Origin: Candidatus Poribacteria bacterium
GTDB lineage: Bacteria; Poribacteria; WGA-4E; PCPOR2b
DNA length: 64,000 bases
Direction of reading: 5' to 3'
NCBI GenBank assembly: GCA_965218095.1
Contig: OZ244587.1
Span: 1,088,001-1,152,000 of the forward strand
Positions 1-64,000 of the stretch are shown here, one piece after another. Position numbers and translations under genes: made by a program. Within the stretch, counting starts at the first letter, position 1. Each line of letters begins with the position of its first letter. The notes under the pieces were generated by a model that was not told the DNA's origin, searched no databases, and saw only the letters and a program-made list of their open reading frames with translations.

Positions 1-1139
1 TCAAAGAAGCCACGCCAATTGCCGCTGCACTTGGATACCCGGTTATAGTACGTCCTTCGTACGTTTTGGGGGGACGGGCGATGCAGATTGTCTATGACCA
101 AGATGCTCTGGAAGCGTATATGGATTCGGCGGTCGCAGCCTCCCCCGAACATCCCGTATTAATTGACAAGTATTTAGAGGATGCCATTGAAGTTGACGTT
201 GATGCGATTTCCGACGGGAACCGCACCATCATTGGCGGGATCATGGAACATATCGAGGAGGCAGGAATCCACTCTGGAGACAGCGACTGTGTGCTGCCGC
301 CTTACACGCTTGTTGAGGAGCAGATCGATACGCTCAAGGAGTATACTGACGCGCTTGCAAAGGCACTCAACGTGCGCGGGTTGATGAATATACAGTATGC
401 GATAAAAAACGATGAGATTTATGTGTTGGAAGTCAACCCACGGGCGTCGCGTACCGTACCGTTTGTGAGTAAGACCATTGGGGTGCCGTTGGCAAAGCTC
501 GCCGCCCGCATCATGACGGGGCGTACCCTTGATGAACTTGGATTTACGAAGGAGATTGAGCCAGATTATTTTTCGGTGAAGGCTCCCGTGTTTCCGTTCA
601 ACCGCTTTCCGGGGGCAAATTCTCAGCTTGGACCTGAGATGAAATCGACAGGCGAGGTGATGGGGATCGATACGGACCTGAGTATCGCCTTTGCCAAAGC
701 GCAACAGGCGGTAGGGTATCAATTGCCCCTTAACGGTCGAGCCTTCATCAGCGTAAAAAATAAGGATAAGCGTGCGATTATTTTCATCGCCAAAAAGCTG
801 ATTGATATGGGCTTTCAACTGATCGCCACGCACGGCACAGCGAAGGTGCTTCGTCGTAACGGCATTGAAGTAACACTGGTCCATAGTATAGGCAAGGGGC
901 GTCCAACAATCCACGATTATGTAAAAAACCACGCTGTCAATCTGATTATCAATACACCGACCGGATATGCACATCGTCCGAATGAGGAATTAATTCGGCA
1001 AATGGCAATTGATTATGGGATTACCCTATTTTCTACAATCGCAGGTGCGTCAGCCGCAATCAATGGCATTGATGCGCTCCGCCGTGGAGAAATCACTGTG
1101 ACCCCATTACAGGATTATTACGTGAAACGTGAAACGTGA
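1..1139 (+). CDS. carB: Carbamoyl-phosphate synthase large subunit, C-terminal part (5' truncated by window edge)
   Basis: Frame open from the window start: GYPVIVRPSYVLGGRAM, EHIEEAGIHSGDS, EVNPRASRTVPFVSK, GPEMKSTGEVMG, C-terminal MGS domain (ATHGTA..L). Confidence 0.97.
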   Translation, partial: KEATPIAAALGYPVIVRPSYVLGGRAMQIVYDQDALEAYMDSAVAASPEHPVLIDKYLEDAIEVDVDAISDGNRTIIGGIMEHIEEAGIHSGDSDCVLPPYTLVEEQIDTLKEYTDALAKALNVRGLMNIQYAIKNDEIYVLEVNPRASRTVPFVSKTIGVPLAKLAARIMTGRTLDELGFTKEIEPDYFSVKAPVFPFNRFPGANSQLGPEMKSTGEVMGIDTDLSIAFAKAQQAVGYQLPLNGRAFISVKNKDKRAIIFIAKKLIDMGFQLIATHGTAKVLRRNGIEVTLVHSIGKGRPTIHDYVKNHAVNLIINTPTGYAHRPNEELIRQMAIDYGITLFSTIAGASAAINGIDALRRGEITVTPLQDYYVKRET

Positions 1140-1324
1140 GGCGTGAGGAAATGAGAGGGACTCAGGAGATAGAAAAAAAGGAGGAGAAAGGGAAGGATTC
1201 GTTGCACAACCCTCATGAGTTCGAAATCGCTTAAAGAAACCTTTTGGGAATTCGTAAAACAGAATGTACCAGACAAAAACTGGTATAACATGACACATTA
1301 CATATTTATGGAAAGGAGATAAAA

Positions 1325-2113
1325 ATGGCAAGAAATCAAGTTGAAAGAAACACACGCCTGGTTCGTGCGCTTGATGAGATTTTGGATAGTTTGGTGTTTG
1401 ACGCCGCCCACCCGGTGAAGGTTGTGAGGTTGGCGGAGGGGAAAGAAGTGGTTATTGTGCAGTCAAATGCGTTCACAATATCACGCATCTACACCTCGGG
1501 GCGTCCCGATGGCAAGAAACCACATGGGCGAGATTCCTACTATGAGTACTTTCGTGAACAGCTTGAAGACTATAAACAGCAGCACGAAAGCGACGAAGGG
1601 TTTGGGCTAACGCCAGAAGATTGGCGTGTCTTATTTCAGGAATCTTACGACAGGTATACTCGGTACCTGTTGTTTGCGGGGATTAAACGGTGGGCTGATG
1701 TCAAACGGGACACCGAAACGAATCTCGCAGTCACGAATATGGCACGCAAATATGCACCTCCCAACATCGCATGGGAAAGCTACCAATACAAAGGCTATAT
1801 GCTCATGATGAATAGTATGGCGAATGCAGAACTTTGCCTTAGGGAGAACGACCATCAAGGCGCATTGCAGCAAGTAGATTCGGGAATCCAACGCATCGGG
1901 CAATTCTGCGGTGAATGTTTACGGGAGGGCTACGGCGATGCGGAAAACGTCACACGTGAACGCTATCTGAGCAACTTGATTGAGTTTCGATCCGATCTTG
2001 AGTCGGTGGAAGAGGGATTAGAAAGACAGCGGGCGCGTCACGAAGGTGATGAAGATGAAGCGGATTTCCTGGAGGAGTTAGAGGAACTTTTGGATGAGGA
2101 AAGCGATAATTAA
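1325..2113 (+). CDS. Conserved hypothetical protein (GRPDG..PHG motif; resembles planctomycete proteins annotated as UvrB/UvrC-motif proteins), acidic tail
   Basis: 262 aa ORF with AAGGAG RBS; SGRPDGKKPHG and F.ESYDRYTRY motifs. Confidence 0.6.
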   Translation: MARNQVERNTRLVRALDEILDSLVFDAAHPVKVVRLAEGKEVVIVQSNAFTISRIYTSGRPDGKKPHGRDSYYEYFREQLEDYKQQHESDEGFGLTPEDWRVLFQESYDRYTRYLLFAGIKRWADVKRDTETNLAVTNMARKYAPPNIAWESYQYKGYMLMMNSMANAELCLRENDHQGALQQVDSGIQRIGQFCGECLREGYGDAENVTRERYLSNLIEFRSDLESVEEGLERQRARHEGDEDEADFLEELEELLDEESDN

Positions 2114-2156
2114 AAGGATTGACGCAAGATTTTTGCCTCGTAACTTCAACTGAAAG

Positions 2157-2606
2157 ATGAAGACGCATACCTTGAAAACCAAACAGTGGCTTCCTCGCCC
2201 GCTAGATGAGGTATTCTTATTCTTCGCAAACGCGCATAATTTGGAAGCCATCACTCCACCATGGCTGCACTTTAAGTTACTCACCCTTCCACCAATTGAG
2301 ATGAAACAGGGGACGTTAATCAACTATCGCCTGCGGCCGCATGGTGTGCCGATGCGCTGGCAAAGTGAGATAACGTCCTGGAATCCGCCTCACGACTTCG
2401 TGGACGAGCAGCGCCGTGGCCCTTATCGGCTTTGGATTCATAAGCACACTTTTGTTCAGTGCAATGGCGGTACGCTCATCGAAGACAAGGCCAGATATGC
2501 CGTATATGGCGGCGCCCTCATCCAAAATTTTCTCGTTGCCCCTGATCTGAAAAAGATCTTTGATTATCGGCGCCATAAACTCCAGCAGATCTTTGGCGAG
2601 GGGTGA
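2157..2606 (+). CDS. SRPBCC-family (cyclase/dehydrase-like) protein
   Basis: PLDEVFLFFANAHNLEAITPPWLHF, FVDEQRRGPYRLWIHKHTF motifs. Confidence 0.88.
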   Translation: MKTHTLKTKQWLPRPLDEVFLFFANAHNLEAITPPWLHFKLLTLPPIEMKQGTLINYRLRPHGVPMRWQSEITSWNPPHDFVDEQRRGPYRLWIHKHTFVQCNGGTLIEDKARYAVYGGALIQNFLVAPDLKKIFDYRRHKLQQIFGEG

Positions 2607-2664
2607 ATCTCCGAATGGGAGCGTCGACGAATCATCTTACGAATGACGCTATTCGTTTCACACA

Positions 2665-4116
2665 TTACGCATGACTTCTGGCAAGATACGCCTTCAGGTG
2701 CGACACGGCACGACCACTGTCAATCGCTTCTCTTGTTCGTTCAATCGCTTCGCGTGGATCGGGGCAAAGTCCCAACAGATAGTCGGTCACCGCTGTGTTG
2801 AGCACGAGTCGATCGTATATCTGTCCTTTCTGACCGGATAACGCCCCCATCCCTACCTCCGCAAACGCTTCAGGATTCACCGTTTTCAGACGCGGATTTT
2901 TCTCATAGTTGAATCCGAAGGCTTTCGGATCTAGATCTAAAGCAAAATTGTCTTGCTGTTCGCCGACCCGCCGAAACCCCTGGGAATAATTCACCGCTTG
3001 TCGAACTACTGTCGAGGGATTTCCCAAACGCAAGGCGTAATGGCTTGTTCCTTCCTCCCCTTTTACCACGAGTCCAGCTTGAAAGCCACGCTCCCGTATC
3101 AAACGAAGCAGCGGTTCTTCGTAGCCAGGGTGGTAATACCCGATGACCATGTAATTTGCTCTGGAAGCGGAAAAGAGTTGCTGCGCTTTTTCCGTCGCAG
3201 CCCAGGGCGGACGCTTTTTGATATGAACGCGCAGTTCTCGGATACCGTAGCTGCCGGGAGAATATTCCCGTTGGCTCACATAGGCGAATCCAACTTCCGG
3301 ATCTTCGATTAAAGCTGCAGCTTCCTCAAGCGAGAGATCCGTGCGGGCGCCAAGCGACCGCAGGACCTTCTCCTCTGTGACCCCATTTTTCGGCGGCATC
3401 TCATCGACGCCATGCAGCACCGAAGCCTCTCCTAGAGCCGCTCGCACGGCTGCGATAAACAGCGTCGGTCTAAAGTATCGCGTCGAACCGTCGAACGGTT
3501 CGCCAAAATGTGTCAGCGAATCGACGGAAACCGGTCGCACCTGCTCTGGGCTGAAAACAGCGTCTAAATATCCACGCACTTCGTCGTAGGTTTCAAGGTT
3601 CATACGCTGCCCGATGAGGGCTGCCCCCTTCAGTGCCTCCTTCACGTGTCCATTCAGGATAGCTTTCCCCATTCGCAACGTTTCATCATAGGTCAAGTGC
3701 CCCCCCTGCAAAATCTTTTCGAGGGCTTTAAGGACAACCTCTTCCTCGATATTTGCGGGTTTATACTCCAAATCTGGCTGCATGATGAACTTTATCTCTG
3801 GGGGCATAAATCTTTCTAAATCCGCGCCGTACTTGTCGAAAGCCGCAATCTCCGCTTCGCTCCACTGTGTTTCTTTCGGAAAGTCCTTCCGAATCGTCAT
3901 CGCAGCGAAAAACGCCCCCATTTGAGCTCCCGAAACAGTCTGATCATCGGGCGCCTCTCCCCTGACCGATCTCAGGATGGTCTCAAGAATCGCTGCTGGC
4001 TGGATTGCATCCGCTGCTTTTACGCCCAATGGTCTTGTCTGGTGTGGCCCAGTGCAAACTCTCGCCTGGGCTTCTAGGACATCTTCATTGGGATCTGGAT
4101 ATTGTTTTTTGTACAT
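2665..4116 (-). CDS. Anthranilate phosphoribosyltransferase-like (glycosyltransferase family 3 / YbiB-like) protein
   Basis: AQMGAFFAAM N-terminal helical domain; HFGEPFDGSTRYF, LHGVDEMPPKNGVT, VVKGEEGT, C-terminal AIDSGRA. Confidence 0.75.
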   Translation of the reverse strand: MYKKQYPDPNEDVLEAQARVCTGPHQTRPLGVKAADAIQPAAILETILRSVRGEAPDDQTVSGAQMGAFFAAMTIRKDFPKETQWSEAEIAAFDKYGADLERFMPPEIKFIMQPDLEYKPANIEEEVVLKALEKILQGGHLTYDETLRMGKAILNGHVKEALKGAALIGQRMNLETYDEVRGYLDAVFSPEQVRPVSVDSLTHFGEPFDGSTRYFRPTLFIAAVRAALGEASVLHGVDEMPPKNGVTEEKVLRSLGARTDLSLEEAAALIEDPEVGFAYVSQREYSPGSYGIRELRVHIKKRPPWAATEKAQQLFSASRANYMVIGYYHPGYEEPLLRLIRERGFQAGLVVKGEEGTSHYALRLGNPSTVVRQAVNYSQGFRRVGEQQDNFALDLDPKAFGFNYEKNPRLKTVNPEAFAEVGMGALSGQKGQIYDRLVLNTAVTDYLLGLCPDPREAIERTREAIDSGRAVSHLKAYLARSHA

Positions 4117-4152
4117 GGTTTTTCCCTCCTCTGGGTGGTTCTGAGAAGTATT

Positions 4153-4292
4153 TAGGACTTACGCAGTTACGATAAGAAACCAGCGTGTTTTCTGTATCTG
4201 GCATCATGTATCCTGTACTCGTGTTGGATTCAAGATTCAAGAAGCAGCAAGGATTTGAAGTGAACCTGCAATGTGCATATGCGTAAGTCCTG
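4153..4292. mobile_element. 140-bp MITE (non-autonomous IS derivative)
   Basis: Terminal inverted repeats TAGGACTTACGCA (4153-4165) / TGCGTAAGTCCTG (4280-4292), flanked by 5-bp direct repeat GTATT (4148-4152, 4293-4297). Confidence 0.85.
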
Positions 4293-4294
4293 GT

Positions 4295-4323
4295 ATTATA
4301 ACACAGTTCTATGTGATTGGTAA
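4295..4323 (-). promoter_or_regulatory. Putative sigma70 promoter (extended -10) for the 4116 gene
   Basis: Minus strand TTACCA-17 bp-TATAAT with TGt extension (TGTTATAAT). Confidence 0.55.
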
Positions 4324-4343
4324 ATGATGTAGAATTCCTTTCC

Positions 4344-4372
4344 TTGACAGGAGAAAAGCTGTATGCTATACT
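4344..4372 (+). promoter_or_regulatory. Sigma70-type promoter
   Basis: TTGACA-17 bp-TATACT with TGc extended -10. Confidence 0.7.
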
Positions 4373-4427
4373 CCTCCACATCGAGCATCTACCTTCTCGA
4401 AATTCCGCCTGAAAACAGGAACGCATT

Positions 4428-4852
4428 ATGCATCCTAAACACACGACCTTTTCACTCCTTTTTTCTCTACTGCCGCTCTCGGCGATTGCCTCTGCTCAGG
4501 AACCGGCAACAAAAGCCGATCTGCAAGCATTAGAATTGAAGCTGACTAATCAGATGACGGAGATGGGTAAACGCCTCACCGGTCAGATTGCAGCACTAGA
4601 CAAACGCCTGACCACCCGAATTGACGTGTTGTTTTGGGCAATGAGCGCGTTAATCGGAATCGTCTTAGCCGTAATTGCCTTCAAGTTTTAGGATATTTTC
4701 AAGGAAAGCGGGAGCGCGCCGATTTGCAAACGCAGATCGAAGAACAGCGTGTTGATATGCAGAAGATGGTTGAAGAATTGAACCAGCGTGTTGAACAACA
4801 GCAGCAGGAAATTGAGGAATTGAAATCCCGAAGAATTGTGACGCCCTCTTGA
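4428..4852 (+). pseudogene. Frameshifted signal-peptide/coiled-coil/TM protein (ATKADL, DUF1640-like)
   Basis: ORF 4428-4691 (signal peptide, ATKADLQALE, TM helix) continues in another frame (VLGYFQGKRERADLQ, coiled coil) to 4852; shift near 4680. Confidence 0.6.
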
Positions 4853-5021
4853 TCGATGAAAACAGAAACGCCCCTATTACGCATTACGCAGCACATTGAG
4901 ATCAGATCTTTTTCTTGAAACTCCCCGACATCTGTGTTACAATCTGAATTTCCTGAAATCACAAGTTGTGCGAATTACTCAATGGATATTATCACCCAAC
5001 ACATTGATGAGCGACACTGTT

Positions 5022-6494
5022 ATGAGAAATTCGAGAAAAGCGTTACTGCGCTTCACAGCTTTGGGGCTTCTCCCGTTCTGCATAACAACTGCGGCATCTG
5101 CCCAGACTGCCGAGCAGATTGCGGAGCGAGCGTTAGCGGCTACAGCGTATTTAGAGATGACTGATAGGAACGGCAAAACTCTTGGATTTGGCAGCGGCTT
5201 CGTCGTTGACCAGAGCCAGATTGCAACCAACTTCCACGTTATCGAAGGAGCGGCAAAAGGAACTGCAAAGCTGGTTGGCAAAACCACGAAATATACTATC
5301 GAAGGCATATCCGCAATTGATGAGAAAAATGACCTCGCCATCCTAAAGGTCAAGGGATTTGGGGGTGAACCACTCCCCCTTGGCGACAGCGATACGGTTA
5401 AAATTGACCAAACGGTTTACGTCGCAGGCAATCCGAAAGGATTGGAAGGTACGTTTTCAGATGGCATCATCAGTGACCTCGTCGCCCCAAAGTTCTATAT
5501 GATTCCAGAACAATCCTACATAATAACTGCGCCCATTTCTCCGGGGGGTAATGGGGGGGCCGTGCTAAACGGAAGCGGCGAAGTCATAGGTGTTTCTTTG
5601 CGGTTCACTATATACATGCACACGTACACGTTGGCCATTCCTTCAAATTATCTCAAGGAGTTACTCGCTTGGTCAGGGGAGACAAAACCTTTGTCACAGG
5701 ACGAACAATCCATATCCACCAAAACCCATTTTATTAGAGGTTGTGTAAACAACGAGCTAGGTAACTATAATGAAGCCGTTGCAGCCTATACACAGGCAAT
5801 CTGTCTCGGCTTTGATTATGACTTTGTCTACACCGGGCGGGGAAAAGCGAAGGATAAATTAGGACAATACTTCACCGCTATCACCGATTATGATACTGCT
5901 ATACGACTCAGACCCAATTTTGGCTATGCTTATCTCAGGCGGGGTAGCGCGAAGGCTGCATTAAAACAATACTTCACCGCTATCACCGATTACGATACCG
6001 TTATACGACTTAACCCGGATTCTACCCTAGCTGTCACGGCTTACATCAAGCGGGGACAGGCGAAGGATAGCTTAGGACAATACTTCACCGCTATCACCGA
6101 TTATGATACTGCTATACGACTCAGACCCAATTCTGACTATGCTTATCTCAATCGGGGTAATGCGAAGGCTGCATTAAAACAACACGCCGCCGCCATCGAA
6201 GACTACGACAAGGCAATCCAGCTTGAACCCGATGATGCCTCTGCCTACATCAATCGGGGAAGATTGAAGGCTATTTTAGAACAATACCTCGCTGCCATCG
6301 CAGACTGTGACAAGGCAATCCAACTTGAACCGAATAATGCCAGAGCTTATTGCATTCGGGGAATTACAAAGGATCTACTGGGGCACACTTGGGAAGGGAA
6401 GCAAGATCTCCGAACTGCATTGCAGCTTGCGAAACAGGCCGGCGATGAGGGTCTCAAAGATGAAATCGAGAAAATGCTTAAGATGTTCGACTAG
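5022..6494 (+). CDS. Secreted trypsin-like (S1) protease-fold protein with TPR repeats; catalytic Ser apparently replaced
   Basis: Signal peptide; GFGSGFVV..ATNFHV, DLAIL, GNPKGLEGTFSDGIIS, ISPGGNGG; about 7 TPR repeats (AY..RG.AK..L.QY..AI.DYD.AI.L.P). Confidence 0.85.
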   Translation: MRNSRKALLRFTALGLLPFCITTAASAQTAEQIAERALAATAYLEMTDRNGKTLGFGSGFVVDQSQIATNFHVIEGAAKGTAKLVGKTTKYTIEGISAIDEKNDLAILKVKGFGGEPLPLGDSDTVKIDQTVYVAGNPKGLEGTFSDGIISDLVAPKFYMIPEQSYIITAPISPGGNGGAVLNGSGEVIGVSLRFTIYMHTYTLAIPSNYLKELLAWSGETKPLSQDEQSISTKTHFIRGCVNNELGNYNEAVAAYTQAICLGFDYDFVYTGRGKAKDKLGQYFTAITDYDTAIRLRPNFGYAYLRRGSAKAALKQYFTAITDYDTVIRLNPDSTLAVTAYIKRGQAKDSLGQYFTAITDYDTAIRLRPNSDYAYLNRGNAKAALKQHAAAIEDYDKAIQLEPDDASAYINRGRLKAILEQYLAAIADCDKAIQLEPNNARAYCIRGITKDLLGHTWEGKQDLRTALQLAKQAGDEGLKDEIEKMLKMFD

Positions 6495-6630
6495 ATTCTG
6501 TTGACATTTGACGAATTGAACCATTACTGATGCACCTTGCAGTGATTTCGGACAACTGCCCCGGTTTTTGGTGGGGCACCCGATGATTACAGCGTTTCCC
6601 GAATTCGTGACAGCAAATGTCAACACGCCC
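6494..6630. mobile_element. 137-bp MITE with ends related to the IS5-family elements of this window
   Basis: Ends GATTCTGTTGACATTTG / CAAATGTCAACACGCCC resemble the IS5 TIR GGTTCTGTTGACATTT; TA duplication (6492-6493, 6631-6632) at a CTAG site. Confidence 0.85.
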
Positions 6631-6735
6631 TAGCAAGATCTGAAACATAGGGAAGTTTCCCGGAGGTTCTGTGCTTAAAATTCAGTTGTTTTTCGGGGTG
6701 AAATTGGGATCGAGATTTGTTACAGAACAGGTAAT

Positions 6736-8259
6736 ATGAGTAATCAAGTTCCAGACAAAAATTATGTTTATAGTGCTTTATTGCGCTACAATTACCTACC
6801 TATCGGCAAAGTACGCCCGGACGAGATACCGTCCAAAATCTTTTCTACCGAAGATTTCACGCCCAAAGTAGCTGATGAAATGCTTAAACAATATGGAGGA
6901 AAGCTAAAAAAGAAAGGATATGATCAGATAGAATACCGTGCAACTCGTTTTAATAAAGTGACGCGGCTTATGCATATTCCGCATCCACTGCCCTATGCGC
7001 GCTTATGCAAATGCCTATCAGACAACTGGGATAAACTCTCACATATATGTGAAAATCCCAACAGCGGCTTGAAGCCTGCGCGACATGATAATGGCAAACT
7101 GATAATGAGGAATTATGAACATATAGAGGACGAACAATTCCCAGGACTAAGGTTACGATTAGAGATTTCGACGGGTAAATTTTACCGGGTTGAAGCGGAT
7201 ATTTCATCATTTTTTCCTTCCATTTATACGCATTCAATCCCATGGGCACTCGTTGGACAACAGAAAGCAAAATCAAATTGGAATCCCAACGAATGGTATA
7301 ATAAGCTTGATAAAGTACAGCAAAACTTAAAAAGAAAAGAAACACGAGGAATACCTATTGGGCCGGCTACTTCAAATATTATATCCGAACTTATCCTATA
7401 CGAAGTTGATAAAGTATTACGTAAAAAGAACTATCAGTTTACGCGATATATTGATGATTATGAATGCTATTGCGAAACCCGGGAACAAGCAGAAAACTTT
7501 ATCCCGGACCTTGAGCGGGAATTACGGAAGTATCTCTTAGATCTTAACGCGGGGAAAGTGCGGACTGAGGAGTTACCTCTCGGGTTTCAAGCACAATGGG
7601 TGATTGCTTTGAGAAATCCTTTACCCTCTAAAAAGAAGCCCTCCCTTTGGGATATTATGAGTTTTCTGGATTCTGCAGTTGATTTACAAAAGCGTTATCC
7701 TGAAGGAAGTGTCTTGAAATATGCTGCACGTACGCTTGCTAACTCCAAGAAAAAGGAATTTGATAAAAACAGTGCTAGTTTTTTTCTGGAATACCTCATC
7801 GCGATAGCGGTTCACACGCCTAGCGTACTTCCAATTCTTTGCCAAGTAGCAAAGGAACATAACGTGGGTTCAAAATTGACAATTGAACCTGTTCTGAAGC
7901 AATCTATTAAGTTCCGGCGTTCTGATGCTATTTGTTGGTGTTTGTACTTCATGGGAATCTGCGGCCTAGCAGTTAGTGACAAACTTGCTACAGCTATCAT
8001 TGAGACGGAAGATTGTATGTCAATGGGGATGCTCATCGCCTTAAACCAACATCAAGAAAAGGTCTTTGATTTTCTTGGATACAAATTTAACTCCGCATCA
8101 AAATCAAAATATGACTATGACTATGACCAGTACTGGATTCTGATTCATGAATTAGCTCCAGACTGTCCCCAATTCAACCGTTACCGTGGAGAATCTGGAT
8201 TAAAATTTCTCAGAAAAAAGAATGTCCATTTTATAAAGCCGATAAATACAGAGACCTAA
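6736..8259 (+). CDS. RNA-directed DNA polymerase, UG/Abi class 1, DRT4-like anti-phage reverse transcriptase
   Basis: ADISSFFPSIYTHSIPWA, GIPIGPATSNIISELIL, FTRYIDDY; N-terminus LLRYNYLP...GYDQIEYRATRFN..R...IPHP..Y; helical C-terminal extension; AT-rich. Confidence 0.85.
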   Translation: MSNQVPDKNYVYSALLRYNYLPIGKVRPDEIPSKIFSTEDFTPKVADEMLKQYGGKLKKKGYDQIEYRATRFNKVTRLMHIPHPLPYARLCKCLSDNWDKLSHICENPNSGLKPARHDNGKLIMRNYEHIEDEQFPGLRLRLEISTGKFYRVEADISSFFPSIYTHSIPWALVGQQKAKSNWNPNEWYNKLDKVQQNLKRKETRGIPIGPATSNIISELILYEVDKVLRKKNYQFTRYIDDYECYCETREQAENFIPDLERELRKYLLDLNAGKVRTEELPLGFQAQWVIALRNPLPSKKKPSLWDIMSFLDSAVDLQKRYPEGSVLKYAARTLANSKKKEFDKNSASFFLEYLIAIAVHTPSVLPILCQVAKEHNVGSKLTIEPVLKQSIKFRRSDAICWCLYFMGICGLAVSDKLATAIIETEDCMSMGMLIALNQHQEKVFDFLGYKFNSASKSKYDYDYDQYWILIHELAPDCPQFNRYRGESGLKFLRKKNVHFIKPINTET

Positions 8260-8315
8260 GGTCTGAAGTTCGCTTCATATGACGAGGATATAGAAATTCT
8301 GAGGATAACTACATA

Positions 8316-9578
8316 ATGAACAGATCACTGAGTGAAGTTGACCCACAGATTGTCCAGATTATGCTTCAAGATCTGGACCGGCTGCAAAATTGCCTGACAT
8401 TGATTCCTTCGGAAAATTATGTGAGTAAAGCGGTCATGCAGATGCAGGCGAGTGTTCTTACCAGTAAATACGCCGAAGGCACTCCTGGTGCTCGTTATTA
8501 CAACGGCTGTGCATTCGTAGACGGAGTGGAAAGCCTCGCAATCGATCGTGCGAAGCGGCTTTTCGGCGTTGAGCATGTCAACGTGCAGCCGCACGCCGGG
8601 AATTTAGCCAATATGGCAGCTTACCATGCGCTGCTTGAGCCGGGCGATACGATTCTGTCAATGAGACTCGATCACGGCGGTCATCTGAGTCATGGGCTTC
8701 CCCAGAATTTCTCAGGTAAATATTACAACGTCGTCCCTTACGGTGTTGACACGGAAACAGAGCGGATTAACATAAGTGCGATAGCCGAACTTGCGAAAGT
8801 GCACCAGCCCAAGCTAATTATCGTTGGCGGTAGTGCTTACCCACGCTGGTTCAATTTTTCGCAGTGGCGAGAAGTTGCAGATTCTGTTGGTGCATATCTC
8901 ATGGCGGACATCGCTCATATTGCGGGACTTATTGCCGCAGATGCGCATCCGGATCCGGCGGCTTACTGTGATGTAATCACCACAACGACTCACAAGACCC
9001 TGCGTGGTCCGCGTGGAGGGATCATCATGTCCAGAAATCAACTCGCTGAAGCAATTGATCGGGCGGTATTTCCGGGTATACAGGGCGGTCCCTTCATGCA
9101 CACCATTGCGGCGAAAGCGGTTGCCTTCAAAGAAGCCATGGAGCCAGCCTTCAGGGAATACCAAAGACAGGTCGTGAAAAACGCCAAGGCCCTTGCCAAA
9201 GCACTCTCCGAAAATGGATTTCGCCTAGTAAGCGGCGGCACGGACAACCACCTCATGCTGATCGATTTGACCGCGACATACAAGCAGTTGAGTGGGCGGC
9301 AAGCCGCAGACTACCTTGAGGGGGCAGGGATTATTGTCAACAAGAATACCATCCCGTTTGATAAACGGTCTGCGACCACAACGAGTGGGATTCGACTTGG
9401 CACGCCAATGGTGACAGCACGCGGAATGAAAGAGGCAGAGATGAAGTCGATTGCTGATTTCATTAGCGAAGTCCTCCAGGAACGAAGAAACAAAAAAGCC
9501 AAACAGCGCTTTAGAGAAAAAGTTCAGGAACTGTGTCAGCAATTTCCAATCTATGAAGATCTGAATCTGTGGACATGA
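8316..9578 (+). CDS. glyA: Serine hydroxymethyltransferase
   Basis: [50 protein letters not shown]. Confidence 0.97.
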
Positions 9579-9584
9579 ATCACG

Positions 9585-10916
9585 TTGAATTACGAATCCG
9601 CTCTCGCCTATATTAACACATTCATCAACTTTGAGAAAAGTCCCGATTTCTCCCGACAGGCACGCCTCTATAATCTCAATCGCATCTCTCTCCTTTTAGA
9701 GCGCCTTGGAAATCCACATCGCAATTTGACGGTTATCCATATCGCTGGCAGCAAGGGGAAGGGGTCAACAGCAGCACTTATCGCTTCGATACTCACCCAC
9801 GGAGGCTACAGGACCGGCTTGTTTTCACAGCCGCACCTGATTACTCCCCGTGAACGTTGTCGCATTGACTCGCGGCTGATTTCAGAGAAGGCCTTCGCGC
9901 ATTATATCGATCGGATGAAACCGTCGATCGAGACTGTGGCAGGGATGGAAGCGATTGGGCCCATCTCCTTCTTTGAGATTTATACAGCCCTTGCCTTCTA
10001 CTATTTTGCAGACAATGCGGTTGATTTTGCGGTTGTTGAAGTGGGACTTGGCGGGCGGCTGGATGCGACAAATGTTGTCCATCCGCTTGTGAGCGTTATC
10101 ACGCCGATTAGCCTGGAGCACACAGCGGTGCTTGGAAATACACGCGGAAAGATCGCGAAGGAAAAGGCCGAGATCATTAAAACCGGCCGCCCGCTTGTGT
10201 TAGCCCCACAAGCCCCTGGAGCGCAAGCCGTGCTTGAAAGGGTCGCCGCAGACCGGGACGCCCCGATCGATCAGGTCGGACGCGGCATCTACCTGAAACG
10301 TAAAATCTGGAATATCGGTGGGCAGACGTTTGACCTCAACACACAGCAAACGTCATATCCAGACCTTTTTTTACCGTTGCTCGGTGAACATCAGGCGATT
10401 AACGCAGCGACTGCGATTGCTTGCATTGAGCGCATTCGTAAGGAAGGATATTCGATTCCCAGGACGAGTATCTACAACGGGCTGAAGGAGATTCGTTGGC
10501 CCGGACGCATGCAAGTCGTGGGGCGCTTGCCGATTATGTTGCTGGATGGAGCCCACTCGCCGACTTCGGCGAAGGTGTTGTGCAAGGCCATCCGTGAAAC
10601 CTTTCGTTACCGACGTTTGATTTTTGTCGTGGCGCTGATGCGGGACAAAGCCCTGAAAGCCATCGGCCGGGTGTTCTGTCCATTTGCCGATGAAATCATT
10701 ACAACACAGGCGTTTGATAACCCTCGCGTTATCCCGGCTGAGGAGATCGCGCAGGCGTGGTTAGATTTCGGAGTAGCTCTTCATGTTTGCCCCACAGTCC
10801 CTGAGGCAATACAGTTCGCGCAATCCATTGCCACACCTGCGGATATGATCTGTATCGCGGGCTCCATCTATCTCGTCGGAGAAACGATGAAGGTACTTGG
10901 TATATGTGAAACGTAA
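9585..10916 (+). CDS. folC: Folylpolyglutamate synthase / dihydrofolate synthase
   Basis: IHIAGSKGKGS, EVGLGGRLDATNV, WPGR, LDGAH, GSIYLVGE. Confidence 0.95.
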   Translation: MNYESALAYINTFINFEKSPDFSRQARLYNLNRISLLLERLGNPHRNLTVIHIAGSKGKGSTAALIASILTHGGYRTGLFSQPHLITPRERCRIDSRLISEKAFAHYIDRMKPSIETVAGMEAIGPISFFEIYTALAFYYFADNAVDFAVVEVGLGGRLDATNVVHPLVSVITPISLEHTAVLGNTRGKIAKEKAEIIKTGRPLVLAPQAPGAQAVLERVAADRDAPIDQVGRGIYLKRKIWNIGGQTFDLNTQQTSYPDLFLPLLGEHQAINAATAIACIERIRKEGYSIPRTSIYNGLKEIRWPGRMQVVGRLPIMLLDGAHSPTSAKVLCKAIRETFRYRRLIFVVALMRDKALKAIGRVFCPFADEIITTQAFDNPRVIPAEEIAQAWLDFGVALHVCPTVPEAIQFAQSIATPADMICIAGSIYLVGETMKVLGICET

Positions 10917-10978
10917 AACGTAATGCGTAAAATGTAAAGAACGTACCTACTTATACTCACTTTTAGAGGAGGAGTTTT

Positions 10979-13336
10979 ATGATCGAAACAGTTGTCAACT
11001 GGCTCCATGGAAGGAGCCGTAAATGTTTAGTATTTCTCGCTTCATTGGTGGGAGTGGCAGCCACAAATTCTGCCTTCGCACAAACCGAATCTCTCCCTTC
11101 GGTGCCAGCCGCGTGGTGGCTTGCGCCAATTGGCTCATTGTTCGCCTTGGCGTTCGCATTTTTCTTCTACAAATCCGTCATGAAGCAGAGTGAAGGCACA
11201 GAGGTGATGCGTGAGATCGCCCAATCCGTCCGCGAAGGGGCGATGGCTTACCTGAGACAGCAGTATAAAGTGGTGGGGATTGTTTTCGTCGTGCTATGCG
11301 TTATCTTCCTCATCATGGCTTTCGGGTTAAATGCCCAAAACAAGGTTGTTCCTTTTGCGTTTTTGACGGGTGGTTTCTTTTCAGGGCTTTGTGGTTTTCT
11401 TGGCATGAAGACCGCAACCAACGCATCGGCTCGCACGACGAGTGCCGCGATGGAGGGCCTCAACTCCGGTTTGCGAGTTGCCTTTCGCGCCGGTGCTGTG
11501 ATGGGACTGGTAGTTGTTGGCTTCGCTCTTTTAGACATCGCCGGTTGGTTCTTGATCCTTTACTATCTTTTCCCCAAGATTTTCCCAGGCTTTTTGGGCA
11601 CAAACCCACTGCCCCAGATCACCGTGATCATGTTGAGTTTTGGTATGGGTGCCTCCACACAGGCACTCTTTGCGCGTGTCGGGGGTGGCATCTACACGAA
11701 GGCAGCCGATGTCGGTGCCGATCTGGTAGGAAAAGTGGAAGCCGGCATCCCTGAAGATGATCCACGCAACCCTGCCGTGATTGCGGATAATGTCGGCGAT
11801 AATGTTGGCGATGTGGCGGGGATGGGGGCAGACCTGTACGAGTCTTATGCAGGCTCAATTTTGGCGACCGCTGCACTCGGTGTTGCCGCTATCGCCGCCA
11901 AAGAGCATGATAACATTGCGCTACAGTTAAAGTATCTCTCTGCCCCTATGGTCATCGCAGGAATTGGTGTGGTTCTCTCTATTTTGGGAATTTATATGGT
12001 GCGGACTAAAGAAGGTGCCTCAATGAGGCAGTTGATGGGTTCACTCAACCTGGGCATCAACGGGAGTGCGATTGGCATTGCCATCCTGGCGATTCCGGTG
12101 CTACTGTATCTAGACCTCCCGAACAAGTGGCAAATTTGGGGCGCGATTGTGGCGGGTTTGTTAGCTGGGCTGATTATCGGCAAGGTGACCGAAGTGTTTA
12201 CATCCCACGATTATAGCCCAACACAGGGTATCGCCAAGCAGGCTGAAACGGGGCCGGCAACGGTTATCATTGAGGGCATTGCTGTGGGGATGCAGTCCAC
12301 CGCCATTCCTGTGATAACAGTTATTGCGGCTGTTGCAATTAGCTTCTATCTTCCGGGCGGTGCCAAAGATACGCTGATGGGGCTCTACGGGGTTGGCATT
12401 GCCGCCGTTGGAATGCTCGCCACACTCGGTATCACACTCGCCACTGATGCGTATGGGCCCATTGCGGACAACGCCGGCGGAAACGCAGAAATGTCTGAAC
12501 TGGATCCGAGTGTCCGTCAACGTACAGACCAACTCGATTCCCTCGGTAACACCACCGCCGCGACCGGCAAAGGATTCGCCATCGGTTCCGCTGCGCTCAC
12601 CGCGCTTGCACTCCTTGCCGCTTACCTTGAGGAGGTCCGGTATGGGTTAATTCACTTAGCAGACCAACATCAACTCGCCATCCCTGGTGAAGGGATGGTT
12701 GATACCGTCAAGGTCAGCATTGCCCAGTTCATGTCTTATTACAATGTGACCCTGATGAATCCTAAAGTGTTGATTGGTCTGTTTATCGGTGCGGTGATGG
12801 TGTTCTACTTCTGTGCCTTGACGATGAAAGCGGTTGGTCGTGCTGCCGGCGCGATGGTGTTGGAGGTCCGGCGTCAATTCCACGAGCGGCCGGGCATCAT
12901 GGAGCGGACAGAGAAGCCGGACTACGCCCGGTGTGTGGCGATTTCAACAGTCGGTGCGCAGAGAGAGATGATTCTTCCATCGCTGATTGCGATTATTGTC
13001 CCGGTGGTCGTTGGCTTGGTATTTAACGTTGCGGGTGTCCTCGGCTTGCTTGCCGGCGGTTTGGTGACCGGATTCGTGCTGGCGGTGATGATGGCGAATG
13101 CCGGCAGCGCGTGGGACAATGCAAAGAAGTACATTGAGGGCGGGGAATACGGCGGTAAGGGCTCTGACAATCATGCCGCAACGGTTGTCGGCGATACTGT
13201 CGGCGATCCGTTCAAGGATACCTCCGGGCCATCGCTCAACATTTTGATCAAACTGATGTCGATGGTGTCCGTGGTATTCGCAGGATTAATTGCGAAATAC
13301 GGTGCCGTGATCGGTGGCTTGTTGGGGATGGGCTGA
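10979..13336 (+). CDS. hppA: Membrane-integral ion-translocating pyrophosphatase, K+-dependent (Na+ or Na+,H+ type)
   Basis: GGGIYTKAADVGADLVGKVEAGIPEDDPRN, DNVGDNVGD, GNTTAATGK, GDTVGDPFKDTSGP. Confidence 0.96.
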   Translation: MIETVVNWLHGRSRKCLVFLASLVGVAATNSAFAQTESLPSVPAAWWLAPIGSLFALAFAFFFYKSVMKQSEGTEVMREIAQSVREGAMAYLRQQYKVVGIVFVVLCVIFLIMAFGLNAQNKVVPFAFLTGGFFSGLCGFLGMKTATNASARTTSAAMEGLNSGLRVAFRAGAVMGLVVVGFALLDIAGWFLILYYLFPKIFPGFLGTNPLPQITVIMLSFGMGASTQALFARVGGGIYTKAADVGADLVGKVEAGIPEDDPRNPAVIADNVGDNVGDVAGMGADLYESYAGSILATAALGVAAIAAKEHDNIALQLKYLSAPMVIAGIGVVLSILGIYMVRTKEGASMRQLMGSLNLGINGSAIGIAILAIPVLLYLDLPNKWQIWGAIVAGLLAGLIIGKVTEVFTSHDYSPTQGIAKQAETGPATVIIEGIAVGMQSTAIPVITVIAAVAISFYLPGGAKDTLMGLYGVGIAAVGMLATLGITLATDAYGPIADNAGGNAEMSELDPSVRQRTDQLDSLGNTTAATGKGFAIGSAALTALALLAAYLEEVRYGLIHLADQHQLAIPGEGMVDTVKVSIAQFMSYYNVTLMNPKVLIGLFIGAVMVFYFCALTMKAVGRAAGAMVLEVRRQFHERPGIMERTEKPDYARCVAISTVGAQREMILPSLIAIIVPVVVGLVFNVAGVLGLLAGGLVTGFVLAVMMANAGSAWDNAKKYIEGGEYGGKGSDNHAATVVGDTVGDPFKDTSGPSLNILIKLMSMVSVVFAGLIAKYGAVIGGLLGMG

Positions 13337-13622
13337 TGAAATTGTTTCTCAGGACCTTGGCATCCGTTATGGTTTTATCCCCAAACGGTGGAGTTGATGC
13401 GGTGACAAATGTTGAAGGAACTGGGGCTTGATGAACCTCAAGGAATACTGAGGAAGGTGATTCACTGTGTGGAAATCCTGCGGTCGTCGGTGATTCTCAA
13501 TCATCTTACTTATTTATCAATTATTTTGGCATGGACAATGGGGTCCACTTTAGAACTAGATGGATACCTGGCAATCCACCTAATGGATTGTTTAGATATA
13601 ACTGACAGAAAAAGGAGATCCT

Positions 13623-14054
13623 ATGTCAAATCTGATGTGTTGTGTTAGGGTTGAATGGGAAGGCCCCTTCTCTGTTGATGACGTGATAGCAGAGCTGAAC
13701 AATAAGGACGACTATGGTTTATACCAAATCTATGGCAAGCACATCATCTTCGGGGAAAATTCCCTGCTCTACATTGGAATGACAGACCAGACCTTCAGCG
13801 AAAGACTCGAAGGTCACAGGAAGGATTGGTTATGGTATGATGAAGAGTGGGGGAAGGTTTCTATCCGAATTGCTCGCGTTCCGTCAAAGGTCCTCAAAGA
13901 TGCTGAGGCACTTGAAATCTACTGGCATTCACCGCCATATAATTCACAGAACATCTACGACTACAAGGGCAGTCAATTGCAAATCATGAACGAAGGAGAG
14001 CATGGTAGCTTGGTAAAGTGTCTGTCCACTGAGAGGCTTCCGTGGTACAGATGA
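13623..14054 (+). CDS. Stand-alone GIY-YIG nuclease-family protein
   Basis: YGLYQIYG...LLYIGMT, conserved R (FSERL), E (AEALEI) and N (PPYN); AAGGAG RBS. Confidence 0.7.
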   Translation: MSNLMCCVRVEWEGPFSVDDVIAELNNKDDYGLYQIYGKHIIFGENSLLYIGMTDQTFSERLEGHRKDWLWYDEEWGKVSIRIARVPSKVLKDAEALEIYWHSPPYNSQNIYDYKGSQLQIMNEGEHGSLVKCLSTERLPWYR

Positions 14055-14178
14055 AAACCGAATGACCAACACGAGAATCCTCTTTAGCGTAAAAGTTGAA
14101 TATGATCCCCTTAATGCTACAATTATCATCAAAAACCTCAAAGCGATGACGAACTGCTAACCTCCAAAGGTTCAAAAA

Positions 14179-15555
14179 ATGTTTAAGAAAATCTTAATTG
14201 CAAATCGTGGTGAAATTGCGCTCAGGATTATCCGTGCCTGCCAGGACATGGGTATCAAGACCGTTGCTGTCTATTCGACCGCCGACAAGGATTCTTTGCA
14301 TGTCAAGTATGCAGATGACGGTTGCTGTATCGGTCCACCCGCTTCAACGGAAAGTTACCTCAAACATCCCAATATCATTACGGTTGCTGAACTAACCAAT
14401 GCGGATGCTATTCACCCCGGCGCTGGGTTTTTAGCAGAAGATGCCCAATTTGCCGAGATCTGTCAAGCCCACAAGATTGCGTTCATCGGACCGACGGTCG
14501 ACAACTTGAGGACAATGGGGGACAAGGCACAGGCGCGGGAAACGATGTCGAAAGCAGGGCTTGATTTAGTACCGGGTAGTCGCAGCAGCCGCCACGGTCT
14601 TCGGCGAAGTCTTAAAAAAGGTGTGATTGAAAATGCTGAGGAAGCTGTCGAACTTTCGGAGAAGATCGGCTATCCGGTTGGCATCAAAGCGTCGGCCGGC
14701 GGCGGTGGACGTGGCATCCGGATCGCACACAACAGCATCAGTCTGAGGAATCTCTTCCACACCGCGAAAGCAGAAGCTGAGTCTGCATTTGGCAACGCTG
14801 ATGTGTACATTGAGAAGTGGATCGAGAATGCACGCCACATTGAGGTGCAGATTCTGGCAGATAATCACGGAAACGCCATCCATCTCGGTGAACGGGAATG
14901 CTCCATCCAGCGGAAACACCAAAAGTTAGTTGAGGAAGCCCCTGCTCCATCGCTACCCCCGAAGGTAAGGAGTGAGATTTGCAAGGCAGCCACTAAAGCG
15001 GCGAAAGCGATTGGCTTTACGAATGCCGGGACGATCGAGTTCGTCGTAGACTCCGAAGACAATTTCTACTTCCTTGAGATGAACACACGCATACAGGTCG
15101 AGCATACGATAACAGAGATGATCACGGGAATTGACCTAATCAAAGAACAGATTCGTCTCGCATGGGGCGAAGAACTCGGATACAGCCAATCAGGCGTTCA
15201 GATGAACGGGCATGCAATCGAGTGCCGGATTAACGCGGAAGATCCCGATAATGGTTTCACGCCTTCCCCCGGCAAGATTGAAGCGTACCTGCCGCCTGGT
15301 GGAATCGGCATACGGGTGGATGGCTACGTCTATCCCGGCTACGTTGTGCCGCCTTATTACGATTCGTTAGTTGCAAAACTAATTGCACACGGCAGAGACC
15401 GAGAGGAAGCAATCGCTCGCATGAAGCGGGCTTTGGGAGAATTTATATTTGAGGGGATTAAAACCTCTTTGCCGCTCCACGAAAAAACCATGAATGATGA
15501 ACGTTTTCTAAATGGACAGATCTCTACAAATTTTTTGGATTCACTCAGTCAGTAA
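14179..15555 (+). CDS. accC: Acetyl-CoA carboxylase biotin carboxylase subunit
   Basis: [54 protein letters not shown]. Confidence 0.96.
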
Positions 15556-15563
15556 GTTTATCC

Positions 15564-16268
15564 ATGCCCCTTTCTATTGACGTTGTTTTTACACCCGATC
15601 TCCTTCCTTTTTCTGATCTCACCGGCAACATTGTTGTTGTCGCCGATATTTTGCGTGCCACAACCACCATCACCTTTGCAATGGCAAACGGCACGACGAG
15701 CATCACGCCTGTCCTGACTCCTGAGAACGCACTTCGTCTCGCGGCGAATCAACCGGATACCCTAATCGGCGGCGAGCGGGGTGGAAAAAAGGTGCGGGGT
15801 TTTGATCTCGGAAATTCGCCGCGTGAGTATACCCAGGCGATTGTTTCTCGCAAGCGGATCGTTTTAACCACGACAAACGGCACACGGACCTTACAGGCGT
15901 GTCGTTCTGCTGAACAAGTTCTCGTCGGATCTTTCCTCAATCTTCGAGCAATCATCAACCGGCTCGTTCAAGTTGAAGGGGAAGTGATCTTTGCCTGCTC
16001 TGGTCGAGAAGGTGGTTTCTGTATGGAGGACACCGTTTTTGCGGGCGCATGTGTAGACGTGCTGAAGGACGCCCAACTGACTGACTCCGCCGAAGCAGCC
16101 AAAACCCTCTATCAAAGGCATCGCTACAACCTGCTCGGTATGCTGAAGAATTGCTATCACGGTCGAAACCTCACCAGCATTGGGTTAGCTGGCGATCTTG
16201 AGTTTTGCGCCCAAACGGATTTCGTTGACGTCGTTCCCCGCCAAATTGATGGACGGATTATCGTTTAA
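15564..16268 (+). CDS. comB: 2-phosphosulfolactate phosphatase family protein
   Basis: DILRATTT, GGERGG..GFDLGNSP, TTTNGT, EDTVFAG. Confidence 0.9.
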   Translation: MPLSIDVVFTPDLLPFSDLTGNIVVVADILRATTTITFAMANGTTSITPVLTPENALRLAANQPDTLIGGERGGKKVRGFDLGNSPREYTQAIVSRKRIVLTTTNGTRTLQACRSAEQVLVGSFLNLRAIINRLVQVEGEVIFACSGREGGFCMEDTVFAGACVDVLKDAQLTDSAEAAKTLYQRHRYNLLGMLKNCYHGRNLTSIGLAGDLEFCAQTDFVDVVPRQIDGRIIV

Positions 16269-16582
16269 AACGTGAGGCGCGATTCGTGGAGATAGGCATC
16301 AGGACTCAGGTATCAGGCATTCGCACCCAATCCTCATACCTGACACCTGAACAAATTTGCAGATTTGCTTATTCCTCGCGCCACGGCGGCGCCATCCACG
16401 AATTGAACCAATTCCACTTCCAAAGCACCTTCTTTGCAGGCATTTCAAGTTCGTATTCAATACCAGCGGTGAAGGGCAGCACCTTGGTCTGGTCGCCGAC
16501 AGTCTCCCTTATTCACTCGATGAAAGCGGCGACATCGGTAACATGAGGAAATTGAAACCGGGGAAATAGGGAATAGACGGCC

Positions 16583-17035
16583 ATGAAAAAAATTGTCATT
16601 AGTGCTTGTCTTATCGGTGTGCAGTGCCGCTATAATGGCCTCAATAGCAAAAGTGAACAGGTCACGCAAGAATTTGGAGCGAATGAGTTGATTCCGATCT
16701 GTCCTGAACAACTGGGAGGGCTTCCGACCCCCCGCCCGCCTGCTGAGATTGTCGGTGAAGACGGGGATGATGTACTTGATGGGAAGGCTCGTGTGGTCAC
16801 GGCAGATGGTGAGGATAAAACCGAAGCATTCTTGTGTGGTGCGCATCGCGCCTTGGAAATCGCCCAGGCGCATGACGCCACGCATGCCATGCTCAAGTCG
16901 AAAAGCCCGTCCTGTGGATGTGGACAGATTTACGATGGTTCTTTTTCCGGCAACCTCACCAATGGCGTCGGTGTAACTGCGGCGCTATTTCGTAGACACG
17001 GGATACAAATCATAACGGAAAAGGATCTGGAATGA
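16583..17035 (+). CDS. DUF523 / 2-thiouracil desulfurase (YbbK-like) family protein
   Basis: SACLIG..CRY, ICPEQLGGLPTPRPPAE, LKSKSPSCG, GVTA. Confidence 0.9.
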   Translation: MKKIVISACLIGVQCRYNGLNSKSEQVTQEFGANELIPICPEQLGGLPTPRPPAEIVGEDGDDVLDGKARVVTADGEDKTEAFLCGAHRALEIAQAHDATHAMLKSKSPSCGCGQIYDGSFSGNLTNGVGVTAALFRRHGIQIITEKDLE

Positions 17036-17240
17036 CTCGAATCTGGAACTCCTATGCTAACGCCATGCTTCTGACCAACGTCGCGTATGATGATAACCAC
17101 TGCGGATGCGCCATTCTCGGAGGACATCGAGTCGTTCCTGTTTTTTCGCAGCCGCTGACGGTTCGCCCTACAGGTTCTGAACCTCGCCGGGATCTTTGAC
17201 TTTCCTCTAAATAAATTTTAAGGATTCATTGCAATCAGAC

Positions 17241-17269
17241 TTGACAAAGATTTCTAAACGGTGTACACT
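17241..17269 (+). promoter_or_regulatory. Sigma70-type promoter upstream of nadA
   Basis: TTGACA-17 bp-TACACT. Confidence 0.7.
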
Positions 17270-17272
17270 CTA

Positions 17273-17539
17273 CTAAAGTTTGGACAAGTGTGCTAAAGTG
17301 TCTAAAGTTATCTTGTCGCGTTGTACGTTTGCCCATTATCTCCCGAACCCACTGACGGGTATACCCTTTTCGGCGCGTCCGACACCGGTCCGACCATGAC
17401 CTGGTCAAAGGGGGGGCAATTGGCCGAGGGCAATCGCGTTGAATTTGGTGGGAGTGATCCCGATTGGCAAGACAGGCGCAAAATGGCAGCCACCCGACCA
17501 TTGTTCGCCCCGCGCCCTATGAAATTGTCCAAACTTTAG
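17273..17539. mobile_element. 267-bp MITE
   Basis: Perfect 15-bp TIR CTAAAGTTTGGACAA / TTGTCCAAACTTTAG and 9-bp target duplication TACACTCTA (17264-17272, 17540-17548). Confidence 0.9.
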
Positions 17540-17681
17540 TACACTCTAAGGCAACTGAGAAAAATGACAAAAATTTTGCGTATTTATTGACTGAGTGTCA
17601 AGAACATCCTCAGAGGAACACACTTAAAAATCAGAGATTATGAGGTGAAATACACTCCGAAGGATTCAGGGGTGAAAAAAC

Positions 17682-18791
17682 ATGAATTCCCAACCGACAG
17701 CGTCCCAGGACAGTGCGGATACGGTAGATTTCAGTATTGAAGATGTGAAGAAAGAACTCTATGAACGGAACCATCCAAGTTTAACGCCTATCGACATAGA
17801 GGTACACGCAGAAATAGTATATAAGATCTTGAAGCTGAAGAAAAAACACGACGTGTTGATGCTCGGCCATAACTACATGGAACCCCTTGTGTTTGGTTTA
17901 TCAACGAAAAAGGAGCAAGGCGACTCGCTTGGATTGAGCATGCACGCCGCAAAGACAGATGCGCCATACATTCTTTTTAATGGCGTGCCATTCATGGCAG
18001 AAACAGCGAAAATCCTCAACCCTTCAAAAACCGTCCTCGTCGCTGATAAGACAGCAGGCTGCTCGCTGGCGGATAATTTTGGTGCGGAGGAGGTCAGGAA
18101 GCTGAAGGCGCTTTACCCCGGCGTCCCCGTCATGATTTACATCAACAGCTACGCCGACGCGAAAGCGGAATCGGACATCTGCTGTACATCAGCAAATGCC
18201 GCCCAAATTGCGCAAGACATGCCAGGTGACAAAATCCTTTTTGTTCCTGACATTTTCTTCGCAGAGAATTTAGAGGAGGAGCTCAAAGGAACAAAGACCG
18301 TTATCTATCCTGGCAAAGGCAACCAGGAGAAAGGCGCAGTATGTGAGGTTCATGAAAGATTCTTACTTTCAGACCTTCTAGCAATCAGAGAATCGTTTGA
18401 CATCCCCAAGGGCCACCCCAAGAGAATACTCTATGCACACTGGGAATGTCGGCTTGAGGTTCTCCAGGAAGCAGATTTTTATGGCAGCACCAGCCAGATA
18501 GGGAGGGACATCGCCAAAAGGGTAGCAGAAAATCGACTGGAGCGCGCTTTTGTGGCTTCGGAATGTGAGTTGACCTCCAACCTGGCGCAAGAGTTCCCAA
18601 CCGTCGAATTTTGGACAGCATGTTCTGTGCGATGCTCGCACATGGCAAAGGTGACGCTCAATAAAGTGCTGAGTCGCCTGGAAGCACTCGATCGGGGTGA
18701 CGATTTGAGTCGGTGTGAAATCACACTCAGTCCCGAGGTCATTGAGCAAGCAAGAATGCCCATTGAACGGATGCTTGAGATGAGTGCGTAA
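17682..18791 (+). CDS. nadA: Quinolinate synthase
   Basis: LGHNY, GDSL.LS, FMAETAKILNP, AGCSLA, YINS, CTSANA, CEVH, HWEC, C.HM. Confidence 0.93.
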   Translation: MNSQPTASQDSADTVDFSIEDVKKELYERNHPSLTPIDIEVHAEIVYKILKLKKKHDVLMLGHNYMEPLVFGLSTKKEQGDSLGLSMHAAKTDAPYILFNGVPFMAETAKILNPSKTVLVADKTAGCSLADNFGAEEVRKLKALYPGVPVMIYINSYADAKAESDICCTSANAAQIAQDMPGDKILFVPDIFFAENLEEELKGTKTVIYPGKGNQEKGAVCEVHERFLLSDLLAIRESFDIPKGHPKRILYAHWECRLEVLQEADFYGSTSQIGRDIAKRVAENRLERAFVASECELTSNLAQEFPTVEFWTACSVRCSHMAKVTLNKVLSRLEALDRGDDLSRCEITLSPEVIEQARMPIERMLEMSA

Positions 18792-18819
18792 AACGTGAAA
18801 CGTGATGAGTATAGCAGTT

Positions 18820-18908
18820 GTGTCAATGGAAAAGTGTTGAGGTTACAGATTCCCTACGCTCTCGTTGAAACAATCCAACGAGAGCGTAGGGAATTTCTAT
18901 GTTGACAC
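18820..18908. repeat. Palindromic element with perfect 19-bp stem
   Basis: ATTCCCTACGCTCTCGTTG (18849-18867) / CAACGAGAGCGTAGGGAAT (18876-18894); outer inverted GTGTCAA / TTGACAC. Confidence 0.8.
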
Positions 18909-18951
18909 GAGGTTTTTCGTTTATGAGTTGGAGATAGGCGGCGAATAAGGT

Positions 18952-19365
18952 ATGGCCGACGGATTCAATGCACCGGGCGTCGTCAAGCCCTTTGGGATTT
19001 TCTCCAGTGCAGCATGGCAGCCAGAGGGCAAAGTCCTCCACATTTCTGGCCAAGTTGCCCAGGATCCCGACGGCAACACGGTGGGCGTCGATGATATCAA
19101 AGTCCAGACTCAACAGGTGCTTACAAACATTCAGGACGTTCTTGCCAGTGTCGGCGGGAGAATGTCGGACATTGTCAAGGTCACGGTCTTCGTGACCGAT
19201 ATGTCGACGCTCGTGGATGTCCACACAGTGCGTGCGGAGTTCTTCGATCCGCCGTACCCCGCAAGCACACTGGTCAAGGTCAGTCAGTTGGTCAAGCCCG
19301 AGTGGATGATTGAGATCGAGGCGGTGGCGGTGATTCCATTTGACCGGGTCAAAGCACCCGCTTAG
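18952..19365 (+). CDS. RidA/YjgF/UK114 family protein
   Basis: LHISGQV, QTQQVLTNI, DIVKVTVFVTD, PASTLVKVSQL, IEIEAVA. Confidence 0.9.
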   Translation: MADGFNAPGVVKPFGIFSSAAWQPEGKVLHISGQVAQDPDGNTVGVDDIKVQTQQVLTNIQDVLASVGGRMSDIVKVTVFVTDMSTLVDVHTVRAEFFDPPYPASTLVKVSQLVKPEWMIEIEAVAVIPFDRVKAPA

Positions 19366-19770
19366 TGCGTGTGCCCAACATGATTCTGGAGATTGACCAA
19401 GACGACGCGCCGTGGGAGGATTATCGAAAATCTCTTATTGCGTGATGCTACGATAAGTTTTGTAAAAAAGGCTACAAACAGTGCCCGTAAGAAACAAAAA
19501 AAATCCCTAATGACCAGAACCATGTAAAGAAGTGACCTCATTTCTGTATTGCTGTTGTCGAATCTTTTGATTTCTTTTTATAGTGCGAGAGAGTTGAAGG
19601 TAAAGTTTGGACCGTAAAATTATCACAAAAACGATGGTTTATTTGACAAGAATCGTTATCGTGAAAACGGCAGACAAAACGATAAGAATCGTTATAAAAT
19701 GAATTGAGTCATTACCTCTTCACGTAATTTCGCTAAAAATCATATCCAAAACCATCAGATACTTGCGCGG

Positions 19771-20610
19771 TTATTCATTAACGCCCATCTTCCAATCTTT
19801 CTGTCCCCGATGGGGTCTCGCTAAAGATTTGAGTTTTGCCAACGCTTCCTGCGCCTCGATTTGCCAAGGCCGATAAGCCGGTTTATCGCGTTTTTGGGGT
19901 GGGGCGCTGAGTACAAGAATGTACGCGCGACGTGGCTGATCGGTTATATTGGGGGCGGAGTAATGCAAGGTTCGGCAGTGGTGGAATGTGGCGCCGCCGA
20001 CCGGAATTGGGCATGCAACCGCCTGCGACGGATCGACGTCATCGGTGACTAACCCATGAACTAGTGGGTCGTCGTTAATGTGGTGATGCCACCGGATGTT
20101 GCCTTTGTGCGAACTTGGAATGAATTGCAGGCAGCCACTCTCTAACGTCGCTGGATCCAAGGGCAACCATACGCTGAGGCTGTGCGGGATAATTTCTGGA
20201 TTCCAATAGGCTTCATCCTGATGCCAGGGGGTCTCGCTGCCGTATTGGGCAGGCTTCAAAATCATGTGTCCACCACCGCTGACTTTTCCTTTTTCAACCC
20301 CAAGCAGTCGAGCAGCCAGCTTTCGCGCATTTCGGAAATAGACGGTTTCCCGGAGTTCTGGAAACTTCGCGTCCGGACGGAGCACCTGTGGGAGCACCTC
20401 CCTCCCGTCATGCGCCCGTGGCCCCGCCAAGTCAAAATATTGCCCTTTCTCCTCGTCCACCCGCCGCTCAAAGAGCTGATCGTAGACGCCCTTGAGCCGC
20501 CCCACCTCCTCGTCAGTGGTGATACGCTCAATGCTCAAGAACCCATTTTCACCGAAGAAAGTGATCTGCTCCTCCGTAAAATCAACTTCAAAGTTAGCGT
20601 TTTGTCTCAT
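19771..20610 (-). CDS. Phytanoyl-CoA dioxygenase (PhyH) family 2OG-Fe(II) oxygenase
   Basis: TPWHQDEAYW, WLPLD, GCLQFIPSSH, FHH..TLHYS.PN. Confidence 0.92.
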   Translation of the reverse strand: MRQNANFEVDFTEEQITFFGENGFLSIERITTDEEVGRLKGVYDQLFERRVDEEKGQYFDLAGPRAHDGREVLPQVLRPDAKFPELRETVYFRNARKLAARLLGVEKGKVSGGGHMILKPAQYGSETPWHQDEAYWNPEIIPHSLSVWLPLDPATLESGCLQFIPSSHKGNIRWHHHINDDPLVHGLVTDDVDPSQAVACPIPVGGATFHHCRTLHYSAPNITDQPRRAYILVLSAPPQKRDKPAYRPWQIEAQEALAKLKSLARPHRGQKDWKMGVNE

Positions 20611-20757
20611 ATTTTCTCTCCTTCACTCAGATCTGCATCCATCATATTCTGCGGCTCAGTTATTATAACAACAGTGAGATCCGATAACAAGGCAATACGG
20701 GGCGATTTCAGGGAATTCAATTCTCCAACTCCTCCCACCAACTCGTTGCTACTCAAT

Positions 20758-20788
20758 AAAAAAGGCTCCCATAAATTTGGGAGCCTTT
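20758..20788 (-). terminator. Intrinsic terminator of the cold-shock gene
   Basis: Stem AAAGGCTCCCA / TGGGAGCCTTT followed by a T-run on the minus strand, about 45 bp after the stop. Confidence 0.75.
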
Positions 20789-20834
20789 CCTGTTTGCATG
20801 GCCTGATACCGGGTCGATTTTGACTTTACCAACC

Positions 20835-21035
20835 TTAAACCTTCACAACTTCTTCTGCCTGATAGCCCTTGGGCCCTTTTACGATGTTAAGTTCGACCTC
20901 TTGTCCCTCATCAAGGGATTTGAATCCAACTCCGTCAATGGCGGAATAATGCACAAACACATCTTCCCCTTCATCGGTGGTTATGAACCCGTAACCTTTT
21001 TGGTCGCTGAACCATTTTACACGACCTCTTGCCAT
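20835..21035 (-). CDS. Cold-shock protein (CSD)
   Basis: [27 protein letters not shown]; GGAGGTG RBS; 66 aa. Confidence 0.96.
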
Positions 21036-21200
21036 CGTTTTGCACCTCCTTCCACTTCCAATGTTTAACTGCAAACGGCTCACTTATAGCTAAAGAAGCA
21101 TCGAGGTACAAAATGACAGCAAATCTGGGGAAGATACCTCAGTTTTGCCCCTCACACCACTTACAGAGCTTACTTGAATCCATTGTACAGTTACGCCTAT

Positions 21201-21229
21201 ATTATACTTCGCCCCCAATGGAAATGCAA
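21201..21229 (-). promoter_or_regulatory. Sigma70 promoter of the cold-shock gene
   Basis: Minus strand TTGCAT-17 bp-TATAAT. Confidence 0.65.
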
Positions 21230-21404
21230 GAATTAAGTCGATGTATCGCCAAAGCCTGAAATTTATCTCAGAGTTTGCGGAGACCGTTGCAAATCGAGTC
21301 GAGGGATACCGTTGGTTGGTGAAGGATACATTCACTTAAAACTTGCCAAACGGGGAAAATGCCAGAGACGTTCAAGTTGACAAAAGAGCTCTCTCAGAAA
21401 GTCT

Positions 21405-21631
21405 ATGGCGTTAGAAATTATCCGAAAGGATAACCGATTTTGGGTTATCGGGCAAGGAATTTCTCTCGGTTGGTTAGCCGATATCCCGGCAAATCGAAAG
21501 TTGGTACTCGTTTTTCTGCGTTGGGTTCGCAATTCAGCCGACAAACCGCGTTTCTGGTTGAGCGAGTCAAAAGAAGCATCATCTACATCAATGAAAAGTG
21601 GCTCAAGATAAAAGGCCAATGGCATTTTTAA
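21405..21631 (+). pseudogene. Internally deleted DDE transposase remnant (IS6-like motif)
   Basis: Short ORF joined to a frame reading IIYINEKWLKIKGQWHF, resembling the DE(K/T)xxKIxGxW motif. Confidence 0.45.
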
Positions 21632-21758
21632 ATGCTTTCCGAACCTCTTCAATTGAGTCTGTCGAAGTCATGGTGAGTAGAAACCTGGAGTGTGAAACAT
21701 AAAACGAATCCTTCCCCTCCTTCCTTTCCTTCCCTGATTTCCCAATTTCCTTTATTCC

Positions 21759-22832
21759 TCAATTGTCAATCTGCACCTTCTCCTCCGTCTCCGCGCTCAA
21801 ATAGATCGCGTCCAGCAGTTTCATGAACGTCAGCGCCTCGGCAGGAGAAACATCGGGCAGATTCGTGCCACGAATTGCGCCGGCGAAATCTCGAATCTCC
21901 GCAGTGAAATCGCCGTCATCGTGTTCCACGAATTCGTCGATGAAATCATCGTCTTCGATGTAGATGGCACCAAGCAGGCGGCGCGTTCCCGAATGCTTCT
22001 TTCCCGCAGGTTGCGAAGTTGATTCCTGTTCGATTGTGCCTGCTGTCCCCAAGATGCGTAGCCGTAAATCCCATGCCCGGTCTGCCCAGGTGGCAATGAC
22101 GGCTGAGGTATCCATCTGAAGCGTGATTCCACCGCTGAATCCGACCAGAAAACTGAGATAGTCTTCGGAGTGAGATTCGACCTGCATTGTTGTCGGAAAC
22201 GCGCTATGACTCGCGGCAAACGCCCATTCGGGTTGTGGACAGCCCATCAAAAACCACGCTTAATCGAGGTAGTGCGAGCCGTGCTGTCCCAACGCCCCGC
22301 CTTTGAATCCCCATTCATATAGCCAGCGTCTGTGCTCGGGTGGATTATGGTTGACCCCGCGTTCCCGGTAGTGATAATGCACTCGCGCATGATAGACCTG
22401 CCCGATTTTACCGTCGGCAATCATCTGCCGGGTCTTTTTGTTCTCTCGCTCATGCCGCATAAAATAGGAGTACACGAGTCTTCTCCCGGTGGTTTCCGCG
22501 ACCGCGTTAATTTCTTGGACATCCGCCGCGTTACACCCGTGCGGCTTCTGAACTAACACATCCTTGCCTGCCTTTAGCGCATCAACGACCATCGGCTTCC
22601 GCACATCGGGAGGTGTGGCGACCCCAACCGCTTCCACCTCGTCATCCGCGAGCAATTCCCGATAGTCGCCATAAACTCTGGGGACATCGTTATCGTCGGC
22701 GACCTGTCGAGCGAGCTCCTGATTCAGATCGGCAACCGCCCAGGCGATTGTATCTTCGCCGTTTTTCGAGCCCGCCACCCAGGTACGACCAACTCTGCAA
22801 CCAACCACGCCAATTTTGATTTTTTCTGCCAT
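21759..22832 (-). pseudogene. Gfo/Idh/MocA oxidoreductase with in-frame nonsense codon
   Basis: IKIGVVGC, KDVLVQKP, GGALGQHGSHYLD-TAA(22260-22262)-AWFLMG continues in the same frame. Confidence 0.85.
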
Positions 22833-22852
22833 TGTTACATCTCCTTTCACGT

Positions 22853-23617
22853 TCACTCATCACGCAGGAATTGATGAAGATGCGTTTTCATCAGATTATC
22901 TTGAGGTTGGTAACCGAGGATTTCAACAGCCGCGCTAATGTCAAGAAAACTTAACTGGTAATCTGTCGCATTGCCCGACCTGCCATACGTTATGAGGTAT
23001 TTCACAGGTCCCTCATAATCAACAGCGAGTCCAAAAAGTTGTGCACAGTCACGCGGCGTCAGGAGGGTACTACAAGCGCGTAAGCTATTCGCTTCGTATC
23101 CGCCGGAGAAGGTACCAATGCGGATGCTGATAAAACGCATGTCGTAAGCATCGACAAGGTAACGCCCCGCAATCTCCGTCATGCCTTTCATCGCCCCATA
23201 CCAACTATCTGGTCGAACTTGAGCACTTGTGGAGAATCGCGGCGGAGAATTCAAGTTTTCGTTCCAGCCGGTCACATGGTTTGTGGCTGCGAACACAATT
23301 TTTTGGACGCCGCCTTCGCGTGCAGCCTCAAACAACAACATTGACGCGCCAATATCCGTCACCTCACCCGGCACCTTGCCAAGGTGGACTTGAGGAACAA
23401 ACGCCAAGTGAACGAGGACATCCTGATTTTCACATAGCTCTCGCATACGCTGGTAGTCACGAACATCTCCCTGTTCGACGCGAGATTTTGCGCCATCGAC
23501 CACCTTGAGGTCTACCAATGTCAAAGTGTATTTATCTTCCTTTTCCCACGCACCCCACAATGCACTGCCGACTTTTCCTGCCGCACCTGTAATGAGAACA
23601 CGTTGTTTTTGAGCCAT
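22853..23617 (-). CDS. NAD-dependent epimerase/dehydratase (uronate dehydrogenase-like SDR)
   Basis: VLITGAAGKVG, VHLA, RPDSWYGAMK (YxxxK), SIRIG. Confidence 0.85.
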   Translation of the reverse strand: MAQKQRVLITGAAGKVGSALWGAWEKEDKYTLTLVDLKVVDGAKSRVEQGDVRDYQRMRELCENQDVLVHLAFVPQVHLGKVPGEVTDIGASMLLFEAAREGGVQKIVFAATNHVTGWNENLNSPPRFSTSAQVRPDSWYGAMKGMTEIAGRYLVDAYDMRFISIRIGTFSGGYEANSLRACSTLLTPRDCAQLFGLAVDYEGPVKYLITYGRSGNATDYQLSFLDISAAVEILGYQPQDNLMKTHLHQFLRDE

Positions 23618-23736
23618 ATTTTGCTCCTTTCCTGTTATATATTGCAAAAGCATAGCACGGTTTCAAATGGTTTTCAAGCGGAATTTCGCAGAAATAGGTG
23701 AATCAGTAAATCACGCATCACGTATCCATTTCCCAA

Positions 23737-23765
23737 TTGACAAAAAAGGCGGAAACGGTTATAAT
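23737..23765 (+). promoter_or_regulatory. Consensus sigma70 promoter
   Basis: TTGACA-17 bp-TATAAT, 30 bp upstream of the helicase start. Confidence 0.8.
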
Positions 23766-23795
23766 CATCTTACTGTTATTTTTGAGGAGATTTGA

Positions 23796-26168
23796 ATGTT
23801 TTACAAAGGATTACAACTAGATCGGTTCCAAGAGGAGACGATTCATGCGATAGATCGAAATCATTCCGTGATTGTCACCGCACCGACAGGAGCAGGCAAA
23901 ACGGTGATTGCCGAGTATGCTGTCGAAAAGTGCATTGACACGGGGCGTCGCGTGATTTATACGGCGCCGATCAAGGCATTGAGCAACCAAAAGTACCGCG
24001 ATTTCTATCAGGAATACGGCGATCGCGTCGGCATTGTCACGGGTGACGTGGTGCTCAATCCGTTTGCACAAGTGCTGCTCATGACCACCGAGATCTTTCG
24101 GAATACGATCTTTGATGATATTACCCGTTTAGATGATGTCGAGTACGTCATCTTCGACGAAATCCACTACATCAACGATATTGAGCGCGGGACTGTTTGG
24201 GAAGAAAGCATCATTTTTGGGCCTCAGAACATCAAATTTGTCTGCTTGAGTGCGACAATCCCGAATATCAACCAATTTGCTGAATGGATGCAGACAGTCC
24301 GAGAGACTGAGATTGACGTTATCGAAGAGCTCGAACGGCCTGTTCCTCTGGAGCATCACCTTTACCTAGAGGGATACGGCATCGGTGATCTTGAGAGCCT
24401 GCAACGGATTCAAGCGTCCTTTATGGATGGGGACTTCTACGACCCCAATGACGATGAAACGATTCAGAAGGCACCGCCCAACCTCATTCGCACAGATCTC
24501 ATTCGCCACATTCAGAATCAAAACCAACTTCCCTGTCTTTACTTCTGCTTCAGTCGAAAAGGCTGTCAGCAAAATGCGGAGTATTACGCCAACCAGAATT
24601 TCCTGACGTCAGAACAACGAGAGAAAATCCGTCATCTTTTTGACGCACTCTGCACACGTTACAATATCCATGACGAACGCAACACCAAAGGCTTTCGCAG
24701 CCTTATTTCCAAAGGTGTTGCCTATCATCACGCGGGGATGCTGCCAACCTTAAAAGAGGTAGTTGAACGCCTGTTTACTTCCGGTCTGATTCAGTTACTC
24801 TTCACGACGGAGACCTTTGCGGTTGGCATCAATATGCCGGCGTGCACGGTCGTTTTCGAGAGCTTGGAGAAGTATGATGGCGTTAATTTCCGCTATTTGA
24901 AAGCCCGTGAGTACCATCAGATGTCGGGGCGTGCCGGGCGGCGTGGTATTGACCCGATTGGTTATGTATATGCGCGGGTCACTCCCCGATTTGCAGATGT
25001 TGAGCAGGTCCGCCGCATCGTCTCCGACAAAGTCGAGCCAATTGAAAGTCAGTTCAATCTCTCCTATTCGAGTATCCTGAATCTGTACGAAAAATATGGG
25101 GATAACATCTATGATGTGTGTACCCAGAGCTTGAACAATTTCCAAAATTATGAGCGGGTTAGGAAAACTAATGCAAAGATTAAACGCGCTTCTGCAACGC
25201 TAAAAGAACTCCCCCGACCCGTTTGTATCTATGACGGCGTTGATGGATCTGATCAGGTTGGCAGCTATAGCCGCCTTCTGGATCAGATTGCAGAGCAGAC
25301 CAAACGCTTAAAAGCAGAATGTCTTGCAACCAAATGGAAAGAACGTGGACGAAAAAAGCACAAGGTGCGCCGTCAGAAGTTTGCACAGATTGATCGGCAG
25401 CTTCGGCAGCTTCAATCTACCCAAAACAGGAATCTCTGTCATGGCTGTCAGCAATTCAAACGCTGCTATCAACGCTACCGCAAAATCGAACAAGCTGAAA
25501 ATCGGATTCGGGCGCTTAAAGATCAGAAAGCCTACTTTGAGGATTATCAGAGAGAGCAAATATCGTCCCGTCTGAAGGTGCTGGAAGAACTTGGCTATAT
25601 CGACGCATCCGGATTGCTGGCAAGAGGGCAGATTGCGTCACAGATCAACGGCTATGAAATGCAGGTGACTCAACTCCTTTTCAGAGGCTTTTATGAAGGA
25701 TTAAGTGAAGATGACCTCAATGCCCTCGCAATGGCGATTGTTTGCGAACCCAGAAAGGACTGGAGCCATTATAGAAAACTGCAAGATAAACGACTTAGAA
25801 GACTGCTACGAGCAGCGGACAGAGAGATTGAGTTCGTCCGAGCATTAGAAGAACAGTATCAGGTTGCTGAAACCACCCCAAAGCTAGAAATAAAGTTGAG
25901 TACAGCAATGCTTGCGTGGAGTCAAGGTTGCGAGTTTGAGGCGCTCCACCAATATGTCGATTTGGCTGATGGCGACTTTGTGCGTGCGTTTCGACTCGTT
26001 ATTGATCTCCTTCGGCAGATGCGTCGGGCAATGATCGAGCACGCTGCTTTATTAGATAAGATAGATCGGTGCCTTGATAAAATCAATCGGGATGTGGTGG
26101 ACGCCGAACGTCAATTACACGCTGGACAAGAAGAACCTGGCGCCGATGACACATCGATCAGCCAATAG
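23796..26168 (+). CDS. Ski2/HelY-like DEAD/DEAH-box RNA helicase
   Basis: APTGAGKT, PIKALSNQK, DEIHY, LSAT, HHAGMLP, QMSGRAGRRG, DSHCT-like C-terminus (DGDFVR). Confidence 0.92.
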   Translation: MFYKGLQLDRFQEETIHAIDRNHSVIVTAPTGAGKTVIAEYAVEKCIDTGRRVIYTAPIKALSNQKYRDFYQEYGDRVGIVTGDVVLNPFAQVLLMTTEIFRNTIFDDITRLDDVEYVIFDEIHYINDIERGTVWEESIIFGPQNIKFVCLSATIPNINQFAEWMQTVRETEIDVIEELERPVPLEHHLYLEGYGIGDLESLQRIQASFMDGDFYDPNDDETIQKAPPNLIRTDLIRHIQNQNQLPCLYFCFSRKGCQQNAEYYANQNFLTSEQREKIRHLFDALCTRYNIHDERNTKGFRSLISKGVAYHHAGMLPTLKEVVERLFTSGLIQLLFTTETFAVGINMPACTVVFESLEKYDGVNFRYLKAREYHQMSGRAGRRGIDPIGYVYARVTPRFADVEQVRRIVSDKVEPIESQFNLSYSSILNLYEKYGDNIYDVCTQSLNNFQNYERVRKTNAKIKRASATLKELPRPVCIYDGVDGSDQVGSYSRLLDQIAEQTKRLKAECLATKWKERGRKKHKVRRQKFAQIDRQLRQLQSTQNRNLCHGCQQFKRCYQRYRKIEQAENRIRALKDQKAYFEDYQREQISSRLKVLEELGYIDASGLLARGQIASQINGYEMQVTQLLFRGFYEGLSEDDLNALAMAIVCEPRKDWSHYRKLQDKRLRRLLRAADREIEFVRALEEQYQVAETTPKLEIKLSTAMLAWSQGCEFEALHQYVDLADGDFVRAFRLVIDLLRQMRRAMIEHAALLDKIDRCLDKINRDVVDAERQLHAGQEEPGADDTSISQ

Positions 26169-26232
26169 TCGCGTGCAACCGATATGAGGGAAGTGATGAG
26201 GAAGACTCAATTCAATTTGGAAGAAATTCGCA

Positions 26233-26493
26233 GTGAAGCGAGAAAATTTTACCTCGCTAAACAATGCAGGTTATCTGCAAGCGTTTATGTGTTATGCCCA
26301 CCTCCAGGAGTTCGTGATACAAAATCACGGCGATCCATGGTTCACCAATCCGAAAGCGGGCGAGTTTTTGAAGGAAATTTGGGCGGTTGGACAAAAGTAT
26401 AAAGCATGGGAGCTTGTGCAACAGCTTAGGTATGGAGATCTGGATATCGTGCCACTGATTTATTATATGGAAGAGCTACTGGGAAACGACTAA
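26233..26493 (+). pseudogene. C-terminal remnant of an M3-like peptidase family protein
   Basis: AGYLQAF...HGDPWFTNPKAGEFLKEIWAVGQKY; no N-terminal part present. Confidence 0.4.
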
Positions 26494-26650
26494 AGAGCGC
26501 TAGAGAACTTTTCCCTTGCCCCCAGATTAAGGTTGTGTTACAATGGTTAATATTTGTTTATGGTTATGTGAAACAACGTGCTTTTCACGTTAGGATTTAC
26601 GTAGCTGAACCACGTAACTCCTAATAAAACTCTACCAATGGAGAGATAAC

Positions 26651-27196
26651 ATGGCAGATCAAGAGTTTGAACTGACCGCACAATTGCGAATTCGAGTAGC
26701 TGAGGCAAAGGACGCGAAAGATTTGCAGGCCTATTGCTTTACCGGTAGAACTGCAGAGGAAATCGACAAGGAATTAAAAGACGATCTCTCACGGAACAAG
26801 AAGGGAGAGATCTATCGAGTTGTCGCTGAAGCCAGCGGACATGCAATCGGAAACATCCGATTTGAACGCAACAAAGTCGATAATGAGATTGGAGAAATAA
26901 GCCAGTTGACGGTTTCTCCGCCTTTCCGTCAGTTTGACATCGCGGCTAAATTGATCGACGCTACTGAGCAGATCGCTCAGGAAAATGGCATCAAGACGCT
27001 TCAGATTGAATTACCCCGGTCTGAGAAGGCAATCATAAGCGCCTACACGGAGTGGGGATTTGCTGAACGTCCTGTCGTGACATTGCAAAAAACAGTCGAA
27101 TCACCTGACCAAGAAACGTCCACAGATAAAAATGCCCCATCAGAGGAATCCCCTGAGGATTCAGATAATGAGGGAGAACAGCAAGAACTGTTGTAA
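26651..27196 (+). CDS. GNAT-family N-acetyltransferase with acidic tail
   Basis: LRIRVAE..D, ISQLTVSPPFRQFDIAAKLI, Y...GF; upstream TTGCCC-17 bp-TACAAT with TG extension (26516-26544). Confidence 0.8.
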   Translation: MADQEFELTAQLRIRVAEAKDAKDLQAYCFTGRTAEEIDKELKDDLSRNKKGEIYRVVAEASGHAIGNIRFERNKVDNEIGEISQLTVSPPFRQFDIAAKLIDATEQIAQENGIKTLQIELPRSEKAIISAYTEWGFAERPVVTLQKTVESPDQETSTDKNAPSEESPEDSDNEGEQQELL

Positions 27197-27299
27197 GTAA
27201 GCCGTAAAACGTCTGAGGTTTTTAAAGATGTAAAGAAACCTTGACAGGGACAGCTATAAGCGTCTATCCTTGGATGAAAATGCTCGTAAGGAGGACGCG

Positions 27300-27587
27300 A
27301 TGTTCCAACAATTGACCGTTGGTTTGAAGTTCTTTCAACTTCTTTTATCCGAACAATTTCTGTTATCGGAGTTGGATGCGCTTTGGGACGCGGTGGAAGC
27401 GGCAGGATGGGCATGTGCAGGATCAATCATTGGTTGTGTAATGGCGATCGCGTCAGGTGGATGGGCAGTCTGGGCTTGTGCGCTTACAGTTGGTGCGTGC
27501 ATGAGACTAACACAGAAAGCGGCCGATAAATTGGTGGCGTATTGGAATTGCAAAGACAGGCACAATAACACGACAGCCTATAATTGA
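27300..27587 (+). CDS. Small Cys/Gly/Ala/Trp-rich hydrophobic peptide (bacteriocin/RiPP-precursor-like)
   Basis: AAGGAGG RBS, upstream TTGACA-18 bp-TATCCT; 95 aa with C-x6-C-x13-C-x6-C core. Confidence 0.6.
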   Translation: MFQQLTVGLKFFQLLLSEQFLLSELDALWDAVEAAGWACAGSIIGCVMAIASGGWAVWACALTVGACMRLTQKAADKLVAYWNCKDRHNNTTAYN

Positions 27588-27664
27588 CCTATCATGAACA
27601 CCAGTCGGTGGAGGCAGCCTGCTGTCTCCGCCGACTCAACGAAAGTGAAGGAGAAAATTCCGCC

Positions 27665-27796
27665 ATGATATTAAAAAGCAAAAGACTTTACCTGCTTATA
27701 CCAGTCATTCTTACTGTTAATTTGACTGCGTTATACCTTTGGACAAAAATCGGGTGGACTAAACCGACCATCATTTTCACATTGAATGGGTATTAG
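27665..27796 (+). pseudogene. Membrane-anchored protein truncated by IS5 insertion
   Basis: AAGGAG RBS, MILKSKR followed by a hydrophobic helix; stop TAG is formed by the IS junction. Confidence 0.55.
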
Positions 27797-28615
27797 GTTC
27801 TGTTGACATTTCAAGGGAGCCATATAAGAGTGGAGACAAAGCTGAGAAATCCAAAATAACGGATAGCTAACTTCTCGAACCGAGAGAAGATGCGGCGATA
27901 CCATTTTATCTTGTTAATGAAACATTCAACCCGATGTCTCTCTTTGTACAGATGTTTGTCGTAATCTCTTTGATCCACACGATGACTTTTTGGCGGTATC
28001 ACCGCAATCGCTCCATTCGCCTCAATAACCGCGATAAAAGCGTCCGAATCGTACCCCTTGTCTCCAATCACATACTCGCTTTTATATCCAAGTATCAACG
28101 CTTCTGCTTCCGCTATGTCGTTTCTTTGACCGGGTGTCAGATGTATTCTTAGTGGATTACCCAGGCCGTCAACGGTGATGTGAATTTTTGTACTGAATCC
28201 CCCGCGAGAGCAGCCTAACGCTTGGTTTTCAGTGCCACCCTTTTTTTTAAGGCACCCGCCGCAGACGGGTGCGCTCGAATGATTGTACTGTCAACAATAA
28301 GCGACTCGATATCGGGGTCAGAGGCGAAGTGGGGGTGGATCTGTGTGAAGACCCCTTTGTCGCACCACCGAGCAAACCGCTTATAGAGGGTGTTCCATTT
28401 ACCATAGGTGTCTGGCAGAAGTCTCCATTGAGCACCGCTACGGGTCGCCCAGAGAACAGCTTCGATAAAGCGGCGTGTTGTCGCTTCGTTGCCAACATAG
28501 ATGGTGGGACAAGTTAGAAGAAACGAGTATATCTTTTTCCATTGGTCATCGGGTAAGGTTATTGGCATCATTCTTCTATTATGCCACAACCTTATACTCA
28601 AATGTCAACAGAACC
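27796..28615 (-). mobile_element. IS5-family element (two-ORF, -1 frameshift type), copy 1
   Basis: TIR GGTTCTGTTGACATTT, TA duplication, 820 bp; orfA (RSGAQWRLLP..YGKW) and orfB (GDKGYDSD, YKERHRVECFINKIK) joined at A8GGG. Confidence 0.95.
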
Positions 28616-28618
28616 TAG

Positions 28619-29232
28619 TTGAAGCGGATGCTGACATTGGCCGGCTGCCATTGTGCGTTGGAGCCCATTAGAGAGACACTGGCCAAGAGTGCCTCAACCC
28701 AATCGAGAAACCGAATTACCATTAGTGTCGATAACACCGTCTTAAAACGGTGTGGTCAATTTCTCAGCTATGTCTACTCCTGGTGGAGTGGACAATACAA
28801 TCGAACCCTTGATGGGCAGAACCTGTTGGCCATCACCATTCGCATCGGCCAAATCGTCATTTCGTTATCGATTCGGACGGTGAGTAAACAAGGACAAGCT
28901 AACACGTAAAAGCCGGATTTGCTCAAGGCAATGCTGACTGATGTCCTGGCCTTTTTTTCTGAGGCTGGGATCAATCTGCCCCAATTTCTCATCACCTTTG
29001 ACTCGTGGTATGGGTTGCAACTGTTACGTGAGGTGCTTGCCGAGAAGGAGTCTACAGCAGCATTGCCACAAAAGTGCTTTCATGCTTGATGGAACTCTTC
29101 CTTTGTCAGGAAACCGGCAAGACATTACACCAAATCCAAATCGCTCTGCGAAGAGAAGTTTATCCAGAAGTTTTCTTTCGGGAGCATTTTCATTCTGGTT
29201 GGTGGCTCAATCCTTTATCAGTAGCAGCATAA
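28619..29232 (+). pseudogene. Degraded transposase remnant (IS701/IS4-superfamily-like)
   Basis: ISVDNTVLKR, WWSGQY, ITFDSWYG; contains stops, frameshifts and an internal deletion. Confidence 0.6.
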
Positions 29233-29321
29233 GTCTACATTTTAAAAATCTCAGAACGTAAAACGTGAACAGTTTTACGTTTTACGCCTGACGTTTCACA
29301 CTTCACGGATTGGAGTGAATA

Positions 29322-30215
29322 ATGAAGAAATATCTCAATTTATGTATTGCTGTGATTGGCATTGCTGCCTTTTTTATCGGCTGCGGCAGCCAAAATGAAT
29401 ACCTTTCTAAAGGTAAAGAACTGATTAAATCTGATAAACGTCGGAAAGAGGAACGTGCTGCCGAGCAGTTTCAGAAAGCGGTTAATCTTGAGCAGAATAA
29501 TGCGGAAGCGCACTACCTCCTCGGTTACTACGATTCTGAAACGTTCTACGAAGATGACGACTCCCGTAAGAAAGAAGCCTCGATCGAGGAACGAGGCAAG
29601 CACATGTTCCTCGCTTACCAGAATGATAAACGCAAATACCTCGAAGTTCTTGTTTTCGAGACATTAAGGAATCGCGAGCCCGACGTTCAAGAGGCGGCAT
29701 TGGACGCGCTTAAACGCATCTACAAACAGGGCGATCGGAAGAAATTACTGAAAGCATTGAAAAAAGCGATTAAATCCAAGGATAATCGAGATCGACACGA
29801 TTCACAGTGGGTACTGGCTGCGCTTGGTAGGGAGGATGCGAATACAATTGTACCCATCCTCGTGGATCTGCTAGAATACAAGCGCAGAGAAACTCGTTTG
29901 AATGCGATAAAAGCACTCGGTGGAATCGGCGATGAAAGCGCAATTCCCGTATTGGTCGAGGTGGTCAACTCGGGTTCGGCCAAACGCAAGAAAGATAGAG
30001 CAGACCCGGAGATACGGGGACTTGCAGTCGAAGCGTTGGGCAAAATTGGTGGGTCTGCTGTAAACGAATTGGTCAAGATCGTCCGAAACAAAGGGTCCTC
30101 AATGCGCGTTGACGCGATTCAGGCTTTAGAACAGCTCGGTGACGAAAGGGCGGTCAAACCGCTGCTGGAGGTTTTAAGCGAACAGGGAAGCCGGGAGGTC
30201 GTCGTCAAGTTCTGA
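29322..30215 (+). CDS. Lipoprotein with TPR and HEAT (PBS-lyase-like) repeats
   Basis: Lipobox FIGC; NAEAHYLLG; R..A..ALG.IG repeats. Confidence 0.8.
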   Translation: MKKYLNLCIAVIGIAAFFIGCGSQNEYLSKGKELIKSDKRRKEERAAEQFQKAVNLEQNNAEAHYLLGYYDSETFYEDDDSRKKEASIEERGKHMFLAYQNDKRKYLEVLVFETLRNREPDVQEAALDALKRIYKQGDRKKLLKALKKAIKSKDNRDRHDSQWVLAALGREDANTIVPILVDLLEYKRRETRLNAIKALGGIGDESAIPVLVEVVNSGSAKRKKDRADPEIRGLAVEALGKIGGSAVNELVKIVRNKGSSMRVDAIQALEQLGDERAVKPLLEVLSEQGSREVVVKF

Positions 30216-30244
30216 ACCCTAAAATCAGTCTGAAAGGAAATCTT

Positions 30245-31657
30245 ATGATTTGGAAAATGCAACTTAGTTTTCTCCTAATCTGTGTAATTTTATGTGCCAG
30301 CGGGTGCGGCGATAACCAATATCGCGATGATCGACTTCAAATGACAATCCAACAGTTGGATAGCGATCTCGACAACCGTTGGTCAACAACTGGCGTGGTG
30401 GTAATCGATGTGAATGCAAATAGTCCAGCAAGCCAGGCAGGACTTGAAGAGGGGGAACTGATTTCTTATGTGATTGGCGAACGAATAATCAACAGCAGCA
30501 GCGACTATAAACAAGCTGTCAAGCAGGCAATGAAGGACGACAACAATTTTATTCTCAAGCTGACAGATGGCCAAGAAATTCGACTGGCTGTCCGAAGGCG
30601 CGGCGATAAAGTCGGACTCGATGTTGACGGGGCCCGCATTAGCAAAGTAACCTCGGGCAGCCCGGCTGATACGAGCAACATCAAGGTAGACAACACGATT
30701 AAAAGCGTTATCGATGAACGGAATATCAAAACGATCAAAGACTATAAGAAAGCTATCCGTGAATTTGCGAAGCACGATTCTAAACTCACATTTCGCACAA
30801 CCGAATTGGTTGGTATTAAGATTGCCACTGTAAACGCACTCGGTAATCTGGGGGATGTACGAGCGGTAGATCCCTTAACGGCGATTGTAGAAAGCGAGGG
30901 GAGCACCCTGCGTCAGCCGGCTGCTGAAGCGCTGGAACGCCTCGTTGCATTGAGCCAATTGAACGATCTCTTCCAGCAATTCCAGGGTGCAAATGCGGAT
31001 GATTTACCTGCCGATCAGTTGCATCCGCAGAAACGTGAATCCGCAGAGATTCTAGGTCTGCTCACGGTCGATTTTGAAAACAACCGCGCGACGCTTAACC
31101 ATCCATTCGGCACCCAATTTCGGCACAGATCCGCAGCCTTATACCAAAGGATAACCGATGGACAAATGGTCGAACTGGCAAGAAAATATATCAGACGTGA
31201 AATTGAACCGGATCAAGAGATTCGGCGAGCTTGTATCTCCATGTTGGGAGACCTCAAACCGACATCCGCCATCGCGGATCTGATTCCCGTGATGGAGGAT
31301 AGCATGGAAGTTCCCGGCATCCGCTTCAAAGCTGGGCTTGCACTGAGTCAGATCGGCGGACCATCTGTCGATTCCCTCATTGCCACCTTTGATCGTGGTG
31401 ATGCGAGTGTTAAAGATATTGCCGCTTCTGCGCTCGGAAATATTGGTGGGAATAAAGCGCGAAATACCCTGATTAGAGCGCTGGAAACGATAGATGATCC
31501 AACAATTAAGCTGACTGTTGCAGACGCCGTTGCCAAAGTCGGCGATCCCCCTTCGATTGAGGCGCTTCGTCTCCAAAGGGAGCGGCTTCCAGAGGGAAGC
31601 GGCTTAAGGACATTCCTCAACGAGCTACTCAAACAGCTTGATACCCAATCGATGTAG
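30245..31657 (+). CDS. Lipoprotein with two PDZ domains and HEAT repeats
   Basis: Lipobox ASGC; GVVVIDVNANSPASQAGL, KVTSGSPA; ALG.IG HEAT repeats. Confidence 0.8.
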   Translation: MIWKMQLSFLLICVILCASGCGDNQYRDDRLQMTIQQLDSDLDNRWSTTGVVVIDVNANSPASQAGLEEGELISYVIGERIINSSSDYKQAVKQAMKDDNNFILKLTDGQEIRLAVRRRGDKVGLDVDGARISKVTSGSPADTSNIKVDNTIKSVIDERNIKTIKDYKKAIREFAKHDSKLTFRTTELVGIKIATVNALGNLGDVRAVDPLTAIVESEGSTLRQPAAEALERLVALSQLNDLFQQFQGANADDLPADQLHPQKRESAEILGLLTVDFENNRATLNHPFGTQFRHRSAALYQRITDGQMVELARKYIRREIEPDQEIRRACISMLGDLKPTSAIADLIPVMEDSMEVPGIRFKAGLALSQIGGPSVDSLIATFDRGDASVKDIAASALGNIGGNKARNTLIRALETIDDPTIKLTVADAVAKVGDPPSIEALRLQRERLPEGSGLRTFLNELLKQLDTQSM

Positions 31658-32003
31658 AGGTCGCCCCAGACAAGAATTCTGTTGTCCCAAAGAATATTCA
31701 CCAATCAGATAATAAAAAAGCCATAGATTCGACAAATCAAGCACCCGCCATGCAATGCCAGTCGCAGCAATCTATCCGGAAAATCGTTGTCGAGATTGGG
31801 GCACGGATTCCTGATCAGGAGTGGGCAAAAGCACCCGATGACGCCTCAATCAACCTAAAGCGCTATCTTTACGGATCACCGAAAAGGAACGCATGAGCGC
31901 CATATTTGCGGAGGCTGGATGTTGGATTGCGCTGTTCAATCCCTACGATGACTGGATCCTTTATTGAGACAACGGGAAAATTAGGGGAAGAGGGAACAGT
32001 CAA

Positions 32004-32132
32004 ATGAACGAAATCCTTCATGATGTCGTAGATGTGTTTGGCAATCGTGTTATTCTGACAAGACAGAGGTGGGATGAACACATCCTGGCACATCATCCGG
32101 AGATGCTTGGTCTCGCTGGAATGCCTGTATAA
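32004..32132 (+). pseudogene. Truncated RelE-like toxin N-terminus
   Basis: DVFGNRVILTRQRWDEHILAHHPEM, then ends abruptly. Confidence 0.4.
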
Positions 32133-32216
32133 ACAAGCCAAACCCGCTTGAAGCGCTTGCCACATGGTGCCCGTTGCTCATCAAGAATTATGGCGAAACT
32201 CCATCCCACAAACTTC

Positions 32217-33053
32217 ATGAAAATTGGCGTCACCTCAGATCTGCATACCGATGTTACCCCGCTGAATAAACAGATTCTCCCGTATATTGTCGAAGTAGCT
32301 GAAAAAGCAACTCTAGACATTTTCATCCTCGCCGGAGATCTCTCGCCCAACCTCCTTGAACTCGCCAATATCCTCGCCGCATTCACCGAATCCAATCTGA
32401 ACTGTCCAAAATTGTACGTCCCGGGAAATCACGATATCTGGGCTATCGAACATCCCGACGTCACGAGCGAACAGAAATACCATGCCATTGCGGCAATCTG
32501 TCGAAAGTGCGGATTCCATCCGCTGGACGCTGACCCTCTTGTTGAGAACGACATCGGTTTTTGCGGTACGATCGGTTGGTATGACTACTCGTTTCGACGC
32601 GAGGAGTATAACTTTTCAGAAGAGAGGTACGCGTCGAAACAATTCCTGGGCTCGATCTGGAATGATTTGAATTACGCGAAGTGGGATGGAACAGACCCAG
32701 AAATCGCGCATCGCTTTGAGGCGGGGCTGCAACACCAGATTCATTCGATTAGAGAGTCCGTTTCCCAGATTATCGTGACGACTCACCACGTTCCCTTCCG
32801 AGAGTGCGTAATCTATCGCGAAAAATTGCCCTGGGACTTTTTTAGTGCGTTTATGGGCAGTCAGGGGCTCGGCAAGATTTGCCTTGAAGAACCGCTTGTC
32901 ACGCACACCCTCTTTGGTCATACCCACACGCCAATGCAGCAGCAAATCGGTGATGTGACCGCGATCTGCTCTCCGGTTGGCTATCTGCATGAACCACCCG
33001 TGCAAGGCTTACCTGCTTATGCTCAAGAAAGACTAACCTGCTTTGAGATCTGA
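32217..33053 (+). CDS. Calcineurin-like metallophosphoesterase
   Basis: SDLH, AGD, PGNHD, GWYDYSF, THHVP, FGHTH. Confidence 0.9.
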   Translation: MKIGVTSDLHTDVTPLNKQILPYIVEVAEKATLDIFILAGDLSPNLLELANILAAFTESNLNCPKLYVPGNHDIWAIEHPDVTSEQKYHAIAAICRKCGFHPLDADPLVENDIGFCGTIGWYDYSFRREEYNFSEERYASKQFLGSIWNDLNYAKWDGTDPEIAHRFEAGLQHQIHSIRESVSQIIVTTHHVPFRECVIYREKLPWDFFSAFMGSQGLGKICLEEPLVTHTLFGHTHTPMQQQIGDVTAICSPVGYLHEPPVQGLPAYAQERLTCFEI

Positions 33054-33221
33054 CGCTTAGCGATGGATAAACGGTTTGTAAGCCAAGTTACGGAATCGTG
33101 GAACGTAGATTCGTACCATTCAAACGATGTGAAGAATCTTATCTCGAAAATCTACTAAGGTGTGATGTATGGCACAGGGTTAACCGGCTATCCGCAACCG
33201 TAACGAGGAGGTAACGATTGC

Positions 33222-36200
33222 ATGAACCATCTAAATCGACGGACTAGCGAATCAAGAAATCGGGTTATGGACTTCTTACGTTTTACGTTTTACGCATTGT
33301 ATTGTTTCTTTCTTTTTAACATTCTTGCTTCAGGGGCTCACGCCATCTTAAACGCCAGATTAGATCAAAACGGAATTACTGTCGAGTTTGATCTCCCAGA
33401 ACTTGAAGTCTCGACAATCGAACGTAATGGTATCCGGTATCAGGCGGTCAGCTTCGAGGGAAGCGGGTTTATTAATAAAGTCGGTAATCCACGCCTTCCT
33501 GTGTCGCGTGTCGTGCTCGGCGTGCCACCAGGCGTCGACTTTCACGTCGAAACCCTCCATGCAACAAATGAAACACGGCTCGGCTACCGCATCCCACCTG
33601 TCCCACATCGTGTGCCTCAGATCCGTGGAGATGACACGATTTCTCCTTCGCGCTCTGAAAACTTCCAGACGCTCGCAGAAAAATGGCGCGAAGATGGTCC
33701 CGCTTACCGAACACGCAGCGACTATCCCAAATCCCTTGCGCAAATTGTTTACGATGGCTACATCCGAGCCCAGCGGGTGATCTATCTGGAACTTCACCCG
33801 GTCCAGTATCAAACGAAATCGAGAGCGTTGCGGATTCACCCTCGCATGATTGTCCATGTCCACTTTGTGAATCAGGGACAATCAAATACCGGATTTCAGG
33901 GATCCAGTTTTTCGCCCTCCCGAGCCACAGTCGAAGAACCCGCCCCGTTTGAGCGGATGTACCAGAATTTTCTGTTGAACTACGATGACGCCAAACGTTG
34001 GCGCGTCCCGAGAACGAGCAGAAATACTGTCCCGGCAGCGCCCGCAGCGTCACGGCAGACGCTCGGGAAACGGTATAAGATTCTCGTCGATAAAACTGGC
34101 ATTTACCGCCTGACGAGCGAAGATCTGCGTCGAAAATGGGGGATTGATCTGAGAGGCGTGGATGCACGCCGTCTGCATCTGAAGACGAATAACCGGGAGA
34201 TTCCGATGTATATTCATGGTGAAGCGGATGGACGCTTCGATCGTGGAGACTACATCGAATTTCTCGGCCTGGATGCGAAGAGTCAGTATACGCGGTGGAA
34301 TGTCTATTGGTTGAGCGCAGAACAAACGCGTGGGGTGCGTGTTTCCGAAATCTATGCCAGTCCTGATGATCCTTTAGCAAAGCTCGTGCCCAGCTTTCGA
34401 TCGAAACTCCACTTTGAGGAAGATCATCTCCATAGTACCTTGCGGCAGGTTCACCCCGAAGATGTTTCACCGAGGGACAAGCACGGTTGGTTCGAGGCGC
34501 TCGACTTCTGGTACTGGACGGGCATCAAAAATCTGGCTGACGCGAATGAAGTCGATTTGGAGTTTCCGCTTTATGACCTGACTCAGAGCTTTGATCAACC
34601 AGGTATCCGCGTCACATTGCAAGGCGGAACGCCAACCGATCACGAGGTGCTTGTTTCAATCAACGGGGTCCGGATTGATGAAGCCAAATGGTCGAGTCAA
34701 AACATTACCACAGTTGAGCGAACATTACGGGTTTGGAACAACCTGCGAGATGCCGCCAAAGGTGAGAAGAATGTAATCACCCTCACCCGGGTTGATACCA
34801 CCACAGAAGAAAGTACCCGCCCCTATCCTTACCACGTTTATATTAATTCCTTCGATGTTGAGTATACCCGCCTGCTGAAGGCTGTCAACGATTACCTTGA
34901 ATTTACCTCTCCCGCCAGTACTGAGCTGCATGGCGTCCGAAAACGGCGTAATCTGGAATATACCATCCAGACCTTCCTTTCTCCCGATGTGGAGCTCTTT
35001 GAACACGATGGTGAAGTGTTGGTTTCAAAGTTGCAAAATCCGAAGATACAGCGCGTAAATCTGAATCGAGCAGAGCGGCTTCGTTTCCGCGAAATCCTCC
35101 GTTTCAACGCGGAACGTGACGACGAAGGTGAATCCGGGCAAATCCTACAGGACATTCCGCGCATCGCTTACAACGCAACCTTCCAGGTTCGTGATGCGCA
35201 TGACGCTAGGTATATTGCTGTCTCAGCCGCTGGTGTGCGTGAACCGGTCCGCGTCGAGATGGCACCGCCGAGCGATTTACTTTCTCCCTCCAATAGTGCA
35301 GATTATATCATCCTCAGTCACCCTGTATTCCTTGAGGCGGCAGAAAGATTGGCGCAGTGGCGATCGACACAAAAGGGTGGTGGATACCGAACGAAAGTCG
35401 TTGATGTGACCCAGATCTATGATCTCTTCAGCAACGGTATGGTTAATCCGAAAGCCATCAAAGCCTTCCTCAAGTACATTTACGAAAACTGGACGCCTCC
35501 TGCGCTTTCTTACGTCACAATTCTGGGGGATGGCACATTTGATCATCGCGGAATTGATGAGGAGCTCTATCCGGAACCTCCCGAATTGGCGGGCTATATC
35601 CCAACCCCCTACATCTGGACAACTTCCTTCGGGCAGACTTCCATCGATCACTGGTATACGACAGTCAAAGGCATTGACGAGCTCCCGGATTTCTACATTG
35701 GAAGGTTGAGCGTGGAAACGGTTGATCAAGCCAACAGTGTTGTCGAAAAGATTCTCAACTATGAAGGAAACCGCCCCAATGGAAGCTGGCGTCGTCGGAT
35801 CATCTCGGTGGCTGACGACGAAATCAATAACTCTGGCGATTCTATCTTCAAACGGAGCTTGACTGAGATTGCGAAAAACCACACGCTCCTCGGTTATGAA
35901 ACAATAGCAATCTATCTCGAAGATATCAATAAGATGGTCAAGGCGAACCCGGCAGTGTACCCTGGAAAGCTGCCGAAGTGGGTTGCAAAGGATATGATTA
36001 TTGATGCAATGGGCAAGGGGAGTGTTATTGCGCAATACGCCGGACACGGGGGGCGTATTGTTTGGGCGCATGAAGCAATCTATGATAACGCCGCTGTCGA
36101 TCGGGTGGACCAAACTGACCATCTCCCATTCATGCTGGTGTTGAGTTGTTATAACGGCTATTTTGATGCACCCGGCCAACCGAGCATAGCGGAAAAAATG

Positions 36201-39200
36201 CTCCGAAAGGAGAAAAGTGGCATTATCGGGATGTTGAGTGCCACACGCTTGACTTACGGCAGCGGTAACGATACCCTCAACCGGATCATCTTTGATGCGA
36301 TATTCAGACGAAACGAGCGTCAACTCGGTCCAATCAGCTTCGATTCCAAAGTGAAGCAACTGATACAGGACGGGCTTGGGCAGGTCAATATCGTCATGGA
36401 GTATACCCTCTTTGGCGATCCGGCGATGAAGCTCGCAATGGCGGATTATGAAGTTCAGGCAGAGATACAAACCAGAACGGTTGCGTCGGGACAACTTCTC
36501 AAAACTGCTCCCGGACAGATTGTCGATGTGACCTACGACCCGGTGATTAAGCAGAAGCGGTTTACTCCCGTTTCAAATTTCAATGGAAAGATTCAGGCGA
36601 AAGCAGTTTTCCCCGGCACATTTACAAGCGTTGAAGGGGAAGAAGAGACAATCGAGGTTTACTCCGGTAATGTTATAGTTGCCCAAGCAGCAACGGTGAG
36701 TCATGGCAGATTCCCCGGGTTTTCCCTCCCTGTTCCCAAAGGGATCAGCGCTGGCAACGCCCATGTTGAGTTTTATGCCGAGAACACGAGGCAAATCGCT
36801 GCCGGTGGAAGCTCCTTCACCGTGCTTGTACCGAAGATCGTCGACATACAGCCGGAGCTCGTTACCGGCAGTACAGGGAACACCAATCAACCGTCTCAGT
36901 TCCGCATCTCAGCGCAGGTTTCTGATGAATTGAAGGACCAAGGCATCAAGTCAGTCATTCTGGAGTGGCGCGACCCGGTAAAGAAGGAATGGTTCACAGA
37001 AACGATGATCAGGGACACATCACGCGGAAGTGGTTGGTATACTGTTTCCAAACCTTTACCGCTGCCCACCAACCGCAAAGCAGTGAGATATGAGATTACT
37101 GTCATCGACATCGACGATCAACAGGTAAATTCAGGTGCGCTGGAGTACCGTCCGTTCATATTTCCTGACGCACGAGTCATCGCCGGCGGCGGATTTTCAG
37201 GTTCGCTAATCTACTACGGATACTCCCGCGGCGAAGGAGGCTGGACGCTTAACGCAGACATTGAGCAGATTGAAGATATCGAGCTAAAAGAGAATCTAGA
37301 GGTCGCTTTCTTTGAAGGCAATCCGGACCGTGATAGCGATCTGGTGATCGATGCGGATGCAAAGCTCCTTGGGAAGACGCAGATTCGTCCCAGCGCATGG
37401 CAGCGTAAAAATCCAGTAGAACCCCACAAAACTTCACTGAAGGAAAGCCAGGGGAATGATGATCTGCTTCGACCACGTGCTTTTAAGGAGACGCCTCTCA
37501 ATACCAACTGGATCGCGACCGCAACGCTCCAGCATGAATTACCGATTGGCAACCACGAGATCTTCGCGTATGTCGATCCCGTATTTGATTCCGCCGAATT
37601 GCCTTATGGGAAACTGCGCGAAGGGGATGAGACAGACAACATCAATTCGCGTATCATCCAGGTTCAAAGTTTCCTCATCGGTAAGCAAGATCAGCACGTT
37701 TTTAGCCAAGATGCTATCATAGATTTCCGCATACCCGCTCGGGCTGTTCCACAACCCGCTGTCTTGACAATTATGCCGTTTAACGGCCAACAGCAGCCTA
37801 AAGCGGTGCATCAATCAAATCTAATATCGATTGCGCTGCCAAACGGCGATGATGCAGTGGCTTACAGCGCAACGCTGGATTTAGCAGCTTTGAATGCAAC
37901 GTCTATACAACAGCCAATCACAGCAGAACTTCGATTCGACCTCCCGGCATTGCAGGAGGCTGTCAAGGCAGAATTAGGCTTGGCAGAGATCTCTGAGCCG
38001 GTCCCTGATCAGATCGTTGCAATCAACGAAGGGGCAGAGCAGCAAGCGAAAGAGATCGGCATGTACCTTTGGGTGGAAGCGTTGAGTAAATGGGTACGCC
38101 TCGATTCAGAATTGATTACGTCGTCCAACGGATCAATACAAACCCAATCTGTAGTGGCGGATGTTAGCGAGTCAAATTACGGTGATGGCGAGATCTACAC
38201 AGTTAACATTGACCTAGCCGGCACACGTATTGGCAAATGGGTACTGTTCTTTACATCGCCCGAAACTTTCCGTGTGCTGGTTCATGAGGATGGAAAGCCG
38301 CTCAGGGAAATTGAGTCGAATCGCGTTGTTAATCGCATTGTTGACCAATCCACCGACACGCCAAGCACTTTCAGAAACGGCGTTGCCATCGGAATCGGCC
38401 CCAGCAAGAAGGCATTTCGGTTTGGAGATGTGCTTACCTTTCGGACGGCTCAAGGTCTAGTTAACGGCGAGGCTCTCACCTTTTATACATCAGGTTTCCG
38501 TAATGAGAATAACGGGACGGGTTCCCTTCAATACGTTCGTCTTGAGGAGAATTCAGCAATAGTGTCCGATCAGTGGGCTATCCTGTTTATCGATCCGGAT
38601 CGCTTCCAAGTAGAAGGAGAAAAGAGTGGTATCCTGTCGCGGAACGGTCAGCCGATCATTGGTAAAGTTAGAGAAGCGTTTGTCTCCCCTGAACTGGGTT
38701 TGCGTCTTAAAGTGTTACCGGGCGATTGGGAATTTGAGGCAGGAGACCACTTCCGGTTTAAGACAAAGAAGGCTGGACGGATACGTGCGGAAGTGCCGAT
38801 GTTCGGTACGTTGACACTGATGCGGAGTAACGATACTGTTCCGCCAGACCTCCAATTGACGATTGCCAAACAGAATTTTGTCGATGGCGATCCCGTCTCC
38901 CCAGAACCGCTCATCCAGGCGACCCTTACAGATGACAACGGTATTGACTACATCACTCGTCCGCTCGATCTTGGAATCAGTCGGAACAATCGTGAATTCC
39001 GGTTAATCCCAGAAACGGAGTATCGTCTCAGTCATCGGTCAGGTTCTAACCAGATTGTTCTAAACTACCAGTCTCCAAGGCTCGAACCTGGCACGTATCA
39101 AGTTCGCCTGACTGCAAGTGATCTCGACGGAAACGAATCTGAGGAGGAAGTTGAATTCCGTATCCATAAAATCCTTCAGCTACTCAGAGCCATGAACTAC

Positions 39201-39467
39201 CCAAACCCATTCAAGGAAGATACAGAGATTACCTGCGAGCTTACCGGTGCTGCTGACGAAATGACGGTCAAGATCTACAGCCTATCAGGGCGTTTGGTAC
39301 GGAAGTTCACGGAACCGGCTCCCGCCGGCTTCATGATGATGCCCTGGGACGGGCGCGACAGAGACGGCGAGGAGGTTGCAAATGGCGTGTACTACTGCAA
39401 GATCCGCGTCAAGATGCCGGAAGAGAAGGATTTGACGGAATACATCAAGATGATGAAGCTGAAGTGA
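33222..39467 (+). CDS. Large C25 (gingipain/PorU-like) cysteine peptidase with propeptide, CARDB-like and C-terminal FlgD-Ig/T9SS-CTD-like domains
   Basis: GNPRLP propeptide, TGIYRLT..DL, ADYIIL, ILGDGTFD, IGRL, YAGHG, LSCYNGYFD, LFGDPA; C-terminal NYPNPF...IYSLSGRLVR...WDGRD..G..VANGVYY. Confidence 0.9.
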   Translation: MNHLNRRTSESRNRVMDFLRFTFYALYCFFLFNILASGAHAILNARLDQNGITVEFDLPELEVSTIERNGIRYQAVSFEGSGFINKVGNPRLPVSRVVLGVPPGVDFHVETLHATNETRLGYRIPPVPHRVPQIRGDDTISPSRSENFQTLAEKWREDGPAYRTRSDYPKSLAQIVYDGYIRAQRVIYLELHPVQYQTKSRALRIHPRMIVHVHFVNQGQSNTGFQGSSFSPSRATVEEPAPFERMYQNFLLNYDDAKRWRVPRTSRNTVPAAPAASRQTLGKRYKILVDKTGIYRLTSEDLRRKWGIDLRGVDARRLHLKTNNREIPMYIHGEADGRFDRGDYIEFLGLDAKSQYTRWNVYWLSAEQTRGVRVSEIYASPDDPLAKLVPSFRSKLHFEEDHLHSTLRQVHPEDVSPRDKHGWFEALDFWYWTGIKNLADANEVDLEFPLYDLTQSFDQPGIRVTLQGGTPTDHEVLVSINGVRIDEAKWSSQNITTVERTLRVWNNLRDAAKGEKNVITLTRVDTTTEESTRPYPYHVYINSFDVEYTRLLKAVNDYLEFTSPASTELHGVRKRRNLEYTIQTFLSPDVELFEHDGEVLVSKLQNPKIQRVNLNRAERLRFREILRFNAERDDEGESGQILQDIPRIAYNATFQVRDAHDARYIAVSAAGVREPVRVEMAPPSDLLSPSNSADYIILSHPVFLEAAERLAQWRSTQKGGGYRTKVVDVTQIYDLFSNGMVNPKAIKAFLKYIYENWTPPALSYVTILGDGTFDHRGIDEELYPEPPELAGYIPTPYIWTTSFGQTSIDHWYTTVKGIDELPDFYIGRLSVETVDQANSVVEKILNYEGNRPNGSWRRRIISVADDEINNSGDSIFKRSLTEIAKNHTLLGYETIAIYLEDINKMVKANPAVYPGKLPKWVAKDMIIDAMGKGSVIAQYAGHGGRIVWAHEAIYDNAAVDRVDQTDHLPFMLVLSCYNGYFDAPGQPSIAEKMLRKEKSGIIGMLSATRLTYGSGNDTLNRIIFDAIFRRNERQLGPISFDSKVKQLIQDGLGQVNIVMEYTLFGDPAMKLAMADYEVQAEIQTRTVASGQLLKTAPGQIVDVTYDPVIKQKRFTPVSNFNGKIQAKAVFPGTFTSVEGEEETIEVYSGNVIVAQAATVSHGRFPGFSLPVPKGISAGNAHVEFYAENTRQIAAGGSSFTVLVPKIVDIQPELVTGSTGNTNQPSQFRISAQVSDELKDQGIKSVILEWRDPVKKEWFTETMIRDTSRGSGWYTVSKPLPLPTNRKAVRYEITVIDIDDQQVNSGALEYRPFIFPDARVIAGGGFSGSLIYYGYSRGEGGWTLNADIEQIEDIELKENLEVAFFEGNPDRDSDLVIDADAKLLGKTQIRPSAWQRKNPVEPHKTSLKESQGNDDLLRPRAFKETPLNTNWIATATLQHELPIGNHEIFAYVDPVFDSAELPYGKLREGDETDNINSRIIQVQSFLIGKQDQHVFSQDAIIDFRIPARAVPQPAVLTIMPFNGQQQPKAVHQSNLISIALPNGDDAVAYSATLDLAALNATSIQQPITAELRFDLPALQEAVKAELGLAEISEPVPDQIVAINEGAEQQAKEIGMYLWVEALSKWVRLDSELITSSNGSIQTQSVVADVSESNYGDGEIYTVNIDLAGTRIGKWVLFFTSPETFRVLVHEDGKPLREIESNRVVNRIVDQSTDTPSTFRNGVAIGIGPSKKAFRFGDVLTFRTAQGLVNGEALTFYTSGFRNENNGTGSLQYVRLEENSAIVSDQWAILFIDPDRFQVEGEKSGILSRNGQPIIGKVREAFVSPELGLRLKVLPGDWEFEAGDHFRFKTKKAGRIRAEVPMFGTLTLMRSNDTVPPDLQLTIAKQNFVDGDPVSPEPLIQATLTDDNGIDYITRPLDLGISRNNREFRLIPETEYRLSHRSGSNQIVLNYQSPRLEPGTYQVRLTASDLDGNESEEEVEFRIHKILQLLRAMNYPNPFKEDTEITCELTGAADEMTVKIYSLSGRLVRKFTEPAPAGFMMMPWDGRDRDGEEVANGVYYCKIRVKMPEEKDLTEYIKMMKLK

Positions 39468-39542
39468 AACGTGATGCGTAAGTTGTGAATTCCGATGCCG
39501 ATTTGAATCAATGGGAATGAAAGAGGTGAGCACACGCAAGAA

Positions 39543-39980
39543 GTGGATTTTGTTCGTGAGACATTGAGATTTGCCCAAACGTTTTTGCATATAGGGGTCA
39601 CAAACATCTGGTTATATCGGATGCTGTTGGGACGGCTGTATTACGCTGCCCATCACCTTGGCAGACGACTGCTCATTGAAATGGGTTTGTAGCTGGATCA
39701 ATGGCATGCGAATGTGCATCAGCGTGTATTGAATGGGTTGCATCAGCGGTATGTGACAACTGGGCATATGACTGTAGAGACGTGGACCGCATTAGATCAA
39801 CTGCGTGGCTTACGCCAAACGGCAGATTATGAATTGGCAACGCGAGCACGGTTGAGGCATGTCAACCGTGCTGTATCATTATTCACGCAATTTTCTGGAG
39901 AATGCTGTCAAATCTTGGGGGTGTGGCTCAATGGACTTAAGAGAAACAGTTGCTCGAATTATTCAAGAAGAGCTAGGTGA
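39543..39980 (+). pseudogene. HEPN-domain toxin with internal amber stop
   Basis: RLYYAAHH, H..V, LRQTADY motifs in one frame; TAG at 39690-39692. Confidence 0.7.
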
Positions 39981-40164
39981 CGGTCTTAAAAGGATACGAT
40001 TCACAGGTCCCTATGAAGGCGAGGAGTTCCATGTTATCATCGCACTCCATGACGAACCGGACGATTTTGAGGGGCGAGACGCCCGCTTGCACTACCGTGT
40101 GTGGGAACTTGGCCGCGACATTACCCTCTGCGTGGAGTTTCCCGAAGAGACAATTGTTGTGTGA
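39931..40164 (+). CDS. Small acidic protein, putative degenerate MNT-type antitoxin partner
   Basis: 77 aa ORF overlapping the HEPN gene end; EELGDGLKRIRFTG resembles the MNT N-terminus but lacks GS/DxD. Confidence 0.45.
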   Translation: MDLRETVARIIQEELGDGLKRIRFTGPYEGEEFHVIIALHDEPDDFEGRDARLHYRVWELGRDITLCVEFPEETIVV

Positions 40165-40278
40165 AGCGTGAGCACACAACGATGATCCAATCCGCGAAAT
40201 CCCACAGAATCCGCGGTTCTATAGTTAATTTCCAAAAAGCCGCGGCAGTATAGAAACTTCAAACGGAGAACTGAATCT

Positions 40279-41409
40279 TTGAACTTTGGACAGATCCTTA
40301 AGCGACAGCACACAGTAAGCAATACACATCACGTTTCACCCTTCAGCTTCGGTCAGGACAAGCTGATCACGTCTCACGCATCATGTTTCGCGCATCACAT
40401 TTTACGTTTTATCATTCTAACTTTAATCGCTCTCCTCGGTTACACTGCCGCTGAAGCTGCGGAAAAGTATGCGGGCGATTTCTTGACGCTCGGCGTCGGA
40501 GCGCGACCTTTGGGGATGGGCGGCAGTTTTGCAGCTATTGCCGATGATTCCACCGCGACTTACTGGAATCCTGCCGGACTCGGCCGTTTGAGGCGTTCCG
40601 AAGTTACTTTTATGCATTCTAGCCTTGGTGATCTGGATAGCTACGATTTCGTCAACTACATTCACCCAATCGGCGAAAATGCATCCCTCGGGTTGAGTTG
40701 GCTGCGTGTCGGCATTGATGACATCCCGATCACGAGCCTACGACGTCCTGCTAACCCTGTCAGTCCAGCCAATCGCCCCGAAAAGATCGGAACCTTTAGC
40801 AGCACCGACAACGCCTTCTTCCTGTCATACGGCAGACAAGTCGGCTTGAACCTGGAATCAACGCCACTGAAATTGTTCGTTGGCGGGAATGCCAAATTAG
40901 TCTACATCACGGCGCTTAGAAACACGAATGCAATTGGCGTCGGCGGAGATGTTGGGGTTCTCTGGAGCACGAATCCTGAACAAGCTCATCGATTCTCAAT
41001 TGGCGTTGTCGCACAAGATTTTTTCAAGACAAAGCTATATTGGAACACACCGCCAGAAAACCCCGGTGAAGCAGCGAATACGGACACGATTCAACCCAAC
41101 CTGAAGATCGGTCTCTCTTACGGGCAAGACATCACGCCCCTGAACAGTCGCTTGTTATTGACAGTCGATACCGATAGCCTCTACTCCTTTGAGATGCACT
41201 ACGGCGCGGAATACGTCTTTGCCGATCTCCTGTCGTTAAGAATTGGCGTTCAGGAGCGCAAAGGCCTGAACACCATTCGCCTGATGACAGCTGGGGCTGG
41301 GCTGCGGCTCTCTTTCCTGACTGGCGCGGCTTTTTCCGTCGATTACGCTTTTTTGAGCAACGATGAACTAGGCAATAGCAATCGAATCTCTTTGATGACG
41401 AGGTTCTGA
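40279..41409 (+). CDS. PorV/PorQ (UPF0164)-family outer-membrane beta-barrel
   Basis: FLTLGVGARPLGMGGSFAAIADDSTATYWNPAGL, G.EY...LRIG, VDYAF, LGNSNRISL, C-terminal Phe. Confidence 0.88.
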   Translation: MNFGQILKRQHTVSNTHHVSPFSFGQDKLITSHASCFAHHILRFIILTLIALLGYTAAEAAEKYAGDFLTLGVGARPLGMGGSFAAIADDSTATYWNPAGLGRLRRSEVTFMHSSLGDLDSYDFVNYIHPIGENASLGLSWLRVGIDDIPITSLRRPANPVSPANRPEKIGTFSSTDNAFFLSYGRQVGLNLESTPLKLFVGGNAKLVYITALRNTNAIGVGGDVGVLWSTNPEQAHRFSIGVVAQDFFKTKLYWNTPPENPGEAANTDTIQPNLKIGLSYGQDITPLNSRLLLTVDTDSLYSFEMHYGAEYVFADLLSLRIGVQERKGLNTIRLMTAGAGLRLSFLTGAAFSVDYAFLSNDELGNSNRISLMTRF

Positions 41410-41442
41410 TGTGTGATACATGCCCCATGAACCACTACACTC

Positions 41443-42180
41443 ATGAACGCATTTGTCTACCTATTTCTTCTCCTTGTACTTTGCGTAGGAATATCCCAAT
41501 CAAGCCTCGCCAATGGAACGAGCGATAGCGATCTTTTCACCTTCGTGCGACTGAAGTACACAGGATCTGGATGGTTGGGCAACGGTTGGGATATAGATTG
41601 GCCCGCCTCCGATCGGAATTTTATCTGGCGCCTCAGACAAGCAACCAACATACCCATCGCCCTCCGCGAAAAGATCATCCCCGTCGGCTCCCCAGAACTT
41701 TTCAACTATCCCTTTGCTTACATCCTGGAAGTTGGCACACTCAAGCTAACTAACGCAGAAGCAGAAAATCTCCGCGAATATCTGTTGCGCGGTGGATTTA
41801 TCATGGTTGATGATTTTCACGGTGGACGGGAATGGCGCAATTTTTACCATCAACTCAAGAAGATCTTTCCCGACTATGAACCCGAAGATATACCGATTTC
41901 CCACCCTTTATTCCACTGTTTTTTCGACATCGATACGCTCATTCAGATCCCTGGACTCGCCTCCTTGTTCAATGGTCGCACCTACGAGCGGCCTGACGGT
42001 TACCCTGCCTACTGCCGTGGCATCTACGATGATTACGGCCGCTTAATGATAATGATCAATTTCAACACCGACCTTGGGGATGCATGGGAGCACTCAGCAC
42101 AAGAGTTCTATCCACGCAAATACTCTGACATGGCTTACCGGATGGGAATCAATGCGGTGGTCTATGCGCTGACACACTGA
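41443..42180 (+). CDS. DUF4159-domain secreted protein
   Basis: FVRLKY, W..DWP, YPFAY, LREYLLRGGF..DDF, HPLFH, DLGDAWE, GINAVVYALTH. Confidence 0.85.
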   Translation: MNAFVYLFLLLVLCVGISQSSLANGTSDSDLFTFVRLKYTGSGWLGNGWDIDWPASDRNFIWRLRQATNIPIALREKIIPVGSPELFNYPFAYILEVGTLKLTNAEAENLREYLLRGGFIMVDDFHGGREWRNFYHQLKKIFPDYEPEDIPISHPLFHCFFDIDTLIQIPGLASLFNGRTYERPDGYPAYCRGIYDDYGRLMIMINFNTDLGDAWEHSAQEFYPRKYSDMAYRMGINAVVYALTH

Positions 42181-42262
42181 ATAGGCCCGCGTGTGTTGTC
42201 AAGTAAAAAGGCGAAGTGAAGAATCTCTGTAACGTTGGTGGAGATTCTTCGTTTCACTCAGT

Positions 42263-44728
42263 ATGAAATGCCCCGCATGCGGAAATCAAATTCTATCTGG
42301 TGAAGCGTTTTGTAGTCACTGCGCAACTCCTGTCGAATCGATTGTATCGCTCACACCTGAAACTGCTCAACTCTGTCCAAGTTGCAGTGTGAACAACCCA
42401 CTTGCATCGAAACAGTGCCGTGTCTGTGGCGCGGAACTCCAACGGCTGCTTGGGGGTGGAAAACAGATCCGTGGCTATCGAATCGAGAAGGTGCTCGGCT
42501 GTGGCGGCTTCAGCGCAGTGTATCAGGCGACAAAGGCTGGGGGCGCCTATGCCATCAAAGAAATTCCAATCCGTGACGCTTCAGCGCAGCGCTTGTTCGA
42601 CTTTGAAGCGAAGATCATGGAATCTTTTTCTCACGAGAACCTGCCTGAGTTTTTCGAGCGCTTTTCCATCGCTGATATGCGGAGTGGAGTCTCTGAACAG
42701 CGCAGCTACATCGTGATGGAATTCATCGAAGGGGAAACGCTTGATGCCAAGATTCGTGTCGCCGCTGCCAATGGTGGGTTCCTCAAAGAATCAGAGGTTT
42801 TATCATGGGGCGTGAAGCTGTGCGATGTGTTGGAGGAACTTCACCAACATGCGATTGTTCACCGCGATATCAAGCCCGAAAATGTGAAAATCACCCTGGC
42901 GGGCGAACTCAAATTGATTGACTTCGGAATCGCGAAGATTTATAATCCGCTCGATCCGAAAACACGCACAAGCGCACACGGGTTTGGCAGTCAAGGATAT
43001 GCGCCGCCAGAACAATATACAGGCAGAACAGATACCCGTTCTGATGTTTATGGTTTGGGCGCGACAATGTATCACCTCCTCACAAACGAGTCCCCGGTAG
43101 ATTCCAGTATGCGTGCGGCGCAGATTCAAGAACTGGAGCCAATCCGCAAACTGAATCCGAAGATTTCCAAGACGCTTGAACAGTCAATCCTCAAGGCGAT
43201 GCCGCTGAAAGCTGACGCCCGCTATCCGTCAATGCGGGATTTCAAAGAAGCGTTGGCGGGGCATGTGAGGGGTCAACTGTTCGAGTGTCCTCGCTGCAAG
43301 GTAATGAACGATCCAGGGACGGGGGCGTGTGTCTCATGTGGGACGCAGTTTGGGAAGCTTGAAACCTTCGTGATGCGAAACGGGGAAACGATTGTCGGTA
43401 TCGAGAATTTTGCACGAACCTGCGATGCCCACTGGAGTGATGCCGTCCACCATCTGAAAAATGGTGATTTCGAGGCATGGCTGGCAGCACAAGGGCGTGG
43501 CGATCTCAAGGCGGTCATGGAACAATGCAAGCGGAAAGAGAAAGACCCCAATTTCGCGCTTGAGTTGTTCCTCCAGGAAGTGAATCTCGTCAAGGCGCGG
43601 CACAAGCCGTTTAAGTTCTCTGACGGTGTGGTGGTTCGACGTTTGGCGGACCTTGCAGATGTCTGTGATCAACACTGGACTGTCCTCAAGGAGCATTTTT
43701 ATAGCCGCGACATAGAGCGGTGGTTGCTGACATGGGCGCGCCAAGATCTCATCGATCTTCAGGCAGAGATCAAGGAACAGGTTAACGATCGAGACATCGC
43801 CCTTGAGACGTTTCTGGAGAAAGCAGGGCTCGTCAAACGCCCACGTTTAGGGGCAACGTTGGAAGAGGATTGGGGGTCGATCCCCCTGGACACCGTTGAA
43901 ACAAAAACCGTTACGCTGGAGAACCTGTCACGTGGACGACTTTTCGGAAAACTTCGTCTCCTGACAGATCTACCCGGCCTCACACTCGAACGTGAAACAT
44001 TTCAAGGGGTTCACGACCAGATTCAGATTCGACTCGACACGAGCCAGTGTAAGGCGAAGAAGCGGTATCAAGCAACCGTGCAGATCGAAAGCAACGGTGG
44101 GACAGTCGAGGCGCCGATCCGTTTTCGCGTCGAACATCCATGGACGGAACTCCTGTTGAGCGTCGGAATGTGGGCAGGCATCATCGGCCTATTGACGACT
44201 TCGCTGCGTCTCGGACTTTGCGGCATCGGTTACCGATATTTTGGATTGGTTGAAATTTCTTTCTGGCATATTAAGCAACTTGTTTTGCTTCCTATTCCGG
44301 TGTTCGCCGTCAGTGGCGTCATTTCAGCGTTACCCCTCATCGTCGCATTCAGCAAGGTTGCTCAGAAGATTCGATGGTATCTTATCATTCCACTGACCAT
44401 CATCCTATGGGCAGGGATAAGCGTCGGATTAATTTTGGGGGCTATCAATGGCTACTACGGCTTAATCTGGGTTTTGCGGCAGATCGGCATCGGGGTTGAG
44501 TGGGGGAATGCGATTTGGGAGTTGCTGCTACCCTGGGGATTTGCCGGCGTCGTAGTGGGGATGAGCGTGGGCATTTATCGAAAAGCGAAAATTTATGAAC
44601 AATGGTGGCTGCCACTGACTGCCATCATGCTTCCTATCGCCGGGCTGATTGGGTTAATGTACTTCGGACAGAGGGGATATGCACCGAAGTTGGTCGAGGT
44701 AATAATGCGAATATGTCGTGCAATGTGA
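42263..44728 (+). CDS. Membrane-anchored Hanks-type Ser/Thr kinase with zinc ribbons
   Basis: CxxC pairs; LGCGGFSAVY, AIKE, HRDIKPEN, DFG, GYAPPEQ, SDVYGLG; C-terminal TM helices. Confidence 0.92.
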   Translation: MKCPACGNQILSGEAFCSHCATPVESIVSLTPETAQLCPSCSVNNPLASKQCRVCGAELQRLLGGGKQIRGYRIEKVLGCGGFSAVYQATKAGGAYAIKEIPIRDASAQRLFDFEAKIMESFSHENLPEFFERFSIADMRSGVSEQRSYIVMEFIEGETLDAKIRVAAANGGFLKESEVLSWGVKLCDVLEELHQHAIVHRDIKPENVKITLAGELKLIDFGIAKIYNPLDPKTRTSAHGFGSQGYAPPEQYTGRTDTRSDVYGLGATMYHLLTNESPVDSSMRAAQIQELEPIRKLNPKISKTLEQSILKAMPLKADARYPSMRDFKEALAGHVRGQLFECPRCKVMNDPGTGACVSCGTQFGKLETFVMRNGETIVGIENFARTCDAHWSDAVHHLKNGDFEAWLAAQGRGDLKAVMEQCKRKEKDPNFALELFLQEVNLVKARHKPFKFSDGVVVRRLADLADVCDQHWTVLKEHFYSRDIERWLLTWARQDLIDLQAEIKEQVNDRDIALETFLEKAGLVKRPRLGATLEEDWGSIPLDTVETKTVTLENLSRGRLFGKLRLLTDLPGLTLERETFQGVHDQIQIRLDTSQCKAKKRYQATVQIESNGGTVEAPIRFRVEHPWTELLLSVGMWAGIIGLLTTSLRLGLCGIGYRYFGLVEISFWHIKQLVLLPIPVFAVSGVISALPLIVAFSKVAQKIRWYLIIPLTIILWAGISVGLILGAINGYYGLIWVLRQIGIGVEWGNAIWELLLPWGFAGVVVGMSVGIYRKAKIYEQWWLPLTAIMLPIAGLIGLMYFGQRGYAPKLVEVIMRICRAM

Positions 44729-44731
44729 CTA

Positions 44732-45567
44732 GGTTCTGTTGACATTTCAAGGGAGCCATATAAGAGTGGAGACAAAGCTGAGAAATCCAAAATAACGGAC
44801 AGCTAGCTTCTCAAACCGAGAGAAGATACGACAATACCATTTTATCTTGTTGATGAAACACTCAACCCGATGTCTCTCTTTGTATAAGCGTTTGTCATAC
44901 GTTCTTTGGTCAACACGATGACTTTTGGGCGGTATCACCGCAATCGCTCCATTCGCCTCAATAACAGCGATAAAAGCGTCCGAATCGTACCCCTTGTCTC
45001 CAATCACATATTCACTGTTATATCCGATTATCAACCCTTCCGCCTCAGTTATGTCATGTCTCTGACCGGGGGTCAGATGAATTCTTAGCGGATTGCCTAG
45101 TCCGTCAACTGTGATGTGAATTTTTGTGCTGAAACCGCCCCGAGACCGACCTAATGCTTGGTTTTCAGTGCCACCCTTTTTTTTAAGGCGCCAGCTTTTT
45201 AAGGCGCCCGCCGCAGACGGGTGAGCGCGGCAGATGGTACTGTCCACAATAAGCGACTCGATATCGAGGTCAGAGGCGAAGTGGGGGTGCATCTGTGTGA
45301 AGATACCTTTGTCGCACCATCGAGCAAACCGCTTGTAGCGGGTGTTCCATTTGCCATAGGTGTCTGGTAGAAGTCTCCATTGAGCCCCACTACGAGTCAC
45401 CCACAGAACCGCTTCGACGAAGCGGCGTGTAGCAACTTCGTCGCCAACATAGATGGTGGGACAGCTAAGAAGAAACCGGTATATCTTATTCCATTGTTCA
45501 TCGGGTAAGGTTATTGGCGTCATTCTTCTATTATGCCACAACCTTATACTCAAATGTCAACAGAACC
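44732..45567 (-). mobile_element. IS5-family element, copy 2 (orfA/orfB fused in frame)
   Basis: Same TIR and TA duplication; 836 bp; single continuous transposase ORF 44747-45553. Confidence 0.95.
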
Positions 45568-46000
45568 TAGTTCGTGTAAAGCCCGTTTTGCTTGTCCGGC
45601 ACTCGCGGGCTTTTTTATTTTTTGTATTTTACCCCAAAACGCCAATCAAAGCAATGACTATATTTACGGATTTTTCACCACTTTTTTGTTCGATTTTTGG
45701 CTTTGTTACAGTGTTCATAAAAACGTCTTCTGCTCGTATCAGAACACCATAATCTTTTGGGACCACATTGTTTTTTTATAAAGAAACCGGAGAGTCCTTG
45801 ATGTGACGGGACTCATCGATCAGTTGCAGGTTTGTGCGCTTGGTACGTGGCCGATTATCAAGAAGTGGACGACTGATTTCTTGCTTTCTCACCTGCTGCG
45901 CCGCAATGCGTCCCCATAGATTGACCACTATACTCTGGAGGTGTACATGATTCACTCGACTCTATGAAACCGATGCGCAGGGCGTCAATGGGAAATGGAC

Positions 46001-46029
46001 TTGACGAAACTGAGGTAATTGAGTAGAAT
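46001..46029 (+). promoter_or_regulatory. Sigma70-type promoter separated from its gene by an IS982-derived insertion
   Basis: TTGACG-17 bp-TAGAAT. Confidence 0.6.
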
Positions 46030-46171
46030 AACCCAAGTTGCCACCTTAGAAAGGAAATAACTTGATGGAGACAGCGAGGATAAAAAGCCGCACTTTTAAC
46101 TCAAAGCCTGCCGGTGTCACAATATATCACATTGATGTGACGATTTGTGATATTTTGTGACATTGTAATTA

Positions 46172-47094
46172 ACCCAAGTTGCTAGTAATTGAAAATCCAT
46201 GGGTTTTCCGTTAAAGTAGAGGTAATCCAAACCATAATACCTCAAAGGAGAAACCAAAGGAGAAACCCATGGACATCCAAATTGCAACCATTTTCTATCT
46301 CTGTGACAAGCGCTTAGAAGCACTCAACTCAAAACCACACCCACAAACGCAGATGTCTGATGCCGAAGTGATGACCACCGGCATCGTCGCTGCGTTGTTC
46401 TTCGGGGCAAACTTGCAAACCACTTGTGACTTTCTAAAGACTCATGGCTATATACCCAAGATGCTTTCAAAAAGTCGATTAAACCGATGTTCACCACATT
46501 GTTCAAAATCTTGGGACGAAGCTATGTGCAACTTAATCAACAGAAAATCTATGCACTGGATACCATACCAATTGCTGTTTGTTCCGCATTCGTCGGTCAA
46601 AAATCTACACCGATAAGGCATATCGAGGCTATCAAGCGTCCAAACGTCGGTATTTCTATGGCTTGAAAGTTCATCTGCTAGTGACTGCGAGTCGACACCC
46701 TGTTGAATTTTTTGTGACCCCAGCCAGTACAGGGGACGTTGAAGGGTTACAGTGGTTTGACTTCGACTTGCCACCGGGCTATGGTGACAAAGCATACAAT
46801 AATTATGAGATAGAAGATATTGTTACATCAGTCGTTAAAGCCAGTACGCAAGAAGAATTCCAAGCGGCTGTATCCACCATGGGAGACCTACTTGGCTAAT
46901 TACCATCGTAAGTCTGTTGAGACGGCTGGCAGTTTGATTAACAAACTGCTTCCACGTTCAATCCATGCAGTAACGCAACACGGATTTGAATTGAAAGTGG
47001 TCTTGTTTGTATTGGCTAGCAGTATCAATCAGCTCTGAGTTCACTCACATATTCAGTTCACTCACATATTCGATGAATAGGTCGCAACTTGGGT
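46172..47094 (+). mobile_element. IS982-family element with frameshifted transposase
   Basis: TIR ACCCAAGTTGC, 9-bp duplication TTGTAATTA; MSDAEVMT, LSKSRLNR, YFYGLKVHL, GDKAY, RKSVET, IHAVT..GF.LK spread over several frames (46269-47038). Confidence 0.9.
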
Positions 47095-47681
47095 TTGTAA
47101 TTATCAAAACCGTCTGCTAGAGGCACAGTTGCAGCAAGCGGAAAGTTTGACTGGGGTTGGCTTCTCCCCGTAGGTTGTGGGAGAGGCATCCTTGCTTCGA
47201 CGACCGCATCCGATAAAATATGTGACATTTTGTGACATCGCGATTATCAAAACCGTCTAGCGGGGGGTTAGGTGGGCTGTGGGAGAAGCATCCTTGCCTC
47301 GACGAACTTTGTCCGCATAAACATCCGCTCCCGCAGGCAAATCACACTCGAAACACAACATCCCCTGCACATCGGTAAGCAAGTTTCAAGAATAAACTTT
47401 ACATTTTGAGCGAGGTGTGGAAGGAAAAAGACGGGAAGGTTGGAAGGTTGGAAGGGATAAACTCTTCCATTCTTCCAATTCTTTAGGTGGCAACGTGGGT
47501 TTCCGAGTAACTTTCCGAGAACCTTCCCGTGCAAACCACCCAGAACTCAGTCATAGACTGGGTTCTCAACCTTTTTTGTCTCTATCAAATTCTCGCATTT
47601 ACTCTGAAAACTCTGAAACTTCCGAACATCTCTCAATAGAATTTACCATTGCCGTCGCTCTTTTTTAGATAGTTATTTCGA

Positions 47682-47733
47682 GTAGGTCGATTTTCCAAAA
47701 TCGACATTCGGGTGTCGAGATATGAATCTCGAC
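47682..47733. repeat. GTAG-type REP-like doublet
   Basis: GTAG-GTCGATTTT CC AAAATCGAC plus GTCGAGAT ATGA ATCTCGAC; related copies at 50260 and 63091. Confidence 0.7.
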
Positions 47734-47923
47734 TGGAATAGATAGCAACTTGGGTTAGAATAGGCGGAAACAGCTAGCAGGAGAATCATATAAAAGATTC
47801 ATCGTGAAGGCGTGTGAAATCACTGAGAATCTGTGATTCAGTGACCAACGGTGAGATAAGAAACACTCAACTTCGATTCGCGAAGAATTTTGGGCTCGTG
47901 GGCTCAAACACTGGAGGTAAGAA

Positions 47924-48877
47924 ATGGTAAATCTAGGTGCTGGACGCTTCATCTATGAAGTGTCCGGGGAAGACTGGGGCAACCTGCCGGAGGACTGGAC
48001 CTACAAAGAAGCCACTGCCGTGGCTGTAGACTCAGATGATAACGTCTATGTCTTCAATCGCGGTACGCACCCGATGATTGTCTTCGATCCCGACGGTAAT
48101 GTGCTTCGGACATGGGGCGATGGAATATTCGCCAATCCACACGGCGTGACCATCGGTCCTGACGGCACGGTCTACTGTGTTGACAACGGTGACCATACCG
48201 TCCGCAAGTTTACCCCTGATGGGAAGCTCCTAATGACGCTTGGCGAACCTCACCGATCTACGGCGCCGATGAGCGGTCAACCATTCAACAAGCCGACTCA
48301 TCTGGCCATTGATCCGCGCAGTGGAGACCTGTATGTGGCTGATGGCTACAGCAATGCGCGCGTACACAAGTATTCTCCAGATGGACAACTCCTGTTCTCC
48401 TGGGGAGAGTCCGGCACAGATCCAGGCCAGTTCAATATTGTCCATAACATAGCGACAGACAGAGAGGGTTGGGTATACATTGCTGACCGTGAGAACCATC
48501 GCGTACAGGTATTTGATCCGAATGGGAGGTACGAGACACAGTGGGGGAACTTATCCAGGGCGGCCTGCATTTGTCTGGACAACACGGATGAACCGTTGAT
48601 TTATGTCGGAGAGTATTTCGGCGGCATCGCCTCAAACGCAATAGGCACGCGCCTGGGCCCTCGAGTCTCTATCTTCGACGTCAAAGGAAATGTGTTAGCG
48701 CGACTGAGCGACGAGTCTTACGGAGATGAGCCGGGACGGTTTTACTCGCCCCATGGAATTGCTGTTGACTCCAAGGGGAACATCTATGTCGCTGAAGTGT
48801 CCTGGAGCGACTATGGCAGCAAGATGGATCCCCCGAGAGAGCCTCGTTCACTCCAGAAGTTGGTCAAGAAGAGTTGA
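47924..48877 (+). CDS. NHL-repeat beta-propeller (peptidyl-alpha-hydroxyglycine alpha-amidating lyase-like)
   Basis: VYVFNRG.HP, PHG, FNKPT, YVADGYSNARVH, ADRENHRVQVF. Confidence 0.9.
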   Translation: MVNLGAGRFIYEVSGEDWGNLPEDWTYKEATAVAVDSDDNVYVFNRGTHPMIVFDPDGNVLRTWGDGIFANPHGVTIGPDGTVYCVDNGDHTVRKFTPDGKLLMTLGEPHRSTAPMSGQPFNKPTHLAIDPRSGDLYVADGYSNARVHKYSPDGQLLFSWGESGTDPGQFNIVHNIATDREGWVYIADRENHRVQVFDPNGRYETQWGNLSRAACICLDNTDEPLIYVGEYFGGIASNAIGTRLGPRVSIFDVKGNVLARLSDESYGDEPGRFYSPHGIAVDSKGNIYVAEVSWSDYGSKMDPPREPRSLQKLVKKS

Positions 48878-49030
48878 AGACACGTCGGCAGAAAGATACG
48901 CCACAGCAGTCTACGACAAGTTTGCCGGATAAAGCGGATTTCCCCAACGAGACTCCAAAACATGTTACCAGCCTCCAGGTTAGAAATCGGGATGGCTGCA
49001 TGTTCTACGACGGCAAATTTCGCTGTTGTG

Positions 49031-50008
49031 TTAGAATGGAACAGGAATACCGACCAGCTTCGCGACTGAAGTCAACGCTTCCTGATGTTCCTTGCCAACT
49101 GGAATGCCAATCTCCGACCATTCTCGTTCGCGTTCCCATTCCAGGCCACCCGGCAGATCTACCCGGTCGTAACCCGGAGCCGGTTTCATCTTTCGGGCAT
49201 CGCTGATGTGTCGATCCATCTCCTGTTTGAACTCGTCAATCGGTCGGAACCGCGCAATATCAATCGCAAGAATAAAAGCCCCCTGACCAGCTCCCTCCCA
49301 AATGGTGGGTGGGTCTGGCGGCTTATCGAATAACCAAATTCCCGCCATAAAACCGCCGAGCGCATGACTCACATGACCGAACCCCAACATCTTGAAGAAG
49401 GTTCCAGGAATGCGTTCAAACGCCTGTTCCAGCGGTTCGTGAAAATCAACGCCGGTCGCCATATCGACGACGATGGGCGGTTGATTGCCGCCCGGAATAG
49501 CGAAACTCATTGGTGATGCACCCGTTGCAGTCGCAATCACGTCCTCAGGACGGTGGCGAAAACGGTGGGCTGAAACCGCGAAGCCGACGCAATCTTCTTC
49601 AAGCGCAAGCCGCGAATACTTGCCCGCGCTGCCAAAGTGGAAATGGTTGCGACTCGTTGCAGCTCCCAGTCCCATCTCTTTGGCTTTCTTGGCCGCCGCC
49701 TTTGCGGCAGAATACGTAGCGAAATGTCCCATGCCGCCGTCACCGTCGAAGACCGCTGTTGTCGGGGACTCATCGACAATACGCACGTTTGGCCGCGGAT
49801 TCACCTTGCCGTCGAGCATCATCTGCACATACCCCGGCGTTTGGCGCGTTCCGTGACTAAATACCCCGCGCAGATCGGTGAGGACAAGCAGGTTGGCGAT
49901 GTGCGCCGCATCCTGTTCTGAGGCACCCGCTTTCTGGAAAGTTCCACTGATGAAACTTCGGAGTACATCTGGCATGACACGGATAAATTCTTTGGGCGGT
50001 ACATTCAT
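49031..50008 (-). CDS. Ldh2-family (malate/L-lactate/ureidoglycolate) oxidoreductase
   Basis: DLRGVFSHG, DGDGGMGH, HFG, VDMAT, LPG..E. Confidence 0.88.
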   Translation of the reverse strand: MNVPPKEFIRVMPDVLRSFISGTFQKAGASEQDAAHIANLLVLTDLRGVFSHGTRQTPGYVQMMLDGKVNPRPNVRIVDESPTTAVFDGDGGMGHFATYSAAKAAAKKAKEMGLGAATSRNHFHFGSAGKYSRLALEEDCVGFAVSAHRFRHRPEDVIATATGASPMSFAIPGGNQPPIVVDMATGVDFHEPLEQAFERIPGTFFKMLGFGHVSHALGGFMAGIWLFDKPPDPPTIWEGAGQGAFILAIDIARFRPIDEFKQEMDRHISDARKMKPAPGYDRVDLPGGLEWEREREWSEIGIPVGKEHQEALTSVAKLVGIPVPF

Positions 50009-50259
50009 AACTTTTCTCCGTTGTTTGTTAGTTGGCTAACTTTCGGAAGGTTACAGCACTGCTTTGTAACCATTTCGACCCTGAAATGTCGTCATTATTT
50101 CGATCACACCCTCTGAAAATGAACCCCGATCCTTGATCGGGGTTTCGTCGGACTTCTCACACATGCTCTTAGATTTGGCGTTGTATTATAACACCTGATT
50201 TCAGATTGATCAATGGGATTGTGAAACCTCTGCTTACGATGCATTGATCATTATTGATT

Positions 50260-50283
50260 GCAGGTCGATTTTCTAAAATCGAC
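50260..50283. repeat. Single REP-like palindrome
   Basis: GCAGGTCGATTTTCTAAAATCGAC, two mismatches to the 47682 copy. Confidence 0.6.
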
Positions 50284-50538
50284 GTCCAGGTCGTATCAAG
50301 ATGTGAATATCGGAGGCCTCATTCCGATCACCGATTTCGGTTGACACAGCTTTCCGGGTCAGTATAATATGTGGCGATGAACATGGTTGAATCTCTGAAC
50401 CAATCTCAACGGAAACGACATCGAAATTATGAAAAAAACGACATGGAAGGTTGGCACCCAAAAGAAGATAATCTTGTAAAATGACGGCCATCATTGAAGG
50501 CGTGAATTTTACTTGAAGGGTGAAGGGAGGGAACGAGA

Positions 50539-51540
50539 ATGAAGGCCTTGATGATTATCGGGTCAGCAATTTTGTTAGCAATTTTGTTGCAGTTGCTTAT
50601 ATGGATGGTCAGATCGTACATCAGAGATAAAAAGAATCTGTGTGAGTCCAGATCTAAAAGTGGGCATCAGTATAAATCTAATGAAGTGAACAGCCCGATC
50701 CGCATTGGCGAACCGGATCAATCGACTGATGTGCTTGCATTGGTCAAGCTATTGAAGGACCAAGATGAGGAAGTTCGTGCTAATGCTGTTTATGCGTTGG
50801 CGGAGATTGGGGAGCCTGCCGTGCCCGCGTTAATAAAGGCAATGAGCGATGAAGAAGTGGAAGTTCGTGAATATGCGGCTGGTACGTTAGGGCTGATTGG
50901 AAAGTCTTCCAAGGAAGCCGTGCCAACAGTGATAGAGGTGCTGAAGGATGTAGGAGAAGATCTGTGGGTTCGTCGAAACGCGGCTTATGCATTAGGCAAC
51001 ATCGGGCATCCTGCTGCTGTACCTGTCCTGGTAAGGATATTGACAGACAAAGAGGAGGACGAACGGACTCGTCAGTTCCATACCTCCATATCCAGGAAAT
51101 CATCTATTGCCCCTTTTCGATTTAATCCAATCACCGGACAGTGGTCAGCGTTGATAGAGGAAGAGGAAGCGGGGATTCGTGAATATGCAGCCATGGCATT
51201 ATGCGTGATTGGGGAACCTGCTGTCCCCACATTGATAGAGGCATTAAGGGATGCAGATGGGTGGGTCCGCCAAAAAGCGGCTTCTGCATTGGGCGCTATT
51301 GGGGAACCTGTGGCCGTGCCCGCGTTGATTGAAGCATTGAAGGACGAAGATGAAAAGGTTCGTGAATGGGCGGTTGTATCATTGGGGCAAATTGGCAACC
51401 CGGCACTGCCTGCATTGACTGAGGTATTGAGTGAGACGAATATGGTTGTCCGTGATCAGGTTATCGACGCCTTAATTCGAATAGGCACGCCTGAAGCGAT
51501 GAAAACATTGAAAGAGTACGCGCCTGGCGATCTCCCGTGA
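50539..51540 (+). CDS. Membrane-anchored HEAT-repeat protein
   Basis: N-terminal TM helix; repeated VR..AA.ALG.IG.PAVPALI.ALKD. Confidence 0.9.
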   Translation: MKALMIIGSAILLAILLQLLIWMVRSYIRDKKNLCESRSKSGHQYKSNEVNSPIRIGEPDQSTDVLALVKLLKDQDEEVRANAVYALAEIGEPAVPALIKAMSDEEVEVREYAAGTLGLIGKSSKEAVPTVIEVLKDVGEDLWVRRNAAYALGNIGHPAAVPVLVRILTDKEEDERTRQFHTSISRKSSIAPFRFNPITGQWSALIEEEEAGIREYAAMALCVIGEPAVPTLIEALRDADGWVRQKAASALGAIGEPVAVPALIEALKDEDEKVREWAVVSLGQIGNPALPALTEVLSETNMVVRDQVIDALIRIGTPEAMKTLKEYAPGDLP

Positions 51541-51724
51541 AGTTCTACGCTCTCTATCGCAGCATGCCAGGAATCTTTTTGCTGAAGACGAAGATTGTAA
51601 TCAAATCTTGGACGTGCTCATGCCCACCTGAGTTTGAAGCCCTAATCCATCTCATCAAAGCAAATAATTTTTCAGGTCGTATATACAAAGACGCTCCAAA
51701 TGTGTGGCGAAAGGAGTTCTCTTT

Positions 51725-52144
51725 ATGTCCAGTATGATCGTCGCTTCCTAACCACTTGCCGTTGAAGAAGGGGCTAAAGTTTTGATGGAAGGCGGCAATG
51801 CGGTTGACGCCGCTGCAGATCTGAGGGATTATCAACTCTGCGACAAACCCATCGTCGTCGGCGCCTATCGCGGATATACCATAAAAACCTGCCTGCTTCC
51901 CCACGGTGGACCGACGCTGCTGGCTATCCTGAATATTCTGGAAGGCGATGACCTCAGTTCGCTTGAGCATAATTCGCCTGAATACATTTATCGGGTCTCG
52001 ATGGCGATGAAAGCTGCCTTTGCAGACCGGAATCCTCATCTCAGCGACCCACAATTTGCGGCTATGCCGTTAGGATGGGTGATTTCCAAGGCGCGGACAC
52101 GGGCGGTGGCGGGATGGCGATTGCAGTTTCGTAGCAAATGCTAA
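51725..52144 (+). pseudogene. Gamma-glutamyltransferase remnant
   Basis: MIVAS*PLAVEEG..VL..GGNAVDAA fused directly to DLRDY...YRGY...LNILE...AFADR (large internal deletion, in-frame stop). Confidence 0.8.
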
Positions 52145-52213
52145 CCTTTTCGCTCCCTCTATGTCTCTCCCCAAAGTTGGGGGGAGATAGGGGGCTTGAA
52201 ATAAGGAGAACTG

Positions 52214-53011
52214 ATGATGGCAAACACGGATAATTTTCCATGGCCCAACGGCTGTCAAGGTGCGGTCTCGATGAGTTTCGATGACGGCAGTCAGTCTCAA
52301 CTGGATATCGCGATACCGATACTCAAGGAATATGATTTGCTCGGCACATTCTACATCAACCCGCGCGGCGATGACTGGAAGGAGCGGCTTCAACCGTGGC
52401 GGGAGATCTCTCTTGCAGGGCATGAGGTGGGGAACCACACCATCCAACACATCTGCCCACGCAATTTGGGTTCAGGGCGCAGGAAATCCCTCGAAAATAC
52501 CACGCTGGAGGAGATCGAAGCCGACGTTGTGGAGGCGGAAAGACGACTTCACGCGCTTATCCCTCAGCACCCCGTCCGCACATTTTGTTATCCCTGTTAT
52601 CAGAGTTATGTCGGCGAGGGCCCAACACGACAAAGCTACGTTCCTATCATCGCAAAACATTTTCCCGCGGCGCGGGGTATGGGCGAGGCCCCGAATCACC
52701 CTGCATTGACAGATTTGCACTATCTGAGTGCTTCGGTCGTCGCGGGTTGGATGTCAGAAGCCAATCTCTGTAGGTTAGCGGGGGTGGCGCCCGAACAAAG
52801 CCGGTGGATGATTCTGGCCTTTCACAGGTTTCAGCAGGATCCCAGTTCTAGTCGAAGTCTGAGCGCCGCTTACCACGGTTCACCGCTTTCCGCCGACAGC
52901 CTCCGCGAATTGTGCGCGTATCTTGCGACCCACCGCGATCAGATCTGGATCGCTCCTGTGGTGACGGTTGCACAGAAGATTATCGCCTGGCGTGGAAGTG
53001 TGCAGTGTTAA
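52214..53011 (+). CDS. Polysaccharide deacetylase (CE4) family protein
   Basis: SMSFDDG, GTFY, HEVGNHT..H, FCYP, LAFH. Confidence 0.88.
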   Translation: MMANTDNFPWPNGCQGAVSMSFDDGSQSQLDIAIPILKEYDLLGTFYINPRGDDWKERLQPWREISLAGHEVGNHTIQHICPRNLGSGRRKSLENTTLEEIEADVVEAERRLHALIPQHPVRTFCYPCYQSYVGEGPTRQSYVPIIAKHFPAARGMGEAPNHPALTDLHYLSASVVAGWMSEANLCRLAGVAPEQSRWMILAFHRFQQDPSSSRSLSAAYHGSPLSADSLRELCAYLATHRDQIWIAPVVTVAQKIIAWRGSVQC

Positions 53012-53112
53012 CCAGGGATCTGTATCCGTTCGTCATTTGCTGACTGCCGACTGCTTTCGTGGGAGGAACCACAGCGGATGGGGAGAGCAGGAAAATCCCC
53101 TGGCCCCCTTAG

Positions 53113-53295
53113 CTAAAAAACGGTAATCTCCACGCCTGGTATCAAGATTTCTTTCTGATGGAATAACTCTTTCAGTTCCTCTTTGAGGTTAGTGAAGAAG
53201 TATGCAGAGTTTGTATCCTGGCCAAACTTGATGACTGTGTACACGATGACATAATCATGATAAACCTGTCCATCTTCTCGCCATGAATCCCTCAA
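53113..53295 (-). pseudogene. Fragment of small hypothetical protein
   Basis: W.EDGQVYHD...FFTNLKEELKELFHQKEILI; N-terminus appears missing. Confidence 0.35.
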
Positions 53296-53658
53296 TGGAA
53301 AATCTCATATGATATGTGTCACGCCGCCAAATCTATCAAACAGTTGTTAATGCACGCGGTCATATTTTTCGATCCATGTGCCATCACTATACTGAAGAAG
53401 AAGATAGATTTCGTACTGAGTCACAACCTTTGTCATCAAGCACCTCAAATGGTAGCTGTTTCTCCCGCAATAATTTCATTTGACGATCTGACACGAGATA
53501 CACATGGTCTTTAGAAGTTCTGGTGGTCCCGCCTTCCTGAATCAATAATCGCCATTAATGTTCCTCTGGTAATTTTATCAGTGGCATCTGGCTAACTTCC
53601 ATTCAAGTTATCTAGGTTCTGTTACGTTATCCTCAAGCGCCAAACCCAGATTTGTCGT

Positions 53659-54606
53659 TTACCGATAGACTGCTTGGATCATCGCTCGGATATAACCGAC
53701 AGCGAACGCCCGACCCGCCCATTGCGCATTTTCTTGCGAAAAGCCGGGCGTGTGATCCATCATGAACGATTCCTCAAAGCCTACTTCTCGATAGGTCTGC
53801 ATGGCCTCATACATATCCACGTTTTCTTCATCCACGAAAACTTCCTGGAAACTCCTTGGCGTGCCTCGAATGTTGCGGAAGTGGACGTAAGCGATTTTGT
53901 TTTGGGATGCGATGCGCCGGATAGCGGAGGGAACGTCCTCCCCCATTTCACGGACACACCCCTGGCAAAATAGCATAGCGTTTGCGTCGCTAGGAACCGT
54001 GTTGAACGTGCGCTCAAAGTGGTCGAGGGTCGAGAAAATCCGGGCGGCGCCGCCAAGCGGTTCTGGAATCGGTGGGTCGTCCGGGTGTATAGCGAGTTTT
54101 ACGCCGGCTTCTTCAGCCACCGGAACAATGCGTTCAAGGAAATACTGCAAATTCTCCAGGAGCTTTTCTTCGGAAATGTACTTTTCGGGAACGTCCGCCG
54201 GATCTTTCATGAACTCGTCATAATCAAAGGTGCTATAGCGAGCACCGCCGTGGCCAATCGTTGATGTCGTCCTGAAATCCCCGATCGGTTTGAAGTTGTA
54301 ACCCAGCGTCCAAATTCCCACGGTGCCAAAGTTTCTGATCATCGTGCACCACGCCTCGATCTTCTCGTCCCGGTCAGGCAAGGCAAGAGTAATCTCGTCC
54401 CAGCAGTTCATTCCCACGTTATCCAGCTTCATTCCGTGAGAATCGACCCGCTTGCTCATCTCCTTCCAGAAATCGGTGCGGTCGACCCCGTCTCTGAGGT
54501 TCGGTGGAGAGGGATTGATTGTGACATAATCCACGCCGATGGCTTTGAAGAAACTCAGGTTATCGTCATCAATGTGAGTCCAGGGAAGTTGCTCTTGAAT
54601 CGTCAT
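53659..54606 (-). CDS. uxuA: Mannonate dehydratase family protein
   Basis: FL..IVPVAEEAGVKLAIHPDDPP, FCQG, YVHFRN, F.E.F.DE..VDM, DHTP, AFAVGYIRA. Confidence 0.85.
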   Translation of the reverse strand: MTIQEQLPWTHIDDDNLSFFKAIGVDYVTINPSPPNLRDGVDRTDFWKEMSKRVDSHGMKLDNVGMNCWDEITLALPDRDEKIEAWCTMIRNFGTVGIWTLGYNFKPIGDFRTTSTIGHGGARYSTFDYDEFMKDPADVPEKYISEEKLLENLQYFLERIVPVAEEAGVKLAIHPDDPPIPEPLGGAARIFSTLDHFERTFNTVPSDANAMLFCQGCVREMGEDVPSAIRRIASQNKIAYVHFRNIRGTPRSFQEVFVDEENVDMYEAMQTYREVGFEESFMMDHTPGFSQENAQWAGRAFAVGYIRAMIQAVYR

Positions 54607-54895
54607 TATAAGCACCTCCAGTTCAATCGGCATTTTCTCGTTGATGCTTCTTGATTCTGTGAAAAACTGTAATGGTCAAAAGGTTCAAGAGTTCATGGGT
54701 TCATTGAACTCTTGAACTCAAATCTCTGGTCGTTGGGTTGATACGCTAAATGCAACAGGTTTTTCCTTGGGAGTCGGAGTGGTTTCTCAGCCAGTACCGC
54801 TCCGGCGAAAAATTAAGCGTTCTAGCGTGTCGCCGCTGAGTGCGTCACATGTGCGTCACACTGCCCGCCAACGTGATGTAATATGCCGTCAGGAT

Positions 54896-55170
54896 ACTGT
54901 CATCAGACAGTTGGGTGGAGACTGTCATCAGACAGTTGGGTGGAGACTGTCATCAGACAGTTGGGTGGAGACTGTCATCAGACAGTTGGGTGGAGACTGT
55001 CATCAGACAGTTGGGTGGAGACTGTCATCAGACAGTTGGGTGGAGACTGTCATCAGACAGTTGGGTGGAGACTGTCATCAGACAGTTGGGTGGAGACTGT
55101 CATCAGACAGTTGGGTGGAGACTGTCATCAGACAGTTGGGTGGAGACTGTCATCAGACAGTTGGGTGGAG
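54896..55170. repeat. Perfect tandem repeat, 11 x 25 bp, each unit with an internal hairpin
   Basis: (ACTGTCATCAGACAGTTGGGTGGAG)x11; ACTGTC-ATCA-GACAGT palindrome; no spacers. Confidence 0.97.
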
Positions 55171-55368
55171 ATCGGATATCCGTCTGGCAGCAACATACAG
55201 TCTAAGAACAATTCTGGCGTTCACTCAAGGCGCTGCTGAAGCTGTCAAAGATGAGTTTTGATGGTCGAGAAGGGGTCTACAGCGGCATTGCCACAAAAGT
55301 GCTTTCATGCTTGATAGGATTCTTCCTTTGTCAGGAAATAGAATGTGAATTCCCATATTCTTCTCCTA

Positions 55369-56189
55369 GGTTCTATTGACATTTGAGTATAAGGTTGTGG
55401 CATAATAGAAGAATGATGCCAATAACCTTACCCGATGACCAATGGAATAAGATATACTCGTTTCTTCTAACTTGTCCCACCATCTATGTTGGCAACGAAG
55501 CGACAACACGCCGCTTTATCGAAACTGTTCTCTGGGCGACCCGTAGCGGGGCTCAATGGCGGATTCTGCCAGACACCTATGGTAAATCGAACACCCGCTA
55601 TAAGCGTTTTGCTCGGTGGTGCGACAAAGGTATCTTCACACAGATGCACCCCCACTTCGCCGCCGACCCCGATATCGAGTCGCTTATTGTGGACAGTACA
55701 ATCATTCGAGCGCACCCGTCTGCGGCGGGTGCCGAAAAAAAAAGGGTGGCACTGAAAACCAAGCGTTAGGCTGCTCTCGCGGGGGATTCAGTACAAAAAT
55801 TCACATCACCGTTGACGGCCTGGGTAATCCCCTAAGAATTCATCTGACGCCCGGTCAAAGAAACGACATAGCGGAAGCAGAAGCGTTGATACTTGGATAT
55901 AAAAGCGAGTATGTGATTGGAGACAAGGGATATGACTCCGACAATTTTATCGCCGTTATTGAGGCGAATGGAGCGATTGCGGTGATACCGCCAAAAAGTC
56001 ATCGTGTGGATCAAAGAGATTACGACAAACATCTGTACAAAGAGAGACATCGGGTTGAATGTTTCATTAACAAGATAAAGATGGTATCGCCGCATCTTCT
56101 CTCGGTTCGAGAAGTTAGCTATCCGTTATTTTGGATTTCTCAGCTTTGTCGCCACTCTTATATGGCTCCCTTGAAATGTCAACAGAACC
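55369..56189 (+). mobile_element. IS5-family element, copy 3 (orfB frameshifted)
   Basis: TIR with one mismatch, TA duplication, 821 bp; extra base near 56080 changes INKIKWY to INKIKMV. Confidence 0.93.
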
Positions 56190-57276
56190 TAGTATTCATG
56201 ATAACGATCTATTTTGTGAACATCATTTACTCAAAAGCAAAGTTTCGGAACGTGTTAAGAGTCTGATTGCGGAAAGGAAAACGATACCGGAAATCCGAGA
56301 GCAAGTCCACGCCATGTGGGCAGTTCAGGGCTGGCCGGAAGCAGACATTGAGGCAATGATTAAGGATGTCCTACCAAAAATCACGCCGATTTCTGCTACT
56401 GCCTTGGATCAAAAAGAGTTTGACCTGATCCGCTTTGCGGTGCCTAACTTCATTCCTGAGGGGTTGACCATCCTTGCGGGGCCCCCGAAGATTGGAAAAT
56501 CGTTTTTGTGCTTGAACATGGCGTTGGCCGTTGCTAGTGGGGGCTTTGCTGTGGGGAGTATCCCCATCCCTACTACAAGCAAGGTGCTTTATTGTGCCCT
56601 GGAAGACTCTGAAAGATAGCTGCAAGATCGGATGCGGATGTTAGGAATTGACGGCATCCCGGAAAACTTGTATTTTCTCCCGCTCGGCGGTTTCCCGACG
56701 GTGCTTGATGAGCTTGGCTGGTCTCTCCTTGAACGGGAGATCGATGCACATGGCTTTAAGTTTGTAATAGTTGATACTTGGCAACGAGTCAAAACGTCCA
56801 AAACGGGCAAGGGTAGCAATTTGACGCTGTACGAGGAAGATTATGAGCTACCCGGCAAGCTTCAGGCTTTCGCCACTCAGAAAGGGATCGCTATTTTGGT
56901 TGTTCATCAAGGCAAAGATGAAGATAATCCATTTCACGATATAAGCGGATTAACCGGAATGCAAGCAGCACCTAACGCATTGATTACGTTGCGAAGGAAG
57001 AACGGGGGCATCGTGTGCAGTGTTGCGGGACGGGACTTTGAATCAAGAGAGTTAGCGATGTCGTTTGACAAGGGGCATTGGCAAATCGAAGGGGATGCAG
57101 ATATGGCATTTGGGGTTGAGAAACCAGAGCGGGGGCGTTATAGCCCGGTACTAAATAGCGATTCTGTAAAGGATCTTCTGAAAAAACTGATCAAGGGGGC
57201 GTGGTATCTGATCAAGTGGTGGTATCTGATGCCGTTTATCAGCGGGCTGCTGGGTGAGCTTCCGTTGGGGCTTTGA
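56190..57276 (+). pseudogene. RepA/AAA_25-type (SF4-like) replicative helicase of a mobile element, with in-frame stop
   Basis: IPEGLTILAGPPKIGKS, VLYCALEDSER-TAG(56617-56619)-LQDRM, VIVDTW, ILVVH, ISG.TG, GRD. Confidence 0.8.
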
Positions 57277-57371
57277 ATTGTAGCAGGGCGTGGTGTGAAA
57301 GAAGGGTAAGCCTTCCTGTACGACTCCGCAGTCGTTCGTGTCTTGGAAAACTCCGATGCGGGTATTCTACT

Positions 57372-57997
57372 CTAACAACGACCGATACCGTACCTCCGCT
57401 GCTTCGCTGCTTCGCTGCTCGGAATGATCTTGTATGACATGCGACTTGCATTCGCTCTCTGCTGCGTGGCCTCCGCCTTTGCCTGTACTATCTGGTCTTC
57501 AATCTTATTATTCCCCTTCACCTCCACGATTACCCACGAGTCATCATCCTTCTGCATCAGGAAGTCAGGGTAATACCGCCTGATGGCATGGGATTCAGGG
57601 TCAATGTACTGGATGTAGAAGTCTGATTGTCCATACGTCAACATTCCCGTGAAATAGACCTTTTCACTTTCCCTTCCCTCAATAGAGACCAGAATAACGC
57701 GCGTTCGGGCGTAGAGTCAAAAGCATAGGTATCGAGATGAAAACTCTTGTGCTCGTAATTTCTCCCTTCCGGTGTATCGTCTGTTACAACCAAGCTCGGA
57801 GTCGATCGAACTTTGTAGTATCCATCCTCCGGCTCTTTGACCAATTCGATCTCTTCTGGTTCGTGGTGTTCAAATTCCTTCAGATTATACAGAGCCTTAA
57901 AAAGACGCGGAATAATCCAGTCGTTTGGTTTTTTGAGGATGGACAGATATTTTCTGAGATGTGGCATGTTTCGTGAATGAACTCCGATCTGAACCAA
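57372..57997 (-). pseudogene. C-terminal fragment of type III restriction Res-like subunit (PD-(D/E)xK nuclease), frameshifted
   Basis: SFHLDTYAFDSTPE...; F.IQY...YYPDFL....VIVEVKG. Confidence 0.7.
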
Positions 57998-58010
57998 TGA
58001 ATCCCTGAAC

Positions 58011-59960
58011 TCATTTCCCTTCTCGCCGACGAGCTATTTCATGACCATCAAACAGGTCGTAAGCAATCGTCCCTTGACTTTGCGCCGGTGGAGAGGCGCC
58101 GAGAATATGACAGAAGGTCGGTACCACATCGGCGGCGTGGATGTAGCCGTGCGCATCATAGTCACGCTCGTAACCCTTTTTGACCCCCGGTCCAGCTAAC
58201 AGCAGTGTTCCAAAACTGGACGAAAGGTCGTTTCGGGTGGGAATAAAGCCGCCGTGGTGTGCGCCGTAGACTTCGGGAGCCCCGACCGACCCGCCACCGA
58301 CGATTCCCTTCCACTGACCGTAGTAACCACTAACATAGCCGTGGTCCCAGGCGAAGACGACATCGCCGCACTGGTCACCCCATTGACCGAGGAGGTAGGC
58401 GTCCCGCTTCGGTAGGGCGATGGCGATGGGCGTCCGACCAATCCCTTCATCGACCCAGGTTCGCAGCGCCAAAAGGAGCTCGCGCTCGATTTCGTCGAAC
58501 GCAGGGCCCACATCCGCGTTGATGAAGATGTCGAAGCCTTTGTCGTCCTTGAGGTAAGCGCGAGTCTTCTCCCAATCGATGTCCTTTTCCAGGACCTCAT
58601 CGCGCTCGACCTCTTCCGCACCGTCCTTGAGGACGGTGAATCCCTGATCGACGAGGAACTTGCGAATGTTGGCAATGCGAACGTCCGGGTAAGCGCCGTG
58701 ATCACCGAGGACGCTGATATAAGCCTCCACATCCACCGCCTCCCAGATCCGTCCCAGAACCCGGTCGCCAACCTGATACGCCCGACGGAAGTAGTCCATC
58801 GCCTGGTCTGCGTTGCCTGGGTCGTAGCCCGGACAGACGGGGTCTACATCGTTGAGGTGGATGTGGTTCAGGTAGTCGTAGAGGTGCCAATGGCAGATAA
58901 AGAAGGAGCAGCCCCGTTCATGGAGCATGTAGTTGGCGACATCGGCGAACCAGAGTCCTTGATATTCGCACTCCTCAAGCGCTGTGTCGAAGTCCGCCAT
59001 ACCCGACGTGTAAGGCGTCATGGAGGCATGTTCTTGATAGGGGCCGAAGCGTTCAATGAGGCCTGCGGCTAAGTCGTCCGGATAAGTGAATCCGTCGGCA
59101 TACGTGACCTGTGAACGGTAGAGTTTCAGGTGTTCCCCATCAGGCGAGAGTTCGATGACCTTAAACCGGACGGACGCTCGTTGCTCTCTACCATCGATCC
59201 GGAAGGTTTCAATTGCCCAATCGCTCCACTGACCGACTTCAGCTTCGGCGACTCGGGCACCGCCATCTTTCCCCCGACAGATCAGCAAGCGGTCATACCC
59301 TTCCCCGCGGCTATCAAGGGTGAGCAGGTGAAAGGTGTTGACGTCACTGGCAAGACGAGCATGAATCTCAATAATCGATTCAAGCGGTGGTGACTGACTC
59401 GGTGGTAGATTCTCCCAGCCAGCAGCGGGACGCAGCGGCAGAATTGGCTGGACGCTCCGTTGCGCCCGACGGACAGCCGTTCCGTCATGGTCCATCTGGA
59501 CGGTGGCGACATCCTTACCGGTGGTGTAGGCTTGACAAGAGGCCACCTCATAGGCGGTGCTGGCGTGGCCGGGGTGACCGAAGCCGTCCACCACAAACCC
59601 GGATTTGACGCCTGAAGGGTGAGCAGCAGGGTAGTGGACAGCGACGCTTGTTTTGCCTTCACGCTCCAGTGCATTCCAGATCCGCTCGGCATTAGGAGCG
59701 TGACCGTCGAAACTATCGATGCGTTTGCCGGGAGCGACCTCCACACGCCAGCGGGTGACGCCGTGTGTGCCGGTGTGTGCGCCGGTAGAAAGGGTCGCCC
59801 AATTCGTCGGCGTCCAAACCGGAAAGGAAGGAAAGGTCTGGTTTACTGTGCCTTCTTTGAGCATTCGTTCAAAGTTCGGCAGACAGCCATCGGCAACAAA
59901 TTTCTTCATCATCGGGACGATAAAACCATCCATCCCGTAGGCATAGATTTTTTTGGACAT
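58011..59960 (-). CDS. Alkaline phosphatase superfamily protein (nucleotide pyrophosphatase/phosphodiesterase-like)
   Basis: GMDG, LPNF, TPTNWATLSTGA..GTHG, GDHG, DVVPT. Confidence 0.88.
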   Translation of the reverse strand: MSKKIYAYGMDGFIVPMMKKFVADGCLPNFERMLKEGTVNQTFPSFPVWTPTNWATLSTGAHTGTHGVTRWRVEVAPGKRIDSFDGHAPNAERIWNALEREGKTSVAVHYPAAHPSGVKSGFVVDGFGHPGHASTAYEVASCQAYTTGKDVATVQMDHDGTAVRRAQRSVQPILPLRPAAGWENLPPSQSPPLESIIEIHARLASDVNTFHLLTLDSRGEGYDRLLICRGKDGGARVAEAEVGQWSDWAIETFRIDGREQRASVRFKVIELSPDGEHLKLYRSQVTYADGFTYPDDLAAGLIERFGPYQEHASMTPYTSGMADFDTALEECEYQGLWFADVANYMLHERGCSFFICHWHLYDYLNHIHLNDVDPVCPGYDPGNADQAMDYFRRAYQVGDRVLGRIWEAVDVEAYISVLGDHGAYPDVRIANIRKFLVDQGFTVLKDGAEEVERDEVLEKDIDWEKTRAYLKDDKGFDIFINADVGPAFDEIERELLLALRTWVDEGIGRTPIAIALPKRDAYLLGQWGDQCGDVVFAWDHGYVSGYYGQWKGIVGGGSVGAPEVYGAHHGGFIPTRNDLSSSFGTLLLAGPGVKKGYERDYDAHGYIHAADVVPTFCHILGASPPAQSQGTIAYDLFDGHEIARRREGK

Positions 59961-60119
59961 AGAAATCTCCTTTTGAAATCAACGAATCATCGTAAAACTT
60001 AATGGAATCTACCCAGGACTATTGATTCACGAACTTTCAACTTTGAAAATTACTAAGAACTTGACCGACCCCAGCCGCATATTGAGTCTCGATAATGTCC
60101 CCGAAAAGACCGGATTGTG

Positions 60120-60365
60120 TTAAAGCCCACTAAATCCTTTTGTATCGGGTTGACCGAGAGCGTCCGACCTTCTGAATGAGGTCCTTTTCAAGTAGGGCAT
60201 GCAAATCGCGTTTAAGTAAAGGATTTTTGCGTAAAAGTATCGCTCTCCGCATTCAGTGCGAACCTCTGCCTCCACATTTTCGACGATGTACGATTTCCCA
60301 TGAAGCCAGTGTTGCTTTTTCACTTTCTTTTTTTCTGTTCGATCGCCACAGAATTCACAAATCAT
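60120..60365 (-). pseudogene. YgiT-type zinc-finger (MqsA-like) antitoxin remnant
   Basis: MICEFCG...IVENVEAEVRTECGERYF; second CxxC broken. Confidence 0.6.
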
Positions 60366-61084
60366 ATCTTCCCTGATACCGATGTCTGCGAATCCCCACA
60401 AATCATCGAAACCAGCGATCCCAAATCCACCACCTCGAAGTCAGGGCGAGCGCTTGCTTTTGGAGTTGCGCCAAACCCTCGTTTCCCCTTTCTCCGATTG
60501 ACCCAGACAGTGGACAGCCCCATCTGCTTTGCCGGGATAATATCGTGATAGACGCTTTGCCCAATGTGGAGAATCTTGTGGGGAGGAACCCCAATTCGCT
60601 CAATTGCAAACTCGAAATTCCGTAACGCGGGCTTATAGGATTTGATCCGTTCTGCGGGGATGATAAAGTCAAACGCCACCTTGGGATATTTCAAGGACTC
60701 GGCGAAGAGATCCAAATCGACGTTTGAGATGACCGCCAGTCGAAAGGATTTCTTCAGGGCTTGCAATGCCTCAACCGTATCTGGAAACGGTTGCCAATCC
60801 TTCAGCGAATCGGCGAGACAATCGAGTTCAGCGGAGATCGGTACAAAACCCAGTTTTTGACCAAACCCCTGTATCACTTTTCTCAGAATTTCACGGCACT
60901 TCACATATTCTCCCGCCTCCGCTTCCGATTCTAGTTGCGCATAAAGTTCAAGAATCTGCACTTCACTCAGGTCGATCCGATGGAAGGAAAGCACCGGCCT
61001 TACAGCGGTGAGGATTCCACTTTCCCAATCAATTAGCGTTCCATAGCAATCAAAACTGAGAGCCTCGTATTGATCAGTCTTCAT
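60362..61084 (-). CDS. HAD-superfamily hydrolase (haloacid dehalogenase type II-like)
   Basis: FDCYGTLIDWE, PFPD, ISN, SYKP, HIGQSVYHD, WVNR. Confidence 0.9.
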   Translation of the reverse strand: MKTDQYEALSFDCYGTLIDWESGILTAVRPVLSFHRIDLSEVQILELYAQLESEAEAGEYVKCREILRKVIQGFGQKLGFVPISAELDCLADSLKDWQPFPDTVEALQALKKSFRLAVISNVDLDLFAESLKYPKVAFDFIIPAERIKSYKPALRNFEFAIERIGVPPHKILHIGQSVYHDIIPAKQMGLSTVWVNRRKGKRGFGATPKASARPDFEVVDLGSLVSMICGDSQTSVSGKI

Positions 61085-61255
61085 AACTTTTCCTAACCGT
61101 CGGGTCTCAAATCCAGTCGCCGCTGGATCCTTGCGAAGGTTCCATAACCTTCGCAAGGTTAAATTACCAAGAATTATACCATATCAGCATCAGAGAGAGC
61201 GACGATTTATCCATCTAATTGGACTAAACAAGTATTTGCCCGAAACGTCCAAGTA

Positions 61256-62127
61256 GTGTCACATAAAAAGGCGTGCACAGATATGCTATTAACGAGTGGA
61301 AAGCCCGGCGGACTGGATGTTTGCCACATGGCAGATTTGTCGATTGAGCAGCGCTTGCGGCTTTACGGTCGAGGATACTATGAACCGCTGTGGCCAGTCG
61401 TCGCCGGAGAATTTGTGACCTTGACCTTAGCGACGCTGCTACGCCACGAATGGGGCAAGAATCCTGCTCTGGGTTGACGTAGATGGTCACCCAATGGGAG
61501 ACGAATACGAGACTGATGGCAGGCAGCTCATCAATGTATTCGTAGAGGGAGCAGCCCCCACCGAGCGGATTGATCTCTTGCGCGGCACAGCGGCCCTGTG
61601 CCGTTGGAACATTGCGCTGCCAAGCAAGGGAACTGATGTCGTGATTTGTGTTTTGTGGGGTGGAACGGAGAAGCGTGGGACAGCCCGGGACCAACGTGTT
61701 ACGTGGGACGGCACGTTACACGTGTCAGGAGGGCGCTTTCTGGACGCCCAGCCAATTCTGCGATGTCGTTCAGATGGAGAATTCTGAGACCATAACATGG
61801 CAGTCCGCCGCGGCAGGAAACAACGCCGGATTGGCCCTCAAAGTCCAAGGAGGCGCAGCGACTGTGTGCCACTTCTCGTCGGGACCGTGTTCATTTGAGT
61901 TCAGGCTGAATCAGGTGACGCTGGCTCCAATGGTGGTCAATGCCGGGGGCGTGGGACGCCACGTCACCGTCGGCCCAACGCTCAGAGAAAACGGGCCTCG
62001 GAAAGTTAAACTCACCTATTGGGATACCAAGCAAGTTGGCGGCGTATTCCCCTATTGGGTGCGGGTTGTCTAGGTTGATCAAGCCATTGCCTGGAGCAGT
62101 CCAGTGTATGTGACACGTCTACTTTGA
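61256..62127 (+). pseudogene. Degraded C-terminal part of a DUF3604-like protein
   Basis: GTAPIERID-like segment and terminal YWVRVV*VDQAIAWSSPVYV; multiple stops and frameshifts. Confidence 0.55.
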
Positions 62128-62172
62128 AAATCGACGAATGGACGAAACATTTGTCAGAAAAGGAGATCTACA

Positions 62173-63078
62173 ATGTCTTCAGAAGTACATTCTTCCATTG
62201 AAGAATCGCCAATACAGCGAGGGCTCACGCCCCAGCAAATCCAACAGTTCAAGGATGATGGCTTTCTAATCATCCGCAATCTACTCCCCCGCGAGGCGCT
62301 TCAGCCGTTGATTGATGAACTGGCGCAGCAGGTCGATGAGGCAACGAATGAAGCGGTACAGCGAGGGCTGCTCGATCCGGCGTACAGGTTTGAGGACACG
62401 CCCTTTGAAACCCGTTTGGCGCTAGTGTGCCAAGCCTGCTCGGAGCGCAACTGGCCGTGGAAACACTATTTTTCTGGTCAAAAACCAAGAACTGCCGGGA
62501 TGTTCACGCTCAGAATGGCGCCCGCTTTACTGGACGTGGTGGAATCGCTGATTGGGGATGAAATTCTGGCGCACCCGCAATTTAACATCCGCACCAAAAT
62601 GCCGGACCAGGAGATAACAGTCATCCCCTGGCACCAGGACCTAGCGTACCTGAAATCGGAAGAAGCGGGGGACACGTTGGTTGTGAATTTCTGGATTCCG
62701 CTTGTGAATGCCACAGCCGTCAACGGTTGTATGGAGGTCATGCGGGGGTCACATCGTCTGGGACTGCTGCCACATAGCCGTCTCATATCAACACCTGGCC
62801 ATAAGGGGGGCACAGGTATCCCCGATACCGACCTGCCGACCTGTGAAGTTATGACCGGGGAAGTCAGCGTGGGTGATGTCTTGATGACGACAGAACGGTT
62901 GGTGCATCGATCGATTCCCAACCGGTCAAATACCGTCCGCTGGAGCGTCGATACACGGTACAACCAAATTGGGCTTCCGACCGGTCGTGCGAATGTCCCC
63001 GGCTTTGTCGCCCGCAGCCGCAGAAATCCTGAGAGTGTGGCGCAATCACATTACGACTGGAATCGGCTTTTTACCTGA
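62173..63078 (+). CDS. Phytanoyl-CoA dioxygenase (PhyH) family protein
   Basis: F..DGF, IPWHQD, FWIPL, NGCMEV..GSH, VHRS.PN, RWSVDTRY. Confidence 0.92.
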   Translation: MSSEVHSSIEESPIQRGLTPQQIQQFKDDGFLIIRNLLPREALQPLIDELAQQVDEATNEAVQRGLLDPAYRFEDTPFETRLALVCQACSERNWPWKHYFSGQKPRTAGMFTLRMAPALLDVVESLIGDEILAHPQFNIRTKMPDQEITVIPWHQDLAYLKSEEAGDTLVVNFWIPLVNATAVNGCMEVMRGSHRLGLLPHSRLISTPGHKGGTGIPDTDLPTCEVMTGEVSVGDVLMTTERLVHRSIPNRSNTVRWSVDTRYNQIGLPTGRANVPGFVARSRRNPESVAQSHYDWNRLFT

Positions 63079-63090
63079 AAGGTCAGAATT

Positions 63091-63160
63091 GTAGGTCGAG
63101 ATTCAGATCTCGACATTGTGGAAACTACGTTCCTGTGTCGATTTTGGAAAATTGGCCTAC
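63091..63160. repeat. Inverted GTAG-type REP pair (REPIN-like)
   Basis: GTAG GTCGAGAT TCAG ATCTCGAC ... GTCGATTTTGGAAAATTGGC CTAC. Confidence 0.72.
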
Positions 63161-63180
63161 ACATCAATAAGGAGATAGCA

Positions 63181-64000
63181 GTGGGAGACACAACGACGAG
63201 AGATGTCGCGGCCTTACTGGAGGAAAGTTACTGTGCAGACAGTCCACGTTCGCAGGAACTCTTTGAGCGGGCGCGAAAGGTGATGCCAGGTGGGGCAAAA
63301 GGCGCTTACTTTCACCAGCCGTACCCTCTCACGATGGAGCGTGGCGAGGGGTGTTACCTGTATGATGTAGAAGGGCAGCAATATGTAGACTTTGCCAATC
63401 ACCACACGGTGCAGGTTCTGGGACATAACTACCCGGCGGTCGTGGAAGCCGTGCAAAAACAGATGGTGCGAGGCATTGCGTTAGGGGGCCCTGTTGGTGT
63501 TGAGACAGAGTTATGCGAGGAGATGTGTCGTCGGGTGGCATCGCTGGACCGTATACGGTTCTGCAACTCCGGCACCGAGGCGACGTTGCACGCCATACGA
63601 CTGGCGCGCGGTTTCAGTGGACGCCCCAAAATCGCCAAGTTCGAGGGCGGCTATCATGGCAGCCACGATGTCGTCGAAGTCAGTTCCTCGCCCGCTCTGG
63701 ACAAAGTGGGTTCTGAAACGGCGCCCAATCCCGTCCCCTCGGCGGGCGGAATGTCCCCTCACGCGGTTAAAGAGGTCGTCGTACTCCCTTACAACGACGA
63801 AGCCTCCGTTGAGAAACTCGTCGTTCAGCATCGTGATGAACTTGCCTGCGTCATCTTCGATACCAAAGCTGGCATCCTGCCGCAGCGTAAGGAGTTCGTC
63901 CAGTTCGTCCGAGAGATTACTCGAGAAAACGACCTGCTGCTCATCCTTGATGAAATCGTCGGCTTCCGAGTCGGGACGGGCGGGTTGCAGGAGTACTACG
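63181..64000 (+). CDS. Class III aminotransferase (glutamate-1-semialdehyde aminomutase-like), 3' truncated
   Basis: GTG start after AAGGAG; VMPGG, GEGCYLYDVEG..YVD, LGH, RFCNSGTEA, KFEGGYHG, LILDEIVGFR. Confidence 0.9.
   Translation, partial: MGDTTTRDVAALLEESYCADSPRSQELFERARKVMPGGAKGAYFHQPYPLTMERGEGCYLYDVEGQQYVDFANHHTVQVLGHNYPAVVEAVQKQMVRGIALGGPVGVETELCEEMCRRVASLDRIRFCNSGTEATLHAIRLARGFSGRPKIAKFEGGYHGSHDVVEVSSSPALDKVGSETAPNPVPSAGGMSPHAVKEVVVLPYNDEASVEKLVVQHRDELACVIFDTKAGILPQRKEFVQFVREITRENDLLLILDEIVGFRVGTGGLQEYY

Follow-up and report, generated by a model that had tools for sequence, protein, structure and literature searches.

The DRT4 (UG15) family of class 1 UG/Abi reverse transcriptases (RTs) is already well studied; to our knowledge, it has been dissected in one E. 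coli enzyme only, and its RNase was reportedly first described by Rong et al. (Science 2026). The studied enzyme, from E. coli 21-C8-A (EcDRT4; PDB 9vdo, 9vdv, 9l9s and 21ou), is encoded by a single gene without an ncRNA, and adopts a two-lobe fold with a helical replacement of the thumb and a priming tyrosine in the loop between fingers and palm. Its mechanism is the subject of PMC12783706 and of the preprints bioRxiv 10.64898/2026.10.21.760695 and bioRxiv 10.64898/2026.10.27.754916. According to the first of these, priming at Tyr125 is proven by the Y125F mutation and by cryo-EM density, and the last reports that raised dNTP levels activate the enzyme. The Jia preprint describes the priming-Tyr loop as substantially longer than that of AbiK. 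In the Pausch preprint and Mestre 2022, deletion of the C-terminal tail (residues 508–540) is stated to abolish defence in E. coli; this tail is described as needed to recognise the phage single-strand-binding protein (SSB) and is proposed to form half of a "two-factor" phage-SSB sensor. AbiK and Abi-P2 (7r06–7r08), the founding examples of the family, carry out template-independent, protein-primed DNA synthesis with an RT fused to a helical repeat domain, and DRT6/UG12 (9wy8) is a class 1 UG/Abi hexameric protein-primed polymerase.

Here we describe a further, intact member of the DRT4 family, found in a 64,000-nucleotide stretch of a Candidatus Poribacteria genome (the window). Very probably, this RT is a stand-alone DRT4 abortive-infection enzyme carried as cargo of a long-lived exchange slot. 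With it, DRT4 reaches an uncultured phylum without loss of any catalytic, priming or RNase residue; a literature search on the defence RTs of this phylum listed no relevant paper. The slot has a fixed place in the core genome and offers a clean natural case of defence-gene turnover, comprising complete genes, stumps, a copy with a frameshift and, in community RNA libraries, a deletion variant. The genome is of the sponge-symbiont type of Poribacteria, and relatives were found in sponge metatranscriptomes.

Family membership and fold

The RT gene (6736..8259, + strand) starts with ATG and encodes 507 residues, including DISSFFPSIYTHSIPWA, GIPIGPATS and RYIDDYE. The curated NCBIfam equivalog Drt4 (NF041749.1) matches it with 505.3 bits (cut-off 450), with residues 10–499 aligned to positions 2–489 of the 489 in the model, while the NCBIfam profiles of other DRTs stay far under their cut-offs. 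In PADLOC, the top three matches are all Drt4 models (best E 2.9e-161, 535.9 bits), and the lesser matches are Drt6 (E 5.7e-97, 323.7 bits) and AbiK (E 1.2e-45). A phmmer search of the PDB returns the DRT4/UG15 chains at E 1.7e-89 to 2.7e-87, as compared with 1.8e-27 for DRT6/UG12. A group II intron RT or retron identity was rejected, as the group_II_RT_mat profile reaches 56.9 bits (cut-off 300) and the retron St85 profile 42.5 bits (cut-off 235).

The AF2 model of the RT (pLDDT 89.5, pTM 0.90) agrees with this assignment. In Foldseek it matches UG15 (9l9s) with a TMq of 0.86 and DRT4 (9vdo and 9vdv) with a TMq of 0.87 and a TMt of 0.89, followed by DRT6, which is of similar size and fold (0.80), and AbiK (0.71–0.77), while the RTs of retrons, introns and DGRs reach only ~0.24–0.37. 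Taken together, AbiK and Abi-P2 differ from the RT by their 16–20% identity and TMq of 0.58–0.77, and EcDRT4 itself shares ~35–38% identity. Residues ~287–507 are entirely helical in the model; this all-helical (alpha-Rep) C-terminal domain (7594..8256, + strand) is predicted to replace the thumb, as indicated by AF2 secondary structure, Foldseek and tail lengths. With curated profile, PADLOC, PDB chains and fold all concordant, the product of the gene is, as judged from sequence and model, a DRT4 (UG15) class 1 UG/Abi RT.

The RT ORF is also compositionally distinct, with a GC content of 0.396 versus 0.508 for glyA and 0.495 for the whole window; in sliding windows the GC content is 0.376–0.428 over the ORF and 0.45–0.55 on both flanks. 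The sequence-only reading had proposed an intact DRT4-like RT of 507 residues that is AT-richer than its neighbours, carries the RT motifs and ends in a helical extension, as opposed to a retron, group II intron or DGR enzyme, and all of these points were borne out by the ORF listing, translation, profiles and model.

Conserved residues, the C-terminal tail and the proposed mechanism

We mapped residues with MAFFT through a Klebsiella DRT4 that shares EcDRT4 numbering, and compared 40 clade members. The predicted priming residue Tyr127 (7114..7116, + strand), already nominated as a candidate from the sequence, lies in an N-Y-E motif as in EcDRT4, and is placed opposite the proven priming site Tyr125 in both the HMMER and MAFFT alignments. 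It opens the sole low-confidence or disordered loop of the AF2 model (residues 127–136), and Tyr occupies this position in 36 of the 40 clade members. The YIDD catalytic motif spans Tyr238–Asp241 (7447..7458, + strand). Its Asp240 and Asp241 are each kept by all 40 members, as are the metal ligand Asp155 (7198..7200, + strand; EcDRT4 Asp149), the RNase-site His166 (7231..7233, + strand; EcDRT4 His160, according to bioRxiv 10.64898/2026.10.21.760695), and residues R77, N271, K274, K328, Y329 and E202; the RNase-site Asp192 (7309..7311, + strand; EcDRT4 Asp192), K179 and D312 are each kept by 39 of 40. The RT therefore shares with EcDRT4 the YIDD motif, the residues that bind metal, those that bind dNTPs (R/N/K), the stacking Tyr, both RNase-site residues (His/Asp), and the inter-trimer contacts K179 and E202. 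Several role-bearing residues of EcDRT4 are replaced, namely Q23 by G24, N285/D286 by Q285/A286, H204 by R204, Q353 by F349, and the interface residue F140 by T146, so the purine preference and the exact interfaces cannot be assumed. Of the residues that bear on a dimer-of-trimers hexamer, K179, E202 and D312 are retained, whereas F140 and H204 are changed.

These data also bear on the notion of a relic, decaying or inactive and without any present function, which we consider highly improbable for the RT. Its distribution is patchy, relatives carry stumps, and 3 of the 17 clade loci in other genomes are broken (a frameshift in L040, a split in L047 and two IS insertions in L081), indicating that the gene is dispensable. 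Against decay, the frame of the copy described here is whole, no catalytic, priming or RNase residue is missing, AF2 folds the protein with confidence, and a dN/dS of 0.23–0.26 versus orthologues indicates purifying selection. Contigs assembled from RNA libraries of related strains span most of the RT gene, although such contigs cannot prove transcription and their cover has gaps, e.g. at 6300–6467.

The clearest departure from EcDRT4 is at the C-terminus. EcDRT4 carries a 33-residue flexible tail (with N521, F523 and E525) needed for phage-SSB-triggered activation, whereas the RT ends 8 residues past the conserved Phe499 and has no flexible tail. The tails of all 14 Poribacteria-type proteins measure 6–15 residues, and tails of 24–41 residues occur in 14 of the remaining 32 homologues, so that 32 of the 46 measured homologues have a short tail or none; the region falls outside the 489-position NCBIfam Drt4 model. 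Since the RT lacks the tail and most of the homologues measured have a short one or none, the published activation model cannot be general. Since the flexible tail is absent from the whole Poribacteria clade, the trigger is probably recognised through the DNA product together with a dNTP signal, or through another surface.

We infer the activities, oligomer and trigger of the RT, and functional statements on it rest on homology, at ~35–38% identity to the studied enzyme. In the mechanism that we propose, the hydroxyl of Tyr127 would prime template-independent synthesis of short ssDNA, which would stay covalently attached. Phage SSB would engage this DNA while dNTP levels rise, and the RNase would thereby be switched on. 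The RNase site, putatively built from His166 and Asp192, would then cut RNA, and the infected cell would be killed or arrested.

Flanking genes and the glyA–folC question

The RT gene lies between an exported protease gene and glyA. The protease gene (4896..6494, + strand; likely ATG start at 5022, MRNSRK...) encodes a Trypsin_2 domain (Pfam E 5.2e-24), matches to many TPR families and a Sec-type signal peptide. It is followed by a MITE-like repeat of ~145 bp (6491..6636) with 12-bp terminal inverted repeats (6499–6510 and 6614–6625; inverted repeat I2, 100% complementary), which is present in at least 18 copies of 72–84% identity in the window's genome, and at whose borders the RNA-library contigs show loose ends. 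Alignment of upstream regions defines an RT leader of ~95 nt (6640..6735, + strand) that is conserved across the genomes with an RT before glyA and is kept in the RT stump of G007. Downstream, a short hairpin with a 5-bp stem and a 3-nt loop formed by the RT stop codon (8252..8264), which is followed by no T-run on the + strand, precedes a 56-nt spacer and glyA leader (8260..8315, + strand). This spacer is conserved in g1, g4 and RT-carrying g5 genomes and differs in RT-less g5 genomes. glyA itself (serine hydroxymethyltransferase; 8316..9578, + strand; Pfam SHMT E 1.2e-154) forms the downstream flank, and is followed on the same strand by folC and then an H+-pyrophosphatase gene.

The 56-bp gap and the neighbouring glyA and folC are as first read. 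So is the lack of an adjacent cas, avd or effector gene or of intron RNA; retron RNA is absent too, the flanks being the Trypsin_2–TPR protein and SHMT. Rfam detects no intron, msr/msd or DGR RNA near the RT (positions 4000–11000), its sole match at E ≤ 1 being RT-6 inside glyA, at 23 bits versus a gathering score of 46.7. No defence or prophage genes occur among the annotated neighbours of the RT. The description of a gene amid many decayed accessory genes stands only in part. A few broken genes exist, such as a GFO/IDH/MocA oxidoreductase split across two ORFs (21762–22856) and two truncated IS4/5 transposase pieces (28218–28601 and 55616–56263), but the window is mostly housekeeping and metabolic.

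A functional coupling of the RT to glyA–folC, by co-transcription and mutual regulation with one-carbon and nucleotide supply, had been suggested from the short gap, and appears very unlikely to us. The two genes do share a strand, with no terminator-like site on the + strand in the 56 bp between them; the arrangement recurs in three relatives; one 155-nt contig, assembled from a related strain's RNA library, runs across the RT stop and ends 25 nt inside glyA; and a dNTP response like that reported for EcDRT4 (bioRxiv 10.64898/2026.10.27.754916) would fit such a link. However, a contig is no transcript, DNA carry-over is possible in these libraries, and the scans for promoter-like sites (3 versus 5.1 expected) and terminator-like sites (2 versus 2.0 expected) are uninformative for the RT–glyA junction. 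Comparison of genomes gives the tie to nucleotide pools no support: among 54 loci from species-representative genomes, the RT is followed by glyA in just 3, all within the window's own family, and elsewhere in Poribacteria the RT clade occupies other contexts. Moreover, 36 of 40 relatives have nothing that matches the RT and a further one has it only in split form, yet glyA is found in all 25 genomes searched, including 24 of 24 relatives. The deletions in G014, G015 and the run X3 variant all leave the spacer and the final ~30 nt of the RT in place, the 8252..8264 hairpin being kept in RT-less G014 and G015, which suggests that glyA has its own signals there.

Gain, loss and exchange at the slot

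Inserted before glyA, as the locus was first described, understates its history, since the slot is common to relatives. Three related genomes (G009, G012 and G008) share the RT between the TPR-protease gene and glyA, 52–62 bp before the latter, and RT stumps, either 5' or 3', are found in the RT-less relatives G014, G015 and G007; the deletion variant of the locus comes from RNA-library run X3. The proportion of synonymous differences (pS) is lower for the RT (0.42–0.47) than for glyA (0.56–0.80) and folC (0.63–0.86), indicating that relatives have exchanged the RT and that it has also been lost. The low RT divergence cannot be put down to codon bias, given a saturation plateau of 0.93–0.97. 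As read from these genome sequences, the RT has come and gone repeatedly among related genomes at the slot before glyA. The right-hand boundary of the exchange is the 5' end of glyA: in g5 carriers, only the leader and the first ~100–150 nt of glyA look g1/g4-like. Very probably, relatives exchange the RT into the slot through recombination in the flanks and later delete it. Phage carriage of this clade gained no support from an IMG/VR scan, whose six loci have at most 42% identity and lie outside the Poribacteria clade.

The protease gene is the other fixed element of the slot. Its orthologue precedes glyA in 10 relatives, whether or not the RT is present, and a homologue stands just upstream of the RT in the window and in 9 of the 17 clade loci, in three genomic contexts. 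This recurrence could point to a two-gene defence system with the protease as sensor or effector, as could the match of the protease domain to the PADLOC profile of the retron type XI RT-protease (E 6.4e-15) and, according to Mestre 2022, the partnership of trypsin-like proteases with the class 1 group UG9. We nevertheless regard such a system as quite improbable. Every protease next to an RT has a Sec signal peptide and would thus act outside the cytoplasm, the protease persists in relatives that lost the RT, 8 of the 17 loci have an RT without the protease, and the PADLOC match is one of generic trypsin-fold similarity. The trees also conflict, the RT tree joining contexts A and B with C outside and the protease tree joining B and C with A outside, which rules out strict co-divergence. 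The recurrent neighbour is therefore judged not to be the partner of the RT, in keeping with a stand-alone enzyme. The idea that a g1/g4 donor passed both the RT and the TPR-protease to the g5 carriers was likewise rejected, since the protease tree unites all g5 copies (99/96, 92/89); the extra copies are therefore lineage-specific.

We tentatively suggest a different role, possible though doubtful at present, in which the exported trypsin-TPR protease genes of Poribacteria mark, and perhaps help create, exchange slots for single-gene defences. Either recombination would use their repeat-rich 3' ends as anchors, or the proteases themselves would be a layer of phage defence outside the cytoplasm that has gone unrecognised. 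The protease family adjoins DRT4 in three contexts and a PDC-S31/DUF2971 candidate defence gene in two families of the order. In the window's genome, SspB and a fragmented SspC come after one protease paralogue, and an IS with a methyltransferase after another. Two loci bear the same type of scar, in which a 5' piece of the neighbouring core gene is present (glyA' or obg').

Family assignment, fold and surroundings of the reverse transcriptase

The reverse transcriptase (RT) ORF extends from 6736 to 8259 on the + strand and encodes 507 aa from an ATG start, exactly as the sequence-only reading placed it, and its translation carries the RT motifs reported there (DISSFFPSIYTHSIPWA, GIPIGPATS, and RYIDDYE). 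The AT-richness remarked on is also borne out: GC content is 0.396 in the ORF, below the 0.508 of glyA and the window's 0.495; this contrast was additionally profiled by sliding windows. The upstream neighbor encodes a Trypsin_2 and TPR protein, while glyA starts 56 bp past the RT stop and is followed by folC and an H+-pyrophosphatase gene on the same strand. The gap before the RT measures 241 bp and exceeds that of the relatives, because it contains a MITE-like repeat of ~145 bp (6491-6636) with perfect 12-bp terminal inverted repeats; the RT's own leader of ~95 nt directly follows. At least 18 copies of this repeat, 72-84% identical, are spread across the genome, with very deep coverage of its short pieces by sponge metatranscriptome contigs. 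A permissive Rfam search of 4000-11000 detected neither intron nor retron RNA nor any other kind, in agreement with the earlier remark on intron RNA, the sole match being a sub-threshold RT-6 inside glyA.

The protein passes the NCBIfam Drt4 equivalog model (505.3 bits, cut-off 450; residues 10-499 aligned to 2-489 of 489), and the remaining RT models stay well under their cut-offs, including Drt3b (110.9 versus 350), group II intron (56.9 versus 300) and retron St85 (42.5 versus 235). The top three PADLOC matches are Drt4 models (best E 2.9e-161), followed at lower ranks by Drt6 (5.7e-97), UG30, UG31, UG14, AbiK, and Abi-P2, while Pfam detects the RT core alone. The PDB comparison ranks E. 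coli DRT4/UG15 chains highest (E 1.7e-89 to 2.7e-87, query 7-472), ahead of DRT6 (1.8e-27), Abi-P2, and AbiK. The AlphaFold2 model, built with 40 homologues, is confident (pLDDT 89.5, pTM 0.90), and its sole segment below 50 is 127-136. Foldseek superposes this model on the UG15 crystal and DRT4 cryo-EM structures with TMq of 0.85-0.87 and TMt up to 0.89, compared with 0.80 for DRT6, 0.71-0.77 for AbiK, 0.58 for Abi-P2, and just ~0.24-0.37 for retron, group II intron, DGR, DRT2, and DRT9 enzymes. The DRT4 assignment first proposed is therefore upheld, and neither profile nor fold comparison places the enzyme among retron, intron or DGR RTs. The homologue family is large (of the 8,000 candidates scored, 1,646 matched at E <= 0.001, the nearest 88% identical), and this RT is an ordinary, intact member of the now well-characterised DRT4 family.

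Functional residues and the C-terminal tail

According to three reports, E. coli DRT4 (EcDRT4) is a dimer-of-trimers hexamer, each protomer of which synthesises template-independent, purine-rich ssDNA covalently on Tyr125; the activators described there are phage SSB-like proteins and raised dNTP levels, with no part played by phage SSB-like proteases (Wang et al., PMC12783706; Jasnauskaite et al., bioRxiv 10.64898/2026.10.21.760695; Wei et al., bioRxiv 10.64898/2026.10.27.754916). The effector is an RNase site formed by His160 and Asp192, the discovery of which these papers credit to Rong et al. (Science 2026). We mapped these residues via a Klebsiella DRT4 (L062, 538 aa) that agrees with the E. 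coli chain in N-terminus and residue numbering, and counted conservation in a 40-sequence clade alignment. Tyr127 aligns with the priming Y125 in the same N-Y-E motif (36/40) and is therefore, by alignment, the probable priming residue, as the sequence-only reading had guessed; it is also the first residue of the model's one flexible loop. The window protein further keeps R77, D155, H166, E202, N271, K274, K328, and Y329 (all 40/40), K179, D192, and D312 (all 39/40), and Y238-I239-D240-D241 (D240 and D241 each 40/40). In contrast, Q23 of EcDRT4 is replaced by G24, N285/D286 by Q285/A286, F140 by T146, H204 by R204, and Q353 by F349, so the purine preference and fine interfaces of EcDRT4 are not transferable.

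The chief structural difference from EcDRT4 lies at the C-terminus, where the window protein stops 8 residues past the conserved Phe499. As described in a Pausch-lab preprint, EcDRT4 has a flexible tail (508-540), deletion of which, or point mutation of N521, F523 or E525, ends SSB-triggered RNase activation and defence; Mestre et al. 2022 also report loss of immunity on a 38-residue C-terminal deletion. The tail measures 6-15 residues in each of the 14 Poribacteria-type proteins; among 32 homologues of other phyla it comprises 24-41 residues in 14 and at most 15 in 18. Judged by these lengths, the DRT4 C-terminal tail is a lineage-variable module, and the tail-less enzymes must have some other trigger. 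The first added value of the locus is that the priming residue and RNase site are confirmed by alignment in a protein whose SSB-sensing tail is absent. As a side observation, the C-terminus of P0115, a DRT4 homologue of 540 aa with 46% identity, ends in ...IPF and thereby resembles the conserved C-terminal tip of SSB from bacteria. An acidic-hydrophobic character also marks the tail of E. coli DRT4, and DRT4 tails may mimic those of SSB.

Gain and loss of the RT before glyA

The RT is single-copy in its 6.35-Mb, single-contig genome and was found in 3 of 40 same-order relatives, namely G009, G012, and G008, the last frameshift-split; all three belong to the window's family (3/24), and none of the 16 genomes outside it carries the gene. 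Contigs ~90-96% identical to the RT occur in metatranscriptome runs X1, X2, X3, and X6, X2 being labelled a sponge metagenome. On IMG/VR viral contigs the Poribacteria RT clade was not found, the search giving just 6 distant loci of at most 42% identity. Several clade copies are damaged: the G008 RT (L008 8426-9930) has its frameshift near residue 81-86, another is split by two insertions, one a DDE transposase and the other an IS1595-type zinc-ribbon ORF (L081 3322-6965), and a third is broken near residue 165-171 (L047 5001-6531).

The block of TPR-protease, optional RT, glyA, folC, and H+-PPase is syntenic across ten relatives. In each of the three carriers glyA is the next gene after the RT, at a distance of 52, 62, and 59 bp respectively, and in most RT-less relatives 57-110 bp separate the protease stop from the glyA start. 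Specifically, G014 and G015 keep ~30 nt of the RT 3' end, including the stop codon and hairpin, nearly abutting the protease stop (blastn-short, 19 nt, 94.7% identity, E 0.007 in 135 kb, exactly where expected). What survives in G007 is the RT leader plus the initial 29 nt of the ORF (89.7% identical to the RT of G009, E 3e-4), joined to unrelated sequence also present in G013, and in G003 the glyA leader alone remains. These differing remnants imply at least three distinct deletion or replacement events within one genus, and the RT-less slots that hold them are, on this sequence comparison, former RT sites rather than never-occupied ones. Yet another form, in which 7040-8272 is missing, appears on a contig from the X3 RNA library. 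The sequence that stands in the RT's place in G007 and G013 (L022 4707-5594; L025 9532-9963) is coding-like over ~400 common bp.

Synonymous-difference proportions of the RT are nearly equal across three genus pairs (0.417, 0.462, and 0.468), and those of glyA (0.562, 0.738, and 0.799) and folC (0.625, 0.729, and 0.863) are higher and track species distances; the RT is by this measure younger than its flanks. Codon bias was rejected as the source of the low divergence, as random synonymous-codon redraws plateau at 0.93-0.97. With dN/dS of 0.23-0.26, compared with 0.04-0.11 for the flanks, the RT evolves under purifying selection. In carriers of genus g5, the leader and first ~100-150 nt of glyA resemble those of genera g1 and g4 (0.79-0.80), the leader being just 0.51 identical to that of RT-less congeners, whereas deeper in glyA the same-genus signal prevails (0.80-0.92 versus 0.68-0.78). 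These carriers also have one or two additional protease copies and, upstream, the decayed 5' part of a glyA gene (aa 1-91), a scar consistent with single-crossover integration or tandem duplication. We read the RT as cargo of a fixed slot, swapped among related genomes through flank recombination and often lost. The proposed insertion before glyA accordingly stands only as exchanged and lost cargo, and simple insertion does not, given the remnants in RT-less relatives. This comparative picture of gain and loss is the second added value of the locus.

Relation to glyA and to the trypsin-TPR protease

The sequence-only reading tied the RT to nucleotide pools through glyA-folC, an idea to which the published activation of DRT4 by raised dNTP levels lends conceptual appeal. 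We found no evidence linking that activation to glyA, which follows the RT in just 3 of the 54 DRT4-like loci of a species-representative genome scan (L030, L037, and L040), the same three places as in the relatives. The recurrent deletions leave the last ~30 nt of the RT and the spacer intact, a hint that this part carries signals of glyA itself. A 155-nt RNA-library contig from a related strain crosses the RT stop and runs 25 nt into glyA, below the 31-letter bar for bridging the start codon; such contigs neither prove a single transcript nor exclude DNA carry-over. Elsewhere in Poribacteria, same-clade RTs at seven loci stand between the gene for an aconitase and dnaE, with DUF4377 genes after them, and one precedes a Gabija/PD-T4-4-like ATPase (L043). 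Three others lie in classic defence neighborhoods: that of L039 separates hsdS from hsdR, that of L035 adjoins a methylase and two TIR proteins, and that of L036 adjoins an HNH protein.

Immediately upstream of the RT, a trypsin-TPR protease gene is present in the window and in 9 of 17 clade loci, across three genomic contexts (A, B, and C), and this adjacency is unlikely to be chance because the window's genome has just eight full-length paralogues. Several results speak against the protease being a physical partner of the RT: every RT-adjacent copy carries a Sec signal peptide, the glyA-locus copy is inherited vertically with or without the RT (clade support 97/94), and the protease tree joins contexts B and C to the exclusion of A, while the RT tree joins A and B to the exclusion of C and nests island copies in B.

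More suggestive, though tentative and drawn from few loci, is the position of protease paralogues beside defence genes. In the window's genome, a paralogue pair in the rplU/obg interval precedes a PADLOC PDC-S31/DUF2971 candidate (E 2.6e-37; L084 5833-6699), another paralogue precedes SspB (E 2.9e-101) and a fragmented SspC, in three ORFs of 577, 367, and 226 aa (L085 676-5669, - strand), and a third precedes an IS5-type transposase and a type II methyltransferase (L087 4982-7324). In G008, G010, and G029, too, protease paralogues flank the PDC-S31 gene. In G029, of another family, an obg 5' fragment (L099 2277-2540) forms a scar like that of glyA; such decayed fragments, each the first ~90 codons or so of obg or glyA, whichever is the core gene downstream (also L007 6350-6631 and L008 6907-7188), stand upstream of protease-plus-defence-gene units at two different slots, which suggests single-crossover integration or tandem duplication. 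Within 8.4 kb upstream of obg, no such protease, PDC-S31 gene or scar was found in six g4 genomes, G012, G004, and G002.

Other features of the window include a GFO/IDH/MocA oxidoreductase split in two adjoining ORFs (21762-22856, - strand), truncated IS4/5 transposase fragments at 28218-28601 (- strand) and 55616-56263 (+ strand) with an intact copy at 44750-45553, and a 2,081-aa protein (33222-39467, + strand) that combines a gingipain-like Peptidase_C25 domain and the propeptide belonging to it with FlgD-Ig at the C-terminus.
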